NCBI GenBank assembly: GCA_944322175.1
Contig: CALUOB010000002.1
Coordinates: 29,078-93,077 of the forward strand
Source: an uncultured Coriobacteriaceae bacterium
GTDB taxonomy: Bacteria; Actinomycetota; Coriobacteriia; Coriobacteriales; Coriobacteriaceae
Reading direction: 5' to 3'
DNA: 64,000 nt
Part shown: positions 1 to 64,000 of the stretch, piece by piece
Numbering within the stretch: the first letter of the stretch is position 1
How the letters are laid out: each line of letters starts with the position of its first letter
Notes under the pieces: model-generated
What the model was told of the DNA's origin: nothing
What the model saw: the letters and a program-made list of their open reading frames with translations, nothing else
Databases searched by the model: none
Program-made: the position numbers and the translations under genes

Positions 1-1909
1 GGTAGTTCTCGGGCTTGCGGTACTGGATGAGCGCGCGCTGGAGCGCCTTCTCGTGCGGACTCTTGGGAACGTAGACCGGCTTCATAGTGCGCGGATCGAC
101 CCCGGTGTAGTACATGCACGTGCTCATGGTGCTCGGAGTGGGGTAGAAGTCCTGCACCTGCTCGGGCATATAGCCCAGGTCTCGGCAGTACTCGGCAAGC
201 TCGACCGCCTCCTTCATGGTAGAGCCCGGGTGGCTGCTCATGAGGTAGGGGACGAGGTACTGCTTGAGGCCGAGCTTCTCGTTCATACGGCGGTACTTCT
301 CGCAAAAGCGGTCGTACACGGCGCGGCTCGGTTTGCCCATGACCGAGAGCACGGCGTCGCTTACGTGCTCGGGCGCCACCTTGAGCTGGCCCGACACATG
401 GTGGGCGCAGAGCTCGGCGAGGAAGATCTCGTTGGGGTCGGGGTCGGCGAGCAGGTAGTCAAAGCGAATGCCGCTGCGCACGAAGACCTTCTTGACGCCG
501 GGGAGCGCGCGAAGCTTGCGCAGCAGCGACACGTAGTCGCGGTGGCTCACGTTCATCTGACGGCAGACCTCGGGCCATAGGCAGCGCTTCTTTACGCAGG
601 CACCGCGCTTGAGCTGGCCTTTGCAGGCGGGCTGGCGGAAGTTTGCCGTGGGACCGCCCACGTCGTGGATGTAGCCTTTGAACTCGGGGTCGTGTGTGAT
701 GACCTCGGCCTCGCGGATAAGCGACTCGTGGCTGCGCGTCTGCACGATGCGCCCTTGGTGGAACGTGAGGGCGCAAAACGAGCACTCGCCAAAGCAGCCG
801 CGGTTTGAGATGAGGCTCATCTTGACTTCTTTGAGCGCCGGCACGCCGCCCGCCGCCTCGTAGTCGGGGTGGTACGAGCGGGTGTAAGGCAGCGCGTACA
901 CGGCGTCCATCTCGGGTGTGGTGAGCGGCGCGGCGGGTGGGTTTTGGACCACGTACACGCTGTGCGGATAGGGTTCTACCAGGCGCTTGCCGCTTATGGG
1001 GTCGCTGTTCTCGTACTGCACGTTGAAGCTGCGCGCATAGGCAAGCCGGTCGGCCTCGAGCTCGTCCCAGCTGGGGAGCACCACCGCGTCGTACACCTCG
1101 TCGAGCGAGCGCGCGCGGTAGGCGGTGCCCGCAACGTAGGTGATCTGGTCAACGGGCAGCCCGGCGTCGAGCGCGTCGGCCACCTCGACGATGGCGTGCT
1201 CGCCCATGCCGTAGACGAGCAGGTCGGCTCCGGAGTCGAGAAGCACCGACCGCTTGAGCTTGTCTTGCCAGTAGTCGTAGTGCGCGAGGCGTCTGAGGCT
1301 CGCCTCGATGCCGCCGAGCACGATGGGCGTGTTCTTGAACGTGCGCCGGATCAGGTTGCCGTAGACGCTCACCGCGTGGTCCGGACGCGCACCGGCTTGT
1401 CCGCCCGGCGTGTAGGCGTCGGTGCGGCGGCGGTGCTTGGCCACCGAGTAATGGTTGACCATGGAGTCCATGTTGCCCGACGAAACGAGAAACGCCAGAC
1501 GCGGCTCGCCGAGGGCGGCGATGCTCGCAGGGTCGCGCCAGTCGGGCTGGCAGATCACGCCGACCTTGTAGCCGTGCGCTTCGAGAATGCGCGTGATAAT
1601 GGCCATGCCAAAGCTCGGATGATCCACGTAGGCGTCGCCGCAGATATAGACAAAATCGCACTGGTCCCAGCCCCGCGCCTCCATATCGGCGCGGCTCACC
1701 GGGAGAAACGCGCTGCGCGGGGGCAGCGCCGCGTGGGCGCGCGTTGCGGCGGCCGAGCGGCGCTTGGGAGGTTTGACACCGGCGTTTGCGCTGGCGCGGC
1801 GCTTCTCGGCTCCGTTGCCGGGGCGCGTGCTGTGGGCGCAGTTCTCGACATCGTGAGCGGAGGCTTTTGATTTGCTGCGCTGCGCGTCGCGGCGGTTCTG
1901 TTTGCTCAT
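1..1909 (-). CDS. ygiQ: YgiQ-family (UPF0313) radical SAM protein; 3' end lies outside the window
   Basis: Absent from the ORF track because it has no stop codon inside the window. My reverse-strand translation from ATG (complement of 1907-1909) reads MSKQNRRDAQRS... without stops to position 1. It contains NRGCFGECSFCALTF (CxxxCxxC radical-SAM cluster motif, complement of about 760-805), plus YICGDAYVDHPSFG and VSSGNMDSMVNHY typical of YgiQ. The + strand ORFs 53-580 and 869-1870 are its shadow frames. Confidence 0.8.
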   Translation of the reverse strand, partial: MSKQNRRDAQRSKSKASAHDVENCAHSTRPGNGAEKRRASANAGVKPPKRRSAAATRAHAALPPRSAFLPVSRADMEARGWDQCDFVYICGDAYVDHPSFGMAIITRILEAHGYKVGVICQPDWRDPASIAALGEPRLAFLVSSGNMDSMVNHYSVAKHRRRTDAYTPGGQAGARPDHAVSVYGNLIRRTFKNTPIVLGGIEASLRRLAHYDYWQDKLKRSVLLDSGADLLVYGMGEHAIVEVADALDAGLPVDQITYVAGTAYRARSLDEVYDAVVLPSWDELEADRLAYARSFNVQYENSDPISGKRLVEPYPHSVYVVQNPPAAPLTTPEMDAVYALPYTRSYHPDYEAAGGVPALKEVKMSLISNRGCFGECSFCALTFHQGRIVQTRSHESLIREAEVITHDPEFKGYIHDVGGPTANFRQPACKGQLKRGACVKKRCLWPEVCRQMNVSHRDYVSLLRKLRALPGVKKVFVRSGIRFDYLLADPDPNEIFLAELCAHHVSGQLKVAPEHVSDAVLSVMGKPSRAVYDRFCEKYRRMNEKLGLKQYLVPYLMSSHPGSTMKEAVELAEYCRDLGYMPEQVQDFYPTPSTMSTCMYYTGVDPRTMKPVYVPKSPHEKALQRALIQYRKPENY

Positions 1910-2052
1910 AAGCTCCTCGATCATAGGTTGCCCCACATTATACGGTTGTTCTTCTCGCGCCTTTGCCTGCGCTTGCTTGATGCTCGATCACGGTCCGGCG
2001 GGCGCATACCCCGGCTGCCGTTTGCGAGAGAGGGGGGACTTCTCCACGAGAC

Positions 2053-2132
2053 AAGGACCCAACGGACGCTTCGGCGCGCGAGATAAGGACCCAAACGGAC
2101 GCTTCGGCGCGCGAGAACGTCCGTTTGGGTCC
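2053..2132. repeat. Tandem 31/32-nt direct repeat plus an inverted arm forming a 15-bp-stem hairpin
   Basis: aaggacccaa(a)cggacgcttcggcgcgcgaga occurs at 2053-2083 and 2085-2116. cgtccgtttgggtcc (2118-2132) is the exact reverse complement of ggacccaaacggacg (2087-2101). Located in the divergent intergenic region between ygiQ and the ECF operon. Confidence 0.9.
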
Positions 2133-2299
2133 GCATCATGGGCGCGGCGCTCCCACCGGAAGGGGGCGCCCGCCCCGCCCGAGGACGACCCCGTCCTTCT
2201 CGCTTCGTACTTCTCGCCACCGTTCTCTGATAGACTGGGACTCACATATTCATTTTGACCTGACGGATGGCGTGGAGACACGCGGGCAGGAGGGGTTGC

Positions 2300-2525
2300 C
2301 GCGGCAACCTGCGATGCAGCCGAGAAGCTCTCGGTGATAACCTGCTTGGGGGAATCGGGGTGCGAGTCCCCGGCTATACCAGTAACCGTGATTCCGATGG
2401 TCGCGCGTGCGAGTCCGCCGTATCGGGCGGTAAGCGCGGCCAGGTGACGATGAGTCGGATCGCCCCTCCGTCTGCAGCTCGTGGTGCGGGCTGCCACGGC
2501 GCGCTTGGCGGCCGGGGTCCTGGAA
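2300..2525 (+). promoter_or_regulatory. Putative cobalamin (B12) riboswitch in the leader of the ECF operon; boundaries approximate
   Basis: The core gggaatcggggtgcgagtccccggctatacc (about 2349-2380) closely parallels the conserved GGGAAUC-stem-UGCGAAUC-stem-GCU core of cobalamin riboswitches such as E. coli btuB. A B12-box-like ggccaggtgacgatgagtcggatcgcc lies at about 2448-2465. It sits directly upstream of a DUF4430 / ECF transporter operon, a typical B12-regulated context. No covariance-model search was possible. Confidence 0.5.
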
Positions 2526-2538
2526 GAAAGGTGTCCGC

Positions 2539-3039
2539 ATGCTCGGAACCAACCATGCGCTCAAGAAGCGCGCCCACCTTGCAGCTCTGTTCGCTACCGT
2601 TGCCGTTGCCTTTGTGCTCGGCGTTGCCGGCTGCACGCAGACCACGGCAGGCACCGGCTCTGCCGCAGGCAGCGCTGCGACTGCCGAGAAGGGCTCTGCC
2701 GCGGCGGTTGCCGAGGACGGCCAGATCCTCGTGACGGTGACGGTGGACTCCTCCGCAGCCGACGATTTGGTGTCGTTTGACCAGGAGGTTGCCGTTGACG
2801 AGGGCGCTACGGCCTACGACGCGCTCGTTGCCACCGGCCTTTCGGTCAACGCGAGCGACAGCGAGTACGGCATGTACGTCGAGGGTATCGACGGCCTGGC
2901 AGCTGGCGACCACGGCGACATGAGCGGCTGGATGTTCGACATCAACGGCGAGATGGCCGAGGAGTCGTGCGACAAGATCGAGCTTGCCGACGGCGACACG
3001 GTCAACTGGATCTACAGCACCGGCGAGGAGTTCGAGTAA
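2539..3039 (+). CDS. DUF4430-domain lipoprotein (transcobalamin-like corrinoid-binding surface protein)
   Basis: 166-aa ORF with a lipoprotein signal and lipobox (FVLGVAGC). The C-terminal part GMYVEGIDGLAAGDHGDMSGWMFDINGEMAEESCDKIELADGDTVNWIYS matches the DUF4430 pattern (G-F-V-I-G-L...GW-Y-VNG...L-DGD-V-W-Y). Confidence 0.75.
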   Translation: MLGTNHALKKRAHLAALFATVAVAFVLGVAGCTQTTAGTGSAAGSAATAEKGSAAAVAEDGQILVTVTVDSSAADDLVSFDQEVAVDEGATAYDALVATGLSVNASDSEYGMYVEGIDGLAAGDHGDMSGWMFDINGEMAEESCDKIELADGDTVNWIYSTGEEFE

Positions 3040-3203
3040 GCCGGCACGCGCAAGCGAGAGCAGGGGCGGGCCTTCGGGTCCGTCCTTCTCGTTTAGGTGC
3101 AGGTGCCAGGCACCGTGGGCAGTGTGACCCGGCGCTCACGTCCGCGCATGCCGGGGCGGGCGTTCGCGTCGCGCGTGCCCTTGGCTGACCCAGGCAAGCC
3201 CGT

Positions 3204-4085
3204 TTGTCAGGAGACGTACTGAGCAACGTGTTTGAGACATATCATCCGGCGGTGGCGTTTGCCTACCTTGCGTGCTGCATCGCGGTTGCTATGGCGGCGC
3301 TGCAACCCGTCTACGTTGTGCTCTCGCTTGCCGGCGCACTTGCCTGTGCATGCGTGACGCGGGGCCCCGGAGCGGCTGCGCGCTCGCTTGCATGGGCGCT
3401 GCCGCTCGTGGCGCTGGTGACGGTGGTCAACCCGCTCTTCTCGGCCTCGGGCTCTACGGAGATCATGCGGCTGGGCTCGCGCGCGGTGTATGCGGAGTCA
3501 CTGTTTTACGGCGCGTGCTCGGGCGGCATGCTTGCCGCGGTGCTCGTGTGGTTTACGAGCTACGCCGCCTGCATGACCAGCGAGAACAGCATGGCCCTGT
3601 TTGGCAACGTGGCGCCGGTGCTCGTGACCATGGTCTCGCAGGTGCTGCGCCTCATCCCGCAGTTCGTGAGCCGCGGGCGCAAGATCGCCGCCGTTCAGGA
3701 CGCCGCGAGCTCGGCTGCGCCGCGGGGTCGTCGGGAGCAGGCGCGCGACCGCATGCGCACGGTGAGCGTGCTCATGGGATGGGGCATGGAGGACGGTCTG
3801 GTGCGCAGCGACGCCATGCGCGCCCGCGGTTACGGGTGCGGTGCGCGGCGCACGAGCTATCGGCGCTTCAGGGTCAAGGCGGCCGACGCCGCCGTGCTCG
3901 CGTGCGTGCTTGCGCTCGCGGCGGTCAACGCTCCGCTCGTGGCGCTTGCGTGCGGGCAGTACGCGTTCTATCCCACGCTGAGCGTGCTGGTCGTGTGGTG
4001 GGGTTATCTTCCGTACGCGGCGCTTATGGCGGTGCCGGTTGTGCTGCAGGCAAAGGAGGCGTGGCAGTGGCGATCGTCCAAGTAG
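3204..4085 (+). CDS. ecfT: ECF transporter transmembrane (T) component, EcfT/CbiQ family
   Basis: 293-aa polytopic membrane ORF. It has the cytoplasmic Arg-rich coupling region (MEDGLVRSDAMRARGYG, i.e. the ARG motifs of CbiQ/EcfT). It lies directly upstream of and overlapping the ECF ATPase gene. The TTG start is uncertain. Confidence 0.75.
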   Translation: MSGDVLSNVFETYHPAVAFAYLACCIAVAMAALQPVYVVLSLAGALACACVTRGPGAAARSLAWALPLVALVTVVNPLFSASGSTEIMRLGSRAVYAESLFYGACSGGMLAAVLVWFTSYAACMTSENSMALFGNVAPVLVTMVSQVLRLIPQFVSRGRKIAAVQDAASSAAPRGRREQARDRMRTVSVLMGWGMEDGLVRSDAMRARGYGCGARRTSYRRFRVKAADAAVLACVLALAAVNAPLVALACGQYAFYPTLSVLVVWWGYLPYAALMAVPVVLQAKEAWQWRSSK

Positions 4086-5653
4086 AGAACTTCTCGTTTG
4101 CCTACCCTGGCGAGGGGCGGGGAGCAAGCTTTGACATGGGGGCCGCCGGCGCCGATGCCGGGCGAGTTGCCGCACACGATACCGAGCAGACGAGCGGATG
4201 GGCGCTCAGCAACGTGTCGTTCTCGGTTGAAGAGGGCGCGTTCTGCGTGCTTGTGGGTCCCACCGGCTGCGGCAAGACCACGCTGCTGCGCGCGCTCAAG
4301 CCCGAGCTTGCCCCTGCGGGCGAGAAGCGCGGGTGCATGCGCGTGCTCGGACGCGCGGTTCTCGAGGACGGCGTTGCGGTTGCGGGCCTTACGGCGCGTG
4401 AGTCTGCGGAGCAGATCGGGTTCGTTATGCAGGATCCCGCCGCGCAGATCGTGTGCGACACCGTGTGGCATGAGCTTGCCTTTGGCCTTGAGAATCTCGG
4501 CATGGGACAGGACGAGATGCGCCGCCGCATTGCCGAGGTCGCGCACTTCTTTGGAATCGAGCCCGTTATGCGCGCCGCCACCGAGACGCTGTCGGGTGGC
4601 CAGAAGCAGCTTGTGAACCTGGCTGCCGTGCTTGCGCTGCGGCCGCGGCTGCTGCTGCTCGACGAACCCACCGCGCAGCTCGACCCCAACGCGCAACGGC
4701 AGTTCATCTTCATGCTTGCCCGTGTAAACCGCGAGCTCGGCACTACGGTCGTCATGGCAACGCACGCTCCCGAGGACGCGGAGCCCTACGTGACACAGCG
4801 CGTTGAGCTCGGGTATGTGCCGCCCCTCGGGGAGCGCGCCGCCGTGCGCGTGCCGCTTGCAGTTGGGCAGGAGCCGACCCCCTCGACCCCCTCGACCCCC
4901 TCGACCCCCTCGACCCCCTCGACCCCCTCGACCCCCTCGACCCCCGCGCTTCTCGTCAAGGACGCCTTCTTTAGGTACGGCCGCCGCGACCCGTGGGTGC
5001 TGCGCGGGCTGAGCGTGCGCGTGAGCCCGGGTACCGTCCACGCGTTCGTAGGCGGCAACGGCTGCGGCAAAACCACGTTGCTGCACCTCATGGCCGGCGT
5101 GCTCAAGCCCCAGGACGGCCGCGTGCTGAGCCCGCACGCCGACCGCCAGGTGCTCATGCCCCAGGATCCCAAGGCGCTTTTGGTGTGCGACACGGTTGCC
5201 GAGGAGCTCGCCGAATGGCGCGCGCGGTGCGGCTACACTGCCGAGGACGAGCGGCGCGTGTGCGCACGCTTCGGCCTTGACGGGTTAGAGAACCGGCACC
5301 CGTACGATCTCTCCGGCGGCCAGCAGCAAAAGCTTGCGCTCGCAAAGCTCTTGCTCGCCGACCCGCAGCTGCTCTTTCTCGACGAGCCCACCAAGGGCCT
5401 CGACGCGTCTGCCTGCGCCGATGCCGCGCATATGGTGCGCGCGCTTGCGGCGGAGGGGCGCACGGTGGTGCTCGTAACCCACGATCTCGACTTTGCCTAC
5501 GCGGTGGCCGACGAGGTCTCGATGCTTTTTGACGGCGAGCTTGCCTGCACGGAGCCCTCGGCAACCTTCTTCGCGCGCAACCTCGTGTACCGCCCGCACG
5601 ACCGGTCCCGCTTCTTCGGGGCGCTTGCGGCTTGCGAAGGGCGGCAGCCATGA
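4067..5653 (+). CDS. Fused double ABC ATPase of an ECF transporter (EcfA-EcfA')
   Basis: Track ORF 3272-5653 is in frame, but its first 265 codons overlap ecfT out of frame. A GTG at 4067 is preceded by aaggagg (4052-4058). There are two ABC cassettes: GPTGCGKTT / LSGGQKQ / LLLLDEP and GGNGCGKTT / LSGGQQQ / LLFLDEP. They are joined by a (PST)x7 linker. Confidence 0.85.
   Translation: MAIVQVENFSFAYPGEGRGASFDMGAAGADAGRVAAHDTEQTSGWALSNVSFSVEEGAFCVLVGPTGCGKTTLLRALKPELAPAGEKRGCMRVLGRAVLEDGVAVAGLTARESAEQIGFVMQDPAAQIVCDTVWHELAFGLENLGMGQDEMRRRIAEVAHFFGIEPVMRAATETLSGGQKQLVNLAAVLALRPRLLLLDEPTAQLDPNAQRQFIFMLARVNRELGTTVVMATHAPEDAEPYVTQRVELGYVPPLGERAAVRVPLAVGQEPTPSTPSTPSTPSTPSTPSTPSTPALLVKDAFFRYGRRDPWVLRGLSVRVSPGTVHAFVGGNGCGKTTLLHLMAGVLKPQDGRVLSPHADRQVLMPQDPKALLVCDTVAEELAEWRARCGYTAEDERRVCARFGLDGLENRHPYDLSGGQQQKLALAKLLLADPQLLFLDEPTKGLDASACADAAHMVRALAAEGRTVVLVTHDLDFAYAVADEVSMLFDGELACTEPSATFFARNLVYRPHDRSRFFGALAACEGRQP
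4880..4942 (+). repeat. Perfect 7 x 9-bp tandem repeat (ccctcgacc) encoding (PST)7 in the inter-cassette linker
   Basis: Read directly: ccctcgacc repeated seven times in frame inside the ATPase gene. Confidence 0.95.
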
Positions 5654-6540
5654 GCGGGGCGCCACGGTCTTTGGGGCGTGTAAGCGCAGGTGCTCCCCGT
5701 GAGGAGAAGAAGAGCGCCCGCCCCGGCGCCCGCCCTTCTGCCACGTCCCCCGCATCTTCCGGCGCTCCTGCTGCTCGCGGTGCCGCTGCGCGCCGTGCGG
5801 CGGGTGCGGCGCTCGAGGCGGTCGCGCTTCTCGCCGTGCCTGTTGTGCTGGGGTTTTGCGCGGCAACCGGCGTAGGCCAGAGCGCGCTGCTCTCGTTTTT
5901 TGTGGTGGTTGCTTCACTCGCCGTGTTCTTCGGGCGCTTTGAGGCCTCTGCCCCGCGCCTGCGCGACATCATGCCGGCCGCCGTGCTCGCCGCCCTCGCC
6001 GCAGCCGGACGCGTGCTCTTTGCGCCGGTGCCCGACTTCAAGCCGGTTTCGGCCATCGCCATCATCGCGGGTGCCGTCTTCGGGCGCCGCAGCGGCTTTA
6101 TGGTGGGGGCGCTCGCGGCGCTCGCGTCGAACTTCTTCTTCGGCCAAGGCCCGTGGACGCCCTGGCAGATGTACGCCTGGGGCATGGTCGGCTATCTGGC
6201 GGGGCTGCTTGCCCGCGCGGGGGCGTTTCGGGGGGCGTCGACTGTTCGGGCAGCGGGCACGGCTCGCCCTAGGGGCGCTTCTCTGCGCGCTTTTCTCCAC
6301 ATGCTGCCTCTTTACGTGTTCGGGTTTGTGTCGGGGCCGCTCTACGGCCTCATCCTCAACTCGTGGAGCATCATCGGGTTTTATCACCCACAGAGCCTCG
6401 CGCAGGCGGCGCTGGTATATGCGGCCGCGCTCCCATTCGACCTGGCGCACGGCGTGTCGACCGTGGTGTTTCTCGCCGTTCTGTACGCCCCGTGGCACCG
6501 CAAGCTCGAGCGCGTCCGCCGCAAGTACGACCTGCGGTAA
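5650..6540 (+). CDS. ECF transporter substrate-specific (S) component, candidate corrinoid S unit
   Basis: The ATG at 5650 overlaps the ATPase stop (ATGA). Multi-TM protein with NFFFGQGPWTPWQMYAWGMVGYLAG, a motif I associate with ECF S components. The N-terminal 60 aa is Ala/Arg/Pro low complexity, so the true start may be further downstream. Confidence 0.6.
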   Translation: MSGAPRSLGRVSAGAPREEKKSARPGARPSATSPASSGAPAARGAAARRAAGAALEAVALLAVPVVLGFCAATGVGQSALLSFFVVVASLAVFFGRFEASAPRLRDIMPAAVLAALAAAGRVLFAPVPDFKPVSAIAIIAGAVFGRRSGFMVGALAALASNFFFGQGPWTPWQMYAWGMVGYLAGLLARAGAFRGASTVRAAGTARPRGASLRAFLHMLPLYVFGFVSGPLYGLILNSWSIIGFYHPQSLAQAALVYAAALPFDLAHGVSTVVFLAVLYAPWHRKLERVRRKYDLR

Positions 6541-6592
6541 CGCCTGATCCGGTTGACTCGGGGGCATCATTCCTAGGGTATCGGTGGGAGGG

Positions 6593-6690
6593 CTGACTTT
6601 CGTGCACGAAAGTTCATGAACAATCGTGCATGAAAGTCAGAAAACCCCAGTTGGCGTCTCGTTGGGCCTCCGAAAGTTCATGAACTTTCG
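6593..6690. repeat. Cluster of nested perfect palindromes sharing the core cgaaagttcatgaac
   Basis: actttcgtgcacgaaagt (6596-6613) is a perfect 18-bp palindrome. ctgactttc (6593-6601) pairs with gaaagtcag (6632-6640). cgaaagttcatgaactttcg (6671-6690) is a perfect 20-bp palindrome. cgaaagttcatgaac occurs at 6607-6621 and 6671-6685. Located between the convergent ECF S gene and the DUF559 gene. Confidence 0.9.
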
Positions 6691-6772
6691 GGTGGGATGG
6701 GCATGCAGGTCGGATATGAGCGCGGCGACAGGGAGGTTTGCCGGTGCGAGAGGTTCTCGTCACAACGCATTT

Positions 6773-7708
6773 CTACCACGGGCGGCCAAAGAGACGGGCT
6801 CGAAGCCTCTCGTTGGCTTGGCGCTGCTCGGGAGTTCGGCTTTTCGACGGGAGTTGCATGTGCAGTCTGAGCGCGGCTACGAGTGAGTCGAGCTCTTCTT
6901 GTTGTTTTGTTTGGTAGCTGGTGAGCTCGAACACAGTGTATCCCGCCTCTTGCAGGTGAGTGCGTCGTGCGGCATCTAGGCCAATGCGCTCGGTGTCGGC
7001 GTGAAACTCGGTACTCTGGTACTCGAGCACGATACGGTGAGAGGGCCAGAAAAGATCGGGATATCGTTTCTCGGCGGCACCGTTCCGGACAGCGCTAATT
7101 GGCGGGTTGAGTATGGGTAACGGCAGGCCGTATCCTCCCTGTGTTGGTGGAAGGGCGAGAATAATGGCCGCTTTTGCCTCTTCAGGCGATCGGGCGCCTT
7201 CTTGAGCGTAGCGCGCAAGGAGCTTGAGTCGTTTGATCCCATGAGTTCTCGTTGTGCGGCTGAGGTATTCGGCCATTTGGCCAAGAGTCATGAGCGGCGG
7301 GCGTTCGTACAGGCTGCCTTTGTAGGTTCGGTATCGCGCAAGGATACGGTACAGGTAAAGAAGAATCTCGACGTCGTCGAGCTTGGGCGCTCTACGGATT
7401 AGGGCGGCGAGGGGGATCAGCGAGTAGACGTCGCGGGTGAGTCGTGTGATCGTGCCTTCCGGATACGGAGGTGAAGCGTAGTGAGCGATGACGCTGGCGT
7501 TCATGCGCTGGTCCGAGCGCCGGGGCACCAGCACGTGCACGGGGCGGGTGTTGATGCCAAGGCGGGTGAGCTGCTGCTCTGGCAAGGGGCCCGAGGCGGT
7601 GATGCCGTTGACCCAGGAGCAGAGGGAGGCCGGGGCGATCGTCCGGGTAACGGGGCAATCGCCGAGCCAGAAGTCGAGCGCTGCTATGTCGCAAAGAACA
7701 AGAGCCAT
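6773..7708 (-). CDS. DUF559 / Vsr-like (restriction-endonuclease fold) domain protein
   Basis: 311-aa ORF. The C-terminus YPDLFWPSHRIVLEYQSTEFHADTERIGLDAARRTHLQEAGYTVFELT fits the DUF559 pattern (D-x-W-x...-v-E-x-d-g-x-x-H...D-x-x-R-x-x-x-L-x-x-x-G-w-x-v-x-R). Confidence 0.55.
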   Translation of the reverse strand: MALVLCDIAALDFWLGDCPVTRTIAPASLCSWVNGITASGPLPEQQLTRLGINTRPVHVLVPRRSDQRMNASVIAHYASPPYPEGTITRLTRDVYSLIPLAALIRRAPKLDDVEILLYLYRILARYRTYKGSLYERPPLMTLGQMAEYLSRTTRTHGIKRLKLLARYAQEGARSPEEAKAAIILALPPTQGGYGLPLPILNPPISAVRNGAAEKRYPDLFWPSHRIVLEYQSTEFHADTERIGLDAARRTHLQEAGYTVFELTSYQTKQQEELDSLVAALRLHMQLPSKSRTPEQRQANERLRARLFGRPW

Positions 7709-7952
7709 ACTCGGAGCGTACGGCGGTTGGCGGTGCGGCTGAGAAGAATTTCAGAAAGTCCGGGCCGGTCAAACAAAACGCCGTCCTCGCGACTGTAGTT
7801 GTGGAGAAAGAACCGCAGTTGAGCGGCTAGTACCCGTCTGCACGTGCGTCCGCCGCTTGTGGAAAACTCGGCGACAGGCGAGAAGTTCCGGTATTAGCCG
7901 ACCGGCAAGGCGGGTATGCAGAGCGTAGCGACGCGAGAGAGGGGACGGGCGT

Positions 7953-9233
7953 ATGGGAGTGCTGAAGAGAGTCGGGTGGCTTGCGCTGACCCTGCTCGTG
8001 CCGTGCGTGTTCGTGGCGCTTCAGCTTGTGGCGGCGGTGGCGTTCTCGGTTGAAGCTGCGGTGGCGGCGAGCGGTGATGCGGCAGCGGCGGAGGAGCTGT
8101 ACATGGGCAGCCTGTCGTCGGTTCTGCTCATGGCGCAGATCATGACGCTTGCCGTGGCGTATCCGTGGTGGCGGTGCCTCAAGAGGCGCCGACGCGTAGC
8201 GCACAACGCGGCTGATGCGTCTGGTCGGCAGCTGACGGTTGCCGATTCTTCAGCTGTGGCAGCGCCGGGGGCACCCGGACAGATGGGGCACGCGGGCGGC
8301 GTGGTGCCAGGCGATGAAGTCAGCGAGCAGTGCGTTGCCGGGGAGGTCGAGGTTCTCTCGTATGACAGCGCCGAGGGGCCAGGCGGCCGTGGGTCAACCG
8401 TTGCAGACCAGGCGGCAGACCGGGTAGAGAAGAGCATCTGCGCGGCGCCTGGGGGCCAAGCGGTCCAGCAGCCCGCATCTGCGCTCAACGAGGCGGCGCC
8501 GAGTGCAGCGTCTGCAAGGTTGCCGCAGACCTGCCCGTCTCATGAAGCGGCGCAGAGAGACCCGGATCCGTTGCCCGCGCTTACCCCGGTGCCGGCTCCG
8601 GAACAGGGCATGGCACTGCGGTCGATGGCTGCGTCCGCTGCTGCGGCATACGTCTTGCCCGACGAGTTCTCCCCAAGGCCGGTGAGCCCGCGCAACAAGG
8701 CGGGCCTCATCATGCTCGGGCTGGGCGTGCAGCTGACGGTTTCGGTGGCGTTGTCGTTTGCGTTCGCGCTGCTCCCGCAGCTGGAACAGGAGTATACGGA
8801 GGTCATGAACGCTGGGGATCTCGGCACCGTTGCCCTGCTGCCCATTTTGGCAACGGCCCTCGGCGCGCCCGTGGTGGAGGAGGTTCTCTGCCGCGGGGTG
8901 GCCTTTGCGTGCGCACGTCGGGCGCTGCCGCGCGTGTGGATGGCAAACGTGCTGCAGGCGCTGCTCTTTGCGGTGCTGCACGGCAATATCACGCAGGGCG
9001 CGTACGCGTTTGCGATCGGCCTTGTGCTCGGCGGCGTATGGTTGCGCTACCGACGTCTCGGCTGCTGCGTTGCCGTTCACTTTGCCGTAAACGCCTCGTC
9101 CTACATCATGGAAGTGTTGCCGTTCTCGCTGCCCGCGCTCATGGCCGCCGGCGTAGGATTGCTCGTTGCGGGCTGGATTTGGACCGGGACGGGGGAGCGG
9201 CCGCGGGCTGCTTGCCAGGATCAGGCTTCGTAG
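7953..9233 (+). CDS. CPBP family intramembrane glutamic endopeptidase (CAAX protease-like) with a long low-complexity loop
   Basis: Carries the signature motifs EEVLCRG (EExxxR), FAVLHGN (FxxxH) and HFAVNA (HxxxN) in the C-terminal TM bundle. About 190 aa of Ala/Pro/Ser-rich sequence lies between the first TM pair and the catalytic core. Confidence 0.8.
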   Translation: MGVLKRVGWLALTLLVPCVFVALQLVAAVAFSVEAAVAASGDAAAAEELYMGSLSSVLLMAQIMTLAVAYPWWRCLKRRRRVAHNAADASGRQLTVADSSAVAAPGAPGQMGHAGGVVPGDEVSEQCVAGEVEVLSYDSAEGPGGRGSTVADQAADRVEKSICAAPGGQAVQQPASALNEAAPSAASARLPQTCPSHEAAQRDPDPLPALTPVPAPEQGMALRSMAASAAAAYVLPDEFSPRPVSPRNKAGLIMLGLGVQLTVSVALSFAFALLPQLEQEYTEVMNAGDLGTVALLPILATALGAPVVEEVLCRGVAFACARRALPRVWMANVLQALLFAVLHGNITQGAYAFAIGLVLGGVWLRYRRLGCCVAVHFAVNASSYIMEVLPFSLPALMAAGVGLLVAGWIWTGTGERPRAACQDQAS

Positions 9234-9297
9234 CGATCGCGCCGCTTTGCTTTGTTCGGTGTTGGGGAGAGGTCTCTCTGTACGATGGCCAAAGTCT

Positions 9298-9687
9298 TTA
9301 AGAGGCGAGTTCGAGGTTATCGATCTTCCGGTCATGTGCGTTAGCCGGGCTTGTCTCGGACTCTGAGACCGGAGCTGCTGCAACAGCGGCTTCCGTTCGC
9401 GGTTCTGGGAAATAGGAGAATCCTTGGTCAAAACGAATCCCCAGCGCTGCTTCGATCTTTGCAAGCGTTTTGAGCGTCATGCCCGGATCACCCTTGATGA
9501 TCTGGCTTACCCTGCCCGGTGTTACGCCCAAGACGTCGGCAAAACGCTTCTTGCTCATGCCGAGTTCATTAAGTCGTGCGTAGATTGACCCGGAGATGTC
9601 CATGGCATGGTCCCACGCGAGATCAGCGGGATCGGGAGCCACATCTTCCAGATACGACATATCGGCTCCCTGTTCAAAATCGTTCAT
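9298..9687 (-). CDS. XRE-family helix-turn-helix protein, probable HigA-like antitoxin
   Basis: LGMSKKRFADVLGVTPGRVSQIIKGDPGMTLKTLAKIEAALGI is a classic Cro/C1 HTH. It overlaps the upstream small toxin-like ORF by 14 nt. Confidence 0.7.
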   Translation of the reverse strand: MNDFEQGADMSYLEDVAPDPADLAWDHAMDISGSIYARLNELGMSKKRFADVLGVTPGRVSQIIKGDPGMTLKTLAKIEAALGIRFDQGFSYFPEPRTEAAVAAAPVSESETSPANAHDRKIDNLELAS

Positions 9688-10075
9688 TCAGCCTCCTTAT
9701 ATCGTTCGAGAAGTCGTAATGTTCGCAGCACTCTCGGGCAATTGTCGCGAGTTCGAGCGCGTGTTCAATATGCCGTCTAGGGAGGTTGCTTTGCGAGCCT
9801 TGGTGAGTGTCGAAGTCGAACAAATAGATCGGTATTTCATTCAAGTGGAGGTACGCGGCAATTCTGGTCAACCCACCCTTTATGCGAACCTCAAATTTGG
9901 CGAGTTTTCCCTTGCCAAGGACGAGCCTCTTCATAGTCTCGCTTGCGAAAGCCCATGCGCACCCTCGGTCAATAATGCGCCTGACAGTCACCGCGATGCG
10001 TTGTGCGCGCTTGGGATCTTTTGCCAGACAACGATCCATAAAGTCCTTGCCGCTCGGATTGCCTAGCGCATACAT
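9674..10075 (-). CDS. RelE/ParE-superfamily toxin, HigB / phage Gp49-like
   Basis: 133 aa. KLAKFEVRIKGGLTRIAAYLHLNEIPIYLFDFDTHQGSQSNLPRRHIEHALELA parallels the Gp49/HigB core (l-y-E-l-R-i-...-y-R-i-f-y-...-i-v-l-l-h-g-F-x-K-k-t-q-k-t-p-...-i-e-x-A). The toxin-first order with a following XRE antitoxin is the HigBA arrangement. Confidence 0.55.
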   Translation of the reverse strand: MYALGNPSGKDFMDRCLAKDPKRAQRIAVTVRRIIDRGCAWAFASETMKRLVLGKGKLAKFEVRIKGGLTRIAAYLHLNEIPIYLFDFDTHQGSQSNLPRRHIEHALELATIARECCEHYDFSNDIRRLNERF

Positions 10076-10446
10076 CCACGCAGTATGTTCGCCGTCGAGA
10101 TAATGCCTTCGTATCGCCCATGTATTACGCAGCCCTTCCTCCTCTCTTATAATACTTTAGACATAGCTAAAATTGAAGGGAATGGTTTGAACAATGACTG
10201 AAGATCAGTGTTGTGATGACTCAGCCGTAATGGATAAGGCTTGCTGCCTGCGCCCTTAGGATGGCATTCAGTGCGGACACCTACATCTTTTGTGTAAAAG
10301 CGACAGGCAAAAAGCGAGTCGTTGCTGGGGTGGGGTGCTTACGAGGCATTTGGAAATGCTTCGAGTGGGACTTGCTTGCTGATTGACTTTCGACGCTTTC
10401 TGCACGTCTATCGGTCGATAACGGGGCGTTGGCTGATGTAGAGCAG

Positions 10447-10487
10447 CAACGCCGAGAAGGTCAGCGGCCCTTCTCGGCGTTGTTTTG
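10447..10487 (+). terminator. Strong stem-loop (14-bp perfect stem) with a T-tract on the + strand
   Basis: caacgccgagaagg (10447-10460) pairs with ccttctcggcgttg (10469-10482), with an 8-nt loop, followed by ttttg. No annotated + strand gene lies upstream. It may also serve as a hairpin terminator for the minus-strand amidohydrolase gene (stop at 10568). Confidence 0.7.
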
Positions 10488-10567
10488 CTGAATGCTTTAA
10501 TCGAAGTCGTGTCGCATAGGGCGCCGGTTGCTCGGGCGTTCCGTAGACGATAGCTCTCAGGTATGGA

Positions 10568-12205
10568 TCAGGCGCTGGCCTTATCCCAGACAACCGTCCC
10601 CTCTTTGATCGTTTTAAGGGTCTGAATAGTTCGGATCTCGTCCGCAGGTACTTCAAGCGGATTACGATCCAGGACTGCCAGATCGGCGAGCTTGCCCACT
10701 TCAAGCGTGCCCTTGCGATCCTCTTCGCCATACTGATACGCAGCATTTGCCGTAACACCAAGCAGAGCATCGTAGGCGCTCACGCACAGGGAGCTGTCAA
10801 GTTGAACGCCGTTCTTGGTGCGACGGTTTACCGCACTCCAGACCGACAGCATCATGTCGTTCGGGACGATGGGGGTGTCGTTGTGCAGGGTAAAGCGCAG
10901 GCCGCGATCCTTTGCCCAAGCACACGCAGAGATCTGCGATCCGCGTTCTTTGCCGAAGTTCTTAAGGTGTACATCGCCCCAGTACCAGATGTGACTCGAG
11001 AAAATCGAGGGTATCATGCCCAGTTCTGCCATCTGGTCATACTGGTCTTCACGTGCGGTTTGGCAATGGATCATAACGGGTCGCAGAAGGTGCTTATCAG
11101 GGTTGGGGGAGTCGTTCAGCGCTTTTCGGTAGCACCGAAGCAGCTGATCAGCCGCGGCGTCTCCGTTGCAATGCGTGAGAAGCTGATGGTTAGTGTCGAT
11201 GGCTTGGCGGCATACTCCGTATACCATGTCGTCGTTCATGGCTCCAAAGCCACAGTAGTTGGGATCGGCGTCCGGCCCATCGGGAAGGTAAGGCTTCGAC
11301 ATCCAGGCTGTCCGACCCTGAGGAGAGCCGTCAAGAATCATTTTGTGTCCGCCTATGCGCAGCCTTCCCTTGTAAGTTGACGCATCGTACTCTGGGTTCT
11401 GCTCGCACGTGCGTTGGGCCGACAGCCCCATTGCCGTTACCGGGTATGCGACCACGTCTAGCGCCAGTCTGTTTGCGCTGTCGCCCCACCTGAGGAGCGC
11501 CTCCCATGCATCGCCGCCCGAAGCTCCGTCCTGGCACGTGGTAATGCCATATCTGAGATACAGATCTTGCATTCCGTCGAGCAGGCGATCGTAGTCGATC
11601 GAGAAGCGCGGTGCTATTACGCGCGCGCTGATAGGCGCAAGTGCTGCGGGTTCTTCCCAGGGGCCGGCTGGGGCTCCTTGAGCGTTCCGTACGTAATGAC
11701 CGCCTTCGGGGTCGGGCGTCTCTTGGAAGATGCCCGCGAGCTGATAGGCGAGGGTGTTGGCAGACCCTAAATGCCCCGAGACGTGGTTGATGACGACAGG
11801 GATGTTAGAGGAAACGGTATCGAGTTCGCTGGCAAGAGGATGTCTGCCTTCTTGAAGGGCGTTTTGGTCGTACCCCATACCGACGGCAACGCCGTCTGGA
11901 CCGATGCCCTGAGCCTCAATCCCGTGGCGCATCAGGTCGAGAAGCTCAGGAATGTTGCGTGCGCTGCCGAGCTGGATGTAGGCGAGGGCCTGTGCGGTCA
12001 TCGTGAAGTGGCTATGCGGGTCAATGAAGCCAGGGAGGACGGTTGCACCGTCAAGGTCAACGAATTCTGCCTCGGGCGCAATGGTCTTTGCGTCTTCTAG
12101 GCTTCCGCAGAAAACGATTGTGCCCGAATCGTCAGATACAAGAGCTTCGGCACGATCGGATTCTGAGGTCATGGGGACGAACGTCGCATTAAAGAAGAGT
12201 TTCAT
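10568..12205 (-). CDS. Amidohydrolase-family (Amidohydro_3 / YtcJ-like) metal-dependent hydrolase
   Basis: 545 aa. N-terminal LPGFIDPHSHF (HxH metal site), HCNGDAA, and C-terminal GTLEVGKLADLAVLDRNPL, all typical of this family. Confidence 0.8.
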   Translation of the reverse strand: MKLFFNATFVPMTSESDRAEALVSDDSGTIVFCGSLEDAKTIAPEAEFVDLDGATVLPGFIDPHSHFTMTAQALAYIQLGSARNIPELLDLMRHGIEAQGIGPDGVAVGMGYDQNALQEGRHPLASELDTVSSNIPVVINHVSGHLGSANTLAYQLAGIFQETPDPEGGHYVRNAQGAPAGPWEEPAALAPISARVIAPRFSIDYDRLLDGMQDLYLRYGITTCQDGASGGDAWEALLRWGDSANRLALDVVAYPVTAMGLSAQRTCEQNPEYDASTYKGRLRIGGHKMILDGSPQGRTAWMSKPYLPDGPDADPNYCGFGAMNDDMVYGVCRQAIDTNHQLLTHCNGDAAADQLLRCYRKALNDSPNPDKHLLRPVMIHCQTAREDQYDQMAELGMIPSIFSSHIWYWGDVHLKNFGKERGSQISACAWAKDRGLRFTLHNDTPIVPNDMMLSVWSAVNRRTKNGVQLDSSLCVSAYDALLGVTANAAYQYGEEDRKGTLEVGKLADLAVLDRNPLEVPADEIRTIQTLKTIKEGTVVWDKASA

Positions 12206-12253
12206 TTCAAGCTCCTGATTGATAAAGTCACTGCTGATAAGGTGCGAAAGCGC

Positions 12254-13891
12254 TTACTTCGCGCTCGAGCGATCCTTGGTTACCAGTCTCGTTGTCAGAG
12301 AACCGGCGAGGCAAATGCAGAACGATGTTGCCATGGCAGCCCTAATGCCGTCCACGCGCGCCTGTTGGTACAGCGAGGTGGCTTCCGAAGTCGCTTCTTC
12401 CGAAACGCCGGTTCCCTCCCAGCGCTTTTGGAAACTGTTGTCGCTTTCAAGCTGGAGGGGCGTAGCTAAGACCGTTTGCGAGGCCTCAGACGTTACTCCT
12501 TCGATGCGGGGGAGTTCGGTTTCCATGGCCCCTGAAATCCAGGACAGCATAATGGTTCCCAACAGCGCGACGGCGATTGCCTGACCCGTATTGCGGCACG
12601 TTGCCTGGACACCTCCGGACTGGGCTGCGTTTCGCTCATCGAGCGCAAGGGAGATAATGGGGCCTGCCTGTGAGGCTACGGCGCCGGCGCCAAAGCCCGC
12701 AAGTGCAAATCCTGCCACCATGAGGGGCAACCTGAGCCCTCCCGGCACAAAGGACAGCGCCAGCAGCACGATCGATGCAAGCACGACTAGGTAGCCGACG
12801 AGAAGGACCGTCTTGTGCTTCACGGTGGGGAATACGCGCGCAATGCCCAGAGATGCGGCGAACATGGTAATGCCGTACACGATTGAGACGACGCTCGTGG
12901 TCAGAGCCGACATGCCCATGACTACCTGCAGGTACGGCGTGACCAAGATAATCTGCATGCCCATAAAGAAGAAGCTTACCGTGCAAGCGCAAAGTCCAGT
13001 GAGGACCTGTGGCTCACGCAGAAAGGCGCTCGGCAGGAGGCAGCCGCCGTGGCTCTTTTCGATGTCCCTTTCGACACGGACGAGCGCGGCAAGCAAAATG
13101 ACACCGAGGACGATGAGGAGAGGCGCGGGGGAGATTCCCGCAATGGAGAACGGTGCTGCGGAGGTCGCGATAAACAGACCCCAACTTGTGATGTTGGAAA
13201 GGCCGACGATGAGGAAGAAGAGACCGCTCGCAGCAAGGCCGGCGCCAATGCCGTCGAAGCGCATGCTCTGCGCGTCGGAATTGATGGCGGGAAGTTTGAA
13301 TGAGCCGAGGAGAACGACCAGAAAATAGGTTCCGAGTACGCCAAAGGTGAAGCGGAAACCGGTAACATCGAGAAGAATTCCCAGAACGATGGGGAATACG
13401 ATGGAGATTCCCGAAGCGGAGGCAACGCCGCCATATGCGATAGCGCGATGCTGCTCAGAATGCCAGATCTTGGGAACAAGGCCGAGCATGGAAGGGATGA
13501 GAAGGCTTGCCCCGAGACCTACGAGCAATCGGCCGCACCACGTGAGAACAAACATATTTGGGGCAAAGGCAGCGGCAAACTCGCCAATCGCCGCAAGCGC
13601 CGCGCCGATGCGGAAGTTTCGTTTCCAACCGAGGATAGTTCCCAGCATGCCGCCTACGATCATACATGCTCCTGCTACGAGCGAGTACACCGTATTGAGC
13701 ATCTGGATCTCTGACGTGCTGGCTCCAAGCGCGGTGGTGATTGCACCCGTTGCGATCGACAACGTTCCGTTGTCGCCCGAGGTGCCAATCTGGGCTGCCA
13801 TAAGTAGGACGAGGGGAAGGGCATAAAACTTCTTGTTTCCGCCGGGATCGAGTTGCTGGGACGCTACTGCTTCCTTCATGGGCTGCTCCAT
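12254..13891 (-). CDS. MFS transporter, 14-TM drug:H+ antiporter (DHA2)-like
   Basis: 545 aa, hydrophobic throughout with about 14 predicted helices. GGMLGTILGWKRNFRIG resembles MFS motif A. The start may be the internal Met at codon 5. Confidence 0.75.
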   Translation of the reverse strand: MEQPMKEAVASQQLDPGGNKKFYALPLVLLMAAQIGTSGDNGTLSIATGAITTALGASTSEIQMLNTVYSLVAGACMIVGGMLGTILGWKRNFRIGAALAAIGEFAAAFAPNMFVLTWCGRLLVGLGASLLIPSMLGLVPKIWHSEQHRAIAYGGVASASGISIVFPIVLGILLDVTGFRFTFGVLGTYFLVVLLGSFKLPAINSDAQSMRFDGIGAGLAASGLFFLIVGLSNITSWGLFIATSAAPFSIAGISPAPLLIVLGVILLAALVRVERDIEKSHGGCLLPSAFLREPQVLTGLCACTVSFFFMGMQIILVTPYLQVVMGMSALTTSVVSIVYGITMFAASLGIARVFPTVKHKTVLLVGYLVVLASIVLLALSFVPGGLRLPLMVAGFALAGFGAGAVASQAGPIISLALDERNAAQSGGVQATCRNTGQAIAVALLGTIMLSWISGAMETELPRIEGVTSEASQTVLATPLQLESDNSFQKRWEGTGVSEEATSEATSLYQQARVDGIRAAMATSFCICLAGSLTTRLVTKDRSSAK

Positions 13892-14140
13892 TCCGCATAT
13901 GGCGCCCGATGCATTCGGACGATGTTATTACTGGACACAACTATCTATAGTAACCAGCAATGTCGATTGGCGCCTGAAAAAGCGATCAGGTCTGTTTGCT
14001 GTAAACGGCCACATGCAACAATGTTGGCCCGTTCCAGCACTGTCGAGCATATTCGTGCACGATTAGGTGGTCGTATTCTGCCTGTGCGGATAAAACTACT
14101 ATAGTTAAGCGGTGCAAGAGCAATAATAGGCTGGGAGCGT

Positions 14141-15259
14141 ATGAGCGAGAATAAGAAGATCAGGGGAGCAGAGCGCATTGTAAAGGGCTGGCGCGCTATG
14201 GGATGGAAGCCCTGGCGACCTTTGGTGGGTGTATGGCGTCCGGGCGCAAGTCCCAACGAGGTGGCAAAAGCGCTGGCCATGATGGGGCCGAGCCAGAAGC
14301 TCGGCGTGATTTATCTGCCCAAGGGGGTTAAGGTTCGCAAAGGGCGCGTGACCGGTTTTATGCTCAAGCCCGGTACCGACACCTGGCAGCGCGTTATCAC
14401 GCGTGTGCCCGACATCATCGACACATCCAATTTGTGCTGGAAGCACAACAAGCCCGCCCTCGAATACTTCGAGGAGCATTGCTGGTGCTCGAATCTTAGA
14501 AAGAATCGCATCAACAAGCGACGTTTGCAAGATCTTATGCGCAAGGATGAGGCGGTGTCTCGCTACGCTATCCCGTCAGAAACAATCAAGACTGCGCGTC
14601 AGTTTGAGCGCTTTGTGCACAAGCACAGAGACGTCGTTGCTAAGCCGATCTTCTCGCAGCGCGGCTTGGGCGTCCATCGCGTTCGCCTCATAAGCGAGAA
14701 GAACGGTGAGACGGCCTATTTGGTTGGCTTCAAAACGTCCGAGCGCCGTCTGACGTCCGAAGAATTCGAGCGCTACACCCAAAAGCATTTTATCAAGCCT
14801 GCGCATGTGGCCCAGAAGTACGTGTCCTCTCGTTCTGCTGCTGGAGATCCCTTCGACTGCCGCGTTCATGTAGAGAAAAACGGCAGAGGGGAGTGGGAGA
14901 TCGCCTCGATGCTGGTGCGTATTGGTATCGGCCAGACGATTATCTCCAACATCAATCAGGGCGGTGGAATGGCGGAGATCGAGCCGTTCCTCAAGGCAAA
15001 TCGTCCAGATAATTGGCAGCAGATCCTGCGCGACCTCAAGAGCATGGCGAAAATCGTTCCCTCGTGGTTTGAAAGCAAGCGCGGCGTCGAGATGATGACT
15101 CTCGGAATCGATACGGCTATCACCGACGAAGGCGACCTGCATATCTTTGAGATCAACAGCCTGCCGTTTACCGATTTCAATTTGGGCCAAGTTGCGATCA
15201 GGCGTGTTGCGTACTATCGCTGGCTTGCTGACAACCGCGTGAGAACGCATCGCAAGTAG
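14141..15259 (+). CDS. YheC/YheD-family ATP-grasp ligase
   Basis: 372 aa. VVAKPIFSQRGLGVHRV, DCRVHVEKNGRGEWEI, ISNINQGGG and DLHIFEINSLP (the E-x-N Mg site) follow the YheC/D ATP-grasp layout. Confidence 0.65.
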   Translation: MSENKKIRGAERIVKGWRAMGWKPWRPLVGVWRPGASPNEVAKALAMMGPSQKLGVIYLPKGVKVRKGRVTGFMLKPGTDTWQRVITRVPDIIDTSNLCWKHNKPALEYFEEHCWCSNLRKNRINKRRLQDLMRKDEAVSRYAIPSETIKTARQFERFVHKHRDVVAKPIFSQRGLGVHRVRLISEKNGETAYLVGFKTSERRLTSEEFERYTQKHFIKPAHVAQKYVSSRSAAGDPFDCRVHVEKNGRGEWEIASMLVRIGIGQTIISNINQGGGMAEIEPFLKANRPDNWQQILRDLKSMAKIVPSWFESKRGVEMMTLGIDTAITDEGDLHIFEINSLPFTDFNLGQVAIRRVAYYRWLADNRVRTHRK

Positions 15260-15310
15260 AAGGTCTTGGCAGGGTTCTTAGTGAAATCATCGAGAGTGAG
15301 AAGAGTGTCG

Positions 15311-17233
15311 ATGACCTCCGAGTACGAATACAAAGCGCCTAGCTATCGTTTGCACGAGCCTCGCATGAGTCCAGAGGATCTTTCTGCTGCACCTGCTCGC
15401 TTCTCTTTCAGCGACGGACGATGGGTTCCTGTGTCTCCATTGCCGGGGGCACGTCCTGGCAGGGCTCGCGTTCTCATAGCCGGAGATTTGCTCTGTCAGG
15501 AGGGTATGACTGAGGCGTTTCGGACTAAGGCGGGTCGCTTTGATTTCTCGTTGTGCTTCGAAGCGGTTCGTCCCGTGCTGCAGGCCGCTGATCTCGTGAT
15601 TGGCAATCTCGAGACGCCGGTCGATGAGTGTGCGCCGTACCGCGGGGAGATTCTCACGCATGAGGGGCCGTTCTTTTGCAACGCCCCGGTAGAGTATCTT
15701 GCTGCGCTTCGTAACGCCGGATTCGATTGCCTTACCACCGCCAACAATCATACGCTTGATGCCGGCGTGCACGGGCTCTTTGAGACCATAGACAATGCAC
15801 GGAGTCTTGGTTTCATCCAGACAGGCACTTTCCGAGAAGGCAACGAGCGTTTTGCAGTTGTGGAAGTCGCAGGCATTACGGTTGGCATTGCGGCGTTTTC
15901 CACGGGTTTTAACCGCATGGATCGCAACCTGCGACAAGAGGCGCGGGAAACTCTCCTCAACATGCTGAGCGTAGACAGGGCGCGTTCGGTACTAGAACGT
16001 ATGCGCGAGAAGGGCGTAGAGGTTGCCCTGTGTATCCCACACTGGGGCACCGAGTATTCAACAAAAGTTGCTGCAAAGCAGCAGGAGCTCGCTCGCAAGC
16101 TTGTTGATATGGGGTACGACGCAATTATCGGAGCTCATCCCCATGTGTTGCAGCCTTTTGAGGTTGTGAGGGGCGTGCCGGTTGCCTACTCGATAGGCAA
16201 CTTTATCTCACATTTAAATCTCAAAGGAGAAGCGCGCAAGGACGCTTCTTACACCGTGCTTGCCGAACTTGAGCTTGAGCGAGGCGCGAACGGAAAGGTT
16301 GCGGTTTCTACCCGCTTTATTCCTTGCTTCATTACGCGCGATGTCGGGGGAGCTCCCTTCGCAGTCATTGCCAAGAGTTCCAACATTGAGATCCCGTCAT
16401 CAATGTCGTCTGATTTTGATGCAATGCTCAAACGCGTTCAGCAGATTATGGGTGCCGGCGGCGACGTGCTTGATCTATCTGCTCCCGTTACCGATGGATG
16501 CGATGTTGGTGGACAGGCATGGCGCAGGCAGGCTGAGAACTTGAATGAGCCGACTGTAGACGAGGAGCTGCTCTTGGCGACTAAGGCAATGAGGAAGGTG
16601 GCTCGGAAGGCGAAGGCGCGCTACAAAGGCAAAGCTGATTACGTGGTTACCAGAAGCGCTGTCTATCGCAAGTTCTCGGACCATGCCGAACTTGTTAGCC
16701 TGTTCAGTTCGAGCAGTGTTATTTCCCTGCCCAGTAGCGTAAGAGGACTTGATGTTACCAGAGTATGCGATAACGCAGCTGATGATGGTATGCCTGCGCG
16801 CGTTATCTATCTAGGCAAACATGTTCGCGAGATCGGAAACAATGCGTTTCGTGGACTTCTGAAGCTGGAGAGTGTCCGCATGTTCACAGAGGTCGAGCGC
16901 ATCGGCGACCGCGCTTTTGCCGACTGTCCAAAGCTCACGGGCGTGATTGTTTCTCAGGGAGTGAAAAGCATTGGTTCCGAGTGCTTTGCTCGCGACGGCG
17001 CGCTCTTGAGTGTAAAGATACCGCCTAGCGTCAGGGAGATCGCAGCAGATGCGTTTAAGGGTAGCGATACTGTGACGGTCTATGGAGAGAAAGGCTCCTT
17101 TGTGGAGCGGTTTGCCAAGAGTTATCGCGTACCGTTCTTCGCCATGCTGTTGCCCCGGAAGCTGGATATTGGGCTTCGAGCCAGAAAGTTTTTTTATCGA
17201 GTTAGGGCAGTGCTACCAGCTCGCGGCAAGTAG
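15311..17233 (+). CDS. CapA/PGA_cap (metallophosphatase-fold capsule-synthesis) domain fused to BspA-type leucine-rich repeats
   Basis: CapA motifs: IAGDLLCQ, GNLETP, TTANNHTLDAG, PHWGTEYS, IGAHPHVLQP, YSIGNFISH. The C-terminus has repeated x-I-G-x-x-A-F-x-x-C units (REIGNNAFRG, ERIGDRAFADC, KSIGSECFARD, REIAADAFKG). Start moved to the ATG at 15311 by analogy with its paralog. No signal peptide seen. Confidence 0.75.
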   Translation: MTSEYEYKAPSYRLHEPRMSPEDLSAAPARFSFSDGRWVPVSPLPGARPGRARVLIAGDLLCQEGMTEAFRTKAGRFDFSLCFEAVRPVLQAADLVIGNLETPVDECAPYRGEILTHEGPFFCNAPVEYLAALRNAGFDCLTTANNHTLDAGVHGLFETIDNARSLGFIQTGTFREGNERFAVVEVAGITVGIAAFSTGFNRMDRNLRQEARETLLNMLSVDRARSVLERMREKGVEVALCIPHWGTEYSTKVAAKQQELARKLVDMGYDAIIGAHPHVLQPFEVVRGVPVAYSIGNFISHLNLKGEARKDASYTVLAELELERGANGKVAVSTRFIPCFITRDVGGAPFAVIAKSSNIEIPSSMSSDFDAMLKRVQQIMGAGGDVLDLSAPVTDGCDVGGQAWRRQAENLNEPTVDEELLLATKAMRKVARKAKARYKGKADYVVTRSAVYRKFSDHAELVSLFSSSSVISLPSSVRGLDVTRVCDNAADDGMPARVIYLGKHVREIGNNAFRGLLKLESVRMFTEVERIGDRAFADCPKLTGVIVSQGVKSIGSECFARDGALLSVKIPPSVREIAADAFKGSDTVTVYGEKGSFVERFAKSYRVPFFAMLLPRKLDIGLRARKFFYRVRAVLPARGK

Positions 17234-17291
17234 AGTCTTGCCGCGAGCTTTCCGTTGGTAATCGCGCCTCTGTCGTTAGCAGGGCGCTTGT

Positions 17292-18464
17292 TCAGCAGGT
17301 TGCTTGCCATAAAATTGCCGCGATGGCAAGCAGGATCAAGATCGTTGGGCCGACGTTTTGTTTCTCGCCGTGATGGAAAGCTACGCGTTGGAGCGCCCGA
17401 TTCTGAAATTGTCGGTATTGTCGGTCCACAAAATCCGATGAAAAGATAATGACCGTCAGCATCGAAGAAATTGCTGCGATTATGAGGGATCCCGTTGAGG
17501 CAAGAGGGTACAGCACCGCACACGTCAACGAAACAAACCTGTGAAAAAGATAGACTGTCAAAGAGTGGCGCCCAGCTTTTGTGATTATCGGGACAGGGCG
17601 ACTAGGCACTACCATCAAGATACCAATTGTTATGAGCGTCGCGCTCAAAAGAAGAAGAAGTCGGCGAAGCATATCAATAGTGCGATTGTCGGCGTAGGCG
17701 TACATCAGCTCGTCTCCGGTATTGAGCTCCATGCGCACGATCAGGAGGACCGCCAAGGCGGAGCCCAAAACTATTAATGCGGCTCCAGCTAGCGACGAAC
17801 GCGGGGAGCCCAGTGTGCCCCGTACCTTCTCTCTCAAGTTCAGCTTATTGAAATAGTAGCCACTCAAGAAGAACGGGTAGAACGCAATGGTTCGAGACAG
17901 TGCGAGTTGATTTGAGATGTCCGTAGTGAATCCGACTGCCAAAGAAAACGCTATGGTTGCGGGCAACGCCATTGGCGACCGAACAATGAGGGGCAGAGAG
18001 AGTCTCCACCAAATTAGTGCCAACAGGTACCAGTAAGAGTAATAAGGAGTGAGCAGCTTGGGTGTGGTGCCGTATACAGTAAAGCAGTAGAGCATCATGA
18101 TGGAGTTGAAGATGATATATGCAAAGAGGATCTGGGTTATCCCTTTAAAAAGAGAGGGCTCAAATCTGTCTTTACTGAAGTAGCCAGAGATGAAGATGAA
18201 CGCCGGCATATGGAAGGAGTAAATTAACTGAACGACGGGACCGATGAACGACTCGTCGCGGTAAGCCCATAAGCCATGGCCGAACACTACGAGTACGATG
18301 AGGATGCCTTTTATGGTGTCAAACGAAGGGTCTCTTTCGCTGCGCTTCTTCTTTGCTATGACAGGGCACATCTTATGCTTCTCAATCTTCGAATAGAGAC
18401 AGTCAGAACCGAATATGTCTAGGCGAGAGGGGAGAAAAGACGAGCGAAGCGCTAAGTGCCGCAC
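17292..18464 (-). CDS. Acyltransferase family 3 (membrane O-acyltransferase)
   Basis: Polytopic membrane ORF with the N-terminal FDTIKGILIVLVVFGHGLW motif of acyltransferase_3. The GTG start at 18464 is uncertain; an ATG at 18371 is an alternative. Confidence 0.75.
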   Translation of the reverse strand: MRHLALRSSFLPSRLDIFGSDCLYSKIEKHKMCPVIAKKKRSERDPSFDTIKGILIVLVVFGHGLWAYRDESFIGPVVQLIYSFHMPAFIFISGYFSKDRFEPSLFKGITQILFAYIIFNSIMMLYCFTVYGTTPKLLTPYYSYWYLLALIWWRLSLPLIVRSPMALPATIAFSLAVGFTTDISNQLALSRTIAFYPFFLSGYYFNKLNLREKVRGTLGSPRSSLAGAALIVLGSALAVLLIVRMELNTGDELMYAYADNRTIDMLRRLLLLLSATLITIGILMVVPSRPVPIITKAGRHSLTVYLFHRFVSLTCAVLYPLASTGSLIIAAISSMLTVIIFSSDFVDRQYRQFQNRALQRVAFHHGEKQNVGPTILILLAIAAILWQATC

Positions 18465-18490
18465 TTCGCTCGCTGGTCAACTTCTGCCTA

Positions 18491-21400
18491 TCATCGCTTG
18501 CTGAACAACCTGTTGAATAACCCTTTCTTCTTTGGCTTCTCTTCGGGGTCATGGAGCTCGTCTCGGATGGGCTTCGCTTCCTCGATGACGATTGGGTCTA
18601 GCTTGGTCGGGGTAATTCCTGCAAGCCGTTCAATATCGAAGAGATACGGTTCATACATGAACTTGCGGCCAACTTGGTCGGGGGACTGCATTACATCGAA
18701 TCCTGGCAGGCAGTTGCCTTCCACGTACTCGATTGTGTGATTCTTGGTGATAGCGATGTCCCAGCCAATGTGCCGTGTTTCTGGCATGCGCTTGGCACAG
18801 TCCAATACCGCTTTTTTAATCTCATCCCACATCGGGTACTGGAACCCGAGAATCGCTTTTCCGGAATCTGGGTGGACGGGGCTCCGCTGGTGATACATGT
18901 CGATTGCCTCGGAGATGATCACGCCCGATTCTATGTCGACAACTGCACCAACGCCGCCGCTATGGAAATTGTCGGCAACGTTACCAGACCTGCCAAAACG
19001 TGCCGTTGCCAGCGTAATGCGAGGCGTACCGTCAGCGCAGAGCAAAGTAGTCACTCGCACGGTATTCAGCGTGCTCGCGTTGAACTCTGCAAGTTCGTCG
19101 CATTGCTGAATAAGTTCTTCGCAGACGAGCTTCTCACTGCGACACATTCTATAGACTTCAGCTACGTCGCGATCTGAAGCATCGACCACGCGCGCTCCGG
19201 CGCCTCCCGCGCCATCGGGCAGCTTCGCAAAAAACCGCGGATGTTTGTGGACAAACTGCTCGAATTCTTCAAAGGAACAGGTCTGCGAGACGAGCCAGTC
19301 GCGTTGGACGTAATCGGGGAATAAGGCGTTGAACTCCCTTTTCGAAAACAGGTGTCGAAGCGAGGTGGGGGTGCACGCTTTTGCAACGCGACGCCGGTAT
19401 CCCGCATTCAGAAAAGTGTCGCGTACCTCGGGCTCCTTGTTATAGAGCTCGTAAACGAAGTAGCAATGATGACCGAAGCCGCGATCCCAGGCGTACATGA
19501 TGTAGTCAGCAAAATAAACCGTGAGATCGGTGGTGGTTAGCCTCATGGTTTTTTGCATGCGGTATTCTTCGACAAAATTTCGATACCGTCGTTTTAGCTC
19601 TCTGTAGCTTACGTGCGGCATCTTATCTTTAAGCAGATAGTTAATTTCTCCGAGATATCCGGAAAAACGATCTGCCCCGAGATAGTGTGACGGTGCAAAT
19701 GCACATACCGCATCTTGAGGCAACGGTGCCCCGAGTGCCGCGCAGACAGAGCGAATGGTGGCGGGGTGCGGATCATGAGGACCATTCATTGGCCCCATTT
19801 TAACCTGTGGCAATCGTAGGTGATCAGATGACGAAGGCGTCGGAAGCGGACGGTCTCTGTCCTTCCGACAGTCTATCGATAGCCGGGCGCCTATTCTTCC
19901 CTCGCGCGTCAGCGGCATTCGGGTAAAGCTAATGCCGTGCTGTTTTGCATAGACTTCGGCGAAAGAACCTCTCTCTCCGTAAATGGCGATTTTGGGGCTA
20001 TCTTCAAAAGCATCTGAGGCAATGTCTACCACGCTGGGTGGGATCTTTGCGCTAAGCAGCTTGGGACAATTTGCAAAAGCGCGGCTGCTGATGCTAGTCG
20101 TTGAATCAGGGATTATTATTCCCGTGAGCCTGGGGCAGTCGGCAAAAGCTTCTGTGCCGATTGATTCGAGGCCGGTAAACAGTCGTGCGCTTTCGAGCAG
20201 AGGAGAGCCGGCGAACGCCCTGTCGGCAATAGTGCGAACATTGGCGCCAACATAAACGATTCTCGTGTTCTTGAGCTCTCCAAGACAATTAGATGCCTTG
20301 CGGACTGGCTTTTCATTGACTGTTTTGGGAATTCGAGCAACAGTAGTCGAGTCGATCCATCCAAGCGCCTCGGCGACGTTGTTTTCGACAGTAATGAGGC
20401 AATTATTCTGGAGAGTGCAGGTTTCCGGGGAGTAACCGTGCTCCTGCAGCTTACGGCAAATGTCTTCAGGGATGAGAGTGCTGGGAAGAGTGACGTTATG
20501 CTCGTGTTTTGGGGAACTGGCAAGGTTGTTGACAGCATCGTTCCATGTCTGACTGCCGATAGCGTAGGAAGAATGTGGAGCCGATAGTTCCAACATACTC
20601 TCATCAACATTAAGCAAAGCTGCAACTCTCTCTTGGGTTTCTCGGGAGTCTCCCGCTTGGTCGAGAGGAGACGGGGTTGCAGGAAGGACTACGAATGGAG
20701 CGCCTTGGATATCCTTGGCAATGCGACACGGGATAAACTTTACTTGTGCAGATACGTTGCCAGACGAGTTCTTGCTGAGATCCAGGGCGCAGAGGGTGGT
20801 GTACTGTGCGTTGCGCCTGTTCTCAACAAGGTTGAGGTGCGAGATTAAGTTACCTACCGAGTAGGCCACTGGCTTCTTATTGACATAGTCGAACTTCTGT
20901 AAAACATGGGGGTGCGATCCAATGATGCAGTCGTAACCCATGCGAGTTAATGAGGAGGCTGCATCTATCTGCTTCTCATTCAGTTCAAGACTGTACTCTT
21001 TGCCCCAATGTGGGAAGCAAATTGCGTACTCAACTCCGCAGTCCCGCATTTCTTTCAGGATCGTCTTCGCCAGTTTGTCTGAGTAGGTATTGAGCAGAGT
21101 CGTTCGTCCGGCTTTTTTAAGGTTCCAGTCCATGCGATTGTACGTGAAGGAGAAAGCCGTCAGCCCGACGCGGATGCCGCAGACGTCGACTACACAGAAC
21201 CTCTTGCCAGCGTTCTTGAATGTTCCGGTCTGGATAAAGCCGAGTTCCCGTGCATTGTCGATTGTGGCTACAAGTCCATGGTATCCAGCATCGAGGGTGT
21301 GGTTGTTTGCCGTGGTTAGGGCATCAAAACCCGCATTGCGGAGTGCTGCCAAGTATTCGAGGGGGGCATTGCAATAGAACGGACCCTCATGGGTGATAAT

Positions 21401-21736
21401 CTCACCACGATACGGTGCGTTTTCGTCAATAGGAGTTTCGAGATTGCCGATTGCCAAATCTGACGAGTTGAGAATCCCCTCAATCTGGCTGAAGCAGAGG
21501 GAGAAATCGAAGCCACCGTGCGAGGTTCGATACCCATCGATCATGTTTTCCTGACAGAGCAAATCGCCAGCAATGATGATGCGAGCATGTTCCTTTTGAG
21601 AAGGTTTGAGCTGGCTCCACACGTCTTGATCGCAACGAAAGCGGGGCGTTTTCGTGGAGAGTGCCGCAGGGGAGACGCGGGGTTCTCTCAGCTCATAGCT
21701 TGGGGACTTGAATTCAAACTGGTTTCTTGAGGGCAT
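18491..21736 (-). CDS. Three-domain fusion: CapA/PGA_cap + BspA-type LRR + sugar-transfer-associated ATP-grasp (ATPgrasp_ST)
   Basis: The N-terminal two thirds are paralogous to 15311-17233 (IAGDLLCQ, GNLETP, TTANNHTLDAG, PHWGKEYS, IGSHPHVLQ, then LRR units TIADRAFAG, ESIGTEAFADC, TSISSRAFANC). The C-terminal part (NTVRVTTLLCADGTPRITLATARFGRSGNVADNFHSGGVGAVVD...VHPDSG...IGWDIAITKNHTIEYVEGNCLPG) matches the ATPgrasp_ST layout. Start chosen at the ATG at 21736 (aggag 10 nt upstream); the track ORF extends to 21856. Confidence 0.75.
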   Translation of the reverse strand: MPSRNQFEFKSPSYELREPRVSPAALSTKTPRFRCDQDVWSQLKPSQKEHARIIIAGDLLCQENMIDGYRTSHGGFDFSLCFSQIEGILNSSDLAIGNLETPIDENAPYRGEIITHEGPFYCNAPLEYLAALRNAGFDALTTANNHTLDAGYHGLVATIDNARELGFIQTGTFKNAGKRFCVVDVCGIRVGLTAFSFTYNRMDWNLKKAGRTTLLNTYSDKLAKTILKEMRDCGVEYAICFPHWGKEYSLELNEKQIDAASSLTRMGYDCIIGSHPHVLQKFDYVNKKPVAYSVGNLISHLNLVENRRNAQYTTLCALDLSKNSSGNVSAQVKFIPCRIAKDIQGAPFVVLPATPSPLDQAGDSRETQERVAALLNVDESMLELSAPHSSYAIGSQTWNDAVNNLASSPKHEHNVTLPSTLIPEDICRKLQEHGYSPETCTLQNNCLITVENNVAEALGWIDSTTVARIPKTVNEKPVRKASNCLGELKNTRIVYVGANVRTIADRAFAGSPLLESARLFTGLESIGTEAFADCPRLTGIIIPDSTTSISSRAFANCPKLLSAKIPPSVVDIASDAFEDSPKIAIYGERGSFAEVYAKQHGISFTRMPLTREGRIGARLSIDCRKDRDRPLPTPSSSDHLRLPQVKMGPMNGPHDPHPATIRSVCAALGAPLPQDAVCAFAPSHYLGADRFSGYLGEINYLLKDKMPHVSYRELKRRYRNFVEEYRMQKTMRLTTTDLTVYFADYIMYAWDRGFGHHCYFVYELYNKEPEVRDTFLNAGYRRRVAKACTPTSLRHLFSKREFNALFPDYVQRDWLVSQTCSFEEFEQFVHKHPRFFAKLPDGAGGAGARVVDASDRDVAEVYRMCRSEKLVCEELIQQCDELAEFNASTLNTVRVTTLLCADGTPRITLATARFGRSGNVADNFHSGGVGAVVDIESGVIISEAIDMYHQRSPVHPDSGKAILGFQYPMWDEIKKAVLDCAKRMPETRHIGWDIAITKNHTIEYVEGNCLPGFDVMQSPDQVGRKFMYEPYLFDIERLAGITPTKLDPIVIEEAKPIRDELHDPEEKPKKKGLFNRLFSKR

Positions 21737-21882
21737 ATTAAACGAACTCCTCTTGTCCATTTGTCGAACGTAGTTAAGGGTAGCAAATCGCAAGGGCGTC
21801 TTGGACCGGATGGGCAAACTGGTGCCGCCTGTTCCGCGAGGAAAGAGGGGCGACATCTGAGAAGAGAGCGATCGGCATCTTC

Positions 21883-24783
21883 CTATCTATAGGTGACAAC
21901 TTTGGTGCCGTAGGGAATGTTGTCGTAAATCCACTTGGCGCGGTCGAGGGGAAGTCGAACGCAGCCTTGAGATATGTTCACGCCCATCCTTCCATCCATG
22001 ATGTTGAAAGTGCCTTGGTAAAACGTATTGGAGTGAATGAGGTAGTCTCCATAGAACTGCGTGTAGTAGTAACAGGTGTAGCCATGTCCAAAGGAATACC
22101 CTTTGCCTGTGACCGTGTATTGACCCAGGACGGTTGGGGTACTGTAGGCGCCGGTGGAACATATCCAGAACTTACTTTGATTCCAGGCGCCGGCACGTCC
22201 CCTGTAGACCCCAAGATAGTTGTTGGTTGTGTCTACGAGGATGAGCCAATTGGTGGAGCTGCTGTAGCGCTGGGCCTTGCTGGCCATCTTGGACTGAACG
22301 GGATTGACTTTGGTTTTTCCGCTTGTTCCAAATGAGTACTTAACGCCGTCAATTGTATGTGTACCTGTGTACATGATGCCGTTAGATCCGAAGTAGGACC
22401 ATTTCCCGTCCGAATTCCAGTACAGCCAGCCAGTATGCATGGAGCCGTCGCTGTCAAAGTAGTACCGCTTACCATCTATGGTCTGATTGCGAAGCAGCGC
22501 CCTGCGGCGCACGTCGGACGGGTTGAAGTAGTAGCGCTTGCCGCCGATGGTCCACCAGCCCTTGCCGGCCGCTCCGCCGTGCTTGGGGGAGAAGTACGAG
22601 CGCCTCCCGTCCGTCCAGGTGTGCCATCCGGTCTGAACTGCCCCGGTCGAGCCGAAGTAGTAGTACTTGCCGTCAACGGGGTTGCCGTAGCGGTACGCGC
22701 GGCGGCTGTCCCCGAAGTAGTAGCGCCTGCCGCCGAGGGTCCACCAGCCCTTGGCGGCCGCTCCGCCGTGCTTGGGGGAGAAGTACGAGCGCCTCCCGTC
22801 CGTCCAGGTGTGCCATCCGGTCTGGGCGGCGAAGGTCTTGTCGTCGAACAGGTAGAGGGAGCCGTCGATCCATTGCTCGTCGGAGAGGGCCCTGCGGCGC
22901 ACGTCGGACGGGTTGAAGTAGTAGCGCTTGCCGCCGATGGTCCACCAGCCCTTGCCGGCCGCTCCGCCGTGCTTGGGGGAGAAGTACGAGCGCCTCCCGT
23001 CCGTCCAGGTGTGCCATCCGGTCTGAACTGCCCCGGTCGAGCCGAAGTAGTAGTACTTGCCGTCAACGGGGTTGCCGTAGCGGTACGCGCGGCGGCTGTC
23101 CCCGAAGTAGTAGCGCCTGCCGCCGAGGGTCCACCAGCCCTTGGCGGCCGCTCCGCCGTGCTTGGGGGAGAAGTACGAGCGCCTCCCGTCCGTCCAGGTG
23201 TGCCATCCGGTCTGGGCGGCGAAGGTCTTGTCGTCGAACAGGTAGAGGGAGCCGTCGATCCATTGCTCGCCGGAGAGGGCATAGCCATCTTCGCCGAAGT
23301 AGTAACGCTCTCCGTCAACCTCTGCCCATTCGGAAGAAGCCCATGAGCCGTCGTCTTTTACCAAGCGCAAGCCAGACTCATCGAACACGAGGTTGCGTTG
23401 CGGGATGGAGACCGAGGAGATTGCCTCCGCATCGGCAATGCCGAGCTTTTTCAAGTTGCTCTCTTCTTTAAGAAATGCAGCGTCAGAAGCATTGTCAATA
23501 AAACCATGCTCGATAAGAACTGCCGGAATCCCGTATTTTCTCGAGTTTCGAATTACTGACAAATAGTCCCCTGCGCTTCCGTCAGGGTTGCTGGAGTGGT
23601 AATCGGACATGAGTCCGCGGCTGTCAAGCCCCAGCGCTTCAAGCTTATCGATGATGTTGTTTCCAAGGGTTTCACCAAACTCGTGAAACGATGAATACCA
23701 GGTACTTTTTGCTGGGATCCAGACCTCTACACCTTGGCCACCACCAGAGTCGATGTGGAAGCTGACGAACAGGCGGGCATTCTCCCGTCGGGCTATATCA
23801 ACTCGCTCTTCAAGACCTACGTAGGAGTCGTCGGTCCGCGTCATGAGAACGTCGTAGTTGTTCGACTCGAGCTCATCTTTGCAATAGCTTGCAATTTTAA
23901 GATTGATCTCTGACTCGACTATTCCATTGGCTTCCGCGCCGGAATCCCACCCTCCGTGGCCAGGATCAAGGGCAATCGTAGATGAAGTTGCTTCAGACAT
24001 TGTGCTAGGGACAGAGGCTTCTGCATCGTTTATCGCGTCTTCGAGGCTGTCGCTGCTGCCTACCTCGCCATTGGAATTAACGGTCAAATATGTCGAGTCG
24101 ACGTCCGTGGCCTGTGCGTCGCCGTTTGGGAGCACGACAAAGGTTGCTGAGTCCGCTTGATCAGAAATGTCTACTGTAACTGTCTGCCGCGCATTCGAAT
24201 ATTCAAGCGCAACAAGACCATATGCGGTTGAAGCGGTGTTTTCGTCACAGACTATCTCGAACAGCAGGGCATCGTCAGCGAAGGTAGCGGCAGAGACTTC
24301 ATAGCGATTGCCGTCAAGGTCGCAGTAGGTCAACGATGCCGAGATGGGCGCTGATCCATCTTCAAGGCCCACAGCGATTCTTTCAACGGAGCCAATTCTG
24401 ACTTCGGGAGACTCAATATAGAGGAAAGCGATTGCATCACGAGAGGACTTCTGAGAAACCAGCGTCTCGTTATTTGCTGTTTCGAGGTGTTGTTCGGATT
24501 CCTCGGCAGCGTCGAGGGGCTCTTTTTCGGAAGACTCTAGCTCTATTGAATCTTGCTCAGGGGCTTCCGTTGCGGTGCCGTCGGTGTCTTTGGCTGGAGA
24601 CGCTCCACGTACGTCGGCCGCCTCAGCACTTTCGTCTCGATCGGTGTTTTGGAATACCGTGGAGTCGGTTTCCTGAGAGAGGTCATCTGCGTACAAAGTG
24701 GGGCAGAACCAAACAATAGCGGTAAAGATAAAGAGCATCAGCAGGATAGTGCGGCCAATGGGTGCAGCGGTTCGTTTCGTCAT
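21883..24783 (-). CDS. Secreted N-acetylmuramoyl-L-alanine amidase (Amidase_3) + cell-wall-binding repeats + C-terminal L,D-transpeptidase (YkuD) domain
   Basis: Start at the ATG at 24783 (GGAGG upstream) gives a signal/anchor sequence MTKRTAAPIGRTILLMLFIFTAIVWFC. Amidase_3 motifs: IALDPGHGGWDSGA...LFVSFHIDSG. Choline-binding-type repeats: GWHTWTDGRRSYFSPKHGGAA, GKRYYFDSDGSMHTGW. YkuD motif: YLIHSN...SQGCVRL. Confidence 0.85.
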   Translation of the reverse strand: MTKRTAAPIGRTILLMLFIFTAIVWFCPTLYADDLSQETDSTVFQNTDRDESAEAADVRGASPAKDTDGTATEAPEQDSIELESSEKEPLDAAEESEQHLETANNETLVSQKSSRDAIAFLYIESPEVRIGSVERIAVGLEDGSAPISASLTYCDLDGNRYEVSAATFADDALLFEIVCDENTASTAYGLVALEYSNARQTVTVDISDQADSATFVVLPNGDAQATDVDSTYLTVNSNGEVGSSDSLEDAINDAEASVPSTMSEATSSTIALDPGHGGWDSGAEANGIVESEINLKIASYCKDELESNNYDVLMTRTDDSYVGLEERVDIARRENARLFVSFHIDSGGGQGVEVWIPAKSTWYSSFHEFGETLGNNIIDKLEALGLDSRGLMSDYHSSNPDGSAGDYLSVIRNSRKYGIPAVLIEHGFIDNASDAAFLKEESNLKKLGIADAEAISSVSIPQRNLVFDESGLRLVKDDGSWASSEWAEVDGERYYFGEDGYALSGEQWIDGSLYLFDDKTFAAQTGWHTWTDGRRSYFSPKHGGAAAKGWWTLGGRRYYFGDSRRAYRYGNPVDGKYYYFGSTGAVQTGWHTWTDGRRSYFSPKHGGAAGKGWWTIGGKRYYFNPSDVRRRALSDEQWIDGSLYLFDDKTFAAQTGWHTWTDGRRSYFSPKHGGAAAKGWWTLGGRRYYFGDSRRAYRYGNPVDGKYYYFGSTGAVQTGWHTWTDGRRSYFSPKHGGAAGKGWWTIGGKRYYFNPSDVRRRALLRNQTIDGKRYYFDSDGSMHTGWLYWNSDGKWSYFGSNGIMYTGTHTIDGVKYSFGTSGKTKVNPVQSKMASKAQRYSSSTNWLILVDTTNNYLGVYRGRAGAWNQSKFWICSTGAYSTPTVLGQYTVTGKGYSFGHGYTCYYYTQFYGDYLIHSNTFYQGTFNIMDGRMGVNISQGCVRLPLDRAKWIYDNIPYGTKVVTYR
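22501..23280. repeat. Near-perfect 2 x 390-bp tandem duplication inside the wall-binding repeat region
   Basis: 22501-22890 and 22891-23280 are identical as far as I can read, except for one position (t at 22880 versus c at 23270). Each unit contains two copies of an approximately 85-bp core (ccaccagccctt...ccatccggtctg). The block is clearly more GC-rich than the rest of the gene. Confidence 0.95.
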
Positions 24784-25196
24784 GCGACCTCCGTCCACAA
24801 TAATAAATCCAGTTAGGTAGATAGTAATACGATGGAAGAGGTGCGGCGAAGTGGGTAATGTCGAAATGTAACAGTTGGATATGGCGCGTTCCGCAGCGCG
24901 CCTGCTGCTTGTGACGGTTTCCTGAGAGTGTTCGGGAACAGCTGGGCTAGACAGTCCATGCACGGCACGCACATGCCTTGAAGCGGCTCCAAGAGCATCT
25001 TTCGCTGAGGGCTCCATCGTTTGACGGGCGGCTTACGCACCGTACGAGTTTGATGGGGTTACGTCACCGTTGGGGAGTCTATTTTGCCCGTTTGCAAGTG
25101 ATCGTCATTGTAGCTTGGTTTCAGCTGCTATTCTAATTTCTTAAGTGTCGGTTATCTCGCCATATGACGTATGGCATAGGGACGGAGGGATTAGTC

Positions 25197-28100
25197 GTGG
25201 CTACCTCAGTTCGCTTGCGGAGGGTGTTTGCGGGGGCGTTATGCTTTGCATTCGCGGCACTAGCGTCTTTTGGGCTGCACTCCGCTTTCGCAGCATCGAG
25301 TTCTTGGGAGGGGGTTGCCGACAACGACATTCTTGTTAGCGATACGGTTACCCACCTTGCCAACGGTGTAATCCAACATGAGGTCATTTCCAACAACTCG
25401 AGCGGTACGGACCAGAATATTGAGTATTTTGCCGATATTGATCTAAGCAGTGCGGACGTACAGCTCGTCGCGGGCTACGGTAAAAATAATGCCGATTCAT
25501 GGTCTCTCACGCGTACGACAGATCAGGCAAAAGCGTACGAGAAGGACAACCCGGGTAAAACTGTTGTCGCCGCGGTCAATGCCGATTTCTTTAATATGGC
25601 AACGGGCGAACCCATGGGCGCCCTTGTTATGGAAGGCGAAGTCAAGCATCAGGCGAACGGTCGCTGGTATTTTGGTGTTACCAAAGATGGCAAGGCGGTG
25701 ATTCGCAACACCAACGACCTCAGCGATCTGCAGATGGCGGTTGGCGGAAATAGTTTAACTGCCCAGAACGGCAAAGTGCTAGATCTTCCCGACAATGGGT
25801 TTAATGAGATTAACTATGCGCGTTGCGCTATTGGTATCAAGTCAGATGGATCAGTCCTCACCGTCACAACGCACGGTAATTTTGCGCCAACTTCGTGTGG
25901 CCGCAGCAATACTGAGATCGCTCAGATTTTGGTAAATGCGGGATGCGAGACCGTTCTCGAACTTGACGCAGGCGGTTCTGCGACATTTGCCTCGCGCGCG
26001 GAAGGTGAAGATGAGCTTGCAGTGAAGAATACGCCGCGAGATGGCGCCGAGCGCCAGGTCTCTTCATCTCTGCTGATCGTCTCTACTTCCAAGCCAACGG
26101 GCGTTTTTGATCATGCTTCTATTTTGCCCAACAACGAGGTGTACACTCCGGGCTCGAAGGTCCAGTTCACTGCGAAGGGAATTGACAATGCGGGCGCGGC
26201 AATGGACTTGCCCGAGGGCATACAATTTCGCGTTGCCAGCGATTCAAAGGATCTGGGCAGTATAGACGCTGAAACGGGCTTGTTCGTAGCCGGTGATACC
26301 GAGGGCACGGTCACCATCGAGGCGGTGCTTAATGACAAAACCGTAGGCAGTACGACCATCGATATTGCTAAGCCCGACGAGATTTACTTTGCTTCAGAGG
26401 ATGTGAATCTCGGGTTCGGCGAGACGAGCGACCTCGGCGTCGTGGTTCGTTCAAAGAAACGAGAAATCAACTACAAAGATGGAGATCTCGTTTGGAGTAT
26501 CTCCGACCCTGCCCTCGGTACGTTTGAGGGGAATCTTTTCATTGCTTCGGACGGCTCCGACCTGCATGGTGTTGCTACGGCGACGTCCAAATGGGATGAG
26601 TCTGTCAAGGGTGAGGTCGAGGTCAACGTTGGCGTTCTTCCTACTCAGGTATGGGACTTTGAGGACAAGGTAGTTGAGGACGCTGACGAAGATGGTGATG
26701 GAGAGGGCTCAGGGGAAGTTATTCCTGCCGAGGAGTACTACATCGGAACTGAGGATAAGCCTGGCATTCTTACGCACAGCAATTATGGACGTGGAGGTAA
26801 AGAATCGATTGAGATCGTCAGTATTGATGACGATGAGCCGGTGTGGCGCGGCGAGAACTCTCTGAAGCTCAACTACGATTTCACGGAGTGCGGCGAGGTT
26901 ACCGAAGGCGCATGTATTGGAACGACTGAGCAGTTTGAGATTCCCGGCACCCCGACTGGTATTGGCGTTTGGGTGTACGCTCCCGATGGGGTGGGTATCG
27001 AATACGAAGGTGATGGTTCCCAGGCGGGCTTCTGGCTGCGCGGATATGTTCAGGATGGTGCTGGCAATAATCAGCCCTACGACTTTACCCTTGAGCCGAA
27101 GAATGCCGATGTCGTTAGTGGGGAAGAGCAGCCTGGTATCTATTGGAAGGGCTGGAAATATCTTGAAGCAGATCTGACTCACCTTTCTGCTCCCTACAGC
27201 ATTCAGCCCGGCATGACGTTCCGTCTTATGTATGTTGCCGGCACCAAGATGGGAACTAAGTCTGCGAATGCCATTTATTTTGACAATCTGCAGTTTGTGT
27301 ACGGAACAAACGTCGATGACGTGGACGCTCCGGTCGTAGACAGCATTCTGCTGAACGACGAGGAGCTGGAGAACGGCGCCACTATTGGCAATGGCACGGT
27401 TAACGTCACCGCGACGTTTCATGACGTGGACAACAAATACACGACAGGTATCGATCCGACTACCGTGCGCCTTCAAATCGATGGCGTGAATGTGCTTGAC
27501 AACGAAGACTACGAGTCTGCTTATATGGAAGCGGACAATCGCGTTTATTTATACAATTGCCAGCTGAATGACGGTGTTCACAGCGTGACCGTGTCTATGA
27601 AGGACGGGTTTGGCAATGATGTAAACGAGACCCGTTTCTTTACTATTGATACGGGCAATTCCGATGCGCAGTCAACGGTTTCCGTGACCCCTACTTCTCA
27701 AAGTGCGGTGATAGGTAAGTCCGTTACTTTGGAGGTTCGCTATCAGGGTGATTCGGTGACAGATGCGACCGTTTCCGTGATGCTTGGCAATCGTTTCCCC
27801 GATTACACGGTCGATTTCTCCTCTGATTACGAGGGGTCGTCTTCATGGAGCAATTTGAATCGTACCGTTACCTTGGAAGCGACTCGTAAAGACAATGCGT
27901 CGTTCAGCGACAACCTGATTGCGACCATTAAAGTTGCTATTCCCGTCAATCTAAAAGACGGCGATATGTTCAACTACGCAATTAAGCGCGGTAGCTATAC
28001 CACGGACGATGGATCATACAACACTTTCTCGGAGCCCGAGCAAGAGCTCCCCATCGTCGCTCCGTTGCATATCGAGGCCGAGCCTATTGTCGAGAACCAA

Positions 28101-31100
28101 GATGCTGTCATTTACGTTTATGACAGCTCCGATGAGCCCGTTGAGGGCGCTGAGGTGAGAAAGAGCGGTTCTGATGATAGTCTCGGAACAACCGACTCTG
28201 AAGGCAAGCTCACCACGGACGCGCTGAGTGCTGAGGCGGGCAACACCAGCATATATGCAAGCAAGGGAGAGGAAATATCCTTTGCCTTTACGTTCTCAGT
28301 TTATTCGGCACAAGGGGATGAGTCTGGAGCTGCGGACGGGATTCGTTTCGGGGCAGTTGATGATATAGCAACCCAAAAGCAAATTGGATGGCTCAGCAGC
28401 CCTTTGAGTGGTAAACAACAGGTTCTAAATTACCGTGTTAAGGGAGTAAAAGAGTGGACCTCAGTCGATGCCGAATCCAAGATGCTCTTTTTTTCCAAGG
28501 GCGGTAACAAGACCGTGCAATCGAACGGCGTTGTTCTTACAGGGCTTGCACCAGCAACAACCTATGAGTTCGCTGTTGGTACTGAAGACCATATGAGCGC
28601 CGAGAGAGAATTCACTACAGGTAATGAAGGCGGGGCAGCTCACAATTTCTTTGTGATCGGCGATATTCAAGAACAGGACACCACGAACATAAAGGGGATT
28701 ATCGACAAGCTGTCGGGATCTTCTTGGGACTTTGGCGTGCAGACGGGAGACGCCATTGATGATCCGACACTGTACGAGGATTGGCCAACGCTCGGCAATA
28801 TATTCGGTAGCGAGAAGCTGCACGGAACAAGCCTGATCAACGTTATGGGAAACCATGAGTATAACGGAGACGCCAGCGGGTCAATCGCATCTGCGATTTA
28901 TGGCAACGATACGACAGAGCCGGGCAGCTGTTGGTCAAAAAAGTATGGCGACCTTTATGTTGCGGTGATGAATTACAGCACGAATGCTGCGCAGATGCGT
29001 GAAGCAGCCGAGTGGCTTAAGGAGGATGCGAATGCATCCCATGCAAAGTGGCGTATTCTGTTCACGCACCAGCCTCCTTACTTCACAAACGCTACGGGTG
29101 GTAACGACGTCGTTTACGAGATTCTGCCCGAAGCTATCGACGCCGCAGGAATCGATGCGGTGTTCTCTGGCCATGATCACAGCGCCGTTCGCACGAATCC
29201 CCTAAAAGGAGATGAAGCCGACGACGCCGGTACGGTTTATTACATCTGTGGCTCCACGGGAGGCAAAGAGTACTCGATCACTTCGCAGGGCAAGTTTGAT
29301 TTTGAAAAGGTCTTTGCTCTTGCAACGATCGACTACAGCGCGATTTATCTTACCGCCCATGTTGAGGACGACACCCTAACCGTTACCATCAACGATCTCG
29401 ATGCCGGTCCTATCGATACGTTCGAAATCAAATCCAAGTGCCACAACGTTCACTACGATTTTGAGAGCGGTGTGTTCTCTTGCGATCGCTGTGGCAAAAC
29501 CTTCGATGACTACACAGGTATGGTGGAGGACGACGAAGGCAACAACTATTACTTCCTGAACGGCAAAATGCAAACCGGATGGGTTCTTATCGGAGAGGAT
29601 TATCACTACTTTGATGAGAACGGAGTTGAAGAGAAGGTCACCGTTGAGGACGAGAAGGAAACTTCCTGCGTCATTCAGGGCCATAAGACCTACGTATCCG
29701 AGTCCGGCGAAGAAAAATACGTCAAGGGCGATATTCCTCCAGGACATGAGTATGTTGACCAGGATAACGGGGACCGAATTTGCTCTGTTTGCGGTTGGAA
29801 GTACGTCGAGCTCAAGGACTGCGACATTAAGCTGAGCATGACGGAGGCGAACTACACCGGTGTGCCTCGTAAACCAAAGGTTACTGTTACGACGCCCGAT
29901 GGAATCCTTCTCACTCAAAGCGGCGATGGTAAAGACTACCAGGTGTTTACGTACACGCAGGAGGAGTTTGCCAAGCAATCCACTAAGGATATGCTCACCA
30001 ATGTCGGCACCGCTTATCTTGAGCTGAGATCGTATCGACCCGGCAAAAACGTAAACCTGAATGAATATCGTGGTGATTGCGGCGGCAGGATCAAGGTTTC
30101 TTTCCGCATCGTGCCCCCTGCCCCCAGCGATGCGTCAATCGCTTACGCCTCCTCTCAGGCAAGCCTGCGCTGGACTAAGGTCATTGTTAACGGCGATGAG
30201 CCCGTGGACGAGTACGTCATCTATCGCTCGAAAGATGACGGAAAGACTTATTCAGCGATCGCAACCACCGATAGCACGTCGTATGTCGACAAGTCCTATA
30301 AATCTGGCTACAAGTACTGTGTAGGCAGCCGTTGCGTTATTGATGGCGAGCACTATGACTCAAAGACCCGTCGTATTCCGGGTACCTTCAGGCCTGTGGT
30401 CAAAGCCACCCAAAACGAGGATGGAAAACCGTCCTTGAGCTGGTCGAAGCGCGAAGGTGTTACCTACGAAATCTGGCGCGCGAGCCTAACTGGATCCTTT
30501 AAGAAGATCGGTTCAACGGAGAACGGTACGTATGTCGATACGAAGGCCGTTGCGGGCACTAAGTACCGCTACAAGGTCAAGGCCTTGGATGGCTCCTTGA
30601 GTGTCGAAAGTTCGGTATGCACCGTCGAGTGCCTCTGCGCCGCCCCTAAGCTGACCGTCTCCAACCGCGTTGACGGTAAGCCAGTGCTCAGCTGGAGTAA
30701 GGTTTCTGGAGCAGTTGAGTATGATGTGTTCGTTTCGACCTCTGGCAAGACGGGGTCGTTCAGGCGCACGTTTACTGGAAAGGGCAATTCTCTAGCGCAT
30801 ACGTCTGCAAAGACGGGGGTTACCTATTATTACGCAGTTCGCGGTGTTACCAAGAACGACGGCAACGGTTCGTTTAGCGAGCATGTTTCTGGGGAGTGCC
30901 GGACAGAGACCATCGAAGCAGTGTTCGAGAACCGCGCGAAGGATGGATATCCTTTGATTACCTGGAACAAGGTTCCTGGTGCAACGAAGTATGAGGTTTA
31001 TCGGGCTACGAGTAAAAACGGGACGTATACCAAGATTTACGCGGCAACCGGAACGACTCTTGCCAACATCTCGGTGGATGAGAACAAGGTCTACTACTAC

Positions 31101-31742
31101 AAGGTGCGACCGGTTTCTTCCACGGGAATCAAGGGAAGCTTCAGCAACGTTGTCTCCGGAAAGTTCATGGGCACACCCATTGAGCTGAGCGTATCCTACC
31201 GATCGAGTGACTCTTGTCCGGTGATTGAGTGGAACAAGGTGCCCGGTGCGGCAAAGTACAAATTCTACCGTTCAACAACTGGGAAGGTTGGTAGTTTTGT
31301 GCCGGTTGCAACGGTAACGAGCTGCAAGGTCACTCATACAAGTGCACTGCCAGGCCGTACGTATTACTACAAGGTGCGAGCTATGTCCAAGAGCGGCACT
31401 CTCGGTGATCCAAGCGAGGCAGCGACTGGTGTGCGCGATGCCAGCTCGGTCATTCCCGAACTGAAAGTTGAGTACCGCGCAACCGACGGTAAGCCCAAGC
31501 TTACGTGGAATGCTATTGGAGGGGCCAAGGGGTACGAGGTGTATCTGTCTACTACCGGTGAGAGCGGCGACTTCGAGCTGATCTATACCGCAAAGGGCAC
31601 CTCCCTGTCCCACACTTCTGCTGCGGAAGGCATGGTGTACACGTACAAGATCAGGGCACTGTTTGAAGACGGTGGGACAAGTTCGTTTAGTGATCCCGTG
31701 CAAGCAGAGCTCTATGGTGCCGAGGCGCCTGAGGCAGCATAA
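25197..31742 (+). CDS. Giant secreted multidomain protein: phosphodiester glycosidase (NAGPA/DUF2233-like) + Ig-like domains + calcineurin-like metallophosphoesterase + one wall-binding repeat + about 6 FN3 repeats
   Basis: The GTG at 25197 is preceded by ggaggg and yields a signal peptide (VATSVRLRRVFAGALCFAFAALASFGLHSAFA). N-terminal AAVNADFFNMATGEPMGALVMEG...NYARCAIGIKSDG...LELDAGGSATF fits phosphodiester glycosidase. FFVIGDIQ, GDAIDD, MGNHEY, FTHQPP and GHDHSAVR (about 28640-29400) form a metallophosphoesterase signature. NYYFLNGKMQTGW is a CW-binding repeat. The C-terminal 30110-31720 holds repeated units of the type GKPxLxWxKVxGAxxYxVYR. No LPXTG motif or C-terminal TM segment. Confidence 0.8.
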   Translation: MATSVRLRRVFAGALCFAFAALASFGLHSAFAASSSWEGVADNDILVSDTVTHLANGVIQHEVISNNSSGTDQNIEYFADIDLSSADVQLVAGYGKNNADSWSLTRTTDQAKAYEKDNPGKTVVAAVNADFFNMATGEPMGALVMEGEVKHQANGRWYFGVTKDGKAVIRNTNDLSDLQMAVGGNSLTAQNGKVLDLPDNGFNEINYARCAIGIKSDGSVLTVTTHGNFAPTSCGRSNTEIAQILVNAGCETVLELDAGGSATFASRAEGEDELAVKNTPRDGAERQVSSSLLIVSTSKPTGVFDHASILPNNEVYTPGSKVQFTAKGIDNAGAAMDLPEGIQFRVASDSKDLGSIDAETGLFVAGDTEGTVTIEAVLNDKTVGSTTIDIAKPDEIYFASEDVNLGFGETSDLGVVVRSKKREINYKDGDLVWSISDPALGTFEGNLFIASDGSDLHGVATATSKWDESVKGEVEVNVGVLPTQVWDFEDKVVEDADEDGDGEGSGEVIPAEEYYIGTEDKPGILTHSNYGRGGKESIEIVSIDDDEPVWRGENSLKLNYDFTECGEVTEGACIGTTEQFEIPGTPTGIGVWVYAPDGVGIEYEGDGSQAGFWLRGYVQDGAGNNQPYDFTLEPKNADVVSGEEQPGIYWKGWKYLEADLTHLSAPYSIQPGMTFRLMYVAGTKMGTKSANAIYFDNLQFVYGTNVDDVDAPVVDSILLNDEELENGATIGNGTVNVTATFHDVDNKYTTGIDPTTVRLQIDGVNVLDNEDYESAYMEADNRVYLYNCQLNDGVHSVTVSMKDGFGNDVNETRFFTIDTGNSDAQSTVSVTPTSQSAVIGKSVTLEVRYQGDSVTDATVSVMLGNRFPDYTVDFSSDYEGSSSWSNLNRTVTLEATRKDNASFSDNLIATIKVAIPVNLKDGDMFNYAIKRGSYTTDDGSYNTFSEPEQELPIVAPLHIEAEPIVENQDAVIYVYDSSDEPVEGAEVRKSGSDDSLGTTDSEGKLTTDALSAEAGNTSIYASKGEEISFAFTFSVYSAQGDESGAADGIRFGAVDDIATQKQIGWLSSPLSGKQQVLNYRVKGVKEWTSVDAESKMLFFSKGGNKTVQSNGVVLTGLAPATTYEFAVGTEDHMSAEREFTTGNEGGAAHNFFVIGDIQEQDTTNIKGIIDKLSGSSWDFGVQTGDAIDDPTLYEDWPTLGNIFGSEKLHGTSLINVMGNHEYNGDASGSIASAIYGNDTTEPGSCWSKKYGDLYVAVMNYSTNAAQMREAAEWLKEDANASHAKWRILFTHQPPYFTNATGGNDVVYEILPEAIDAAGIDAVFSGHDHSAVRTNPLKGDEADDAGTVYYICGSTGGKEYSITSQGKFDFEKVFALATIDYSAIYLTAHVEDDTLTVTINDLDAGPIDTFEIKSKCHNVHYDFESGVFSCDRCGKTFDDYTGMVEDDEGNNYYFLNGKMQTGWVLIGEDYHYFDENGVEEKVTVEDEKETSCVIQGHKTYVSESGEEKYVKGDIPPGHEYVDQDNGDRICSVCGWKYVELKDCDIKLSMTEANYTGVPRKPKVTVTTPDGILLTQSGDGKDYQVFTYTQEEFAKQSTKDMLTNVGTAYLELRSYRPGKNVNLNEYRGDCGGRIKVSFRIVPPAPSDASIAYASSQASLRWTKVIVNGDEPVDEYVIYRSKDDGKTYSAIATTDSTSYVDKSYKSGYKYCVGSRCVIDGEHYDSKTRRIPGTFRPVVKATQNEDGKPSLSWSKREGVTYEIWRASLTGSFKKIGSTENGTYVDTKAVAGTKYRYKVKALDGSLSVESSVCTVECLCAAPKLTVSNRVDGKPVLSWSKVSGAVEYDVFVSTSGKTGSFRRTFTGKGNSLAHTSAKTGVTYYYAVRGVTKNDGNGSFSEHVSGECRTETIEAVFENRAKDGYPLITWNKVPGATKYEVYRATSKNGTYTKIYAATGTTLANISVDENKVYYYKVRPVSSTGIKGSFSNVVSGKFMGTPIELSVSYRSSDSCPVIEWNKVPGAAKYKFYRSTTGKVGSFVPVATVTSCKVTHTSALPGRTYYYKVRAMSKSGTLGDPSEAATGVRDASSVIPELKVEYRATDGKPKLTWNAIGGAKGYEVYLSTTGESGDFELIYTAKGTSLSHTSAAEGMVYTYKIRALFEDGGTSSFSDPVQAELYGAEAPEAA

Positions 31743-31796
31743 CGTGTAACGGATGCCGTGTCGTGCTGTGATTTGCACAGCAATAGCTCTTCTAGG

Positions 31797-31831
31797 GAGG
31801 GGCGCGCCGAAACGGAGGCGCCCCTCTTTTT
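31797..31831 (+). terminator. Rho-independent terminator after the giant exoprotein gene
   Basis: gaggggcgc (31797-31805) pairs perfectly with gcgcccctc (31818-31826), with a 12-nt loop, followed by ttttt (31827-31831). Confidence 0.85.
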
Positions 31832-31850
31832 CATATCCGACAAGCCGTAT

Positions 31851-34550
31851 ATGAAGCCCGTGGAATTGGGCAATCCCTCATCATCTGAGTTAAAATTTCA
31901 ACAGTATGTCAGTACGGAGGCTGAGCTCGAACTGCCGGGGCTCGGCCTGAGTGTATCGGGATGGTTGCTCATGCGGACCGAAGACGACAATGTATTAACT
32001 GACGAGGCGATGCGTGACGACGCTGTGCGCGATGAAGCCGCTCTAGTCGACTCCGAAAATGAGGGGCCGGGTGCTTCGGAAGATGCAGAAAAGCGAGCGC
32101 GGAGCAAGCGCAAGCATACGCCTCGTCGTTTCATGCTTCGGCAGGCGGCTCGTGCTCGTAAACTCGTCATGTGCGGGCAGGGATATTCCTTGCGCGGCGC
32201 TCGCTCGTGGATTCGCCGCACACGTATCGACTGGCGCGTGCGCAACTACAGCGCTCATGAGATTCGTTGGGCTCACAAGCATGGTTTTTCTGCCTATCAG
32301 GTCGCGCGCTACGGCATTACTCCTCAAAACGTGGGGGATTTCATTTCCGAGAAGGATTATGACCTCCTCTTTCCCTTCAATGGAAAATACGATAAGTGGC
32401 TAAATGACCGTATCACTACGCTTATAGTCGCCGGTCCTTTTGCATCTCGATTTGAGCCCGTTCACTTCAATATCATCTCGCGGAACGGAGAGCTCCTTTT
32501 CATTCCAGTATCTGAGGAGGCTCGCGCTGTTGCTCAGGAGAAAAAGGATGCCCTCGCCGCTTTCTTGACGTTCCTTGGTCGGTATCGCAAGACGAAGGAG
32601 CTTTGCCTCAACGGTTCCGCTTGGTCCAACAGGCTGTATCGCTCTCTTCAGGCTCTGCCTAGGCCCAAGGATGGCAATCGCTCCTATCTGTTGGGTAACA
32701 ACGTTGTTGGCCGAGACGAGCTTGTCGATTTCTTGCAGCGCATGGCCGACAAGCGTTCTCTCGTACTTTACGAGCCGGCGCCGGCAGACGCGGGCCTTGA
32801 TGCGCTTGGGCTCGACGTATACGGCAACGCACGTATCGTTCTGTTCAATCCGACGGGCAACGATCCGCAAATCGGCGATGCATACATGCGCATTCTTGAC
32901 GATACGCGCAGTGATGGGCTCGATCAAGAGCAGGATGCCGAGGGCGCAACAGCCGAAGCCGTAGAGCACGACTATGACGACGATGACGACCGTGCTGCAG
33001 ATGAGGAGAAGGAGAGCGCTCCGCGCCTCCGCTTCTACGCCGCTCCGATCGATCTTGCGACGGGTGCTTTTGATGGCGCCCGCGCTCTTTACACCCGCGG
33101 TAAGTACATCGACACGCCGACTCATGTTGAGAAGGGTCTTCCTCTCAAGGGGCGGGTGCTCCATTGGGATGAGATCAAGCGCGATCTCATCGCTCTGTGC
33201 AAGCGCCTCCCTCAGATCGAGTTTATGGAAGTTGCCGTTCGCTCCACTAAGGACGGCTACCGAATCGTGCGGGTAGATCCGTCGCCGGCGTATAGCCGCG
33301 CGCTGCCCTTCTCGCCTTCCGTTCAGCAATTCCTTAAGAGTAAGCTTGCAGATAAGCAGCAAAGTACCGACAAGGGCTTTGGCCGTGCCCGCCACGCGGC
33401 CTTCCTGCGTACGCGTCGCGCATTTACTAAGACATTTTATCCTGCAGGAATGGTGTATTACCAAGGGCTTCGATACCCGCACGACGTAATTGAAGATCTG
33501 TTCTCGCGCAACGGCATTGGTCTGGGGCGCAAGCTTTGGGCGTACCGTCATGGCTTCCTTTCGTATCGTCTCGACTTGTATCCCGAGCTTTGTGAGGACA
33601 ACTGGCAGAACTACGTTACCGACCTCGAGTACCGCTGGCTGCGTCATATCAATCCCAAGTACCGCACATGGATGGAAGACAAGATTACCTACAAGTACCT
33701 GTTTTCCGAGTATCCGGAATGCTTGCCGCAGTATTACTACTTTACGAGTTGCCGTGCGGGGGAGAATCGTATCGTTCCGATGATGGATTGCCCTGAGGGC
33801 TATGATGCAACGGTTGAGTCTATTTTGCGGCTTGTGCGCGAGATTGGCGTCGTTGCTCTTAAGCCCGATGAGGGCTCGCATGGCGAGGGATTCTATAAGC
33901 TTTCCTATGAAGACGGGGTGTATGCCCTAAACGGGGAGCCTACGACGGCAGAGCACGTAGAGTCGATCTTGCGTGATCCCGCGAATCAGTACCTCGTATC
34001 CGAATACATTGACATGCATCCTGACCTCAAACGCATTTATCCCGGTGCGGTAAATACGGTTCGCGTTACGGTATTTAAACGTGATGGCGTAAATCCCCAG
34101 ATCGGCAATGCATATTTCCGTATCGGTTCTTCGCGTACGGGCGCGGTGGACAATGTTGTTGCCGGCGGCTTGGTGGCAGAGGTTGACGTGACTACGGGCC
34201 GTTACGGCAACGCACGTACGCTCGTCGACAATCGCATTGTCTTTGAGCGGGAGCATCCCGATACGGGTGTTGTCATTGAGGGCGAGTTGCCTCATTGGGA
34301 CGATATCCGTCGTAAGATTCTGGCTATTGCGCGTTCGGTGCCTCAGCTCGAGTACCTCGGTTTTGACGTTGCCATAACTACCGACGGTTTCCGCTTACTC
34401 GAGGTCAACCGGTACCCCGATTACCCGCGAATTTCCCGTCTTACGCCCGAGACCATCTCGTATCTTCTGATGAAGATCGAGGACAAGAAGCGCTTCCGCA
34501 AGGTTGACGAGAATCCGAGTTTCTTCAAGCTGCCGCGGAGAGACGCATGA
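31851..34550 (+). CDS. Protein with two tandem sugar-transfer-associated ATP-grasp (ATPgrasp_ST) modules; the first looks divergent
   Basis: The second module is clear: VVALKPDEGSHGEGFYK, NTVRVTVFKRDGVNPQIGNAYFRIGSSRTGAVDNVVAGGLVAEVD, EHPDTG, LGFDVAITTDGFRLLEVNRYPDYP. The first module shares the layout (HKHGFSAYQVARYG..., NARIVLFNPTGNDPQIGDAYMRIL, THVEKGLPLKG, MEVAVRSTKDGYRIVRVDPSP) but carries an acidic insert (DYDDDDDRAADEEKE). Start placed at the ATG at 31851, after the terminator; track ORF 31758 would run through the terminator. Confidence 0.65.
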   Translation: MKPVELGNPSSSELKFQQYVSTEAELELPGLGLSVSGWLLMRTEDDNVLTDEAMRDDAVRDEAALVDSENEGPGASEDAEKRARSKRKHTPRRFMLRQAARARKLVMCGQGYSLRGARSWIRRTRIDWRVRNYSAHEIRWAHKHGFSAYQVARYGITPQNVGDFISEKDYDLLFPFNGKYDKWLNDRITTLIVAGPFASRFEPVHFNIISRNGELLFIPVSEEARAVAQEKKDALAAFLTFLGRYRKTKELCLNGSAWSNRLYRSLQALPRPKDGNRSYLLGNNVVGRDELVDFLQRMADKRSLVLYEPAPADAGLDALGLDVYGNARIVLFNPTGNDPQIGDAYMRILDDTRSDGLDQEQDAEGATAEAVEHDYDDDDDRAADEEKESAPRLRFYAAPIDLATGAFDGARALYTRGKYIDTPTHVEKGLPLKGRVLHWDEIKRDLIALCKRLPQIEFMEVAVRSTKDGYRIVRVDPSPAYSRALPFSPSVQQFLKSKLADKQQSTDKGFGRARHAAFLRTRRAFTKTFYPAGMVYYQGLRYPHDVIEDLFSRNGIGLGRKLWAYRHGFLSYRLDLYPELCEDNWQNYVTDLEYRWLRHINPKYRTWMEDKITYKYLFSEYPECLPQYYYFTSCRAGENRIVPMMDCPEGYDATVESILRLVREIGVVALKPDEGSHGEGFYKLSYEDGVYALNGEPTTAEHVESILRDPANQYLVSEYIDMHPDLKRIYPGAVNTVRVTVFKRDGVNPQIGNAYFRIGSSRTGAVDNVVAGGLVAEVDVTTGRYGNARTLVDNRIVFEREHPDTGVVIEGELPHWDDIRRKILAIARSVPQLEYLGFDVAITTDGFRLLEVNRYPDYPRISRLTPETISYLLMKIEDKKRFRKVDENPSFFKLPRRDA

Positions 34551-35668
34551 GGCTTTTGGTCGAGACGGCAAAGTGCGTGTTGCGGGCGCTCTATGCGCTC
34601 ATAAAGGCGGTGTGCCCGCAACAGCCTAATCGTGTGGTCTTCCTGAGCCGTCAAAGCAACGAACCCCAGCTCGATTTTCTCATGCTTATTGAGCGGCTCG
34701 AACGGGAGTGTTCCGGGGTTCGTTGCACGTGTATCTGCTGCCGTTCAGACAGAGATCTTCGCTCCCGGGTGCGTTATCTGGGGGCGTTTCTCTACAGTAT
34801 GGTGTGCCTTGCTCGTTCGCGGGTGTGCGTGCTCAATAGTTATTGGCCTGCCGTGTCGATCCTTAATCATCGTGGGAGCCTTAAGGTAATTCAGATCTGG
34901 CATGCCCTGGGAAAGATTAAGCAGTCGGGGTATCAGACGCTTGATCGGGACATGGGTCACTCGAGTGCTATGGCGCAGGAACTAGCAATGCACAAGGGCT
35001 ATGATATTGTTATTGCCGGCGCCAAGGCATGGAATCCCATGTACTGTGCGTCGTTTGGAATCAAAAACGATGTCATTCGCAACGTAGGTCTTCCGCGCCT
35101 TGACTTTCTTCAGACCCAGGGTGATGCGGTCCGCAAGCGCTTTTTTGAGAAGTACCCTGATCTGAAGGGCAGGCGAATCGTACTGTACGCTCCTACGTTT
35201 CGACCGGGTGTAAAGCGTGGTGCCGCGCGCCTGTTTGAGGAGCTTACGAAGGCTGGCTCGGTAGTCCTGTTCAAGCATCATCCCAACCAGCCGATGAAAA
35301 TCGATGATCCAGCGGTTCTTTCTGCTCCCGACTTTACGTCGCTCGAGCTGCTTCTCGTCTGTGATTATCTCGTGACCGATTATTCTGCCATCGCCATCGA
35401 AGCTGCATCGGTGCATGTCAAAACGTATTATTACTGCTTTGACATTGAAGCGTATCGCGAAAAGAACGGCCTCAACATAGACCTGGAGCAGTTGCTGCCC
35501 CATTGCGTTTATAGGGATGCAGGCGAAATTGCTCGCGCAATGGAGGGCCCGTATCCAATAGACGAATTTGAGGCATATCGTGCTCGCTACGTCTTACCGG
35601 ATAAAGACCTCGGCAAGTCGACCGAGCGAATCGTAGATATGATTAGGGAAGGGCTTGATCCATGCTAA
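34547..35668 (+). CDS. CDP-glycerol/CDP-ribitol poly(alditol-phosphate) transferase, TagF/TagB (Glyphos_transf) family
   Basis: QIWHALGKIKQSGY (catalytic His region), RIVLYAPTFR and LVTDYSAIAIEA match the TagF-family motifs (WHG.G.K, ILYAPT[WF]R, itDYSS..fd). The ATGA start overlaps the upstream stop. Confidence 0.8.
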   Translation: MRLLVETAKCVLRALYALIKAVCPQQPNRVVFLSRQSNEPQLDFLMLIERLERECSGVRCTCICCRSDRDLRSRVRYLGAFLYSMVCLARSRVCVLNSYWPAVSILNHRGSLKVIQIWHALGKIKQSGYQTLDRDMGHSSAMAQELAMHKGYDIVIAGAKAWNPMYCASFGIKNDVIRNVGLPRLDFLQTQGDAVRKRFFEKYPDLKGRRIVLYAPTFRPGVKRGAARLFEELTKAGSVVLFKHHPNQPMKIDDPAVLSAPDFTSLELLLVCDYLVTDYSAIAIEAASVHVKTYYYCFDIEAYREKNGLNIDLEQLLPHCVYRDAGEIARAMEGPYPIDEFEAYRARYVLPDKDLGKSTERIVDMIREGLDPC

Positions 35669-36714
35669 GAAGCGCGTACCGATGGGTTACTGATCGCCTT
35701 AAGTTCGCGTATCTGTGGGTGTTTCGTATCCTGTTTGCTCCGAACCACTTTGGCGTGAGTCTGTTTAAGCGCATCAAGTGGGCAGTTTGCGGCGGATATA
35801 TGTGCGATCAGGTTGCTCTATATCATCTTGATCGCGAGACGCGCAAAGATTACCTTTCGGAGTTTGACTGGTATCGATCCCGCGTGATTAATCATCCGTA
35901 TGAGACGATGCTCAACAACAAGGTGCTCTGCGCGCAAATGCTCACTCCTTATGCTTCGGTGCCCGAGGTCCTCTTTTTCATGGAAAAGGGCAAGATTGTT
36001 TGCCCCCAGCGAGCGGATAGGTGGGCGACGCAGGACGAGGTTCTCGCGACGATCCGAGAGCAGGGCAAGGTCTTTATCAAGCCTGTTTCTTCGGGTAAGG
36101 GTAAGGGAGTTCATCTTTTAGGGTATGAGAACGGTTCGTACCACATTGACCTCGAACCTGTGGCAGAGAGCGCTATTCGTGCGCAGATCTCCGAAAAAGA
36201 TTGGCACATCGTTGAATGTGCCTCGCAAAGCGCCTTCTTGAACGGAATATTCCCGCATGCGAGCAACACGATTCGAGCCATTACGCTGCGTGATCCTGAG
36301 ACGGGCAGCTACCGTATGTTCTTTGCTGTGCTTCGAATCGGAACCGATTCGACCATACCGGTAGACAACGGCAGCAAGGGTGGCCTCGTTGCAAAGATTG
36401 ATCTCGAAACGGGCGAGCTCTCGGAGGCTCGAAGCATTCAAGCTGACGTGCATATGAGCCTGCATCCTGATACCGGAGCCCAGATTGAGGGTGCTCGCAT
36501 TCCTAACTGGCATCAGGTTCGTCAGCAAGTCGTTGCTTTGGCCGAACATCTGCCGTTTATGGAATTCATTGCTTGGGATATTCTGCTTACCGACGATGGC
36601 TTCACGGTGATTGAGGCGAATGCTTCGTCTGGTGTTAACATCATCCAGATTTGGGGCGGACAGCGTCATGGGGAGCTGGGCGCATTTTACCGTGCGCACA
36701 AGATCATAAGGTAG
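35662..36714 (+). CDS. Sugar-transfer-associated ATP-grasp (ATPgrasp_ST) ligase
   Basis: VFIKPVSSGKGKGVHLL, NTIRAITLRDPETGSYRMFFAVLRIGTDSTIPVDNGSKGGLVAKID, LHPDTG, IAWDILLTDDGFTVIEANASSG. Same layout as the C-terminal domains of 18491-21736 and 31851-34550. Confidence 0.7.
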   Translation: MLRSAYRWVTDRLKFAYLWVFRILFAPNHFGVSLFKRIKWAVCGGYMCDQVALYHLDRETRKDYLSEFDWYRSRVINHPYETMLNNKVLCAQMLTPYASVPEVLFFMEKGKIVCPQRADRWATQDEVLATIREQGKVFIKPVSSGKGKGVHLLGYENGSYHIDLEPVAESAIRAQISEKDWHIVECASQSAFLNGIFPHASNTIRAITLRDPETGSYRMFFAVLRIGTDSTIPVDNGSKGGLVAKIDLETGELSEARSIQADVHMSLHPDTGAQIEGARIPNWHQVRQQVVALAEHLPFMEFIAWDILLTDDGFTVIEANASSGVNIIQIWGGQRHGELGAFYRAHKIIR

Positions 36715-36719
36715 GGTTG

Positions 36720-37316
36720 ATGAGATACATCATCATGGCTAACGGCGCTGCAACGCGCTGGGGGAACTACCTTGGTGTGCCCAAGCATCTCGCTCGTGTG
36801 GGGGAAGAGACGCTCTTGGAGCGCACGGTGCGCTTGGTTGGGGCTGCTTCTCCTGATGCTGAAGTCGTTATCAGCGCGCATGATGAGCGCTACCGAGTTA
36901 AAGGCGCGCGCTTCTATACCCCTCTTCGAAACGACTACGAGATCGATCGGTTTGTCTTGGAGCTTCTTGACGAGCCTTGTTGCTTTTTGTATGGCGATGC
37001 ATGTTATACACCCGAAGCGATCGACACCATTTGTGCTGCGGGTGGGAGCAGCGACTTGCTCTTTTTTGGGAGTTCGAGTCGAATCTTTGCCGTCAAGGTG
37101 TTTGCCCCCGAGGTTGCTGCTAGCCTGTTGCGAGACCTGCGCGCAGAGATCGAAGAGGGCTCTATTCCCGACTGTAAAGGATGGCAGCTCTATCATCGCT
37201 ATCTCGGTATGCCCCTAGAGGGCAAGGCGATTGGCGACGATTACGTGCTGATCGAAGACGGAACGACGGATTTTAACACGCCGAGTGAATACGAGGCGTA
37301 TTTGGGGAATCGGTAG
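36720..37316 (+). CDS. Nucleotidyltransferase (NTP_transferase / IspD-TarI-LicC-like), probable activator of a polyol- or sugar-phosphate
   Basis: Start at the ATG at 36720 (track ORF begins earlier in frame). N-terminal IIMANGAATRWGNYLGVPKHL matches the G-x-G-x-R...PK-x-L signature of nucleotidylyltransferases. Located between the ATP-grasp gene and tagG. Confidence 0.55.
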   Translation: MRYIIMANGAATRWGNYLGVPKHLARVGEETLLERTVRLVGAASPDAEVVISAHDERYRVKGARFYTPLRNDYEIDRFVLELLDEPCCFLYGDACYTPEAIDTICAAGGSSDLLFFGSSSRIFAVKVFAPEVAASLLRDLRAEIEEGSIPDCKGWQLYHRYLGMPLEGKAIGDDYVLIEDGTTDFNTPSEYEAYLGNR

Positions 37317-37324
37317 GTGATCGC

Positions 37325-38131
37325 ATGTTGAGCACGCTTCGGCAGATCATCCAGGAGAATTGGGAGATGCGCAGCCAGATCTGGCATCTTGCCATAACCG
37401 ACCTGGTTAAGACGTATCGTGGTGCGGCGCTGGGGTGGTTCTGGCTGTTCGCACGCCCCGCAATGTATATCTTCGTTTTCTGGTTCACGCTTTCGCTCGG
37501 TCTGCGCAGCGGCAAGCCTGTTGAGGGCGCCCCTTATATTCTTTGGCTTGCTGCAGGAAGCATGCCTTGGTTCATGATGCAGAGCATGATCGTTACTGGT
37601 GGCAATATCTATCATCGCTTTGGCTACCTGGTGAATCGCATCAAATTCCCCCTCTCGGTCATATCGACTTTCTATGTTGTGTCCCTCATGATTGTGCTTC
37701 TTGCCGAGCTTGCCATCATTGTTGCCCTGTGCCTTGTGTTCGGAGTCCATATATCTCGCTATATCCTTCAGCTTCCGCTCATCCTGGTTGTCATGTTCGT
37801 CTATTGGGTGGCGTTCTCCGTGATGATGTCGCCGCTTACGGCTCTCTCTAAAGATCTGGCGCAGCTTCTCCGCACACTTTCGACGCCGCTTTTCTGGCTT
37901 TCTGGCATTATTTTCCATTTGGACCGTTTGCCCGAGGTTGCTCAGATGGTCATGTGGTTCAACCCGGTCTCGTGGTTCGTTCAGTCGGTTCGCGACTGCT
38001 TCGTGTTCCATACCTGGATTTGGGAGCGACCTGGACAGCTGGGCGCGTTCGTCGCTGTCTTTTTGCTTACAGTGCTCCTTGCGGTACGCAATTACGATCG
38101 CCTGAGCAAGGAGGTCCCCGATGTCATCTAA
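37325..38131 (+). CDS. tagG: Teichoic-acid/glycopolymer ABC exporter permease (ABC-2 type), TagG/TarG
   Basis: 268 aa with 6 TM segments. N-terminal LAITDLVKTYRGAALGWFWLFARP is the typical TagG/ABC-2 start. It overlaps tagH. Confidence 0.85.
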   Translation: MLSTLRQIIQENWEMRSQIWHLAITDLVKTYRGAALGWFWLFARPAMYIFVFWFTLSLGLRSGKPVEGAPYILWLAAGSMPWFMMQSMIVTGGNIYHRFGYLVNRIKFPLSVISTFYVVSLMIVLLAELAIIVALCLVFGVHISRYILQLPLILVVMFVYWVAFSVMMSPLTALSKDLAQLLRTLSTPLFWLSGIIFHLDRLPEVAQMVMWFNPVSWFVQSVRDCFVFHTWIWERPGQLGAFVAVFLLTVLLAVRNYDRLSKEVPDVI

Positions 38132-39014
38132 GAAGCGGGATGTTCCCGAGGCTGAGATCATCCGTGACAATGACAACACTACACCGATTGCAGTGCGGTT
38201 TGAGCATGTTACGAAGACATACAAGCTTTACAAAAGCGATCGCCATCGCCTGTTGAGCGCCCTGACCTCGCGTGTTAAGTGCGACGAGGTTAACGCGAGC
38301 AACGACCTTTCTTTCGTTGTGCATCGTGGCGAGTCGATTGCGCTCTTGGGCGACAATGGCGCTGGCAAGTCCACAGCGCTTAAGATGATCACGGGCGTGT
38401 GCTTCCCCACGACAGGAAAGATCGAGGTCCATGGTCGCGTGTCTGCGCTGCTTGAGCTGGGCGCCGGTTTTGACATGCGTCTGACGGGGCGAGAGAACGT
38501 GCGTCTCCGTGGTCAGATTCTTGGCCTTACGTCGGAGGAGATCGACGAGCTCGAGCCCAAGGTCATTGCGTTCTCCGAGCTTGGCAAGTACATCGATCAG
38601 CCGATGCGCACGTATTCGAGTGGCATGCGAGCACGTCTCGGATTCGCTGTGGCGTCATCGATTAAGCCCGATATTCTTGTTGTAGATGAGGCACTTGCGG
38701 TCGGCGACCGTCGCTTCTCTCTCAAGTGCCGCAGGCGCGTGCGCACCATCATGAAAGACGACAATGTCACCGTGCTGTTTGTGACTCATTCCACTAGGCT
38801 TGCTCGATCGTTCTGCCAGACGGGCGTTGTTCTGGAGCACGGCCACGCCGTGTATGAGGGCGCCATTGACGATGCGGTCAAGTTTTACGAGCACGAGGAT
38901 GATGAACGTCCTCAGAAGCGTCCTCCCAAGAAGCGTGTCTACGAGAAGCGCGATCCTAAGGTTTGTCCCAAGTGGCGCAAGCGGCCGAGGACAAAACGGT
39001 ATCAGGCTTGGTAG
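38121..39014 (+). CDS. tagH: Teichoic-acid/glycopolymer ABC exporter ATP-binding protein, TagH/TarH
   Basis: GDNGAGKST (Walker A), YSSGMRARLGF (the TagH-type signature), ILVVDEAL (Walker B), and a basic C-terminal tail. Confidence 0.85.
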   Translation: MSSKKRDVPEAEIIRDNDNTTPIAVRFEHVTKTYKLYKSDRHRLLSALTSRVKCDEVNASNDLSFVVHRGESIALLGDNGAGKSTALKMITGVCFPTTGKIEVHGRVSALLELGAGFDMRLTGRENVRLRGQILGLTSEEIDELEPKVIAFSELGKYIDQPMRTYSSGMRARLGFAVASSIKPDILVVDEALAVGDRRFSLKCRRRVRTIMKDDNVTVLFVTHSTRLARSFCQTGVVLEHGHAVYEGAIDDAVKFYEHEDDERPQKRPPKKRVYEKRDPKVCPKWRKRPRTKRYQAW

Positions 39015-39273
39015 TTTGGTAAGAGTTACGGGCCATTTGTGGTCTTTTTGATCTTCTGCGTTTCGCTTCTGTTGCTCTTTTGAATAGAAAAACGCAGGCG
39101 CACAGTAGGGGAGTAGTATGGCCTTATCCGATGCGTCGACGGGGGCGGAAGATGCTGTTTTGGTTTGAAGCGGCTGCCCTACTGCTGCAGCGTTTTGCCT
39201 GTGCTGCGGTAACGTGCCACATTCCTTAGATTAAGGGTTTGAGGTACCAAGACTGACGAGAAAGGACTGGCTT

Positions 39274-40005
39274 ATGGCCGACATGATAGAGATTCGCGGG
39301 CTCAACAAGTACTTTGGCGATCTTCACGTGCTGAAGAACATCAACCTGACCGTCAAGGCAGGCGAGAAGGTCGTAGTGATCGGCCCGTCGGGTTCCGGTA
39401 AGTCGACGCTCATCCGCTGCGTCGACTGGCTCGAGGAGCCCACGACCGGCGAGATTATCATCGACGGCCAACTCGTTACCAAGAAGAACCATCTCGAGAT
39501 GGCGCGCAAGTACTCCTCGATGGTGTTTCAGCAGTTCAACCTGTATCCGAACATGACCGTGCTCGGCAACCTCACGCTCGCTCCCATCAAGCTTCAAAAG
39601 AAGAGCAAGGAAGAGGCCAATGCCGCTGCCATGGCGGCGCTCAAGCGCGTTGGTCTCGCTCAGAAGGCGGGAGAGTACCCGCAGAACCTCTCGGGCGGCC
39701 AGCAGCAGCGCGTGGCTATTGCCCGCGCCATGTGCACCAAGCAGCCGATCATCCTCTTCGACGAGCCCACCTCCGCGCTCGATCCCGAGATGATCCAGGA
39801 GGTGCTCGACGTTATGATCGAGCTCGCGCAGGAGAACATCACCATGATCTGCGTGACGCACGAGATGAACTTCGCCAAGCAGGTGGCCGACCGCGTGCTC
39901 TTTATGGACGACGGGCAGATCCTCGAGGAGGGCACGCCCGAGCACTTCTTCACCAACCCTCAGAACCCGCGCTGCAAGGACTTCCTCAACAAGATCCTTC
40001 ACTAG
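39274..40005 (+). CDS. Polar amino-acid ABC transporter ATP-binding protein (GlnQ/ArtP-like)
   Basis: [36 protein letters not shown], and C-terminal [10 protein letters not shown]. Confidence 0.9.
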
Positions 40006-40095
40006 CGTTTAGGTTGCGCCGCGCCATACCGCGCCGCGCTGGCAGTCCTTCTCTCCGTAGACGGACGATCGATACCGCATGAAAGGGGTATTGCC

Positions 40096-40947
40096 ATGAA
40101 CAAGATGTCTCGCCGCCAGTTCCTCGGATCGTTTGGTGCCGTTGCCGCAGTTGCAGGCCTTGGCTTGGTTGGCTGCAGCGGCGGAGAGGGCGGATCCGGC
40201 TCCGACTCGGGCTCCAAGATCGAGACCATCAAGAGCCGCGGCAAGCTCAACTGCGGCGTCAAGGCTGATGTTTTGGGCTACGGCTATCTGAACACCGAGA
40301 CCAACGAGTACGAGGGTCTCGAGATCGACCTGTGCTACCAGATTGCCGCCGCCGTGTTTGACGTGAGCTACGACGAGGCCAAGGAGAAGGATCTTTGTGA
40401 CTTTACGACCGTGACGCCCAAGACGCGCGGTCCGCTCATCGACAACGACAGCCTCGACATCGTGTGCGCCACCTACACCATCACGCCTGAGCGCGAGGAG
40501 GATTGGGACTTCTCCGATCCGTACCGCGTTGACCACGTGGGCATCATGGTCATGAAGGACAGCGGCATTTCTGAGATGGCCGATCTCGACGGCAAGCTCA
40601 TCGGCGTGTCGCAGGGCTCCACCACGCGCGACGCCATTCTCACCATGCTCGAGGACGAGGGCATCTCCGCCGAGCCCGAGTTCAACGAGTATCCCGACTA
40701 TCCGTCGATCAACAGCGCGCTCGAGTCGGGCAACGTCGACGCCTTTGCCATGGACCGCTCTACGCTCAACACGTATATGAACGACAAGAAGGAGCTCGTG
40801 CAGCCCGAGATCGAGTTCGGCGAGCAGGAGTACGGCATCGCGACCAAGAAGGGCTCCGACCTTTCGGAGGTCGTGAACGACACGGTTACCGAGCTTCTCT
40901 CGAACGGCTGGCTCGACGAGGAAGCCGAGACTTGGAACCTGCTCTAA
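40096..40947 (+). CDS. Amino-acid ABC transporter substrate-binding lipoprotein (family 3 SBP)
   Basis: Signal with lipobox (GLGLVGC). DIVCATYTITPEREEDWDFSDPY and LIGVSQGST are typical of family 3 SBPs. Confidence 0.85.
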   Translation: MNKMSRRQFLGSFGAVAAVAGLGLVGCSGGEGGSGSDSGSKIETIKSRGKLNCGVKADVLGYGYLNTETNEYEGLEIDLCYQIAAAVFDVSYDEAKEKDLCDFTTVTPKTRGPLIDNDSLDIVCATYTITPEREEDWDFSDPYRVDHVGIMVMKDSGISEMADLDGKLIGVSQGSTTRDAILTMLEDEGISAEPEFNEYPDYPSINSALESGNVDAFAMDRSTLNTYMNDKKELVQPEIEFGEQEYGIATKKGSDLSEVVNDTVTELLSNGWLDEEAETWNLL

Positions 40948-41060
40948 ACGAGTTCTGCTGACGGGGCGCCGCGCTGCGGTGTACCCGTTGGTACCGCCGC
41001 CCGGGCGCATGGCCGCCCGGGCGGCTTGCGAATACTTGCACAAGGAAGGAGAGGAGGGCC

Positions 41061-41807
41061 ATGCTCGAAGGCCTCTTTGACCCCCGGCGCTGGGAAATCA
41101 CCATGGCCGAGATGGGGAGCCTCTGGGAGGGGTTTGGGTTTACGCTGCAGGTTGTTGTGGCGGGCCTTCTGCTCTCCCTCGTGCTGGGAACCATTCTCGG
41201 CGTCTTCTCGACCACCCGCTCCCGGGTGCTCGGTATCATTAGCCGCATCTACGTCGAGTTCTTCCAGAACACGCCGCTGCCCGTTCAGGTGTTCTTCTAC
41301 TACATGGCAGGTCCGCGCGTACTCCAGATGATCACGGGTGCCGAGAGCCCCGTGCGCATCTCGGCGTTTGCGATCGGCGCTCTGGGCGTCGGCCTGTACC
41401 ACGCTGCATACGTTTCGGAGGTTATCCGCACGGGCATCGAGAGCGTGCCGCGCGGTCAGATGGAGGCGGCGCTTTCGCAGGGCTTCACGCGCGTGCAGTC
41501 CTACGCCTACATCATCCTGCCCCAGACGTTCAAGGTGATTCTGCCTCCGCTGTGCAACCAGGCGCTCAACCTGGTGAAGAACACTTCGGTGCTCGCGCTT
41601 ATCGCCGGCGGCGACCTCATGTACAACGCCGACAACTTCGTGTCGACCTACGGCTACCTGCAGGGCTACATTATGGCCTGCGTGCTGTACTTCATCATCT
41701 GCTTCCCGCTCGCGATGCTCGTTCAGTGGCTCGAGCGTCGCTCCAAGCGTCGTCCGCGCGCTAAGAACATCCCCGGCATTACCCCCGAGCCCGCAAAGGA
41801 GGCGTAA
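41061..41807 (+). CDS. Amino-acid ABC transporter permease (His/Glu/Gln/Arg/opine family)
   Basis: Carries the EAA-type loop GQMEAALSQGFTRVQSYAYIILPQ. Confidence 0.85.
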   Translation: MLEGLFDPRRWEITMAEMGSLWEGFGFTLQVVVAGLLLSLVLGTILGVFSTTRSRVLGIISRIYVEFFQNTPLPVQVFFYYMAGPRVLQMITGAESPVRISAFAIGALGVGLYHAAYVSEVIRTGIESVPRGQMEAALSQGFTRVQSYAYIILPQTFKVILPPLCNQALNLVKNTSVLALIAGGDLMYNADNFVSTYGYLQGYIMACVLYFIICFPLAMLVQWLERRSKRRPRAKNIPGITPEPAKEA

Positions 41808-41811
41808 GGCA

Positions 41812-42459
41812 ATGGCGATCTTCACCCCTGCAAACGTCTCGTTTATCATGGCGGGCTTTCTGAAGACCATCGAGATCTCGGTTCTCGCCATCATCTTCTC
41901 GGTGATTCTGGGCACGGTGCTCGCGCTCGTCAAGCAGTACTGCACCGGCAGGCTCAGCGTCTTCAAGTGGCTGGTCAGCGCCTACATCGAGCTCTTCCGC
42001 TGCACGCCCAACCTGCTGTGGATCCTCTTCATCTACTTCACGGTCAAGGGCTCCGACATCTTCATCTCGGTGCTGGCGTTCACGATCTTCACGTCCGCCG
42101 TCATGGCCGAGATCATCCGCGGCGGCCTTAACTCCATCCCCAAGAGCCAGTTCGAGGCGGCCAAGAGCCAGGGCTTCGGGTTCTTCGCGAGCATGCGGCT
42201 CATCATCCTGCCGCAGACGTTCAAGACCATCATCCCAGCGCTCTTCAGCCAGTGCACCACGGTCATCAAGGACTCTTCGTACCTCGCGGGCATCAACGTC
42301 ATGGAGTTCATGTTCTCCGCCAAGGTCGTTATGGGCTACACGAGCGACCTTTCGCAGGTGCTTCTGCTGTACGGATTTGTCTTTGCGCTGTACTTTATCC
42401 TTAACTTCGGTATTTCGCTCATCGTGCGCGCCTACCAGCGTCGCGTGGTGGCGGCGTAA
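41812..42459 (+). CDS. Amino-acid ABC transporter permease (second subunit)
   Basis: Carries the EAA-type loop SQFEAAKSQGFGFFASMRLIILPQ. Confidence 0.85.
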   Translation: MAIFTPANVSFIMAGFLKTIEISVLAIIFSVILGTVLALVKQYCTGRLSVFKWLVSAYIELFRCTPNLLWILFIYFTVKGSDIFISVLAFTIFTSAVMAEIIRGGLNSIPKSQFEAAKSQGFGFFASMRLIILPQTFKTIIPALFSQCTTVIKDSSYLAGINVMEFMFSAKVVMGYTSDLSQVLLLYGFVFALYFILNFGISLIVRAYQRRVVAA

Positions 42460-42526
42460 CGATCGGCAGGTTGTCCCGCGGGTCGGGGCAGCCGGACCCG
42501 CGCCAAAGACGGCGCGGTGAGGAGGA

Positions 42527-43201
42527 GTGGACATGGCTTTGAAGAAGAAGCGCGGCCTGCTCGAGGCGCGCGTCGACGCCGCTGACGCCGAGCGCGCGGG
42601 CCAGCCGGTCGTCATCACCATCGCGCGCGACTTTGGAGCCGAGGGGCACGAGATCGGTAAGATGCTCGCCAACGAACTCGGCATCCCGCTGTACGACAAC
42701 GAGCTTCTGGTGCGCTCTTCCATGCGCGCCGAAGAGGCTATGGACAAGATGGCTGCCTATGACGAGCGCCTGGCTGCCGAGAACCTCGCCTTTTTGCCGG
42801 ATCAGTTTGACGCGCGCACCGTGGCCGACAAGCTCTTTGAGAAGATGACGCAGGTGATTCTCGACCTAGGCTCCACCGAGAGCTGCATCATTGAGGGCAG
42901 GCTTTCTGACTACCTGCTCAGGAAGAACCCCAACCACATCGCCGTGCTGGTAACGGCGCCGCTCGACGACCGTATTGCCATCGTGAGCGAGAAGCGCGGC
43001 ATCTCGCGCAAGAAGGGCGCCAAGCTCGTGAAGAAGATGCAACGCGCCCGCGAGCAGTTCTACAAGCGCTACTCGGCCGGCAAGTGGAAGATGACCGACG
43101 GCAAGGACCTGGTGGTTAACCGTGCCAAGCTCGGCCGCCAGGGCTGCGTCGACGTGATCGCGGCAGCGTACCGCCGCAAGCTCGCGGAGCTCGAGGGGTA
43201 G
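42527..43201 (+). CDS. Cytidylate kinase-like family protein
   Basis: VVITIARDFGAEGHEIGKMLANELGIPLYDNELL matches the characteristic N-terminus of this family (i-t-I-s-R-e-x-G-S-G-G-x-x-I-g-x-x-L-A-x-x-L-g-i-p-x-y-D-x-e-l). Confidence 0.65.
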   Translation: MDMALKKKRGLLEARVDAADAERAGQPVVITIARDFGAEGHEIGKMLANELGIPLYDNELLVRSSMRAEEAMDKMAAYDERLAAENLAFLPDQFDARTVADKLFEKMTQVILDLGSTESCIIEGRLSDYLLRKNPNHIAVLVTAPLDDRIAIVSEKRGISRKKGAKLVKKMQRAREQFYKRYSAGKWKMTDGKDLVVNRAKLGRQGCVDVIAAAYRRKLAELEG

Positions 43202-43284
43202 TCCTTCTCGGGCTTCAGTGCGGGCCCGTAGCTGTCATAGTGTTTTGCCTGGTAGGTCCGGTTGGGAAAAGGTCCCAGCCGGAC

Positions 43285-44460
43285 CTACTCGCGTATCTCG
43301 ATGCCGCCCGCCTGAAGCACGTCGTAGCCGTCGGTGAGGTACACCACGCGGTACGGCTCGTCCATGGTTATCGAGAAGGTCGTGTTGGCAACGTCGTCCG
43401 GGGTGCTTGAGGTGTTTTCTCCCGAGACGTTGGGTGCGGGTGTTGCGCCGTTGGTGGCTGCTGTGGCTACCGGCTCTGCCGTGCGCACCACGGCGCGGTT
43501 GCCGTCGAAGAGCGCGAGCACGGCGTAGTCGGTGCCGCTTTTGGGGTCCTCGAGCAAAAGGGTGTGCGATCCGGTGAAGTCGAGCTGGTTGGTGTAGCCG
43601 GCGAGCAAGAACAGCGCGAGCACGGCGGCGAGCGCACCGCCTACGACGGGCAGCGTGCGCACCGGGGTGCCGACAAGCCCCCGCGTCCCGCGGCGGGCAA
43701 CGCCGTACGCCCAGCTCACCGGGGAGATGTGCAGGACGTAGCGCATGACAAGGCACATGGTGAGCAGGGCGAGCAGGGCGCCGATGACGAGGCTGATCCA
43801 CATGCTCGACTGCGCGCCGCTGGCGAGCAGGGTGAGCCAGACCGGAAGCAGCGTGAGGCTGAGCGTGGCAAAGAGCTGCTGCGGTCGGCTCGGGCAGATG
43901 CGCAGGCGCTTGGGGTGGTCTACGGTCGCCTTGCGCTGGGCGGGGCGGGCGCGGTCCATGCGGGCGAAGCAGACCACGGTGAGCGCAAGGGCGCACAGGG
44001 AGGCGGCGGCAGAGAACCAGGGCGCTTTTCCGCCGTTTGAGAGCACGGCGCATGCAGCAAACGGCGCGGCGTAGAGAAGGACGGTTGCCGCAGCGGGCAG
44101 GGCGCGCTCGCGGGGACGGGCGGATGCGCCGCTGCCGGCGCGACGGCGCTTGCGCTCGCCGCGGGCGCTCTGCTCAAGGTCTCTAATGAGCAGAGACACG
44201 GCAAGCAGGTACACCAGGCAGAGGGCGATGGGTATGAGCACCGTCAGAAAGTCGTTGATCGACACGGTGATGATGCTGGGGTCAAACCTGTAGCGCATGG
44301 CTTCGCCGAGCCTGAAGGCGTAGACGAGCAGGTACGAGAACACGGCGCCCACCGTGCCGATAAGGCCGAGCGCGTCTGCGAGACCGCTTTCGTCCTCGTC
44401 GTCTACCTGCTGTACTGCGGCTCCGTGCTTCTCGGCGCTGTTTTTCTCTGGCTTTGCCAT
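43285..44460 (-). CDS. Hypothetical polytopic membrane protein
   Basis: Start set at the ATG at 44460 (gggagg upstream). Several TM helices, with a C-terminal Thr/Ala-rich segment and a small extracytoplasmic domain. No family recognised. Confidence 0.45.
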   Translation of the reverse strand: MAKPEKNSAEKHGAAVQQVDDEDESGLADALGLIGTVGAVFSYLLVYAFRLGEAMRYRFDPSIITVSINDFLTVLIPIALCLVYLLAVSLLIRDLEQSARGERKRRRAGSGASARPRERALPAAATVLLYAAPFAACAVLSNGGKAPWFSAAASLCALALTVVCFARMDRARPAQRKATVDHPKRLRICPSRPQQLFATLSLTLLPVWLTLLASGAQSSMWISLVIGALLALLTMCLVMRYVLHISPVSWAYGVARRGTRGLVGTPVRTLPVVGGALAAVLALFLLAGYTNQLDFTGSHTLLLEDPKSGTDYAVLALFDGNRAVVRTAEPVATAATNGATPAPNVSGENTSSTPDDVANTTFSITMDEPYRVVYLTDGYDVLQAGGIEIRE

Positions 44461-44647
44461 GGCGTACCTCCCGTGCCAGCGGGCCCGATGCGTGTGCATC
44501 GCAGGCCATTGTGCTCGTTTGAGCGCATATGAACGCGACATAGGGAGAATTCACGCAACGCGAACATTGGGACGGGGTGCCGACCTCTGCCAATACGGAC
44601 GCGCCGGCCTCTGCCAAGACGGGGCCGTTTGGAGGATGCCGCCTCGT

Positions 44648-44689
44648 CCCCTGCCAAATTACGTTGTTATCAGCGTTATTTGGCAGGGG
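44648..44689. repeat. Intergenic palindromic repeat, copy A (12-bp perfect arms)
   Basis: cccctgccaaat (44648-44659) pairs with atttggcagggg (44678-44689). The interior tacgttgttatcagcgtt is related to the other copies. Confidence 0.85.
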
Positions 44690-44744
44690 CGTGTCAAGGT
44701 GTCTGGCCTGCGACTTCCTTCTGTTTGCGCAGGTAGATGGGGTC

Positions 44745-44779
44745 GGCCAAAAAACGCCGTTAACAGCGGATTTTGCCAG
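44745..44779. repeat. Intergenic repeat, copy B
   Basis: ggccaaaaaacgccgttaacagcggattttgccag. It shares GGCCAAAAAACGCCG-TAACAGCG-ATTT-G with copy D. Confidence 0.8.
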
Positions 44780-44824
44780 AGGGCTGTGGGGGGAGTGGGT
44801 GATGGGGTGAAGAGCCGGGCGGCG

Positions 44825-45124
44825 TTAACGTTCCGTCTTCCACGGGTGCGAGGTGAGGTGCCAGCCGTTGCAGTAGGGGCATTTGTAGACGCTCAACCCC
44901 CGACGGCAGTGGTCGGCGCAGGCGGCTGCCGCGTCGAGGGCTTCTCCGCGGGTGGCGTAGCGATTCTTAGAGGCACAGGCTTTTTCGTAACGGGCTTCTT
45001 CGCGGCGGGCGGCGAGGTCGTCTTGGCGGCGCTCTTCGCGGTCAAAGAGGTCGTCAAAGCCGCCGAGGTCCGCGGCAAACGCCTCGCGCTGCCGTGCCTT
45101 TGCCGATGGTTTTCTGCTCGCCAT
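44825..45124 (-). CDS. Small hypothetical protein with a C-terminal CxxC-type knuckle
   Basis: 99-aa ORF with a charged N-terminal half and a C-terminal YKCPYCNGWHLTSH. Flanked by the intergenic repeats. No family recognised. Confidence 0.4.
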   Translation of the reverse strand: MASRKPSAKARQREAFAADLGGFDDLFDREERRQDDLAARREEARYEKACASKNRYATRGEALDAAAACADHCRRGLSVYKCPYCNGWHLTSHPWKTER

Positions 45125-45237
45125 TAATGCCTACCCGTACGTCTGTGCCCTGTTGCCCGAACCGAGGCGGGTTCGGGTGCGGTCACGTCTATTGTGCGTC
45201 TTGGCTGCGATTGGCTCGCTCTCAAGGGACGCCTACA

Positions 45238-45278
45238 TAAAAATGTCCGCAAACCGCCGTTGTTAGCGCTGTTGGGGA
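45238..45278. repeat. Intergenic repeat, degenerate copy E
   Basis: aaaaatgtccgcaaaccgccgttgttagcgctgttgggg is a weaker match to the B/D consensus (ccgccgtt...agcgctgtt). Confidence 0.45.
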
Positions 45279-45387
45279 GAAGGGCCAGTTGGGCGCGGTT
45301 GCCACACGGATGTTTTGCCGTGTGCCATAATACAGAGGTTGCGATACGTGCGCTTGAGTGCGCGGGCGGCGGGCAGTTGGGACACGC

Positions 45388-46260
45388 ATGGACGAGCGGC
45401 GAGACGCGCACATAGCGGTGGAGCTTCTCCCGGGAGGCGATAAGGCTGCGGCGGCTGCCTTGGCAGAGCGGCTGGGTACGAAGCTTGACGTCTCTGCAGA
45501 GGCAGGCGAGAAGTGCCGCGCCGAAAAAGCGGCTCCAGGCGAGAAGCGCCGGGTTGCGGCCGCGATGCCGGGCGACCCTGCACGTGAAGCTCCTCGTGAA
45601 GACGATGCGCCCGAGCTTCTCGCCGTGCGGTTCGGGCCGGCAGGGACGGCGCTGGCGGCGCGGGGCATGGAGCTTTCGGTCGATCTGGCCGACGAGCTTC
45701 CGCGGCTGCGGCAGGCCAACCTGGCGCGCGAGCTTCTCGTCAAAGCGGCGCGCATCAAGGGAGCGGCTCCTGGCGAGCTTACGGCAGTTGACGCCACGGC
45801 GGGTCTGGGCGGTGACGCGCTGCTGCTCGCGGCGGCGGGGTTTACCGTGCAGCTCTTCGAGGCAAATCCTGTCATTGCCGCGCTGCTCGCCGATGCCCTG
45901 CGGCGTGCGGAGCAGGTGCCCGAGCTTGCCAGCATCGTCTCGCGCATGCGTCTGACGGCTTCGGACAGCGTATACGAGCTGGCTCACCTGGGATATCGTC
46001 CCGACGTGGTGTATCTTGACCCGATGTTCCCCGAGCGTCGCAAGAGCGCCGCAGTTAAGAAGCGCTTTCAGCTGCTGCATCTGCTCGAGCAGCCATGCGC
46101 CAACCCCGAGGAGCTGCTCCGGGCGGCGCTTGCGGCGCGCCCGCGCAAAGTTGTGGTCAAGCGGCCGGCAAAAGGCGAGCTTCTCGCAGGGGTGAAGCCG
46201 AGCTATGCCGTGGGCGGCAAGGCCGTGCGCTTTGACGTGATCGTTCCGCCACAGGGGTAG
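45388..46260 (+). CDS. Class I SAM-dependent methyltransferase, RsmJ-like (16S rRNA m2G methyltransferase family)
   Basis: VDATAGLGGDALLLAAAGFTV (SAM-binding loop), VVYLDPMFPERRKSAAVKKRFQ, and VVVKRP..., as in the RsmJ/DUF548 family. Start placed at the ATG at 45388. Confidence 0.65.
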   Translation: MDERRDAHIAVELLPGGDKAAAAALAERLGTKLDVSAEAGEKCRAEKAAPGEKRRVAAAMPGDPAREAPREDDAPELLAVRFGPAGTALAARGMELSVDLADELPRLRQANLARELLVKAARIKGAAPGELTAVDATAGLGGDALLLAAAGFTVQLFEANPVIAALLADALRRAEQVPELASIVSRMRLTASDSVYELAHLGYRPDVVYLDPMFPERRKSAAVKKRFQLLHLLEQPCANPEELLRAALAARPRKVVVKRPAKGELLAGVKPSYAVGGKAVRFDVIVPPQG

Positions 46261-46304
46261 GCGGGCGCAGCAGAGTCGGTTGCGCCGCGGCTCTCAACCC
46301 TCTG

Positions 46305-46338
46305 TGCCATTTTGCGCTGTTAACAGCGGATTTTGTCC
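46305..46338. repeat. Intergenic repeat, copy C, containing a perfect 14-bp palindrome
   Basis: tgccattttgcgctgttaacagcggattttgtcc. cgctgttaacagcg (46315-46328) is a perfect palindrome. Confidence 0.8.
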
Positions 46339-46397
46339 ACCATGCCTGAACTGGCGAAACATTGCGTAGCCGCAGGTGGATGGCCGTAAGGACCGTA

Positions 46398-46432
46398 GGC
46401 CAAAAAACGCCGATAACAGCGTTATTTGGCAG
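46398..46432. repeat. Intergenic repeat, copy D (overlaps the last codons of the MFS gene)
   Basis: ggccaaaaaacgccgataacagcgttatttggcag. Its reverse complement aligns closely with copy A. Confidence 0.8.
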
Positions 46433-47621
46433 CGCGGGAAAGCCTCCAGGTGGCGGCTGCAAAGAGCCAGGCGACAAGCGAGAACGCGCCGCCCACCAGC
46501 CCGACCTGAGCCATGCCGAGGCCTGATACCACGGCGCCGCCCACGGCGGTTCCGAAGGCAATGCCCGTGTTGAAGGCCATGGGCTCAAGCGAGCTTGCGA
46601 GGGTGAGCGCCTTGGGGTGGTGCCTCCGTGCCGTCTTCATAAAGAGCGACACGCAGGGCACCGACACGATGTACATGAGAAGTCCGAGTGCCATGACCGG
46701 AACGAGCGCCTGCGGCATGGCGGGGCTTACCGCCCACAGCGCAAAGAGCGTTGCCGCGAGCGCGGGAAAGCTCGCCAACAAGGTGCGCAGGCCAAAGCGC
46801 GCGTCCAGCCAGCCCGAGAGCAGGTTGGAGAAGAAGCACATCACGCCGTAGGCCATGAGCACGCCGCTCGCTCCGAGGGCGTCCATGCCGAGAACCGTTT
46901 CGAGGTAGGGGGTCACGTACCCGTAGAACACGTAGACCGACCCCACGCCAAAGACGAAGATGCCGAAGCCGGTCAGGATCTGCGGCTCGCCGAGCAGCGC
47001 TGCCTGCTCGCGCATGGTGGCGGGCTCGTCGGTGGCGCCGGTGCGCGGCAAAAACGCCATGAGCGCGGCGCAGGATGCCACGGCGAGCACGAGCGAGCCG
47101 ATCATGACGAGGTGCCAGTCGAGCGCATGGGCGACCATCTTGCCGACCGAGGTGATGATCACCATGGCAACCGAGAACGCCGCGTATACGAGCGAGATGA
47201 CGATGGAGGTGCGCTCGGCCCCCACGAGCTCGGGAATGTAGGTCACGCCGACGGCGAGCAGCGCGCCCGACACCGCGCCGAGCATCACGCGCGAGCCGAG
47301 AAGCACCTCGAAGCTGGGCGCGAACGCCATGGCGACGTTCGCTGCGCAGAACACGAGCGCATAGGTTACGAGCAGGGGGAAGCGCCTGAAGCGCCCGGTG
47401 GTGATGGCGAGCACGGGCGTGAGCACGGCATAGGCGATCGAGAAGAAGCTGATGAGCTCGCCGACGCGGGTGAGGCTCACGCCGAACGCATCGGCGAGCT
47501 CGCTTTCGATGCCGATAACTACGAACTCCGAGCAGCCGAGCGCAAAGCCGAGCAGCACGAGAAGCGCCACGCAGAGGCGCGCGCGGACGGGGGCTTGGGG
47601 CGTTGGGGCGGTAGGTGCCAT
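46422..47621 (-). CDS. MFS transporter (12-TM, efflux-type)
   Basis: Only the C-terminal 399 codons of track ORF 46422-48890 are hydrophobic and MFS-like (MAPTAPTPQAPVRARLCVALLVLLGF...). The ATG at 47621 gives a 12-TM protein. The upstream 420 codons are antisense to the DUF871 gene. Confidence 0.8.
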   Translation of the reverse strand: MAPTAPTPQAPVRARLCVALLVLLGFALGCSEFVVIGIESELADAFGVSLTRVGELISFFSIAYAVLTPVLAITTGRFRRFPLLVTYALVFCAANVAMAFAPSFEVLLGSRVMLGAVSGALLAVGVTYIPELVGAERTSIVISLVYAAFSVAMVIITSVGKMVAHALDWHLVMIGSLVLAVASCAALMAFLPRTGATDEPATMREQAALLGEPQILTGFGIFVFGVGSVYVFYGYVTPYLETVLGMDALGASGVLMAYGVMCFFSNLLSGWLDARFGLRTLLASFPALAATLFALWAVSPAMPQALVPVMALGLLMYIVSVPCVSLFMKTARRHHPKALTLASSLEPMAFNTGIAFGTAVGGAVVSGLGMAQVGLVGGAFSLVAWLFAAATWRLSRAAK

Positions 47622-47753
47622 GTGCTTCTCCAGATCGGGGCGTAGGTGTCCGCACCGTATTGTATCCTTGGCACAGGACGTAATCTGGCGGCAGCGGCGG
47701 GCTGCGGGGCCAAGAGCTCCGGACCTGCGCAACTCTCGAGAAAGGCTTTTGCC

Positions 47754-48914
47754 ATGCACAAGCTCGGCATCTCGGTTTACCCCGAACACTCCACGCCCGA
47801 GAAGGACCATGCCTACCTTGAGCGGGCTGCGGCTCACGGTTTCTCGCGTATCTTTACCTGCCTGCTTTCGGTGAACAAGAGCCCCGAGGAGACGGTCGAG
47901 GAGTTCTCGGCGTTTGTGAGCGCCGCCCACGACCTCGGCTTTGAGGTTGCCGCCGACACCAACCCCGCCGTATTCAGGCACCTGGGGGCAACTCCCGAGG
48001 ACCTTTCGATCTTCGAGCGCATGGGGCTCGACATCATCCGCTTGGACGGCAACTTTGGCGAGATGGGCGACCGCCTCATCACGCGCAACCCGCAGGGCAT
48101 CAAGATCGAGTTCAACGCCAGCTCCGACGTGACGCTCGACCATCTCATCGCCCACGGCGCCGACCCGGCAAACATCGTGGTGTGCCACAACTTCTATCCC
48201 GAGCGCTACTCGGGCCTTTCGTGGGACGTGTTCAGCCGCTTCAACGAGAAGTGGCGCGCGCTCGGCCTGCGCACCGCTGCCTTCGTGAGCAGCAACAACG
48301 ACCCGACGTTCGGGCCCTGGCCGGTGGCGGCGGGCTTGCCCACGCTCGAGCAGCACCGCGGCTTGCCCGTTGACGTGCAGCTGCGCCACCTCATCGCAAC
48401 CGAGATGATCGACGACATCATCGTGGGCAACGCGTTTGCGAGCGAGGACGAGCTTGCCTCTATGGCGGCGTGCGACCTTACCCGCACCACCGTAACCGTG
48501 CAGACCGGCCGCGAGCTCTGCGCCAACGAGCGCCTTGCGCTCACGGGCTTTGTCCATTGCGGCCGCGCCGACGCCTCGGCGTACTTCATCCGCTCCTCGT
48601 GGCCGCGCATGGCCTTCAAGGACGCGGGCGCGGGCGACGCGGGCGCGGGCATGATGTCGGTCGAGGGGGCCCAGGCGGGTGCTGACAAGAGCATTCCCGC
48701 CGTGCCGTGCGAGAAGAGCTGTTTCACCCGCGGCGACGTGCTCGTGGTGAACGACAGCCTCAAGCACTACCGCGGCGAGGTCGAGGTCGCGCTGTGCGAC
48801 ATCCCCAACGACGGCGAGCGCAACCTCGTGGGCCGCATTCCCGACGAGGAGCTCATGATTCTCGACTGCATGGAGCGCAATCCCGACCATTTCTTCGGGT
48901 TCATCGTTAAGTAA
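47754..48914 (+). CDS. DUF871 family protein (MupG-like 6-phospho-N-acetylmuramidase family)
   Basis: Start at the ATG at 47754 (MHKLGISVYPEHS...). GFSRIFTCL, IRLDGNFG, CHNFYPERYSGLS and the C-terminal beta-barrel-like part fit my recollection of DUF871/MupG. Needs HMM confirmation. Confidence 0.6.
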   Translation: MHKLGISVYPEHSTPEKDHAYLERAAAHGFSRIFTCLLSVNKSPEETVEEFSAFVSAAHDLGFEVAADTNPAVFRHLGATPEDLSIFERMGLDIIRLDGNFGEMGDRLITRNPQGIKIEFNASSDVTLDHLIAHGADPANIVVCHNFYPERYSGLSWDVFSRFNEKWRALGLRTAAFVSSNNDPTFGPWPVAAGLPTLEQHRGLPVDVQLRHLIATEMIDDIIVGNAFASEDELASMAACDLTRTTVTVQTGRELCANERLALTGFVHCGRADASAYFIRSSWPRMAFKDAGAGDAGAGMMSVEGAQAGADKSIPAVPCEKSCFTRGDVLVVNDSLKHYRGEVEVALCDIPNDGERNLVGRIPDEELMILDCMERNPDHFFGFIVK

Positions 48915-49040
48915 AAAGATGCGCGTGCGGGCGCGGAGGGGCTTAGCCTGGCCTCTTGCGCCCGCTTTCTCGCACGGCGCGCGAAGGGCAGGGCCCCTGC
49001 TCGCATGTTGAGGCGGCGCCGAGGGCGCCAGGAGGTGTAC

Positions 49041-50048
49041 ATGGCAAGAGCAACCGACTTCAGTCGCCCAGCGCTTGTGAGCCGCAGGCGCTGGGGAGCT
49101 GTGCTGGCGGCGTTTGCCGCAGCCGCTGCCCTTGTGCTCGGAGGATGCGCGGAGGACGCGAGCAGGCCGGCGCCTGCGGCCGATGTGGCGGAGGCGCTCG
49201 AGCGCGTTGACGAGCCTGCGGTAGAAGTCGGCGACGGCGAGCCCGACTTTACCGAGGAGGAGATCTCGTACGCGCTCGAGAACGAGGGCTACGAGAACTA
49301 CAGCGAGCTCGACGCCTTAGACCGCTGCGGGGAGGCGGAGGCATGCCTCGGCCCCGAGACCATGCCGCGGAAGGGCGAGGAGCGCGGCAACATCAGCTCC
49401 GTGCACCCGAGCGGCTGGCATTCGGTGCGTTACGGCTTCGTGGACGGCGAGAGCCTCTACAACCGCTCGCACCTCATCGCGTGGTCGCTCGCGGCCGAGA
49501 ACGCCAACGAGGAGAACCTCGTAACCGGCACGCGTCATATGAACGCCGAGGGCATGCTGCCCTACGAGGAAGAGGTCGCCCGCTATATCGACGATACCGA
49601 GAATCATGTTCTCTACCGCGTAACGCCCATCTTCGAGGGCACCGAGCTCGTGTGCCGCGGCGTGCGCATCGAGGCGTGCTCGCTCGAAGACAGCGGCCGC
49701 GGCATCATGATCGACGTGGTGTGCCCCAACGTGCAGCCGGGCGTGGCCATTGACTACGAGACCGGCGAGAGCTGGACCGAGGACGAGGCGCCCGCCGACG
49801 TTCTCGCCAACGCTCCGGGCGCTGGCTCTTCGTCAGCGGCAGACGGCGCGTCTGATGGGCAGGGGAGCTCGCAGCGGGCAGACGACGAGGTCCGCGACTA
49901 CGTGCTCAACACCAACTCGCGCAAGTTCCACGATCCCGACTGCGCCTCGGTTGCCGACATGAGCTCGCGCAACCGCGAGGATGTGACCGCGTCGCGCGCC
50001 GATCTTATCGCCCAGGGCTACGACCCCTGCGGCTCCTGTCAACCGTAG
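49041..50048 (+). CDS. Secreted lipoprotein DNA/RNA non-specific endonuclease (DNA-entry nuclease-like) with a C-terminal Ada-type Zn-binding motif
   Basis: The ATG at 49041 follows ggagg. Lipobox LVLGGC. LYNRSHLIAWSL...GTRHMN...YRVTPIF matches the Endonuclease_NS_2/EndA-like core. The C-terminus FHDPDCASV...GYDPCGSCQP is the CxxxxxC...CxxC motif seen at the ends of many secreted nucleases. Confidence 0.75.
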   Translation: MARATDFSRPALVSRRRWGAVLAAFAAAAALVLGGCAEDASRPAPAADVAEALERVDEPAVEVGDGEPDFTEEEISYALENEGYENYSELDALDRCGEAEACLGPETMPRKGEERGNISSVHPSGWHSVRYGFVDGESLYNRSHLIAWSLAAENANEENLVTGTRHMNAEGMLPYEEEVARYIDDTENHVLYRVTPIFEGTELVCRGVRIEACSLEDSGRGIMIDVVCPNVQPGVAIDYETGESWTEDEAPADVLANAPGAGSSSAADGASDGQGSSQRADDEVRDYVLNTNSRKFHDPDCASVADMSSRNREDVTASRADLIAQGYDPCGSCQP

Positions 50049-50095
50049 CGCTCGCGCCAGCTGGCCACTGTTTTCACTTCTTCATAACCCACGCT

Positions 50096-50135
50096 AACGG
50101 AAGTGAATCTCATTTCACTTCCGTTATTATTTTCT
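50096..50135 (+). terminator. Rho-independent terminator downstream of the nuclease gene
   Basis: aacggaagtgaa (50096-50107) pairs with ttcacttccgtt (50114-50125), with a 6-nt loop, followed by attattttctt. Confidence 0.8.
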
Positions 50136-50167
50136 TATGGAAGTGAATCTTCTTTCGCTTCCATAAG
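50134..50167 (+). promoter_or_regulatory. Second hairpin sharing the ggaagtgaatct motif, 36 nt upstream of fic
   Basis: cttatggaag (50134-50143) pairs with cttccataag (50158-50167). ggaagtgaatct is repeated at 50099-50110 and 50139-50150. Confidence 0.6.
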
Positions 50168-50202
50168 GTGTATGCCAAGAGAAGCGAGTGAGGTGACGGC
50201 TT

Positions 50203-51399
50203 ATGTGGCCTGCGGTGACATATGAGAAGCGTCCGTGGCATATGGACCCCGACGAGCGGCTGCTTATTCCAAAGAGCAGGCGCCGGCGTATCCTCAGCAC
50301 CTACGAGGCTGCTATTCCCGCATCCATCGCCGGTCAGAAGGTTACGGTGTCTCGGCAGCTTCTCGAACGCATGAGTGACATCGTGGCGGAACTCGCGCGT
50401 TTTGACGAGGAACAGGCCTCGCGAGGGTACGATCTTCCGGCGCTGATGCTGCGCAGCGAATCGGCGGCGAGCTCTCAAATCGAGAACCTCACATCAAGCG
50501 TACGCAACGTCGCCCTTGCTGAGCTTTCGGACGACGCGCCCCAGAATGCGCGCATTATCACGGGCAATGTGAGCGCCATGAGAGCATCGCTTGCTCTGTC
50601 AGGCGATGTGAGCGTGGAGCAGGTCAAGGAGGTCCATCGAGCTTTGATGGGCGTCGCCGGAGCGTCCTTTGCCGGCGAGCTGCGTTCAGAACAGGTCTGG
50701 GTTGGAGGTACTCCGTACAGCCCTCACGGCGCGCTGTTTGTTCCGCCTGCTGCCTGTCGTGTTGCCGGCTGTCTTGAGGACGCCTGCCGATTCGCTGCGC
50801 GCGACGATGTGAACGCCGTTGCGAAGGCGGCTATCTTTCACGCGCAGCTCGAGACGATCCATCCTTTCATAGACGGCAACGGCCGCACCGGTCGCGCGCT
50901 GCTCCATCGCATTCTCAGACAGGAGGGCGTTCTGAGGAACTCGACGCTGCCGGTTTCTGCCGGGCTGCTTCGCAACATCGATGCGTACATGGCGTCCATC
51001 GACGCCTATCAGACCGGAGATCCCGAGCCGATCATTGACCAGGTTGTCGAGGCGCTCGAGCTTTCCTCCGTCATAGGCTCCCGTATGGCGCGCGCCTTCG
51101 ACGGCGTGATCGCGGAGATGCGCGAGTCAATCATCGAGCGCGCCGGGTCCGCGATCCACCGTTTGCCCGCACTGCTGGTAGAGCAGCCCGTGGTGAATCG
51201 CAGCTACGTGGCAGAGCATCTGGGGATCACGCCGCGCGCCGCCGCGAACCTCGTCGACAAGGCATGTGAGTACGGCATCCTGCGTCCGCTGGGCGGTCGC
51301 CGCCGCGGTACGTTCTTCCAGTCTGACGCGATCATCGACCTGCTCGAGGAAGCCTCGAGCACCTCGGGCATACGCCGCGTTCTCTCCGCTCGCTCATAG
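50203..51399 (+). CDS. fic: Fic/DOC family protein (class II: inhibitory helix in cis)
   Basis: Fic active-site motif HPFIDGNGRTGRALL. N-terminal SSQIEN fits the (S/T)xxxE(G/N) inhibitory motif. C-terminal winged-helix-like segment. RBS gaggtga. Confidence 0.9.
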   Translation: MWPAVTYEKRPWHMDPDERLLIPKSRRRRILSTYEAAIPASIAGQKVTVSRQLLERMSDIVAELARFDEEQASRGYDLPALMLRSESAASSQIENLTSSVRNVALAELSDDAPQNARIITGNVSAMRASLALSGDVSVEQVKEVHRALMGVAGASFAGELRSEQVWVGGTPYSPHGALFVPPAACRVAGCLEDACRFAARDDVNAVAKAAIFHAQLETIHPFIDGNGRTGRALLHRILRQEGVLRNSTLPVSAGLLRNIDAYMASIDAYQTGDPEPIIDQVVEALELSSVIGSRMARAFDGVIAEMRESIIERAGSAIHRLPALLVEQPVVNRSYVAEHLGITPRAAANLVDKACEYGILRPLGGRRRGTFFQSDAIIDLLEEASSTSGIRRVLSARS

Positions 51400-51598
51400 C
51401 TCATTGGAGACCTTGTCGTTCTCCCTGTTCTCCCTGCTAGAGCTTATGCCATCGGTTATGTTTATGTTGAAAAACGCAGGGCAAACCGTAGCGCGAGTAC
51501 GGAAGAGCAAGCAGGGTTTGCGGACGCTTGAAAAAGCGAGGTTCCGTACGAACCCTGCAGCAAAGTAATACAAGCAGCGAGTGCGGAGGAGTAGGCAA

Positions 51599-51709
51599 GG
51601 GACGGGCGGTGCTTTGAAATGCGAGGTTCCGCATGAGCAGCAGATGCCGTTTCCGGCATCTGCGTCGCGAAGAGGATGTGCTTGAGTATTTCAAAGCACC
51701 GCCCGTCCC
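51599..51709 (+). promoter_or_regulatory. Large perfect inverted repeat (22-bp arms) enclosing a 10-bp-stem hairpin, immediately upstream of ettA
   Basis: gggacgggcggtgctttgaaat (51599-51620) pairs with atttcaaagcaccgcccgtccc (51688-51709). The inner hairpin is gcagatgccg (51640-51649) pairing with cggcatctgc (51654-51663). The structure ends 24 nt before the ettA RBS. Confidence 0.85.
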
Positions 51710-51743
51710 ATGAGGGGAAAGAATCATCCGAAAGGAGCTCAAT

Positions 51744-53423
<1,680 letters not shown>

Positions 53424-53432
53424 GAGCGCTGC

Positions 53433-53849
53433 GTGGGACGCAGGCCAGACATACCGGCCGAGGGGCCCAAGTACGCGATGGTCAACGTGCGCATGGCGCC
53501 GGCGGCCCGGGCGGCGGGAAACGCTGCCCTGGCCGCCGCGGGCGTTACGCCCACTGAGGCCGTGCGCGCGCTGTGGGCCTTTGCGGCGCGGCACGCGGGC
53601 GACCCCGCGCGCGTGCGCGACCTGGTCGAAGCGCTCAGAGGCGAAGGGACCGAGGCGGTCCTAAGTCAGGAGAAGGTCGAGCAGTTCGGCGCGTTTTGCG
53701 ATGCGCATCTTTTCGAGGCGGAGCTTGCGCGCATGGGGCTTCCCTGGGATGCCGACAGGGCGGAGGTTCTCGAAGGCATGAACGGCCTTGCTGACGCTGC
53801 TTTGCCCGCCGAACCCTCCGAGGATGCGAGCCGACCTTCTCGCCTCTGA
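53433..53849 (+). CDS. RelB/DinJ-like ribbon-helix-helix protein (orphan antitoxin-like)
   Basis: MVNVRMAPAARAAGNAALAAAGVTPTEAVRALWAFAAR resembles the DinJ N-terminus (v-x-v-R-x-d...A-x-x-v-l-x-x-x-G-l-t-x-s-x-a-i-r). No RelE/YafQ-like partner is adjacent. The true start may be the internal Met at 53478. Confidence 0.4.
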   Translation: MGRRPDIPAEGPKYAMVNVRMAPAARAAGNAALAAAGVTPTEAVRALWAFAARHAGDPARVRDLVEALRGEGTEAVLSQEKVEQFGAFCDAHLFEAELARMGLPWDADRAEVLEGMNGLADAALPAEPSEDASRPSRL

Positions 53850-53889
53850 CCTGCCTGGCGCGCTTCTCCGCCGCATTTTGCTACATGAT

Positions 53890-53965
53890 CCACAAGAATA
53901 CGCACCGTGCCGCAATTGCGAGTCTAAAATGGCTGGCAAAAGCGGTGCGGTGCGTATTCTTGTGG
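53890..53965. terminator. 18-bp perfect inverted repeat between convergent genes (probable bidirectional terminator)
   Basis: ccacaagaatacgcaccg (53890-53907) pairs with cggtgcgtattcttgtgg (53948-53965). A second GC-rich hairpin follows: ggcgaggcg pairing with cgcctcgcc (about 53967-54002). Confidence 0.7.
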
Positions 53966-54042
53966 CGGCGAGGCGAGCCGCAAGATGTGCGGGCGCCTCG
54001 CCGCGCAGGGGATTGGACGGACCTGCGAGTGTCTGGGCGGGC

Positions 54043-56337
54043 TTACCCGAGGACGCGCTGCGGGTCGAGCCACGCGGGCATGTCGGGGCTCACCACGCGG
54101 GCGCACACATAGGCGCGGGGCAGCGAGACGATGCTTGCCGCCTGGTACGCACCCGAGGGCATGCGGTCGAGAACCACGGCACAGTCGGTAGCACGGTCGT
54201 CGACGAGGCTCATGGGCAGCAGAAGCTTGAGCTTTTCGGCGCGCGGGTCGTAGGCGGGAGCCGCCGTGCGGTAGCTGCGCTGGCAGCGGCGCACGGCAAG
54301 CTCGATAGCGTCATCGAGCGTCCGGCACATACGGCGGCGCAGTGCCGCGTCTGCGTCGATGGCGCGCGCGAGGCGGCGCAGGGCCTCGGCGCGATCGAGC
54401 GGTTGCACCGACGAATCCGTTGCCTGACGGAGAAGCTCCTCGGTGGCGCCGGATCCGTCGAGATGCTCATGCAAGAAGCCCTGGGGCAGGCGCTCGAGGC
54501 AGGGGCCGAGCAGTGCGCGGTAGTCGGGAACGACGAGCGCGTCGGCGCTGGGAACGATCTCGTCGAGCGAGGTCAGGTAGCTTGCCGGGCGCGGCGCGCT
54601 GCCGAATTCGGCTATGATGCGCTGTCCGAGCTCGCCCGAGCCCGCCACGGCAAAGCCCGCGAAGCGCCAGGGGATATCGGCCCCCGAGGGCTCGAAGCAA
54701 GCGCAGATGTCTTCGTACGTTGCGTTCCACAGGCCGGTGTTGAACATGGCGAGCGAGCCGTCCCGGCTTACGAGCACGCTGCCCGTGGCGGAGAGGCGCG
54801 CAAACGTGACGGCAAGGTACTCGCGCAAAATGCCGTAGCGCCCGCCGCCCAGTGCGTCGGTGTTCCAGCGCTCGGCGCCTGCCGTGCGCGCGAGCTCTCC
54901 CAGCAGTGCGTCCCAGCCGCCGATAAGGGCAAACTGTGCGAACGCGCGCACGGGGCTGTAGCCGTCGCCGAGGGTGCCGGCGCGACGGTCCTGCGCGGAG
55001 AGGTCGGCCCAGGCGCCCTCGTCTTCGCGCGGCAGGCCGTCGAGCCCCACGGCCTCGTGGGCCGACCCCGTGCCGTCGTCGCCGTCTACGAGCGCGATCT
55101 CCCAGCGCGCGCCCGATCCGGGGCGGCCGGACCGCTTCATGGTCACCTCGACGGGGGCGGAGCCGTCCTCGCGCAAAAAGCGCAGCGGGAAGGTCACGCG
55201 GTTGCGGCCGCCTTGGAGCGTGCCGGTGGAGCGGGCAACGCGCCAGTCTTCGTCGAGAAGTGCCATAAGGTCGACCTGCACGGGCAGGATGCGCATGAGC
55301 AGGCCGAGCGCGGACTGACGGCAGTGGACGTCCTGCGAGATGGAGGCGGGGTAGTCGTAGCGGCGCGCGGACCCGGCGGAAGCGTAGCCGGTTGCGGGTG
55401 CGGCATGCTCGGCGACGGGGGAGGCATGCCGAGTTTCGGGTGCGACGGGCGCGGGTGCGCTCTGCGGCTCCTGCTCCTCGGCGGCGGGCTCGTCGTCGGG
55501 GACGTAGGTGATGGTGAGCGAGATGCGGTCGCGGGGCTCCGGAGCAGCCGGGGCGTCTGCGCGCTCAGCTGCTTCGGCGGGCTCGGCGGGCGCTGCCGGC
55601 GAGGCGGTGGGAGCGTCTGCGCCGTCGGTGGCTGCGCTGTCGTCGGAGGCGACGATCGGATTTTCCGCGGGAGCAGGCGCGGCTGCGGCTGTCGCGGCAG
55701 AGGCGGGGGCGCCCGCAGCGACCTGCGCTTCCTGCTCGGCGTTGTTCTCGACGGTCTGCGAGGCAACAGTTGCCGCCTCTGCTATGGGCGTGGTTGTCTC
55801 GGTGTTTGCCGAGTCGCTGTTGCCTGCCTCCGCCGTAGCCGTCTCGTTGCGCACAGGGGCGGCGCTGCCCGCATCGCCGGGCTCGGGCGCATTCGTCTCT
55901 TGAGCGGAGGGTGCCGCGGGCGTCTCGGCAGCTGCGGGCGCGGCAGGGGTCTCAGCGGCCTTCTTCTTGGGCTTGCGCTCGCGCTTGCGGCGCGGCTTCA
56001 CCGGTTTTACGGCCTTTTTCTGGCGCTTCCAGGGCTTTCCCGAGGCGGCTGCCTTGCCTGCGGCCTTCTCGGCTTTGGCGAGAAGCGCATCCCACTCGGG
56101 CTGCTGGCGCACGATCACGTACACGCGGCCGCCCTTGAAGATCTTGAGCTCGATGAAGGAGTCGAGCAGCTCGAGTGCGGCGCGCACCGACTCGGCGCCC
56201 AGGTCGGCCGCCTCGATGCCGTCTTGGGCAAGCGCCTCCTCAACGTGGGGCAGCAGGGTCTGCTTGCCCACGCCGATCGTCTCCGACAGCAACTGGTAGA
56301 GGTAGAGCTGGTTGTTCAGCGTAAGGGTTGTCTGCAT
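54043..56337 (-). CDS. OST-HTH/LOTUS-like N-terminal domain + Lys/Pro/Ala-rich basic linker + DUF3825-like C-terminal domain protein
   Basis: Start at the ATG at 56337 (MQTTLTLNNQLYLYQLL...). The first 85 aa look like an OST-HTH fold (LLPHVEEALAQDGIEAADLGAESVRAALELLDSFIELK). Then comes KPWKRQKKAVKPVKPRRKRERKPKKK and about 200 aa of Ala/Pro/Glu low complexity. The C-terminal 400 aa (YGILREYLAVTFARL...FNTGLWNATYEDI...LLLPMSLVDD) fits my recollection of DUF3825. Needs HMM confirmation. Confidence 0.5.
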   Translation of the reverse strand: MQTTLTLNNQLYLYQLLSETIGVGKQTLLPHVEEALAQDGIEAADLGAESVRAALELLDSFIELKIFKGGRVYVIVRQQPEWDALLAKAEKAAGKAAASGKPWKRQKKAVKPVKPRRKRERKPKKKAAETPAAPAAAETPAAPSAQETNAPEPGDAGSAAPVRNETATAEAGNSDSANTETTTPIAEAATVASQTVENNAEQEAQVAAGAPASAATAAAAPAPAENPIVASDDSAATDGADAPTASPAAPAEPAEAAERADAPAAPEPRDRISLTITYVPDDEPAAEEQEPQSAPAPVAPETRHASPVAEHAAPATGYASAGSARRYDYPASISQDVHCRQSALGLLMRILPVQVDLMALLDEDWRVARSTGTLQGGRNRVTFPLRFLREDGSAPVEVTMKRSGRPGSGARWEIALVDGDDGTGSAHEAVGLDGLPREDEGAWADLSAQDRRAGTLGDGYSPVRAFAQFALIGGWDALLGELARTAGAERWNTDALGGGRYGILREYLAVTFARLSATGSVLVSRDGSLAMFNTGLWNATYEDICACFEPSGADIPWRFAGFAVAGSGELGQRIIAEFGSAPRPASYLTSLDEIVPSADALVVPDYRALLGPCLERLPQGFLHEHLDGSGATEELLRQATDSSVQPLDRAEALRRLARAIDADAALRRRMCRTLDDAIELAVRRCQRSYRTAAPAYDPRAEKLKLLLPMSLVDDRATDCAVVLDRMPSGAYQAASIVSLPRAYVCARVVSPDMPAWLDPQRVLG

Positions 56338-56490
56338 GGCACGTCCTATCATGAGAAGAACAGGCAGCAGCCGGATGAGCCGGCCGCTGCCCGCTGGTTT
56401 TCTCTATCAGCTTAGCACGCCGCGTGCGCCTTGGGCGCCTGGCACCGGCCGGGCGGCTCTGCGCGCGGCGGAGCGGCTCCTGCTCTGACC

Positions 56491-58935
56491 CTAGCGCCAC
56501 CCGAGCACGCGCTCGCGCATGCCCGCGACGTCGAGCACGCCGTGGGCAAAGCCCTTGCGCACGAGCTCTTCGGGCAGCAGCCCGTCGTACTTCTCGAAGA
56601 GGGGCACCTCGCCGGGGTACACGAGCTCGATGGGATCGAAGTCGCGCGCCGCCTCTAGCTGCACCACCTCGATGAAGCGCTCCCTGCTCGCGTCCATGAG
56701 GAAGGTCATGAAGTAGGGGCGCGAGGAATCGAGCCCGCGCAGGTTGAGCGCCGGGGCGCACTTGATCTTGAGCAGGCGCTCGAGTGCGAGAAACGCGTAC
56801 GTGCCGAGCCAAGGCACCAGGCAGTACATGTTGCCGCCGAGGTTGATGAGCGGAGTGGTCGTGAGGTGCGCGACGCGCGCCGCATGCCGGGCCTGCGCCA
56901 GTCGCGCGCGGGCGTGCGTGCGCAGGTACGGATACACGGCGTCTTCGGTGAGGACGTCGCGCATGCGCTCCAAGATGCGCGTGTTCACGTCGCCCGCCAC
57001 CTCGCCGAAGTACGCGGGGACCTTGCCCTTGACCTGGGTTGCGTAGACGATGTGGCGCTTGTGGTCGAGCTCCTCCACCACCCACACGTGCCCGGCGATG
57101 GCGATCTTCTCGCCCGGGGGCGGAGGTTGCACGAGCGTCCCGACCTCCTGCGACTCGCTGCGCACCGTGTACTCCTCGTTCTCTTGGAACACCGCGTAGA
57201 ACTTGAACGAGTTGGTAACGCGCTCGCCGGCGAGGCCAACGATGAGGCCGCCGGTCTCGGTCTGCTCGATGTGGTCGGTTTTGATGAGGTGGCGCAGGAG
57301 CACGCGGAAGTCGTCTTGGCTCACGCGATGGAAGTAGGTGAGCGTGAGCACGCGGCTTGCGAGCTGAGCCGGGGTGAGCTCGCCCTCGGAGGCGAGGGTG
57401 GCGAGCGTTTGGTGGTACAGCAGGCTGTAGGGCAGGCGGTCGAGGCGCGGCGGCTCCACCCACTTCTCCTGACGGTACAGCTCGACTAAGGCGATGCCCT
57501 GCAGGAGCTTCCAGGGAACAGTCTCGGGCAGCAGGGAGCGCGGCTCGGGCTGCTCCTCGCGCATGACGAACCACATCTCGGGCGGGGTGCCGCGCCTGCC
57601 GGTGCGGCCCATGCGCTGCAGAAATCCCGAGACCGTAAACGGCGCGTCGATTTGGAAAGCGCGCTCGAGTCGGCCGACGTCGATGCCCAGCTCGAGCGTG
57701 GCAGTGGCGATGGTGGTGAGGTCGCACGCGTCGTCGCGCATGAGCTCCTCGGCGCTTTCGCGATAGCTCGCCGAGAGGTTGCCGTGGTGGATGAGGAACC
57801 GGTCGGGCTCGTGGCGCGCCTCGCAGTAGCTGCGCAGCGTGGTGCACACGGCCTCGGCCTCCTCGCGCGAGTTGGAGAAGACCAGGCACTTGCGCCCGCG
57901 CGTGTGCTCAAAGACGTACGCCATGCCCGGGTCGGCGTTGACGGGAGCGGCGTCGGTTGCCTGCTCGCCTGCGGGCTGCTCGACCGAGACGTCGGGCTCG
58001 AGCGGGGAGGCATCGTGAGGCGCGACACCTGAGGCCGCGCCAGGGCGGGGCGCTGCGGGGCGAGGCTGGGGAGCGGCCGGAGCGGGAAGGACCTTGCTGT
58101 GCTGGGCGACAACGGGACCTGCGGCGCTTATGCGCTCGACCTGAACCACCTCAGCCGGGATGGGGGCGCCTGTTGTGGGGGCCGCTGCAGCTCCGCCACC
58201 CGCGCTCCAAGCGGGCAACTCGTCTGCCTGCGGTCCGGTGATATAGAAGTGCTCCATAGAGATGCGCCACGTGCGCGGCGGTTCCTTGACCTGAGGAATA
58301 ACGCAGCCGCGGCCGGTGCCTTGCGAGAGGAAGGCGCCGACGGCGCGCGGGTTGCCGATGGTGGCTGAGAGCCCGATGCGCCGCGGGTTGACCTGCGCCA
58401 TGCGCCCGAGCCGCTCGATGAGGCACAGCGTCTGCCCGCCTCGGTCTCCGCGCAAAAGCGAGTGGACCTCGTCGATTACGATGTAGCGCAGGTCGCAGAA
58501 CAGCCTCGACACGGCGGCATGCCGATGCATGAGCATGGCCTCGAGCGACTCGGGCGTGATCTGCAGCACGCCCGAGGGCTTTTTGAGCATCTTAGCCTTG
58601 TGCGACTGCGAGACGTCGCCGTGCCAGTGCCAGACCGGGATCTCGGCCTCGGAGCAGAGGTCCTCAAGGCGATAGAACTGGTCGTTGATAAGCGCCTTGG
58701 TGGGGCCAATATAGATGGCGCCGACCGAGGCGGGCGGGTTCTCCCAGAACTCGGAGAGGATCGGGAAGAACGCGGCCTCGGTTTTGCCCGAGGCGGTTTG
58801 CGCGGTGAGCAGGAGGTTCTCGTCGGTGTTGAAGATAGCGTCGGCAGCGGCAACCTGGATGCCGCGAAGCGACTCCCACTCATGGCTGTAGATAAAGTCC
58901 TGCACAAAGGGCGCGAACCGGTCGAACACGCTCAT
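56491..58935 (-). CDS. Lhr-like DEAD/DEAH (DEVH) box helicase with DEAD_assoc-type C-terminal domain (BrxHI / SngC-like)
   Basis: Motif I AQTASGKTEAAF, Ia YIGPTKALINDQ, II VIDEVHSL, III LSATIGN. RecA2 motifs FSNSREEAE, HHGNLS and QRMGRTGRR. Long C-terminal domain as in Lhr. About 100 aa of Pro/Ala-rich sequence is inserted between the two RecA lobes. Confidence 0.85.
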   Translation of the reverse strand: MSVFDRFAPFVQDFIYSHEWESLRGIQVAAADAIFNTDENLLLTAQTASGKTEAAFFPILSEFWENPPASVGAIYIGPTKALINDQFYRLEDLCSEAEIPVWHWHGDVSQSHKAKMLKKPSGVLQITPESLEAMLMHRHAAVSRLFCDLRYIVIDEVHSLLRGDRGGQTLCLIERLGRMAQVNPRRIGLSATIGNPRAVGAFLSQGTGRGCVIPQVKEPPRTWRISMEHFYITGPQADELPAWSAGGGAAAAPTTGAPIPAEVVQVERISAAGPVVAQHSKVLPAPAAPQPRPAAPRPGAASGVAPHDASPLEPDVSVEQPAGEQATDAAPVNADPGMAYVFEHTRGRKCLVFSNSREEAEAVCTTLRSYCEARHEPDRFLIHHGNLSASYRESAEELMRDDACDLTTIATATLELGIDVGRLERAFQIDAPFTVSGFLQRMGRTGRRGTPPEMWFVMREEQPEPRSLLPETVPWKLLQGIALVELYRQEKWVEPPRLDRLPYSLLYHQTLATLASEGELTPAQLASRVLTLTYFHRVSQDDFRVLLRHLIKTDHIEQTETGGLIVGLAGERVTNSFKFYAVFQENEEYTVRSESQEVGTLVQPPPPGEKIAIAGHVWVVEELDHKRHIVYATQVKGKVPAYFGEVAGDVNTRILERMRDVLTEDAVYPYLRTHARARLAQARHAARVAHLTTTPLINLGGNMYCLVPWLGTYAFLALERLLKIKCAPALNLRGLDSSRPYFMTFLMDASRERFIEVVQLEAARDFDPIELVYPGEVPLFEKYDGLLPEELVRKGFAHGVLDVAGMRERVLGWR

Positions 58936-60110
58936 GCGCGCACCTCCCTAGCGGCATCGTGCGGCGCGCGGTCGAGGGCTTCGCGCAGGTCGGCGAGGCG
59001 TCTCCTGCTTACGGGCAGCGTGGAGCCGTTGTCGAGCGTGATCTCGGTGGCCGATACGGAGCGCACGTGCTCGAGGTTGACCACGATCGAGCGATGGCAG
59101 TACACGAAGCGGCTGTGCGGCAGCGCCTCGGCGATCTGGCGGAGCGGCATGTTGAGGCGCACCGAGGCTCCGTCGGCAAAGCGGATGGCCCTCGCGCGGT
59201 TGAGGGACTCGACGTAGGTCACGTCTGCGGGTGCGAAGCTCACGGCCTGCGTAGGCGTGGAGAGAACCACGGGCTCCTCTTGCGGCGAGGTGGCCTCGCG
59301 CTTCTCGAGCTCCGTCACGCGGCTTTGGGCCTGGGCGAGCTTGCTCGAGAGCTCGGCATGCTTAAGCTCGTGAAGCAGCAGCGCCCTTTCGAGCCTGACC
59401 TGCTGCTCAGCCTGAGCGCTCGATTCGCGCAGGGTGCGCAGGAGCCACCAGATGAGCGCGACGCAGTCGATGGCCACGACGAAGCCCAGGGAGAAGTACA
59501 TGCCCGCAAAGTCGAAGGGCAGCAGCCATCCGCCGACGAGGAGCGTGGCGACGATCATCGTGAGAAGCGCGGTCATGCGCCACCATGTTGCGCTGGTGAT
59601 CTGCGAGGCAAAGGCTCGCTTGACCGAGCGCATGATGGATGCCATGGCGGCAAAGAAGACGGCGTTGGTGAGGGTGAGCACCACGAGTCGCGACGGATAG
59701 TACATCTGGCCGTCGTTCTCATCGAAGCCCAGGAGGTAGGAGACGTTTGACGAGGTAAAGGTCACGAGGAAGCCGTAGAGCATGACGAGCGAGAAGACAA
59801 AGGCCTTGTGCGACACCTCGGCGCGCACAACGCGGACGTAGAGGATGAAAAGCGCCGCTACCGTGACGAGAAAGACGAGGTTCTGCAGGATGCTGCGCGC
59901 ATCTGCCACCGCGCTCTGCGGCGCGAAGTGCGCGCCCGCCGCTACGAGCAGGAAGGGCACGAGCCCTGCGACAACAAGCGCGCCCGCCTCCATCCATGCC
60001 CGCTTCGTGCTCACGCGAAACCGCCCGTCAAACGGCAAGAGGCACAGGATGGCGGCGGGGGCGATCTGCACGATGAAGCCGATAACGCTGCGAATGATGA
60101 TCTCTGCCAT
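58932..60110 (-). CDS. Polytopic membrane protein (about 6-7 TM) + coiled coil + C-terminal LytTR DNA-binding domain
   Basis: The N-terminal 230 aa form a run of hydrophobic helices. Next is ESSAQAEQQVRLERALLLHELKHAELSSKLAQAQSRVTELEK. Then comes the LytTR pattern VTYVESLNRARAIRFADGASVRLNMPLRQIAEALPHSRFVYCHRSIVVNLEHV. The stop overlaps the helicase ATG (ATGA at 58932-58935). Confidence 0.8.
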   Translation of the reverse strand: MAEIIIRSVIGFIVQIAPAAILCLLPFDGRFRVSTKRAWMEAGALVVAGLVPFLLVAAGAHFAPQSAVADARSILQNLVFLVTVAALFILYVRVVRAEVSHKAFVFSLVMLYGFLVTFTSSNVSYLLGFDENDGQMYYPSRLVVLTLTNAVFFAAMASIMRSVKRAFASQITSATWWRMTALLTMIVATLLVGGWLLPFDFAGMYFSLGFVVAIDCVALIWWLLRTLRESSAQAEQQVRLERALLLHELKHAELSSKLAQAQSRVTELEKREATSPQEEPVVLSTPTQAVSFAPADVTYVESLNRARAIRFADGASVRLNMPLRQIAEALPHSRFVYCHRSIVVNLEHVRSVSATEITLDNGSTLPVSRRRLADLREALDRAPHDAAREVRA

Positions 60111-60119
60111 GGCAAGCGC

Positions 60120-61496
60120 CTAGATCGTGAACTCGGCGAAGGGCGCCGCTGCGTCGTCTGCGCCCTGCATGTTGCCAGGCAGGGCGGTACCCGCCTGAGG
60201 CTGCGCGTAGGAAAAGCTCTCGGAGTGCAGGAGATCGGCCACCGACACGCCCGGGTTTTGGCAGACGATGTCGAGCAGCTCGATGAAGTCGCGGATCACC
60301 TCGCGCGGGGTCAAGTGCGTGTCGGCCCCCACGCGGCCGAACTCGATCTGCAGAAACTCCACCAGGTCGTCTTCGGTGAGCGTGGGCGCGTAGCCAAAGT
60401 AGCCGGCATGGATGTTCTGGAGCTTCTCGATCAGCACGAGAAGCTCCTCGTAGGTGAGCGGCACGAGTTTGATGACGGGCGCGAGCATGTCTTTGAGGTC
60501 GTCGCGCGCAAAGCGCCCGTGGGTGAGGCGACTGCGCAGCGCCTCGTAGGAGAAGACGCCGCGCCGCCGATCCTCGATGGACTGAGGCGTGCCGCCCATG
60601 ATGATGCCGAGGTAGCGCGCCTTGCCCTGGAGGGTGTCGTTGTACATGGTGAGGATCTTCTCGTAGTTGTACTGGCGCGTAACGGCGTTGGGGATCTTGT
60701 AGAGGTTCACGAGCTCGTCGATAAGCACGAGGAGCCCTTTGTAGCCTGCGCCTTTGAGGAACGTGGCGAAGAGCTTGACGTACTCGTACCAGTCGTCGTC
60801 GGTGATGCAGATGTTTACGCCGAGCTCTTGGCGGGCCTCGGTGCGGTTGCGGTACTCGCCGCGGAACCACTTGACCACGAAGCCCTTGGTGGTCTCGTCG
60901 CCCTCGACGTAGCTCCGGTAGTACAGCGTGAGCAGCCGCGCAAAGTCAAAGCCGTGAACCATCTCTTCGAGCGACCCGATAACGGCGTAGATGCGCTGCT
61001 CCACGGCGGCCGAGAAGCGCTCGTCCGAAGGGTCGAGGCCCTCCTCCGCGGCAACGGCTGCCTGGATGTTGGAGATCCACCGGTCGAGAATCAGCGTGAG
61101 CGCGCCGCCTTCGGGGCGGGTTTTGGTGGAGAGGTTGCGGATGAGCTCGCGGTACGTGGCGAGGCCCTGCCCCTTGGTGCCCTGCAGGCGGCGCTCGGGC
61201 GAAAGGTCGGCATCGGCTACGACGAAGTTCTCGCCCATGGCGTGGTTGCGGATGGTCTGCAGCAAAAAGCTCTTGCCCGATCCGTAGCGCCCGACGAGAA
61301 ACCTAAACGAGGCGCCTCCTTCGGCGATGAGGTCGAGGTCGTGGAGCAGCGCGGCGATCTCGGTCTCGCGGCCGACGGTGATGTAGGGCAGGCCGATGCG
61401 CGGCACCACGCCGCCCTTGAGCGAGTTGATGAGCGTGGCGGCGATGCGCTTGGGCACGCGCACGGGCACATGCGCGGGGCTGGTTGCGTGGCTCAT
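60120..61496 (-). CDS. DUF2791-family P-loop ATPase (BrxD / SngB-like)
   Basis: GRETEIAALLHDLDLIAEGGASFRFLVGRYGSGKSFLL (Walker A) and LLVLIDELVNLY (Walker B). Overall layout is as I recall for BrxD/DUF2791. The ATG overlaps the upstream TerB gene stop by 4 nt. Confidence 0.7.
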   Translation of the reverse strand: MSHATSPAHVPVRVPKRIAATLINSLKGGVVPRIGLPYITVGRETEIAALLHDLDLIAEGGASFRFLVGRYGSGKSFLLQTIRNHAMGENFVVADADLSPERRLQGTKGQGLATYRELIRNLSTKTRPEGGALTLILDRWISNIQAAVAAEEGLDPSDERFSAAVEQRIYAVIGSLEEMVHGFDFARLLTLYYRSYVEGDETTKGFVVKWFRGEYRNRTEARQELGVNICITDDDWYEYVKLFATFLKGAGYKGLLVLIDELVNLYKIPNAVTRQYNYEKILTMYNDTLQGKARYLGIIMGGTPQSIEDRRRGVFSYEALRSRLTHGRFARDDLKDMLAPVIKLVPLTYEELLVLIEKLQNIHAGYFGYAPTLTEDDLVEFLQIEFGRVGADTHLTPREVIRDFIELLDIVCQNPGVSVADLLHSESFSYAQPQAGTALPGNMQGADDAAAPFAEFTI

Positions 61497-63571
61497 AGGG
61501 CAGATGCTCCTCTCAGGAGGTCTTCGATGTCTTCATGATAGTCCTCGACGAGGACGGGAACCGTGCCGTCAAACTCGATGACGGCGTCGCCGACGACGTC
61601 GAAGAGCTTCTCGTTCAGGCAGTCAACGGCCACGCTCGGCAGCGCGCCGGTTTGCGCAAGCGCGCCCGACGGGTCCGCGCCGGCGAGCAGCGCTTCGAGC
61701 AGCTCGGTCTCGGCCGCGGTGAGGTTGAGACCGTCGGGTACGCCGCTTGCTGCGGGTGCCGCAGGCGTAAACGGGCCGATGGGGGAGAAGGACGGCTGTG
61801 CTGCGCGGGGAGCGTCGTGCGCTGACTCCTGCGGCGCGTGCCCTCTTGCCGGCTCTTGCGCAGCGGGCGGCGGGGCTTCCTCTGCGGAGCGCGCTGGTTG
61901 GGTGCTGCGCGTGGCCGACGGGCTTGCCGCCTGAGGCACGACGCGCGCATCGGCTTCGCCCGGCTGAAGGGGCGCCGGAGCATGACCGAGGTCCGCCTCC
62001 GCGCGCACGGGAGCCTGCTCGCCGCGCTCCTCGTCTACAAGCAGGGCCTCTTGCGTGAGCGCCGCCGCGGCGCGGATCTGCCCCAGCTGAGACCGGTCGA
62101 TGCTGATCCGCCGCGGGGCGTGCGCCTTCTTCCAAGGCAGGTAGCGTGCGATCTCTTGATCGATCATGTGCGCGAGGTACTTGCGCACGGATGCCTCTTT
62201 GAGCGGGGCGGAAAACGCCTCGGCGTCGCGCAGGCGCTGGTCGATGGCGCGCAGGATCTTTCCCAGCTGGGTGCTGGTGCTGCGGGCCCCCTGGAAGCGC
62301 TTGCACCACCAGCGGCCGCGCGTGCAGAAGTAGGTTTCGACCGCGCTCAGCTCGTACGTTGTCTCGGCATGCGGTTCCTCTTCGTAAAACACCGCCGAGG
62401 CAAACATAGAGTAGGGAAGCGTGGCGCGCTCACCGAAGAGGCTCTCCACGAGGTCGCTTTTGCGGTTGGACCGATAGTAGCGCGCCAGACGGCAGAACAC
62501 GGCAGCGCACACGCGCCGCACGTCGTCGGGTTCCTCCTTGTACAGCCTGCCGTTCTCGATGCGGTAAGACGAGAGCGATGCCAAGGCCGAGAAGAGCTCC
62601 GCCTCGTCAAAGGGCGGGTGCGCAAAGTCGTAGGGCGCCTCGCGCCGGCGCTTGCGCTTGCCTGCGACGGGCTCGGTGCCCGGGGCGCTGCTGGCGGCAT
62701 GCCGAGTGTCAGCCGCCGGCATGGGGTCAGGAGCCTCCGCAGGTTGCTGGAGGCCGAAACGCTGGCTCGGCAAAACCACCTGGGGCAAGCGCGCCGCGCC
62801 GGTGCCGATGTCGAGGCGGCGGCTTCCCACTACGGCGGCCTGCGCGCGGGCAGCCACCGCAAGCGCCGCGTCGTGCGCCTGGTCTGCCGAGGCGGCGAGA
62901 AGCGTGCGGTCGAGTCCGTGGTATACCACGTAGTCGCGCATCCAGCGGCGAGCGTACCGGTCGATCTCGGGGGCGAGGTCGCGGTAGGCAAGCCAGAACG
63001 AGCGGAGCTTCTCAAAGCCTTCGGCGGGGGTCTGCGACCCCACGGAATTGACGAGCTCGTAGAGGTGCGTGAAGGCAAACGAGAGCGGCGCCTTCTCCAC
63101 CGTGCCTGCGCGCAGGTGGGTGCGCCAGGTGAAGTAGCCGCGCAGTTGCCGGTCGTTCATCTGCTGGTAGGTCGGGAAGTAGCGCTCGAAGGTGCCGTGG
63201 TAGGGGCAGTCGTCTTCCCAGTCGGCCATAAAGCGCGCCTGTGCCACAAAGATGCGCCCCGCCTGCGGGTCGAGTCCGCTTTCGAGCAGATTGGCGCCGC
63301 GCTCGGCGTGCATGCGCTGCGCCCACGAAGGGCGCCCGCCGGATGAGCGGGACGCGCCGCCCGTTCCGTATGAGCCGGTCCATGCGCCGAGGTCCTGTGC
63401 GATCTGGCGCATCTCGCGGTACTTCTCAGGGAGGTAGGAGTCCATCTGCGCGGCTGTTTTGAGAATGGGCTCGTCTTGGTAGACCGCCGACGAGAAGTGC
63501 GCGCTTTCTTTGAGGCGCGGGTTGGAGAGGATCTGCGCGATGAGCTGCTCGGTTGTACGTGAAGCTGCCAT
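61493..63571 (-). CDS. TerB-N and TerB-C domain protein (SngA-like)
   Basis: The N-terminal region FVAQARFMADWEDDCPYHGTFERYFPTYQQMNDRQLRGYFTWRTHLRAG...FAFTHLYELVN matches the TerB_N pattern (P-x-Y-x-x-M-x-x-x-Q-x-x-x-Y-x-x-W-R..., Y-x-F-x-Y-x-Y-E-L-I-N). The C-terminus LNLTAAETELLEALL...VDCLNEKLFDVVGDAVIEFDG...VLVEDYHEDI matches TerB_C. RBS gggagg. Confidence 0.65.
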   Translation of the reverse strand: MAASRTTEQLIAQILSNPRLKESAHFSSAVYQDEPILKTAAQMDSYLPEKYREMRQIAQDLGAWTGSYGTGGASRSSGGRPSWAQRMHAERGANLLESGLDPQAGRIFVAQARFMADWEDDCPYHGTFERYFPTYQQMNDRQLRGYFTWRTHLRAGTVEKAPLSFAFTHLYELVNSVGSQTPAEGFEKLRSFWLAYRDLAPEIDRYARRWMRDYVVYHGLDRTLLAASADQAHDAALAVAARAQAAVVGSRRLDIGTGAARLPQVVLPSQRFGLQQPAEAPDPMPAADTRHAASSAPGTEPVAGKRKRRREAPYDFAHPPFDEAELFSALASLSSYRIENGRLYKEEPDDVRRVCAAVFCRLARYYRSNRKSDLVESLFGERATLPYSMFASAVFYEEEPHAETTYELSAVETYFCTRGRWWCKRFQGARSTSTQLGKILRAIDQRLRDAEAFSAPLKEASVRKYLAHMIDQEIARYLPWKKAHAPRRISIDRSQLGQIRAAAALTQEALLVDEERGEQAPVRAEADLGHAPAPLQPGEADARVVPQAASPSATRSTQPARSAEEAPPPAAQEPARGHAPQESAHDAPRAAQPSFSPIGPFTPAAPAASGVPDGLNLTAAETELLEALLAGADPSGALAQTGALPSVAVDCLNEKLFDVVGDAVIEFDGTVPVLVEDYHEDIEDLLRGASAL

Positions 63572-63614
63572 GCGCCGCCCCTCCCTTCGTAATAGGTGCC
63601 CATTCTACCACAGA

Positions 63615-63658
63615 CGCAAACATCTGTTCGGATTTGCGGGGAGCAGCAGATGTTTGCG
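63615..63658. promoter_or_regulatory. 12-bp perfect inverted repeat in the leader/promoter of the TerB operon
   Basis: cgcaaacatctg (63615-63626) pairs with cagatgtttgcg (63647-63658). It lies 44-87 nt upstream of the TerB start codon. Confidence 0.8.
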
Positions 63659-63660
63659 CG

Positions 63661-63836
63661 CAACAAGCATCCCCCAAACGCCGGGATTGTCGCACCCGGT
63701 GGGCCCCGTGCTCCCTCCTCCAACAAGCATCCCCAAACGCCGGGATGAGCGAACGACGCCACGAAACCGACAAAAAACGGGCTCAAAGTGTCGGAAACGT
63801 GGCGTCGGTCAGATGGAATTGTCGGAAACGTGGCGT
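63661..63836. repeat. Two sets of direct repeats plus an inverted copy upstream of the TerB operon
   Basis: caacaagcatcccc(c)aaacgccggga occurs at 63661-63686 and 63721-63745. tgtcggaaacgtggcgt occurs at 63789-63805 and 63820-63836. gacgccacgaaaccgaca (63755-63772) is an inverted version able to pair with 63789-63806. Confidence 0.85.
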
Positions 63837-63945
63837 TTGCTGTGGAACGTCCGGTGGGGAGGACGGCTGTCTGCAGCGCAGCCGGCTGCGTTTGCGGCAG
63901 GGCTCTGCGGTAACGACCAGCTTGCCGGCACGCCTGGCAAGCGGT

Positions 63946-64000
63946 TTACGGACCAACCGCGAGGGTGCGGGCCTGGAGCCGCGCGGCGTCCTTCTCGTCG
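63946..64000 (-). CDS. 3' end (17 codons) of an unidentified gene entering from beyond the window
   Basis: The reverse-strand frame reads ...DEKDAARLQARTLAVGP followed by TAA (complement of 63946-63948). Too short to identify. Confidence 0.25.
   Translation of the reverse strand, partial: DEKDAARLQARTLAVGP

Follow-up and report, generated by a model that had tools for sequence, protein, structure and literature searches.

Genes for CapA-LRR proteins lie fused to, or beside, genes for ATP-dependent amide ligases in a recurrent and previously undescribed arrangement. We analysed this arrangement in a 64-kb stretch of DNA (64,000 nucleotides; the window) from an uncultured Gram-positive gut bacterium of the Coriobacteriaceae, and compared it with related loci (numbered with the prefix L). 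We believe, with a probability of roughly 0.5, that the CapA-LRR proteins and their ligases form a cytoplasmic route that would ligate amino acids and then epimerise them, yielding D-amino-acid peptides on an exported wall polymer.

Two CapA-LRR genes and their ligases

The two CapA-LRR genes are paralogous and lie in a ~25-kb, low-GC cell-envelope island (approximately 14.1-39.0 kb of the window) that was acquired horizontally (Table 1); the host is probably a Slackia-like member of the Coriobacteriia. A preliminary description of this DNA had placed a YheC/D ATP-grasp gene ahead of one CapA-LRR gene and, on the opposite strand, a CapA-LRR-ATPgrasp_ST fusion followed by an O-acyltransferase gene. 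Pfam matches confirmed all of these domain calls, including PGA_cap at the N terminus of both CapA-LRR proteins; the standalone CapA-LRR gene begins 51 nt past the YheC/D gene. The proposed paralogy also held, the two units being 47% identical over 623 aa. This match begins at residues 3 and 45 of the longest open reading frames, supporting the start codons given in that description, and AGGAG is found 9 nt ahead of the fusion ATG at 21736. The maximal open reading frames begin further upstream (TTG at 15266 for the standalone gene, ATG at 21856 for the fusion), and some gene callers take a 1121-aa form of the fusion.

Table 1. Features of the CapA-LRR island, with positions counted from the first nucleotide of the window.
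Feature	Position	Strand	Evidence
YheC/D-type ATP-grasp amide ligase, 372 aa, soluble	14141..15259	+	Pfam ATPgrasp_YheCD 2.9e-44; no TM or signal peptide
Standalone CapA-LRR, 640 aa	15311..17233	+	PGA_cap (PF09587) 3.9e-63 (MslH-like, ~15470-16213); LRR_5 2.2e-16 (~16805-17068); no TM or signal peptide
Membrane O-acyltransferase Acyl_transf_3	17292..18464	-	Pfam 3.8e-25; ~7 or more TM-like segments
Strong terminator-like hairpin, 13-bp stem, 8 G-C pairs, T-rich tail	18440..18473	-	Consensus scan
CapA-LRR-ATPgrasp_ST fusion, 1081 aa	18491..21736	-	PGA_cap 4.6e-55 (~20837-21580); LRR_5 2.1e-16 (~19991-20269); conserved helical pre-domain; ATPgrasp_ST 6.8e-40 (~18671-19288)
Amidase_3, choline-binding repeats and YkuD L,D-transpeptidase wall enzyme	21883..25017	-	One TM near residue 83
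Giant secreted protein, 2192 aa	25164..31742	+	NAGPA phosphodiester glycosidase, purple-acid-phosphatase/Metallophos, choline-binding, fn3, GH85_C
930-aa protein, C-terminal half ATPgrasp_ST	31758..34550	+	Pfam 8.9e-33; E882-x-N884 intact
TagF/TarB/TarL-like polyol-phosphate transferase (Glyphos_transf, PF04464)	34547..35668	+	Pfam 7.1e-42
Stand-alone ATPgrasp_ST ligase ST3, 350 aa	35662..36714	+	Pfam 1.1e-36; E318-x-N320
MobA-like nucleotidyltransferase (NTP_transf_3, PF12804)	36651..37316	+	Pfam 4.3e-07
ABC-2 permease (37325-38131) and TagH-like ATPase (38121-39014)	37325..39014	+	ABC2_membrane 4e-16; ABC_tran

The terminator-like hairpin lies directly 3' of the fusion stop codon and overlaps the annotated GTG start of the acyltransferase gene, the real start of which is probably downstream. 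The acyltransferase gene adjoins the fusion in the window and in four related loci (L001, L002, L010, and L015), and is ~0.7 kb downstream in L008.

The island encodes four intact ligase domains. The ATP-grasp matches exceed the Pfam gathering thresholds (151.7 bits for YheCD; 137.4, 114.1, and 126.9 bits for the ST domains), and the E-x-N motif is kept in the YheC/D protein (Mg-binding E337-x-N339), the fusion, ST3, and the C-terminal half of the 930-aa protein. The N-terminal half of the latter is a degenerate ATP-grasp-like region, collinear with ST3, that has R-V-D in place of E-x-N and gave zero matches in a Pfam search. In these thresholds and intact motifs the proteins resemble the RimK-like, YheC/YheD (PF14398), and 'sugar-transfer associated' (PF14397) ATP-grasp amidoligases. 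Among named families, the ST domains come closest to the RimK-related alpha-L-glutamate ligase-like proteins (TIGR02291), and the top match of the YheC/D protein, a weak one, is the glutamate ligase MptN. PF14397 was reportedly predicted, by Iyer et al. in 2009 and in the Pfam notes, to act in cell-surface polysaccharide synthesis. We know of no description, in the literature that we searched or elsewhere, of PF14397 or PF14398 fused to an LRR or a CapA-type domain.

The fusion is a real and recurrent protein. Its architecture is common to more than 25 divergent clusters (38-54% identity) from Clostridia and Coriobacteriia, with carriers among Bacillota, Acutalibacteraceae, Lachnospiraceae, Anaerofustis, and Slackia genomes; Anaerofustis butyriciformans HA2171 is a cultured carrier. 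At 90% identity its own cluster comprises 19 proteins, mostly of 1081 aa, that come from separate assemblies in NCBI, ENA, and Logan. A split counterpart, a CapA-LRR gene followed immediately by ATPgrasp_ST+LRR_5, is found in L012 and L069 (cultured Anaerostipes sp. 992a and one metagenome); a Na+/glutamate symporter gene is embedded in both of these clusters. We considered a sequencing or assembly artefact, which the preliminary description had allowed for as a frameshift joining two genes; the many independent assemblies, the recurrence across clusters, and the split counterpart rule it out. An AF2 model of the fusion (pLDDT 85.3, pTM 0.79) ranked MslH first in Foldseek, then LRR proteins, then the ATP-grasps Ddl, PsnB, and GshB.

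CapA-LRR modules keep company with ligases and swap partners among relatives. A ligase gene adjoins the CapA-LRR gene in most relatives, including YheC/D genes beside CapA genes in a Slackia locus (L010), and a lone subtype with no neighbouring ligase is found in L013 and L067. Together with the recurrent fusion and its split form, this bears out the earlier claim that CapA and ATP-grasp activities cooperate. Elsewhere the module is fused to MurF-like ligases, VanY/LdcB-like domains, or S11/beta-lactamase-type domains, all of them enzymes of peptide C termini. In L007 the module has Ddl and a Glu/Asp racemase beside it, and relatives with MurF-like ligases have Ddl or VanY nearby. The Mur-type ligases that related clusters do carry in fusion with CapA are of the MurF-like kind; their listed NCBIfam matches include no PgsB/CapB family.

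The window lacks CapB and CapC, as had been claimed. No large open reading frame of the 64-kb window matched a Mur-ligase or CapC family, and tblastn with the MurF-like domains of relatives against the window matched only the CapA and LRR parts. Gene packing is dense from 10.5 to 39 kb, and there is therefore no space for capB or capC there.

The CapA domain and its relationship to an epimerase

The CapA domains of the two proteins are probable peptide epimerases, judged at the level of the family. In a PDB profile search with the CapA domain MslH was first (8.9e-23) and the next matches were phosphoesterases (2.7e-07 or weaker). In Foldseek the top four matches were MslH (E=5.5e-16, 449 columns, TM(target) 0.52), compared with 3e-9 for phosphoesterases. 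By both searches the calcineurin-like fold of the domain is closest to that of MslH, its sole characterised structural relative. The best named NCBIfam family is epimerase_MslH (NF038314), whose equivalog cut-off of 700 bits is far above the scores of the two proteins (58.7 and 48.9 bits). They are not orthologous to MslH, and epimerase activity is accordingly proposed for the family rather than by equivalence to MslH.

Seven of the eight catalytic and metal residues of MslH are conserved in the CapA domain, counting one presumed equivalent. The catalytic dyads of MslH are H88/D91 and H295/D11, and its Ca ligands are E44, N87, H259, and H261. E44, N87, H88, D91, H259, and H295 map to E100, N145, H146, D149, H243, and H277 of the fusion; D58, in the GD motif, is the presumed equivalent of D11 and lies outside the HMM alignment. 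H261 is replaced by G245 within the canonical CapA motif HWGxE, with E247 and H275 nearby. D58, E100, N145, H146, D149, H243, E247, H275, and H277, and the ATP-grasp residues K838, E1006, and N1008, are invariant in an alignment of 22 fusions. The corresponding motifs of the standalone protein (GDLLC, GNLET, ANNHTLD, HWGTE, and HPH) are all intact.

MslH, the C-terminal Trp epimerase of the lasso peptide MS-271 (PDB 8gq9 and 8itg), is like the CapA domain soluble and cytoplasmic with a single-metal site. It epimerises the C-terminal residue with one Ca(II) (PMC10406935), and a free-carboxylate residue is also the predicted target here. It differs in overall identity (~15-16%), in the H261 position, and in its setting: here a ligase and an LRR are joined to the CapA domain, RiPP precursor and lasso machinery are lacking, and the enzyme presumably acts on a polymer-borne peptide of non-ribosomal origin.

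CapA itself (PgsA of the Bacillus PgsBCA(E)/CapBCA systems) probably acts on stereochemistry as well. The authors of the MslH work propose CapA as a poly-gamma-glutamate (PGA) epimerase (PMC8179263), and pgsBC without pgsA gave PGA with a D/L ratio of 5/95, compared with 75/25 in the presence of pgsA (PMC6029982). The view of CapA as a PGA accessory of unclear role is therefore outdated; the preliminary description missed both the likely epimerase role and the teichoic-type genomic context. The proteins of the window share PGA_cap with CapA/PgsA, together with the motifs GD, GNLE, ANNHxxD, HWGxE, and HxH, and CapA/PgsA likewise works with an ATP-dependent amide ligase and probably sets D/L stereochemistry. 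Unlike CapA/PgsA, they have an appended LRR_5, no N-terminal membrane anchor, ATP-grasps as partners (MurF-like ligases in relatives) instead of CapB and CapC, and a teichoic-type export cluster. Based on the kinship with MslH and the D/L shift upon loss of pgsA, the fusion is best read as a ligase plus an epimerase.

The CapA-LRR modules, their BspA-type LRRs included, are predicted to be cytoplasmic throughout the family. Neither protein has a signal-peptide- or TM-like segment ahead of the catalytic domain, as had been noted before, and the ~105 relatives nearest to them also lack an N-terminal hydrophobic segment, which the more distant, classical CapA proteins do carry. Fusion to an ATP-dependent ligase requires a cytoplasmic location. 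The LRR_5 lies between the epimerase-like domain and the ATP-grasp, and the signal peptide or anchor of BspA-type surface proteins is missing.

We considered whether the CapA domains might instead be metallophosphoesterases that dephosphorylate a ligated amino-alcohol-phosphate or phospho-amino acid, or trim a pyrophosphate or phosphodiester teichoic-type intermediate. PGA_cap has a calcineurin-like fold, metallophosphoesterase chemistry is ancestral to the superfamily, and after MslH the best matches, by structure and by sequence, are 5'-nucleotidases and 2',3'-cyclic phosphodiesterases. The locus is also full of phosphodiester chemistry (Glyphos_transf, NAGPA, and purple acid phosphatase), and capsule amidation in Campylobacter follows a ligase-then-phosphatase logic. 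However, MslH is ahead by many orders of magnitude in both searches, the characterised relative of the domain is an epimerase, and the recurring partners (MurF-like, VanY, and S11-type) act on peptide C termini and are not phospho-enzymes. No phosphatase activity of a CapA-family protein was reported in the literature that we searched. We consider a phosphoesterase role unlikely.

Wall-polymer context and the nature of the product

The CapA-LRR and ligase genes, together with a divergent plus-strand operon, form a teichoic-acid-type context by Pfam and NCBIfam profiles. The operon opens with the gene for the 2192-aa secreted protein and contains two further ATPgrasp_ST genes, a TagF-like phosphotransferase, a nucleotidyltransferase, and a TagGH-like ABC-2 exporter. 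The Glyphos_transf protein matches TarB (7.7e-27) and TarL (1.1e-23), both under equivalog cut-offs. The exporter combines a TagH-type ATPase (3.3e-66) with a Wzm/KpsM-like permease, and is predicted to export a lipid-linked polymer. The nucleotidyltransferase is a probable activator of the phospho-donor. The three components that mark wall teichoic acid (Glyphos_transf, nucleotidyltransferase, and TagGH-type exporter) are thus present, with all teichoic-type NCBIfam matches under their equivalog cut-offs.

Parts of this context recur in other taxa. The TagF-like gene, ST3, the nucleotidyltransferase, and the 930-aa ligase accompany the fusion in L008 and L011; L001 has the first three, the 930-aa ligase not being among the genes seen. 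ST3 orthologues are 72% identical in L001 and 50-51% in L008 and L011, those of the nucleotidyltransferase are 43-58% identical in the same three loci, and the 930-aa protein has orthologues in L006 as well. The TagF-like gene is also kept in L004 and L068. L004, L006, L007, and L068 again combine a CTP-transferase and an ABC-2 exporter with Glyphos_transf or LicD. Homologues of the exporter occur as pairs in L004, L007, L013, and L014, and Pfam-annotated ABC pairs in L067 and L068. L068 mirrors the entire parts list, with two tandem CapA-LRR paralogues and three ATP-grasps; a GH85_C protein lies at the end of that cluster. Teichoic-type genes were absent within 10 kb of the fusion at L003/L009 and L005.

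The wall teichoic acid pathway (TagF/TarL, TagD/TarI, and TagGH) shares with the island its Glyphos_transf, nucleotidyltransferase, and TagH-like/ABC-2 exporter, and, with the Dlt system, a polymer likely to carry D-amino acids. Esterification with D-Ala by Dlt takes place outside the membrane, whereas we propose cytoplasmic amides made by ATP-grasps and epimerases. The linkage-unit genes TagO, TagA, and TagB and an LCP ligase gene, which belong to that pathway, are absent from the annotated open reading frames of the window and may be encoded in another part of the genome.

The ATP-grasps might polymerise free anionic poly-Glu or poly-Asp, with CapA acting as in PgsBCA and the teichoic-type genes mere neighbours. 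The ligases' nearest families (TIGR02291 and, weakly, MptN) and the glutamate symporter of the split loci point that way; PGA is the known polymer of CapA, and the free alpha-carboxylate of its every residue would suit such an epimerase. Against this, the enzymes are all soluble and CapC/CapB-like membrane machinery is absent. The combination of two epimerase modules with four intact ligase domains, drawn from two or more families, suggests a defined heteropeptide. TagF or LicD, a cytidylyltransferase, and ABC-2 export are consistently linked to the cluster in different taxa, and the Mur ligases of relatives are MurF-like, PgsB/CapB not being among their listed matches. A homopolymer therefore appears rather improbable, and free PGA is an unlikely product of the cluster. 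The TagF/TagGH context and the two extra ATPgrasp_ST genes speak for a teichoic-type polymer decorated with peptides rather than for a free capsule of poly-Glu or poly-Asp. Of the CapB-independent, ATP-grasp-driven pathway in the preliminary description, independence from CapB stands within the window, and the free poly-Glu or poly-Asp product is disfavoured by the TagF/TagGH island.

We give still less weight to a module that modifies peptidoglycan precursors (UDP-MurNAc-peptide or lipid II) by adding and epimerising side-chain or cross-bridge residues in the style of D-Asp/D-iGln branches. ATP-grasp branch ligases for peptidoglycan are known, relatives have MurF-like ligases, Ddl, VanY/LdcB, and Glu/Asp racemase, and the Amidase_3/YkuD gene is upstream of the fusion on the same strand. 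Assembly of the stem peptide (MurC-F, Ddl, racemases, and VanY) is also a stepwise, cytoplasmic, ATP-dependent ligation of an L/D peptide on a nucleotide- or lipid-linked carrier. However, it incorporates free D-amino acids, whereas the D-configuration proposed here would arise after ligation through an epimerase, and its carrier and export use MraY, MurG, and MurJ rather than teichoic-type components. MraY, MurG, and Fem-type genes are not nearby; the accessory low-GC island has its own ABC-2 exporter, TagF-like polymerase, several paralogous ligases and epimerases, and a dedicated O-acyltransferase. To our knowledge, TagGH-type export is not used by peptidoglycan precursors.

Modification of a small ribosomal precursor by an ATP-grasp and an MslH-like epimerase is very improbable: MslH is itself a RiPP enzyme and the RiPP ATP-grasps PsnB and 7mgv are among the Foldseek matches to the ligase domain, but the intergenic gaps of the island hold no plausible or conserved small open reading frame, lasso precursor, B1/B2, C (cyclase), leader peptidase, and RRE genes are absent, the ligases are of the YheC/D and ST types by sequence and not of the graspetide type, and the wall-polymer context is conserved.

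A proposed pathway of ligation and epimerisation

In the pathway that we favour, peptides would be built on a lipid-linked polyol-phosphate or teichoic-type polymer in the cytoplasm. The ATP-grasps would activate a carboxylate of the peptide or side chain under construction and join L-amino acids to it as amides. CapA, as a mononuclear-metal epimerase of the MslH/PgsA type, would then flip the newly added residue, with its free alpha-carboxylate, from L to D. The LRR may be a docking module for substrate or partner, a role comparable to that of MslB1, the helper recognition protein that binds the precursor leader peptide and boosts the MslH reaction. The finished polymer would leave through the ABC-2 transporter, be O-acylated by Acyl_transf_3, and be remodelled by the secreted amidase/YkuD and phosphodiesterase proteins. 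None of CapB/CapC, NRPS, or Dlt would be used.

More tentatively, gut Clostridia and Coriobacteriia may possess a new class of 'peptido-teichoic' polymer, in which peptide side chains would be made in the cytoplasm by stand-alone amide ligases of the ATP-grasp or MurF-like type. Each ligase would have as its partner an epimerase of the CapA/MslH type that acts after ligation, with cytoplasmic BspA-type LRRs as the scaffold. If so, side-chain assembly would be independent of both NRPS and the ribosome, and would give the envelope a second, murein-like means of acquiring D-amino-acid peptides. The CapA-LRR proteins would also provide a soluble model for proving that members of the CapA/PgsA family are peptide epimerases.

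The CapA-LRR genes and the ligase fusion

The preliminary description placed a pair of CapA-LRR paralogs next to a YheC/D ATP-grasp gene, with one paralog fused to an ATPgrasp_ST domain and followed by an acyltransferase. All of these parts were present and had Pfam matches (Table). The standalone CapA-LRR gene (640 aa) starts 51 nt 3' of the YheC/D gene. Its product and the CapA-LRR unit of the fusion align over 623 residues, from the extreme N-termini onward, with 47% identity. This identity and an AGGAG located 9 nt 5' of position 21736 (the fusion start) favor the start codons originally chosen over those of longer maximal ORFs. Hydropathy analysis bore out the claim that neither CapA protein has a signal peptide or TM anchor, and found none in any soluble ligase of the low-GC wall-polymer cluster in the window (the island).

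Table. Genes discussed in the text, with positions in the window.
Feature	Location	Strand	Matches or remarks
YheC/D-type ATP-grasp	14141-15259	+	Pfam 2.9e-44
Standalone CapA-LRR	15311-17233	+	PGA_cap 3.9e-63, LRR_5 2.2e-16
Acyl_transf_3 membrane protein, after the fusion	17292-18464	-	~7 TM-like segments (hydropathy)
CapA-LRR-ATPgrasp_ST fusion	18491-21736	-	PGA_cap 4.6e-55, LRR_5 2.1e-16, ATPgrasp_ST 6.8e-40
Amidase_3 + choline-binding + YkuD gene	5' of fusion and acyltransferase	-	
NAGPA/purple-acid-phosphatase protein, secreted	plus-strand operon	+	2192 aa
930-aa protein	plus-strand operon	+	N-half degenerate ATP-grasp-like, C-half intact ATPgrasp_ST
Glyphos_transf, TagF/TarB/TarL-like	plus-strand operon	+	
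ATPgrasp_ST	plus-strand operon, 35662-36714	+	350 aa
MobA-like nucleotidyltransferase	plus-strand operon	+	
ABC-2 permease with TagH-like ATPase	plus-strand operon	+	TagH-like ATPase 3.3e-66
DEAD/Helicase_C protein	56491-58935	-	
LytTR-domain protein	58932-60110	-	
BREX BrxC/D ATPase	60120-61496	-	Pfam 6.4e-169
Unannotated ORF	61493-63571	-	692 aa

Several local features accompany these genes. The motif YE[YILVW]K-x-P-x-Y is near-universal before the CapA domain of the cytoplasmic CapA-LRR family (e.g., 15311-15370); its E8 and K10 do not vary among the aligned fusions. A strong terminator-like hairpin with a 13-bp stem (18440-18473, minus strand) lies between the fusion stop codon and the acyltransferase and overlaps the annotated GTG start, and the acyltransferase may use an internal start (Met32) or be controlled by read-through. 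A promoter scan did no better than chance (5 sites observed versus 6.7 expected). A list of "degenerate motifs" retrieved with a regular expression was mostly the upstream GD motif matched twice and was not counted as degeneracy.

The fusion is not an assembly or frameshift artifact. Independent assemblies in NCBI, ENA, and Logan contribute 19 members to its 90%-identity cluster, and most of these proteins are called at a length of 1081 aa. The PGA_cap+LRR_5+ATPgrasp_ST architecture, first recognized here in a single gene, recurs in more than 25 further clusters (38-54% identity), and an alignment of 22 fusions is collinear end to end with a mean column identity of 52%. Among species-representative genomes, where the best match was 46% identical, full-length fusions were found in a Bacillota MAG, Acutalibacteraceae, Lachnospiraceae, Anaerofustis butyriciformans, and an uncultured Slackia. 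In a representative search with the 640-aa CapA-LRR protein, most of the top matches were giant LRR_5 surface proteins with multiple repeats. Both CapA and LRR were spanned by only ~18 of 150 representatives, making the search unusable as a family census.

A split version exists in Anaerostipes sp. 992a (NZ_MJIG01000003.1, ~79-92 kb) and in one metagenome, where a CapA-LRR gene is followed immediately by an ATPgrasp_ST+LRR_5 gene. Fused and split forms together are the classic basis of a Rosetta-stone inference, and the argument made from the fusion therefore stands for CapA and ATP-grasp. We consider it quite likely that CapA and the ligases cooperate in a cytoplasmic peptide-forming pathway.

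Resemblance of the CapA domains to an epimerase

The only solved structures that matched the CapA domain by sequence were 8gq9, 8gqa, 8gqb, 8itg, and 8ith. All carry the deposited title "poly-gamma-glutamate synthesis protein" and are MslH, which epimerizes the C-terminal residue of MslA, a lasso-peptide precursor, from L-Trp to D-Trp (PMC10406935). A PDB profile search with ten CapA domains gave MslH at 8.9e-23, followed by the phosphoesterase YfkN at 2.7e-07. We modeled the fusion with AlphaFold2 (pLDDT 85.3, pTM 0.79), and the best four Foldseek matches in the PDB were MslH (E=5.5e-16, 449 columns aligned), followed by LRR proteins and then 5'-nucleotidases; the C-terminal domain matched Ddl, PsnB, and glutathione synthetase. 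The best named NCBIfam family for both CapA domains in the window was epimerase_MslH, with scores far under the equivalog cut-off.

MslH holds a single Ca(II) with E44, N87, H259, and H261 and has the His/Asp dyads H88/D91 and H295/D11 (PMC10406935). In HMMER alignments, MslH E44, N87, H88, D91, H259, and H295 correspond to E100, N145, H146, D149, H243, and H277 of the fusion, all of which, along with the GD aspartate D58, are family-invariant. MslH H261 aligns with G245, inside the canonical CapA motif HWGxE.

The role of CapA/PgsA has been a question for decades, partly because the membrane complex that makes poly-gamma-glutamate (PGA) is unstable, and the discoverers of MslH proposed that CapA is the epimerase that puts D-Glu into PGA (PMC8179263). 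In B. subtilis, pgsBC without pgsA gave PGA with a D/L ratio of 5/95 rather than 75/25 (PMC6029982). At the level of the family, we lean slightly toward the CapA domains in the window being epimerases. They are not orthologs of MslH, as there is no RiPP context and the score is under the equivalog threshold. That CapA is instead a phosphoesterase, the function of the next-ranked profile match, appears unlikely.

Ligase partners and gene neighborhoods

The claim that CapB and CapC are missing held for the window. There was no Mur-ligase or CapC family match in any ORF of at least 150 aa in the 64 kb, and tblastn of the window with Mur-ligase-containing relatives matched only their CapA and LRR portions. 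Genes are densely packed in the island at 10.5-39 kb of the window. The system is distinct from CapBCA/PgsBCA in that a membrane anchor and CapB/CapC were looked for in the window and were absent. The names "CapA family" and "poly-gamma-glutamate synthesis protein" in carrier taxa should not be taken as evidence for a PGA capsule, and a free poly-amino-acid capsule as the product seems slightly more doubtful than phosphoesterase activity.

CapA-LRR units exchange their ligase partners. In relatives they are also fused to Mur-ligase domains, at times with VanY/LdcB-like or S11/beta-lactamase-type domains. These Mur domains scored highest as MurF (127-245 bits), and the PgsB/CapB family was absent among the matches listed. 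At one locus (L007), the Mur-ligase fusions are accompanied by Ddl, a Glu/Asp racemase, and an ABC-2 exporter. Peptide C-termini, often in the D configuration, are where MurF, Ddl, VanY, and S11 enzymes all act, and this fits an epimerase that would act on a residue with a free carboxylate. Modification of peptidoglycan precursors is an improbable alternative. In another locus (L001, 14839-17283, minus strand), CapA is fused directly to a MurF-like ligase and its motifs are degenerate (GNLTS for GNLET, ANPY for ANNH); judging from these motifs, this CapA may be inactive and serve as a scaffold, in partnership with the intact adjoining LRR-CapA gene.

The fusion often lies among genes for teichoic-type polymers. 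It adjoins Acyl_transf_3 in the window and in L001, L002, L010, and L015, and the two are ~0.7 kb apart at most in L008. In L008 and L011 the fusion occurs with a TagF-like gene, the 350-aa ligase, the nucleotidyltransferase, and the 930-aa ligase; in L001 all but the 930-aa ligase were seen (43-72% identity). In L004 it has three Glyphos_transf genes and TagD on one side and further ATP-grasps and an ABC-2 exporter on the other. One locus (L068) has the entire parts list: two tandem CapA-LRR paralogs, three ATP-grasps, Glyphos_transf, a cytidylyltransferase, LicD, and an ABC exporter, along with a secreted GH85_C protein. A Slackia locus (L010) has two YheC/D genes, LRR-CapA, a CapA-Mur-ligase gene, Acyl_transf_3, and the fusion. 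At some fusion loci, no teichoic-type gene lies within 10 kb.

Several CapA/ligase clusters contain an amino-acid transporter gene: a Na+/glutamate symporter (Glt_symporter; L012 8397-9788, L069 6430-7809) and an AA_permease (L010, 923-2359). They hint at the amino acids used. A "lone" CapA-LRR subtype (L013 9980-11848; L067 8001-9869) has no adjacent ligase and may have a different function, e.g., on free peptides or amino acids. Its setting is conserved: on one side of it is a Na/Ca exchanger (plus a Na/Ala symporter in L067), and on the other are a Fer4 protein, a beta-eliminating lyase, and an FAD/pyridine-nucleotide-disulphide oxidoreductase (plus thioredoxin in L067).

The island and the proposed pathway

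The island looks horizontally acquired, based on its low GC content (51-57% at ~10-40 kb, with flanks of 62-69%) and relatives that are mostly Clostridia. The stretch at 10000-40000 holds the whole wall-polymer cluster. At the island borders, a tRNA search was negative and no integrase was seen. The sole named relatives of a flanking ECF-ATPase were Slackia faecicanis and a Slackia sp. MAG (61-62% identity), which suggests a Slackia-like Coriobacteriia host that obtained the island from Clostridia.

The island has four intact ATP-grasp ligase domains and two CapA-LRR modules in total, and a 147-nt divergent intergenic region separates its minus-strand genes from the plus-strand operon. The first 600 aa of the 930-aa protein (31758-33557) had no Pfam match and are collinear with the 350-aa ligase. 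This half has R-V-D where the Mg-binding E-x-N is expected and is a cryptic, probably inactive ATP-grasp-like domain; it is conserved in L006, L008, and L011. A D-aminoacylase role for the Amidohydro_3 and MFS genes (10568-13891) was rejected; the matches were to a generic amidohydrolase and DHA2 efflux, and these genes were kept out of the system. Elsewhere in the window, four genes at 56491-63571 (minus strand) form a possible defense-type run, and a secreted-type non-specific endonuclease (Endonuclea_NS_2) adjoins an HTH-containing Fic/DOC-family protein (49005-51399).

We propose that the ATP-grasp ligases would add L-amino acids to a lipid-linked polyol-phosphate polymer, at a carboxylate on the polymer itself or on its side chain, and that the CapA domains would flip the newly added residue to D. 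The LRRs would dock the substrate or partner enzymes, and the TagGH-like transporter would export the polymer, which would then be O-acylated and remodeled by secreted enzymes. By analogy, the system would most plausibly couple an MslH- or PgsA-like activity to a ligase line resembling that for stem peptides, within a teichoic-type export pathway. We give this whole mechanism a probability of about 0.5; attachment to a teichoic-type polymer, taken separately, is tentative, at a little under even odds. A RiPP system is highly improbable, as the 250-nt gap 5' of the YheC/D gene holds no credible small ORF for a precursor.

The amidoligase survey of Iyer et al. 2009 is reportedly the source of the PF14397 and PF14398 definitions. 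The literature searched gave no account of ATP-grasp or Mur ligases joined in one protein to CapA/MslH-type domains and none of ATP-grasp-built peptides on teichoic-type polymers. No PgsBCA structure was found in the literature searched. The main value of the finding is that a soluble cytoplasmic CapA fused to its partner ligase makes the idea of CapA as an epimerase testable in vitro. The BspA-type LRR_5 domains indicate that surface exposure of such domains is not universal.

If the model is true, an L-residue ligated and then epimerized in place would be a new route for D-amino acids into envelope polymers of gut Gram-positive bacteria. It would differ from peptidoglycan synthesis, which uses a racemase and a D-specific ligase, from the Dlt esterification of teichoic acids, and from the E-domains of NRPS. 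Gut commensals carry the system, among them Lachnospiraceae, Oscillospiraceae, Anaerostipes, Anaerofustis, and Slackia-like Coriobacteriia; two carriers, Anaerostipes sp. 992a and Anaerofustis butyriciformans HA2171, are in culture. A peptide-bearing surface polymer would bear on immune recognition, phage receptors, and resistance to cationic peptides.

Follow-up and report, generated by a model that had tools for sequence, protein, structure and literature searches.

A Coriobacteriaceae operon pairing a TagF-family phosphotransferase with ATP-grasp ligases, read as one copy of a widespread wall-polymer cassette

The six genes at positions 31851-39014 (+ strand) of the analysed stretch (64,000 nucleotides of an uncultured, Collinsella-like Coriobacteriaceae gut bacterium, here called the window) are best read as a representative of a wall-polymer cassette that is widespread, depends on an ABC transporter and is uncharacterised; its product is probably an amino-acid-bearing cell-wall polymer so far undescribed. 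The reading that we favour, at slightly less than an even chance, is that cytoplasmic ATP-grasp ligases load a teichoic-type lipid-linked phosphodiester chain with amino acids or short peptides, after which the chain is exported and attached to peptidoglycan. It is supported by the families to which the genes belong, by their catalytic motifs and folds, and by their cytoplasmic location, conservation and gene partners. The genes (g1 to g6) and their boundaries are:

31796..31835, + strand: terminator-like GC-rich hairpin with T-run between the gene of a 2192-aa protein and g1, read from the sequence
31851..34550, + strand: g1, tandem ATP-grasp protein of 899 aa, degenerate N module and active-type C module
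32268..33362, + strand: N-terminal pseudo-ATP-grasp module of g1, about aa 140-504 (BLASTP to the C half; HMM/motif alignment)
33636..34424, + strand: C-terminal active-type ATPgrasp_ST module of g1 (PF14397, 8.9e-33)
34547..35668, + strand: g2, TagF/TagB-family CDP-alcohol phosphotransferase, 373 aa, catalytic core only (PF04464)
35662..36714, + strand: g3, cassette-defining, tightly conserved ATPgrasp_ST ligase, 350 aa (PF14397, 1e-36)
36720..37316, + strand: g4, divergent nucleotidyltransferase of MobA/LicC/IspD-like fold, 198 aa (NTP_transf_3)
37325..38131, + strand: g5, TagG/Wzm-like ABC-2 permease with hydrophobic segments (PF01061, ABC2_membrane, 4e-16)
38121..39014, + strand: g6, TagH/Wzt-like ABC ATPase (PF00005, ABC_tran, 3e-19)
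39030..39055, + strand: terminator-like hairpin with T-run 3' of g6 (hairpin scan)

The stop of g1 and the start of g2 are joined in an ATGA overlap, g2 and g3 overlap by 7 nt, the g4 ATG lies 5 nt past the g3 stop, and g5 and g6 share 11 nt, AAGGAGG lying upstream. A terminator-like hairpin stands at each end, the first with its stem at 31804-31821 and the tail CCCTCTTTTT in the scan. This tight translational coupling, together with the terminators, indicates a single transcription unit. The six coupled genes described in the initial annotation were thereby confirmed, and independent gene calls on the public contig matching the window yield the same six; a Pfam search of g1-g6 also agrees with the gene families named there, the ATP-grasp reading frames matching ATPgrasp_ST. 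Neither a transmembrane (TM) segment nor a signal peptide is predicted in g1-g4, consistent with the earlier proposal that the ligases act in the cytoplasm before export; ligation would precede export because it is ATP-dependent.

Pfam matches g1 to ATPgrasp_ST (PF14397) in a single stretch (8.9e-33), and the N half aligns with the C half (BLASTP 2e-26, 23% identity), which points to a true internal duplication. The N module has no Pfam match, lacks the Lys/Gly-rich LKPxxGSxGxG loop and the VDN..GG motif, and carries EVAV...RVD in place of GFDV...EVN at the Mg-ligand positions, so that the D...E-x-N ligands are missing. In the motif alignment the C module keeps LKPDEGSHGEGF, NTVR, VDNVVAGG, FDVA and LLEVN, and its median identity over the related loci is 53%. 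A dead module is likewise joined to a live one in g1 homologues from Lachnospiraceae, where the protein has 820 aa, and from Leucobacter, where it has 708 aa. Of the three ATP-grasp modules counted earlier, the duplication stands, but ATP- and Mg-binding residues are retained in g3 and the g1 C module and absent from the N module, so that two live ligases in the operon are plausible, not three. The g1 start codon is uncertain, since its opening 80-100 aa, acidic in composition, are unconserved; alignment with orthologues begins only at about aa 77-107.

The AF2 model of g3 (pLDDT 91) has an ATP-grasp fold, with all catalytic motifs invariant among 27 homologues and 46-55% identity across two phyla. 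A sequence search of the PDB gave no match to g3; the nearest solved structures are PsnB, Ddl/VanA, LysX and RimK, with which g3 shares fold and catalytic motifs, but at 11-16% identity and TMq <=0.44, and g3 has in the model an extra helical N-terminal region of roughly 100 aa that is characteristic of ATPgrasp_ST. A conserved, strongly basic N-terminal helix in the homologues weakly suggests membrane association rather than an enzyme of soluble metabolites. There is a weak match of both g3 and the g1 C module to TIGR02291, a model for alpha-L-glutamate ligases related to RimK. Typical ATP-grasp ligases join a carboxylate to an amine, and a plain polyol phosphate has neither group, which counts against the favoured reading. 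Acylation of a polyol hydroxyl has a chemical precedent in the ester-forming enzymes PsnB, MdnC and VanA, which belong to the structures nearest to g3.

Catalytic motifs are intact in g2 (Glyphos_transf, PF04464, 7e-42; closest PDB entry TarL 8va1, 2.5e-21), and its histidine motifs IWHALG and FKHHP and the motif TDYSAI line up with TagF/TarL. Its best NCBIfam model is TarB (7.7e-27), followed by TarL (1.1e-23), both far under their cut-offs. Because it is of TagB/TarF size and TarB, a primase, is the top model, g2 may be a primase instead of a polymerase; a long poly(alditol-phosphate) chain is thus not assured, and the earlier statement that a TagB-type primase is lacking becomes moot.

The g4 start is most likely the ATG at 36720, the mechanical reading frame being longer (from TTG 36651). 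The NTP_transf_3 match of g4 is barely over threshold (4e-7); the model is found in 34/34 members of its family (3e-7) and IspD in 28/34; the PDB profile match is confined to the N-terminal GxGxR region. The AF2 model (pLDDT 94) has a confident nucleotidyltransferase fold, for which Foldseek places PntC (TMq 0.70), MurU (0.62) and LicC (0.61) foremost, with small margins over IspD, MobA and RmlA. Invariant residues unique to it (W14, Y91-G92-D93, G154-W155) set g4 apart as a small family of its own. Identification as TagD was rejected, g4 not being CTP_transf_like, and TarI/IspD was not upheld, the matches staying under thresholds. The nucleotidyltransferase assignment of the initial annotation holds, whereas its "poly(alditol-phosphate)" was an assumption; amino-alkyl phosph(on)ates are what the nearest folds, PntC and LicC, activate, so that something other than an alditol may form the backbone unit. 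In NCBIfam g6 scores best with TagH models (3.3e-66 and 6.9e-61), under the equivalog cut-offs.

The comparison covered 80 related loci, taken from 232 or more species in Actinomycetota and Bacillota; about 70 of the loci have the triad of TagF-like, ATP-grasp and nucleotidyltransferase genes, and g2-g3-g4 are strictly contiguous in at least 55. Cassette-bearing isolates include Collinsella tanakaei, Eggerthella sinensis DSM 16107, Leucobacter tenebrionis and Glutamicibacter uratoxydans NBRC 15515. The cassette arrangement is far beyond chance. A TagF-like gene is present in 75/80 loci, a nucleotidyltransferase in 72, a further ATPgrasp_ST gene in 57, an ABC ATPase in 51 and LCP in 26 + 5. The triad is typically accompanied by a large tandem ATP-grasp protein, an LCP wall ligase and the ABC exporter, the most frequent layout being g2-g3-g4-large ATP-grasp-g5-g6-LCP, and four minimal cassettes (L047, L053, L074, L032) hold only g2-g3-g4-g5-g6-LCP. 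Racemases, Ddl-type ligases, CapB-like Mur ligases and initiators of TagO-like or Bac_transf type are present only now and then. Eggerthella sinensis (L015) has an uninterrupted TagO-like - LCP - g5 - g6 - g2 - g3 - g4 series, and Bac_transf adjoins the cassette in Leucobacter, Lachnospiraceae and Anaerostipes. Genes for amino-acid supply and ligation are embedded downstream of g4 or next to the exporter: Alr in 4 loci, an Asp/Glu racemase with Ddl in L019, Ddl in L023, an AlaDh-like gene in 2 loci, an amino-acid permease in 3 loci, and fusions of CapB-like Mur ligase and PGA_cap in 13/80. TupA-type ATP-grasps occur in 7. The partner initiators, LCP and D-amino-acid genes (Alr, Asp/Glu racemase, Ddl) fit a peptidoglycan-attached amino-acid or peptide polymer made by an ABC-transporter route. 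In L063 and L068, g3-g4 and the exporter occur with no TagF-like gene within 10 kb, a hint that g3 and g4 are bound more tightly to each other than either is to g2. Bulk Pfam analysis of 126 accessory operon genes revealed no recurrent GT-A/GT-B family, and the absence of glycosyltransferases is essentially a family-wide trait of the cassette. The racemase and Ddl neighbours could also be peptidoglycan housekeeping genes present by synteny. No characterised member, solved structure or paper on the cassette was found. We know of no chemistry for any cassette-bearing organism, which counts against the favoured reading.

The operon is part of a larger low-GC island, not seen in the initial annotation, with these further genes:

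14141-15259, + strand: YheC/D-type ATP-grasp protein without signal peptide or TM segment, coupled to the following gene
15266-17233, + strand: PGA_cap+LRR_5 protein without signal peptide or TM segment
17292..18464, - strand: membrane Acyl_transf_3 O-acyltransferase, homologues adjacent in L006, L020 and L038
18491..21856, - strand: cytoplasmic PGA_cap + LRR_5 + ATPgrasp_ST fusion of 1121 aa with active-type motifs
21883..25017, - strand: anchored protein with Amidase_3, choline-binding-type wall repeats and YkuD L,D-transpeptidase
25164..31742, + strand: anchored 2192-aa surface protein with NAGPA phosphodiester glycosidase

Beyond the operon the island thus contributes two more ATP-grasp proteins and two PGA_cap proteins, the latter without membrane anchor and predicted to be cytoplasmic, giving five ATP-grasp and two PGA_cap modules in all; these indicate peptide or polyamide chemistry beyond single aminoacyl decorations. 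Homologues of the genes at 14141..17233 adjoin the cassette in L006 and L017, and PGA_cap, as in homologues of the fusion, is carried in 32/80 loci. The 2192-aa protein also has purple-acid-phosphatase/metallophosphatase, fn3, Big_2 and wall-binding repeat domains, and NAGPA-type proteins stand beside the cassette in L009, L005, L042 and L061. Window reading frames of at least 180 aa contain no GT, TagO/TagA, Bac_transf, LCP or Dlt domain, and six-frame tblastn of the window gave no match for genes of TagO-like, Bac_transf, LCP, racemase or Ddl type; both agree with the earlier remark that glycosyltransferase, TagO/TagA and dlt are absent. The lack of an initiator and of LCP in the window counts against the favoured reading.

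Under that reading, an initiating transferase encoded elsewhere in the genome, with the cassette-adjacent TagO-like Glycos_transf_4 or Bac_transf of relatives as its counterpart, would prime undecaprenyl phosphate. A nucleotide-activated (probably CDP-) alcohol phosphate, with CDP-glycerol as the simplest candidate, would be made by g4, and g2 would place the phospho-unit on the lipid-linked acceptor as primer and/or repeating chain. With ATP, g3 would add the first amino acid to the phospho-unit and the live C module of g1 a further residue, the dead N module serving as scaffold or substrate-binding pseudo-subunit. The finished lipid-linked polymer would be flipped or exported by g5/g6 and joined to peptidoglycan by an LCP enzyme, encoded elsewhere in the genome here and adjacent in many relatives. 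The YheCD ATP-grasp, PGA_cap fusions and O-acyltransferase probably lengthen or diversify the peptide part, and on the outside of the cell the polymer is probably bound or remodelled by the anchored amidase and the giant protein of phosphodiesterase type. We infer the step order, the CDP-alcohol, the choice between ester and amide bond and the product chemistry; D-Ala and/or Glu as the amino acid is a guess from the partner genes.

Among the closest known systems is the wall teichoic acid (WTA) pathway of Bacillus subtilis and Staphylococcus aureus (TagO-TagA-TagB-TagD-TagF / TarIJL, TagGH, LCP). The cassette has in common with it a nucleotidyltransferase of its own, a TagG/TagH-like ABC-2 exporter, a TagF-family phosphotransferase in which the catalytic histidines are conserved and, within the operon of relatives, a TagO-like initiator and LCP ligase. 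In contrast to WTA, TagA and a decorating glycosyltransferase are absent from the operon, its nucleotidyltransferase is neither TagD (CTP_transf_like) nor above TarI/IspD thresholds, the TagF-like enzyme is only a 373-aa catalytic core, and at least two ATP-grasp ligases belong to it as integral and conserved parts of the cassette. The cassette would, like DltABCD, place amino acids on a teichoic-type polymer, and Alr/Ddl-type genes in some cassettes likewise hint at D-Ala. Dlt forms a thioester on a carrier protein and relies on MBOAT for transfer on the membrane exterior, whereas the cassette, in a window without DltA/B/C/D domains, would use a cytoplasmic ATP-grasp acyl-phosphate before export, which may be an alternative to Dlt-type D-alanylation. 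In Gram-negative pathogens, TagF-like capsule polymerases (e.g. Cps3D, PDB 8qoy) also place a TagF domain outside classical WTA with ABC-transporter export, but are large, multidomain and often carry GT domains; we know of none paired with ATP-grasp ligases. Lysine on Streptomyces ribitol-phosphate WTA is an actinomycete precedent for amino-acid substitution (bioRxiv 10.1101/2025.04.24.650519). In the HS:2 capsule of Campylobacter jejuni, the cytoplasmic ATP-grasp Cj1438C, of a TupA-like sister family devoted to surface polysaccharides, amidates the growing chain of an ABC-exported polymer as an obligatory assembly step, activating the glucuronate carboxylate in fusion with a GT2 (PMC11800379); the present operon has no uronic acid pathway or GT, its partner is a TagF-family phosphotransferase, and its ligases match ATPgrasp_ST (PF14397), not ATPgrasp_TupA. 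PGA_cap in the island, and CapB-like fusions and TupA ATP-grasps beside cassettes of relatives, recall CapBCA/PgsBCA and the TupA teichuronopeptide, but the window has no CapB Mur ligase and no CapC, its PGA_cap proteins are unanchored and predicted to be cytoplasmic, and uronic-acid genes are absent.

These capsule-like traits bear on an unlikely alternative, in which g2 supplies a teichoic-type linkage or primer of a single phospho-unit or a few and the ATP-grasps build a polyamide on it, such as poly-Glu or a D-amino-acid peptide made in RimK-like processive fashion, helped in other genomes by CapB-like Mur ligases; the resulting wall polymer, lipid-linked and resembling teichuronopeptide or PGA, would then be ABC-exported and LCP-attached. 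The primase or oligomerase size of g2 with TarB as top model, the TIGR02291 matches and RimK and LysX neighbours, the PGA_cap, Mur-ligase-fusion and TupA-type counts among the 80 loci and the five ATP-grasp and two PGA_cap modules of the island all suit it, but size by itself cannot tell TagF-family primases from polymerases, g2 and g4 are conserved as much as the ligases, and g3 would have to build the entire chain alone in minimal cassettes. A nucleotidyltransferase for a lone primer unit also seems extravagant, though TagD/TagB is a precedent. We consider it about as improbable that g3 and g4 act on a soluble building block, g4 activating a phospho-compound with an amine or a carboxylate (e.g. 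phosphoethanolamine, serinol phosphate, phosphoserine or phosphoglycerate), g3 ligating an amino acid before or after activation, and g2 polymerising the amide-containing phospho-unit, so that the backbone would mix phosphodiester and peptide and would not be poly(glycerol/ribitol phosphate). Analogous logic operates in F420 tail assembly (CofC/CofD/CofE/CofF). Such monomers would provide for the carboxylate and the amine that canonical ATP-grasp chemistry requires, PntC (2-aminoethylphosphonate) and LicC (phosphocholine) are top folds of g4, which has its own invariant residues and no above-threshold TarI/IspD assignment, the g3-g4 pair occurs apart from TagF-like genes in L063 and L068, and choline-binding-type wall repeats are found in adjacent hydrolases; against this, the Foldseek margins are small, the basic helix of g3 weakly suggests membrane association, and no recurrent aminotransferase, decarboxylase or kinase in the cassettes would supply an unusual phosphate. 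The amino-alcohol phosphates serinol-P or ethanolamine-P, as nucleophiles of Cj1438C, offer a precedent of similar logic (PMC11800379).

It is highly improbable that the ligases act on peptidoglycan precursors or another substrate and are merely co-regulated with an ordinary teichoic primase and exporter. Side-chain or cross-bridge ligation of this kind has a model in the D-Asp ligase Aslfm, and Alr, Ddl, S11 carboxypeptidase, amidases and YkuD are near some cassettes. The minimal cassettes, however, hold no other genes that would explain an export-worthy polymer, the ligases co-vary with exporter and LCP and not with mur genes, and g3 lies between g2 and g4, with start and stop codons that overlap or abut, in 55 or more of the 80 loci, across two phyla with differing peptidoglycan types.

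The six genes at 31851-39014 on the + strand lie at the right-hand end of a low-GC island, with stops and starts that overlap or almost abut.

Junctions and flanking hairpins of the operon:
Between the upstream 2192-aa gene and ATG 31851: GC-rich hairpin with T-run
34547-34550, +: g1 (tandem ATP-grasp)/g2 (TagF-like) junction, ATGA overlap
35662-35668, +: g2/g3 (ATPgrasp_ST) junction, 7-nt overlap
36714 to 36720, +: g3 stop and most plausible start (ATG) of g4 (nucleotidyltransferase)
37316 to 37325, +: g4 stop and start of g5 (permease)
38121-38131, +: g5/g6 (ABC ATPase) junction, 11-nt overlap with AAGGAGG upstream
39030-39055: GC-rich hairpin with T-run, after g6

The six genes called on an identical scaffold from a public metagenome (ENA ERZ28614160) likewise encode proteins of 899, 373, 350, 198, 268 and 297 aa, and these independent calls together with the junctions confirm the operon coordinates of the initial annotation. 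The exact start of g1 is uncertain because its first 80-100 residues or so (window 31851-32150) are acidic, of low complexity and unconserved among orthologues. The sole promoter-like match, at 31867-31896, falls within this stretch, and the two observations together suggest that the true start may be an internal ATG. A sigma-70 scan scored no better than shuffles, so the operon promoter could not be placed, and an Rfam scan of the window returned no riboswitch or leader. None of the g1, g2, g3 and g4 proteins has a transmembrane segment or signal peptide.

The g3 protein matches ATPgrasp_ST (PF14397) at 1e-36 (126.9 bits vs. a gathering cut-off of 31.4), and g1 contains a single such stretch (8.9e-33), its C-terminal module scoring 114.1 bits against the same cut-off of 31.4. 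The N-terminal module of g1 was undetected in the Pfam search, and the N half of the protein aligns to the C half at 2e-26, indicating a genuine duplication. The description of g1 as a double ATPgrasp_ST protein therefore holds for the duplication, but the N module is degenerate: it lacks the LKPxxGSxGxG loop and the VDN..GG motif and reads EVAV...RVD at the Mg-ligand positions instead of GFDV...EVN. A motif check found the ATP-binding Lys/Gly-rich loop and the Mg-binding D...E-x-N in g3, in the g1 C module and at the C terminus of a 1121-aa fusion protein elsewhere in the window, and found them missing from the g1 N module. Agreement with the family model and retention of the ATP- and Mg-binding residues, a check proposed with the initial annotation, thus extend to g3 and the g1 C module and not to the g1 N module. 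Because of this motif loss the operon has two plausible catalysts rather than the three ligase modules counted initially. The same dead-plus-live tandem occurs in homologues of 820 aa from Lachnospiraceae and 708 aa from Leucobacter.

The AF2 model of g3 (pLDDT 91) has an ATP-grasp fold and gave 325 PDB matches at E <=1e-3; almost every one of the 50 best listed is an ATP-grasp enzyme. The nearest solved structures are PsnB, Ddl/VanA, LysX, RimK and MdnC, at TMq <=0.44 and 11-16% identity, and a PDB sequence search with g3 returned no match even at an E of 1. In an amphipathic-helix test g2 and g3 showed hydrophobic moments of 0.45-0.62, within the top 14-36% of background, which is weakly suggestive of membrane association.

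The TagF-like protein g2 matches Glyphos_transf (PF04464) at 7e-42 (144 bits vs. a cut-off of 22.1; covering 5-365 of 367). Its IWHALG, FKHHP and TDYSAI motifs align with QTWHG, RMHYL and TDYSS of TagF and with TarL, and we take the catalytic-His and TDYS donor-binding roles to be those of the TagF structure. The nearest NCBIfam models are TarB and TarL, and g2 falls below every equivalog cut-off (TarB 94.5 bits vs. 500, TarL 83.7 vs. 1000, TarF 37.6 vs. 550). Its 373 aa correspond to the size of TagB/TarF-type enzymes, and by size and best model we would call it primase-like. The exporter genes g5 (ABC2_membrane) and g6 (ABC_tran in Pfam) can likewise be assigned to TagG/TagH exporters at the family level only, the best NCBIfam models for g6 being TagH at 224 and 206 bits, under equivalog cut-offs of 538 and 320.

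The nucleotidyltransferase g4 matches NTP_transf_3 at 4e-7 in Pfam, and its AF2 model, built with 16 database homologues (pLDDT 94), shows a small nucleotidyltransferase fold. PntC, MurU and LicC came marginally ahead of RmlA, KdsB, IspD, MobA and CobY in the fold search, which confirms the enzyme class and does not discriminate the substrate. The family profile matches only the N-terminal nucleotide-binding 50-80 residues (GxGxR region) of GlmU, CobY, IPCT and LicC, the ispD/TarI-type model scores 16 bits vs. a cut-off of 181, and no TarJ-like reductase is present. Judged from the models, g4 appears to be neither TagD nor TarI, its nearest folds being, by a small margin, enzymes that activate amino-alkyl phosph(on)ates.

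A TagO-type initiating GlcNAc-1-P transferase is absent from the 64-kb window, and domain scans of the window found no TagA ManNAc transferase or other glycosyltransferase, as the initial annotation had it, and no Bac_transf or LCP domain. A six-frame search of the window with the partner proteins of relatives found no initiator, LCP, racemase, Ddl or CapB-type Mur ligase. The reported lack of a dlt system was also upheld, since no domain of DltA (AMP-binding), DltB (MBOAT), DltC (carrier protein) or DltD occurs among the window ORFs scanned, with small ORFs (dltC, dltX) scanned non-exhaustively.

Homologues of g3 number in the hundreds, the top 120 all being about 350 aa and 47-99% identical. 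An exhaustive search placed 8,063 clusters (50% identity) in the wider family at E <=1e-3 and 551 at <=1e-30, and when one genome per species was scanned, relatives turned up in at least 232 species. The nearest, at 75-76% identity, belong to Collinsella (C. tanakaei, Coriobacteriaceae), which makes the source of the window a Collinsella-like organism. Other Actinomycetota with relatives include Eggerthella sinensis, Slackia, Ancrocorticia, Actinomyces, Leucobacter, Microbacterium, Glutamicibacter and Aeromicrobium, and the many Bacillota include Anaerovoracaceae, Emergencia, Ihubacter, Senimuribacter, Lachnospiraceae, Anaerostipes, Oscillospiraceae, Eubacterium, Anaerofustis and Bacilli MAGs. 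A locus on a contig labelled Bacteroides stercoris has the Clostridia-type layout g2-g3-g4-grasp-g5-g6-LCP-ThrRS and most likely reflects mis-binning or contamination, not an occurrence in Bacteroidota.

Gene types were counted over the best 80 loci. A TagF-like gene is present in 75 of them, which bears out the co-occurrence of TagF and ATPgrasp_ST that the initial annotation proposed to survey, and a g4-type nucleotidyltransferase in 72; g2-g3-g4 are strictly contiguous in at least 55 of the 80. Less frequent companions are a further ATPgrasp_ST protein (57/80), a TagH-like ATPase (51/80), a permease (41/80), PGA_cap (32/80), LCP (26/80, or at least 31/80 adjacent once extra LCPs are counted), a CapB-like Mur ligase/PGA_cap fusion (13/80) and a TupA-type ATP-grasp (7/80). 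Among complete layouts g2-g3-g4-large tandem grasp-g5-g6-LCP is the commonest, and minimal versions lack the large grasp. Median identity of the window proteins to distant loci is 49% for g3, 53% for the g1 C module, 44% for g2, 45.5% for g4, 53% for g6 and 40% for g5, and only 27% for the g1 N module.

When 126 operon members of relatives that had no other explanation were classified in bulk with Pfam, no GT-A/GT-B family recurred among them; they include extra LCPs, ABC-2 permeases, transglutaminase-like proteins, Alr (4), amino-acid permeases (3), Ddl (2), AlaDh-like (2) and Glycos_transf_4 (2). In Eggerthella sinensis (locus L015) the order is TagO-like - LCP - g5 - g6 - g2 - g3 - g4 - AlaDh-like - grasp - grasp - PGA_cap/Mur ligase, and an in-operon TagO-type gene is found also in L010. 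The AlaDh/PNT-family dehydrogenase of Eggerthella sinensis (L015:11790-12797) lies between g4 and the large ATP-grasps; because opine- and saccharopine-type enzymes also belong to this family, the building block may be an unusual amino acid. An Oscillospiraceae MAG carries Alr - g5 - g6 - g2 - g3 - g4 - Asp/Glu racemase - Ddl - two PGA_cap/Mur ligases, Rubneribacter carries g4 - TupA - PGA_cap - TupA - Ddl - an unassigned gene - LCP as the downstream part of its locus, and in Ancrocorticia g4 is followed by an amino-acid permease and a PGA_cap/Mur ligase. Bac_transf adjoins g2 or sits shortly upstream in the same operon in Leucobacter, Lachnospiraceae and Anaerostipes. Two Clostridia MAG loci (L063, L068) combine g3-g4 with Alr, an ABC exporter and further ATP-grasps and have no TagF-like gene within 10 kb, which suggests that g3 and g4 are functionally tighter together than with g2, or that another transferase substitutes. 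The ThrRS, SpoVAD, Maf, S2 and EF-Ts neighbours in Clostridia were rejected as functional partners and attributed to housekeeping synteny.

The cassette, i.e. g2-g3-g4 with its large tandem grasp, exporter and LCP, shares the lipid-linked, ABC-exported, LCP-attached logic of the wall teichoic acid (Tag/Tar) pathway. It is nevertheless not a canonical member, because TagA and other glycosyltransferases are absent, the nucleotidyltransferase belongs to a different family and g2 lies below every equivalog cut-off; nor is it Dlt, CapBCA or a TupA/uronic-acid pathway. From CapBCA/PgsBCA the window has only the PGA_cap (CapA-like) domain, in two proteins without transmembrane segments, and the Mur-ligase part of a PGA_cap fusion from a relative (L006) found no match in the window. 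For the ligases of the window the family matches are to PF14397 and PF14398 rather than to TupA (PF14305); tblastn showed only weak similarity between the window and a TupA-type protein, and no uronic-acid genes were seen in the window. The TupA-like ATP-grasp domain of C. jejuni Cj1438 is the nearest biochemically characterised analogue of the putative ligase step; in the elongating capsule chain it joins serinol-P or ethanolamine-P to glucuronate by an amide bond, a step that has to precede the action of the next transferase (PMC11800379). Teichoic acids with amino-acid substituents are already known from actinomycetes: the wall teichoic acid of Streptomyces carries lysine and phosphoethanolamine (bioRxiv 10.1101/2025.04.24.650519), an analogy at the polymer level.

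An identical pathway already characterised, a possibility raised with the initial annotation, did not come to light: literature and PDB searches found no characterised member or structure for ATPgrasp_ST (PF14397), and full-text searches found no paper on a TagF-linked ATP-grasp cassette. Promising matches (spore-coat SpsB/YheCD, CA_C2195, Streptomyces CRISPRi, the Lipocone paper) proved unrelated to the cassette, and a literature search on Glutamicibacter teichoic-acid chemistry gave nothing useful. Iyer et al. reportedly defined ATPgrasp_ST in 2009 and predicted that it modifies surface polysaccharides, so the idea of such a role is not categorically new.

Taken together, the partners (polyprenyl-phosphate initiator, TagF-family transferase, dedicated nucleotidyltransferase, TagGH-like exporter and LCP) define a predicted pathway for a teichoic-type, ABC-dependent, undecaprenyl-linked, peptidoglycan-attached polymer. 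The invariable position of g3 between g2 and g4, with a second conserved ligase in the g1 C module, suggests that amino acids are joined covalently to the product while it is still in the cytoplasm. The same is indicated by the additional, variable amide ligases (ATPgrasp_ST, YheCD, TupA, Ddl-type, CapB-type) and by racemases, permeases and alanine-metabolism genes, and some lineages probably use D-amino acids. An amino-acid-bearing polymer made before export had been a guess in the initial annotation, which the comparative data raise to a well-supported prediction.

As to what the ligases act on, we tentatively favour decoration of a polyol-phosphate chain through ester bonds, a reading that may well be right while falling short of probable; it is made plausible by the ester-forming ATP-grasps PsnB, MdnC and VanA among the folds nearest the g3 model. 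It is unlikely that the ligases build the main chain itself, as a polyamide on a teichoic-type primer, and no likelier that their substrate, in every repeat, is a monomer with an amine or carboxylate group. Action on peptidoglycan precursors instead seems very improbable. Beyond the ester-decorated chain, a broader and doubtful proposal is that the cassette makes an undescribed class of Gram-positive wall polymer, a phosphodiester-peptide hybrid. The unit moved by the TagF-like enzyme would be a g4-activated phospho-alcohol or phospho-acid with an amine or carboxylate rather than plain glycerol or ribitol phosphate, and ATP-grasp ligation (by g3, then by g1-type and accessory ligases, with D-amino acids in some lineages) would be obligatory in each polymerisation cycle and not an optional decoration.

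Teichoic acids, together with the amino acids that decorate them, govern surface charge and cation homeostasis, the targeting of autolysins, the receptors for phages and toxins, and resistance to cationic peptides; Dlt is, to our knowledge, the only well-understood route of teichoic-acid aminoacylation. The hosts of the cassette include common human and animal gut Coriobacteriia (Collinsella, Eggerthella, Slackia) and Clostridia (Anaerovoracaceae, Lachnospiraceae, Oscillospiraceae, Anaerostipes) as well as soil and skin Actinomycetes (Leucobacter, Microbacterium, Glutamicibacter, Actinomyces), and as far as we know the envelope chemistry of most of these groups is largely uncharted. If correct, the model would describe a cytoplasmic, ATP-grasp-based route adding amino acids or peptides to a phosphodiester wall polymer, give a first function to the Pfam family ATPgrasp_ST (about 8,000 clusters of public sequences at 50% identity) and supply candidate enzymes for the amino-acid substituents reported on actinomycete teichoic acids; the hybrid polymer, if real, would also give a first function to the cytoplasmic PGA_cap fusions. 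A cell-envelope specialist would not be astonished, but so wide a conservation in important Gram-positives of gut and soil makes this a good lead. Cultured strains exist and the enzyme set, with four members, is compact, which makes the model directly testable; the missing glycosyltransferases, the orphan nucleotidyltransferase and the tandem ligase with its conserved dead-plus-live layout add to its appeal.

The low-GC island (about 51-57% GC in surroundings of about 66%) occupies roughly 10-40 kb of the window, a pattern typical of horizontally exchanged surface-polymer loci. It contains the whole surface-polymer locus (10000-40000), and its left end also carries an amidohydrolase and an MFS transporter.

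Other genes of the locus and its downstream flank:
14141-17233, +: YheC/D-type ATP-grasp coupled to a PGA_cap+LRR_5 protein (15266-17233)
17292-18464, -: Acyl_transf_3 membrane protein
18491-21856, -: PGA_cap+LRR_5+ATPgrasp_ST fusion, 1121 aa, with active-looking ATPgrasp_ST
21883-25017, -: anchored Amidase_3 protein with at least 4 choline-binding-type repeats and YkuD, 1044 aa
25164-31742, +: anchored surface protein, 2192 aa, with NAGPA phosphodiester glycosidase, purple-acid-phosphatase, metallophosphatase, fn3, Big_2, GH85_C-like and wall-binding repeat
39274-43201, +: polar-amino-acid ABC importer (ATPase, TAT-signal SBP_bac_3 with weak glutamate-binding-site similarity, two permeases) and cytidylate-kinase-like gene

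The two proteins that join PGA_cap (CapA-like, metallophosphatase-fold) to BspA-type LRRs (15266-17233 and 18491-21856) have no signal peptide and no transmembrane segment. Classical CapA is membrane-anchored and extracytoplasmic, in contrast to this cytoplasmic PGA_cap-LRR-ligase arrangement, and relatives fuse PGA_cap to CapB-like Mur ligases. A phosphodiester wall polymer may be what the 2192-aa protein remodels or cleaves; NAGPA-type proteins adjoin the cassette also in four related loci (L005, L009, L042, L061). The 1044-aa protein pairs a hydrolase, N-acetylmuramoyl-L-alanine amidase, with a cross-linker, the YkuD L,D-transpeptidase, and its choline-binding-type repeats may bind the polymer of the operon. 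The importer and cytidylate-kinase-like gene lie directly downstream of the operon and could supply an amino acid or CTP; they were rejected as members of the system, being at the GC boundary and not following the exporter in the Collinsella relatives.

The remainder of the window encodes transporters, a methyltransferase, and Fic, helicase, LytTR, BrxC/D-like and TerB proteins, with a defence- or mobile-looking cluster at 50203-63571:
50203-51399: Fic/DOC protein
51462-53594, -: large ORF without Pfam match
53788-56415, +: large ORF without Pfam match
56491-58935, -: DEAD/Helicase_C protein
58932-60110, -: LytTR protein
60120-61496, -: BrxC/BrxD-family ATPase (6e-169)
61493-63571, -: TerB-N/TerB-C protein

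Follow-up and report, generated by a model that had tools for sequence, protein, structure and literature searches.

Organization of the locus

The window analyzed here, a stretch of 64,000 nucleotides from an uncultured Coriobacteriaceae bacterium, contains the four tightly packed minus-strand genes listed in Table 1. This packing was reported in a preliminary description of the same DNA and is borne out by the ORF coordinates and by the sequences of the junctions. The reading frames of sngA and sngB overlap by 4 nt (61493-61496), the 9-nt spacer gcgcttgcc lies between the TAG stop codon of sngB and the ATG of the following gene, and the stop codon of that gene shares the sequence ATGA with the start of sngC (58932-58935). 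The three sng genes are co-oriented and closely packed, with the adjacency of sngB and sngC split by one foreign cistron, which encodes a membrane protein with a LytTR domain and is referred to below as the TM-LytTR gene. The GC content is even, as had been noted, ranging from 0.62 to 0.72 across the four genes. The TM-LytTR gene has values of 0.63-0.67 compared with 0.62-0.65 for the neighboring sngB, so that there is no compositional break between them.

A DUF3825 gene downstream of sngC was considered as a second accessory gene. It is present at this position in the window and in two other loci, L015 and L016, but since its family is ubiquitous in Atopobiaceae and the gene does not accompany Shango in the Olsenella loci and matches no PADLOC model, we take it to be a neighbor.

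Table 1. Genes and upstream features of the locus, with positions numbered from the first nucleotide of the window.
Feature	Position	Strand	Description
DUF3825 gene	54043-56352	co-oriented with the operon	begins 138 nt downstream of sngC; left out of the preliminary description
sngC	56491-58935	minus	814 aa; DExH helicase; Pro/Ala-rich insert separating its two RecA-like domains
TM-LytTR gene	58932-60110	minus	392 aa; predicted one-component membrane sensor-regulator, between sngB and sngC
sngB	60120-61496	minus	458 aa; BrxC/BrxD-family (DUF2791) P-loop ATPase
sngA	61493-63571	minus	692 aa; TerB_N/TerB_C protein; two low-complexity Pro/Ala-rich inserts
sngA upstream intergenic region	63572-63945	minus	-10-like box, RBS-like site, repeats
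RBS-like site GAAGGGAGG	63588-63580	minus	upstream of sngA
Extended -10-like box TGGTAGAAT	63610-63602	minus	assigned by eye
12-nt perfect inverted repeat	63615-63626 and 63647-63658
Direct repeat of about 24 nt	63661-63687 and 63721-63746		two copies, 59-60 bp apart
17-20-nt element	63789-63805 and 63820-63836		two copies at a 31-bp period; inverted copy at 63756-63772

Identity of sngA, sngB and sngC

SngA matches the Pfam families TerB_N (1.7e-28) and TerB_C (1.2e-17) as well as the PADLOC SngA profile (6e-76). SngB matches Pfam BrxC_BrxD, formerly DUF2791 (6.4e-169), and scores 2.7e-189 against the PADLOC SngB profile versus 6.4e-50 against BrxD; with the NCBIfam BrxD model it reaches 170 bits, below the cutoff of 350. 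Its Walker A (GRYGSGKS, residue 69) and Walker B (LLVLIDE, residue 256) motifs are intact. For SngC the Pfam matches are DEAD (1.8e-27) and Helicase_C (2.5e-17), the PADLOC SngC score is 4.1e-269 versus 1.3e-122 for BrxHI, and the motifs SGKT, DEVH (residue 155) and QRMGRTGR (residue 440) are present.

By profile and by motif, the three genes are thus predicted to form a canonical Shango anti-phage operon. The preliminary description had called them Shango-like, a caution that can be dropped, given the wide margin by which the PADLOC SngA, SngB and SngC profiles outscore BrxD and BrxHI. The domains that it named for the four proteins were recovered in the cases of TerB_N, TerB_C, DUF2791 (BrxC_BrxD), LytTR, DEAD and Helicase_C. 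DEAD_assoc, in contrast, gave no match in SngC at E<0.01, and the term "Lhr-like" is therefore valid for the helicase core alone. The earlier remark that PglX and PglZ are missing also agrees with the annotated twin locus L015, where neither was found among the genes within 10 kb on either side.

Domains and origin of the embedded protein

LytTR (2.7e-18, residues 292-379) is the sole Pfam domain found in the embedded protein. An AlphaFold2 model (pLDDT 81) places helices at residues 2-27, 35-59, 67-94, 99-126, 139-167 and 173-196, followed by one long helix (201-274), after which comes a beta-rich LytTR fold (281-381). With its seven hydrophobic helices and LytTR fold, the model supports the earlier characterization of the protein as having 6-7 TM segments, a coiled coil and a LytTR domain. 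We accordingly divide the protein into a 7-TM AgrC-type sensor (approximately residues 1-230), a long segment at 201-274 that is helical or coiled-coil, and a predicted DNA-binding LytTR domain (281-381). When submitted to Foldseek, the LytTR part matched the LytTR domains of AgrA, ComE and 3d6w with E values from 6e-8 to 1e-5 and a TM-score of about 0.8. A fold search of the PDB with the 7-TM part returned nothing significant, the best matches being to GPCRs and rhodopsins at E values of about 0.4-1.

The ancestry of the TM part emerged from a profile search, in which kinases with HATPase_c_5 were matched at 1e-29 to 5e-46. This TM domain is common to 197 representatives, the distant ones being kinases of 445-475 aa that carry HATPase_c_5 and sometimes SPOB_a, and the kinases that share it give weak matches to AgrC in NCBIfam. 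The preliminary description had overlooked that the TM part is an AgrC-type kinase sensor domain, a relationship that points to ligand- or signal-controlled transcription.

One of the kinases, P0204, is followed after 4 nt by the gene for a REC+LytTR regulator, and in BLASTP the two halves of the window protein were divided between this pair. Residues 6-241 match the kinase (8e-30) and residues 279-386 match the LytTR domain of its partner response regulator (6e-18), so that the kinase-like part ends with residue 241 and the regulator-like part begins with residue 279. These alignments indicate that the 392-aa protein is a chimera of an AgrC-type sensor and a LytTR output. Because the DHp/CA kinase core and the receiver domain are both missing, it would be a one-component membrane transcription factor, a "collapsed AgrCA", that operates in the absence of a phosphorelay. 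Across the family, YCHRS.VVN and PVSRR, the signature residues of the LytTR domain, do not vary, and a dN/dS of 0.18 for the gene in the window lineage signifies purifying selection. The supposition that such an embedded gene was undescribed is upheld: it has no PADLOC model, and the literature searched never mentions it together with Shango.

Distribution of the TM-LytTR gene

In the window and in L015, L001, L012, L014, L007, L021, L003 and L005, sngB is immediately followed by the TM-LytTR gene. A count across homologous loci, as the preliminary description had suggested, places it in this same slot at at least eight distinct Coriobacteriia Shango loci. The loci that bear the gene are 51-63% identical to one another in LytTR and 67-73% in SngB/SngC. 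The spacer between sngB and the TM-LytTR gene is 9-11 nt in the intact compact loci; in five loci the gene is 1.3-2.7 kb away from sngC, with unrelated and partly opposite-strand genes between them. The LytTR alleles that occupy this slot in L005 and in L021 differ, and in L003, L007 and L014 a second, cytoplasmic LytTR regulator is located 67 nt upstream of sngB. The embedded gene is real, recurrent and undescribed, and is found in a few gut Coriobacteriia.

Some 30 clusters, with identities as low as 38%, keep the full-length architecture of the TM-LytTR family, and at least 40 invariant residues are distributed over both domains. Its basal members are stand-alone chromosomal genes that adjoin ecfT or recR, a housekeeping context, and the Shango-linked genes make up one derived clade of this small Coriobacteriia family, with one stand-alone subclade nested inside that clade. 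NJ trees of SngB and of SngC interleave LytTR-plus and LytTR-minus loci, and monophyly of the LytTR-bearing Shango loci was rejected on this basis; the SngB, SngC and LytTR trees contain few taxa, are midpoint-rooted and are compatible both with a single capture followed by losses and with repeated gains. An origin from a mobile element was likewise rejected: the phage and plasmid collections contain no full-length TM-LytTR homologue, and the annotated flanks showed neither a transposase nor an integrase.

Large SLH/YDG surface-protein genes come after the stand-alone relatives. In L003, L007 and L012, secreted-protein genes come after the embedded TM-LytTR gene, and there is none in the window. 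The secreted proteins of L003 and L007 are homologous, and one of them has a domain of about 100 aa that is found again in L002 and L024, in surface proteins. A cassette composed of TM-LytTR and a downstream secreted protein was considered, and is suggestive only, since the 555-aa gene of L012 is unrelated and the window has no such gene.

The preliminary description regarded the gene as an integral cistron of a four-gene defence architecture, and this claim is not supported, given its absence from close relatives, its breakage beside intact sngABC and the existence of stand-alone kin. In the nearest distinct relative, L016, whose SngB and SngC are 82% identical to those of the window, sngC follows sngB after a 15-nt spacer and the TM-LytTR gene is absent. 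It is absent from all six non-self SngB clusters (L016, L017, L020, L026, L028 and L031), a small LytTR-less sample that was reached via SngB; one of these, L028, is syntenic with the LytTR-bearing L012. The gene has been inactivated by 1-nt deletions or by truncation in three isolate genomes (L007, L005 and L003), and sngABC is intact there. In L001 a deletion in sngB has removed the Walker A motif and the TM-LytTR gene is intact. The slot between sngB and sngC is occupied elsewhere by RelB/PIN, TacA-like or Phd/ParE-like genes, by Rrf2 together with unknowns, or by GH4, and the slot between sngA and sngB by MFS and ADH genes or by a 5'-nucleotidase gene. From its distribution in these genomes, the TM-LytTR gene appears to be optional and cargo-like. 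In these gut Actinomycetota, unrelated genes accumulate at the junctions of a chromosomal Shango locus, toxin-antitoxin modules, regulators and metabolic genes among them, and tight packing and uniform GC are therefore no proof that a gene belongs to the system.

The region upstream of sngA

The repeats that had been reported at 63615-63836 exist, and both direct and inverted repeats were located (Table 1). The 17-20-nt element has 3 matches versus 0.26 expected by chance, and the 31-bp unit is present three times in the twin strain L015. Zero sites upstream of sngA passed a scan for the sigma-70 consensus, and the -10-like box is therefore a visual assignment. A similar TGGTATCGT box occurs in LytTR-less loci. 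Terminator-like matches were not above the expectation from shuffled sequence.

It had been proposed that the embedded protein autoregulates the operon through these repeats. Both repeat motifs of the window are species-specific, being confined to the window and its twin L015 and found in no other LytTR-bearing locus. Other loci have repeat arrays of their own, among them the LytTR-less L031. We have therefore rejected the idea that the repeats are conserved LytTR boxes, and autoregulation through them, although still conceivable, loses its main support. The classical binding repeats of AgrA and ComE have a spacing of about 21 bp, which differs from the periods of 31, 40 and 59-60 bp observed in the present arrays.

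Role of the embedded gene

We favor the interpretation, with a probability of roughly 0.55, that the TM-LytTR gene encodes an accessory regulator that was captured from a chromosomal Coriobacteriia family into a permissive Shango slot, as opposed to a mechanical core subunit. Its product is most likely a signal-responsive regulator, for which the membrane LytTR regulators CoxC (PMC11347149) and HigX (PMC13384398) are precedents. The fourth gene is predicted to be co-transcribed with its neighbors and translationally coupled. The protein would reside in the membrane as a dimer with its LytTR domains in the cytoplasm. DNA binding would be altered by a signal at or within the membrane, whether a peptide, a small ligand or a shift in the state of the membrane itself, and the altered binding would act on the transcription of the Shango operon, of genes for envelope or surface proteins, or of the two sets together. 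Against the accessory-regulator interpretation, the tight coupling to sngC and the long stay beside sngB would also suit a stoichiometric partner. The restriction of the upstream repeats to one species, the arrays of the LytTR-less L031 and the departure of the repeat periods from the AgrA and ComE spacing likewise count against it, as does the small number of LytTR-less clusters sampled.

Several other explanations must be weighed against this accessory regulator. The gene might be a pure passenger, an independent regulator of envelope or surface proteins that occupies a permissive slot of a long-resident chromosomal Shango operon and borrows its promoter, with no role in defence. The diverse genes housed by both junctions elsewhere are in keeping with this explanation, as are the housekeeping contexts of the stand-alone relatives with SLH/YDG surface-protein genes after them, the secreted-protein genes of L003, L007 and L012 with the domain that is common to surface proteins of L002 and L024, and the independent decay of the LytTR gene and the Shango core; HigX, located downstream of higBA, provides a precedent (PMC13384398). 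We nevertheless consider a pure passenger somewhat unlikely. TM-LytTR alone among the cargo types recurs in three divergent Shango lineages, each time right after sngB, and the replacement of alleles in the same slot suggests that the association itself is preserved. Three loci have an additional LytTR regulator linked to sngB, and the window lineage, although it has no surface-protein gene, exhibits both purifying selection and translational coupling to sngC. The reading of the preliminary description was an integral fourth subunit that tethers or activates SngB and SngC at the membrane, for instance where phage DNA enters, or that supplies an envelope signal alongside TerB, which would make the locus a distinct four-gene subtype. 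The ATGA coupling to sngC, the 9-nt spacer after sngB, the uniform composition, the position beside sngB that is conserved across lineages and the membrane-embedded sensor domain of the AlphaFold2 model all speak for such a subunit, and a role in membrane surveillance has been proposed for TerB proteins (bioRxiv 10.1101/2022.05.11.491447, 10.1101/2025.09.30.679545). However, the closest Shango relatives are at least kept intact without TM-LytTR, the gene is broken by frameshift or truncation in three genomes in which sngABC is intact, and it is itself intact where sngB has been destroyed. The basal family members are unconnected to Shango, unrelated genes precede sngC in five loci, and both domains derive from a two-component pair that regulates transcription. 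An integral subunit is consequently improbable in our estimation, although membrane tethering and envelope sensing are conceivable activities of the protein.

The gene could also be a decaying, non-functional relic, left by the rearrangement of an AgrCA-type two-component locus and now being lost. The frameshifts and truncation in L003, L005 and L007 and the origin through loss of the kinase core and receiver domain fit this notion, but the architecture and invariant residues that are kept across the family, the dN/dS of the window lineage and the confidently predicted structure make it hardly credible. A more far-reaching proposal, which we hold to be speculative and rather unlikely, is that the locus represents a signal-gated Shango subtype, in which the AgrC-type domain senses a peptide from outside the cell, a quorum signal or a membrane signal induced by infection and the LytTR domain toggles the operon, perhaps recruiting it to membrane-proximal DNA. 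If this were true, a kinase-less quorum or envelope sensor would be linked directly to an anti-phage system, and the rapid divergence of the sensor and the swapping of alleles on a conserved Shango backbone would resemble the agr specificity groups.

A Shango variant with its own membrane sensor-regulator would provide a handle on the signal that controls the system and on the coupling of defence to envelope or population signals. The domain arrangement further suggests that an AgrC-type sensor can be wired straight to a LytTR output without a phosphorelay, yielding a compact and possibly engineerable regulator, and TM-LytTR would constitute a new family among the transmembrane transcription regulators.

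Comparison with known systems

The described Shango system consists of three genes (Millman et al. 2022, preprint 10.1101/2022.05.11.491447; Johnson et al. 2023, PMC10250203). By profile the same three protein types are encoded here, namely a TerB_N/TerB_C protein, a BrxC/BrxD-family ATPase and a DExH helicase, with the same gene order, the same 4-nt overlap of sngA and sngB and intact ATPase and helicase motifs; the difference is the 392-aa membrane LytTR protein encoded exactly between sngB and sngC. The gathering of unrelated genes at both intercistronic junctions in related Coriobacteriia is also unreported for Shango in the literature searched. The BREX accessory pair BrxD/BrxHI is homologous to SngB/SngC (PADLOC 6e-50 and 1e-122), but the fit to the SngB and SngC profiles is far better, the BrxD equivalog cutoff is not reached and the 10-kb flanks of L015 contain neither PglZ nor PglX.

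The EcoprrI type Ic restriction-modification cassette is likewise a multi-gene defence operon with an extra gene embedded among its cistrons, that for the anticodon nuclease PrrC. PrrC is a defence effector that is kept in check by the surrounding restriction-modification proteins, whereas the window protein is of a transcription-factor type. In the LytTR regulatory systems HdrRM and BrsRM, the gene for a cytoplasmic LytTR regulator is followed by a separate gene for a 3-4-TM inhibitor. Membership of this group was rejected, because the window protein is a single fused polypeptide, its TM part is kinase-sensor-like and the gene downstream is sngC.

The sensor and LytTR domains of the AgrC/AgrA pair, an HPK10 kinase and a LytTR regulator, are homologous to the two halves of the window protein, in which the DHp/CA core and receiver are dispensed with and the sensor and output are united on one polypeptide. 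With membrane spans and a predicted DNA-binding domain in a single chain, the protein falls among the transmembrane one-component regulators (TTRs). A polytopic membrane domain joined to a C-terminal LytTR domain is also the plan of CoxC and HigX. CoxC, a membrane regulator of the MHYT-LytTR type, binds to direct repeats in the promoter that it targets (PMC11347149), and HigX is a 4TM-LytTR membrane regulator encoded directly downstream of, and co-transcribed with, the horizontally acquired conflict module higBA, in a synteny that is not conserved (PMC13384398). The TM part of the window protein, by contrast, is neither MHYT nor a 4-helix bundle but an AgrC-type 7-TM domain with no significant match in the PDB, it is connected to the LytTR domain by a long coiled coil, and its family is restricted to Coriobacteriia. 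Finally, HigX follows its module, whereas the TM-LytTR gene of the window is situated inside the defence operon.

The flanking genes are those of Shango

The preliminary description placed four closely packed minus-strand ORFs of even GC content in the window and saw in them a Shango-like composition. ORF calling and inspection of the sequence bear out the layout: the end of sngA overlaps the start of sngB by 4 nt, the stop of the ATPase gene (sngB) and the embedded membrane LytTR gene (TM-LytTR) are 9 nt apart (gcgcttgcc), the TM-LytTR stop shares ATGA with the start of the helicase gene sngC, and GC content is 0.62-0.72 over the block and 0.63-0.67 in the embedded gene, on par with the adjacent ATPase gene. 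The TerB_N, TerB_C, DUF2791, DEAD, Helicase_C and LytTR domains were all matched by Pfam. The NCBIfam BrxD model scores SngB at 170 bits, below its cutoff of 350 bits, and within 10 kb in the annotated twin locus L015, from a second strain of the species, there is no PglX or PglZ, in keeping with what had been reported for the window. SngB retains intact Walker A and Walker B motifs, and SngC intact DEVH and QRMGRTGR motifs. From these observations and the scores tabulated here, the flanking trio is therefore Shango itself, a three-gene system that has been validated in both E. coli and P. aeruginosa, for whose TerB protein a role in membrane survey has been proposed (PMC10250203; bioRxiv 10.1101/2022.05.11.491447; 10.1101/2025.09.30.679545).

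Genes of the Shango block and its downstream neighbours in the window, with profile matches
Gene	Position	Strand	Pfam	PADLOC
sngA (ORF call)	61493-63571	-	TerB_N 1.7e-28, TerB_C 1.2e-17	SngA 6e-76
sngB (ORF call)	60120-61496	-	BrxC_BrxD (DUF2791) 6e-169	SngB 2.7e-189; BrxD only 6e-50
Embedded LytTR gene (ORF call)	58932-60110	-	C-terminal LytTR alone, 2.7e-18	no match
sngC (ORF call)	56491-58935	-	DEAD 1.8e-27, Helicase_C 2.5e-17	SngC 4.1e-269; BrxHI 1e-122
DUF3825 gene, 769 aa	54043-56352	-		no match
138-aa ORF	53433-53849	+	no match	

A fifth co-oriented gene, outside the preliminary description, starts 138 nt downstream of sngC and encodes a DUF3825 protein with a Pro/Ala-rich middle. It also lies 3' of sngC in L015 and in L016, a LytTR-less Shango locus. 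The family (496 matches) is very common in Atopobiaceae, lies away from Shango in the Olsenella loci and was not found in the searchable literature; the gene is probably a plain chromosomal neighbour. The N-terminus of the 138-aa ORF is by eye like that of the ORF after sngC in L001 (11707-12057), and both resemble, again by eye, RelB/DinJ-type antitoxins. Its copy in L015 is flanked by the DUF3825 gene on one side and by an ABC-F gene on the other; past these comes a Fic-domain gene.

Origin of the embedded protein

An AlphaFold2 model with 20 family members as input (pLDDT 81) has six hydrophobic helices, a seventh that runs on as a single long helix to residue 274, and a beta-rich domain (281-381) that superposes on the LytTR domains of AgrA, ComE and 3d6w (Foldseek E 6e-8 to 1e-5, TM-score about 0.8). 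The membrane domain gave no significant match in the PDB. A profile of this domain (residues 1-232, alignment A2) matched 197 proteins among 1.84 billion representatives; the near matches are TM-LytTR proteins and the far ones, which cover the whole domain (E 1e-29 to 5e-46), are histidine kinases of 445-475 aa with a HATPase_c_5 GHKL domain and in some cases an additional SpoOB-type helical domain. These kinases belong to the AgrC/ComD class, with weak NCBIfam matches to AgrC.

The gene of one AgrC-type kinase, P0204, is followed after 4 nt by that of a REC+LytTR response regulator. Since residues 6-241 of the window protein match the sensor domain of P0204 (35% identity, 8e-30) and residues 279-386 the LytTR domain of its partner (32% identity, 6e-18), the embedded protein is a one-component protein derived from a two-component pair of the AgrCA type, in which the sensor has been joined to the output with loss of the kinase core and receiver domain. 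The LytTR signature, YCHRS.VVN and PVSRR, is invariant throughout the TM-LytTR family. LytTR regulators that are membrane-bound and single-component have been described before, among them CoxC (PMC11347149) and HigX (PMC13384398); PMC10269533 is also relevant. The AgrC-type kinase/REC-LytTR pair whose domains match the embedded protein (L034 1557-6440) adjoins a Peptidase_C1/Lectin_like/SLH surface-protein gene, and a gene of this kind also adjoins the most basal stand-alone TM-LytTR (L011 8001-12447); this common neighbourhood may mark the locus where the fusion arose.

Distribution of TM-LytTR genes

The full-length family is a small one of about 31 clusters at 90% identity, 38-96% identical to the window protein. 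Loci from species-representative genomes are all from Coriobacteriia (Olsenella, Enorma, Collinsella, an Atopobiaceae MAG and Slackia), and phage and plasmid collections held no full-length homologue. A search of related loci, as proposed earlier, found the gene directly 3' of sngB in three divergent Shango lineages, with a spacer of 9-11 nt in intact compact loci. The spacer in L014 and L021 shares homology with the one between sngB and sngC in LytTR-less L016, which indicates that the gene was cleanly inserted or deleted as a whole ORF. Stand-alone copies have housekeeping genes around them and form all the basal branches of a neighbour-joining tree, in which most members of the derived clade are Shango-embedded and a single stand-alone subclade falls within it.

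Contexts of TM-LytTR genes and of LytTR-less Shango loci sampled through SngB (percentages are SngB identities)
Locus	Type	Context
Window, L015	Shango-embedded	compact, intact
L001 (Enorma)	Shango-embedded	compact
L012	Shango-embedded	555-aa gene without known identity ahead of sngC
L014	Shango-embedded	RelB/PIN pair on opposite strand ahead of sngC
L021	Shango-embedded	2.1 kb additional DNA ahead of sngC
L007	Shango-embedded	2.7 kb additional DNA
L003, L005	Shango-embedded	sngB and LytTR gene about 1 kb apart
L002, L024, L025	stand-alone	3' of rpoA-rplQ-ecfA-ecfT, 5' of huge SLH/YDG surface proteins
L006, L009	stand-alone	adjoin recR-ybaB-dnaX
L011	stand-alone	adjoins crcB and Peptidase_C1/Lectin/SLH gene
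L016	LytTR-less, SngB 82%	nothing between sngB and sngC, 15-nt spacer
L017	LytTR-less, SngB 76%	nothing between sngB and sngC, 9-nt spacer
L020	LytTR-less, SngB 74%	83-aa TacA-like ribbon-helix-helix protein between sngB and sngC
L026	LytTR-less, SngB 80%	three opposite-strand genes without known function and Rrf2 regulator between sngB and sngC
L028	LytTR-less, SngB 79%	Phd/ParE-like small ORFs between sngB and sngC; syntenic with LytTR-bearing L012
L031	LytTR-less, SngB 75%	GH4 glycosidase on opposite strand 3' of sngB; no sngC before the end of the locus

An optional gene with a real association

SngB is very widespread (>8000 matches; hundreds of clusters at 73-80% identity), and the LytTR gene was present in 0 of the 6 non-self clusters sampled through it. 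The gene carries an inactivating single-base deletion in Olsenella sp. SW781 (L007, position 583, seen against L014 8001-9160) and in O. uli An820 (L005, about position 423), and has an N-terminal truncation in Olsenella sp. An290 (L003); all three keep full-length sngA, sngB and sngC. Conversely, a deletion in Enorma burkinafasonensis (L001 6557-6877) joins sngA, in its TerB_C region, to sngB near residue 100, with loss of Walker A, and leaves the LytTR gene and sngC intact. LytTR-plus and LytTR-minus loci are interleaved in the SngB and SngC trees, and the sngA-sngB junction can hold an MFS transporter with a Zn-dependent alcohol dehydrogenase, or a 5'-nucleotidase. This absence, independent decay, interleaving and other cargo speak against an obligate four-gene system, and the earlier view of the LytTR gene as an integral cistron is not supported.

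Both intercistronic junctions of chromosomal Coriobacteriia Shango loci are cargo slots, around which the three core genes stay intact. Cargo lies between sngB and sngC in L014, L020, L026, L028 and L031 and between sngA and sngC in L005, L021 and L014, its kinds being RelB/PIN, TacA-like RHH, Phd/ParE-like ORFs, Rrf2 with three unknowns, GH4, MFS with Zn-ADH, and 5'-nucleotidase. The opposite-strand genes of L026 (1689-5074; 333, 313 and 298 aa, plus the Rrf2 regulator), of which the 298-aa one has a faint SIR2 match (E 0.028), could represent an as yet uncatalogued defence module embedded in the locus.

TM-LytTR is under purifying selection in the window lineage, with a dN/dS of 0.18 beside values of 0.10 (sngB and sngC) and 0.05 (housekeeping control). 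In L005 and L021 (8001-9160) the flanking genes are 98-99% identical, yet the TM-LytTR alleles are only 72% identical and from different subclades, which indicates allele replacement within one slot. A second LytTR regulator, cytoplasmic, of 250 aa and with a DUF4440/SnoaL-like N-terminus, lies 67 nt upstream of sngB in the Olsenella loci L003 (about 4980-5560), L007 and L014 (5874-6626), where sngB stands between two different LytTR genes. Recurrence, purifying selection, allele replacement and this second linked regulator are evidence for a real association of TM-LytTR with Shango.

Between the window (56491-63571) and L015 (7926-15006) synonymous divergence rises along the operon (sngA 0.01, sngB 0.03, LytTR 0.09, sngC 0.12), which suggests a recombination mosaic; dN/dS of sngA is unusually high, 0.66, from very few changes.

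Repeats upstream of sngA

The repeats at 63615-63836, through which the embedded protein might, on one earlier suggestion, autoregulate the operon, are real and far above chance. Their motifs are confined to the window and L015, and LytTR-less L031 has an 83-nt tandem duplication at the corresponding position, so the repeats cannot serve as evidence for the possible autoregulation. Upstream regions are short and repeat-free in LytTR-less L017, L020 and L028. L014 (1785-2016) and L021 (1371-1600) have their own arrays, two ~40-bp units per side, inverted around an AT-rich ~100-bp core.

In their layout, the arrays of these two Olsenella-type loci recall an invertible promoter or the divergent P2/P3 operator of agr, and a stretch of the L014 unit (ATCCCGGCGATTG) is similar to the 24-nt repeat of the window (ATCCCGGCGTTTG). 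A 31-bp tandem unit is present in two copies in the window (63789-63836) and three in L015 (7630-7722), strains of one species, and the array is followed 16 nt farther downstream by an inverted copy.

Interpretation and comparison with known systems

We favour, with a probability of about 0.55, a canonical Shango that has captured an optional, signal-responsive membrane transcription regulator. Domain homology and the precedents of CoxC and HigX suggest the sensing and regulating steps, and the regulator would probably act on the Shango operon, on envelope genes, or both. That the gene is a pure passenger with its own regulon, like HigX, is a lesser possibility, to be weighed between the stand-alone copies and the evidence for association with Shango. 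More doubtful is a signal-gated Shango whose sensor undergoes agr-like allelic diversification, of which the L005/L021 replacement might be an instance.

An integral fourth subunit, acting as tether or sensor, is unlikely: the core genes persist beside broken LytTR genes. A decaying relic, as the inactivated Olsenella copies taken singly might suggest, is very improbable beside the purifying selection in the window lineage.

The four-gene arrangement was not found among the PADLOC-DB v2 models or in the searchable literature, and the family of AgrC-sensor-LytTR fusions appears to be undescribed. The embedded protein is, like CoxC and HigX, a membrane-bound single-component LytTR protein, but its sensor domain is a different one, of the AgrC type. 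TM-LytTR Shango is a minority, dispensable form of a known system, assembled from components of well-known families.
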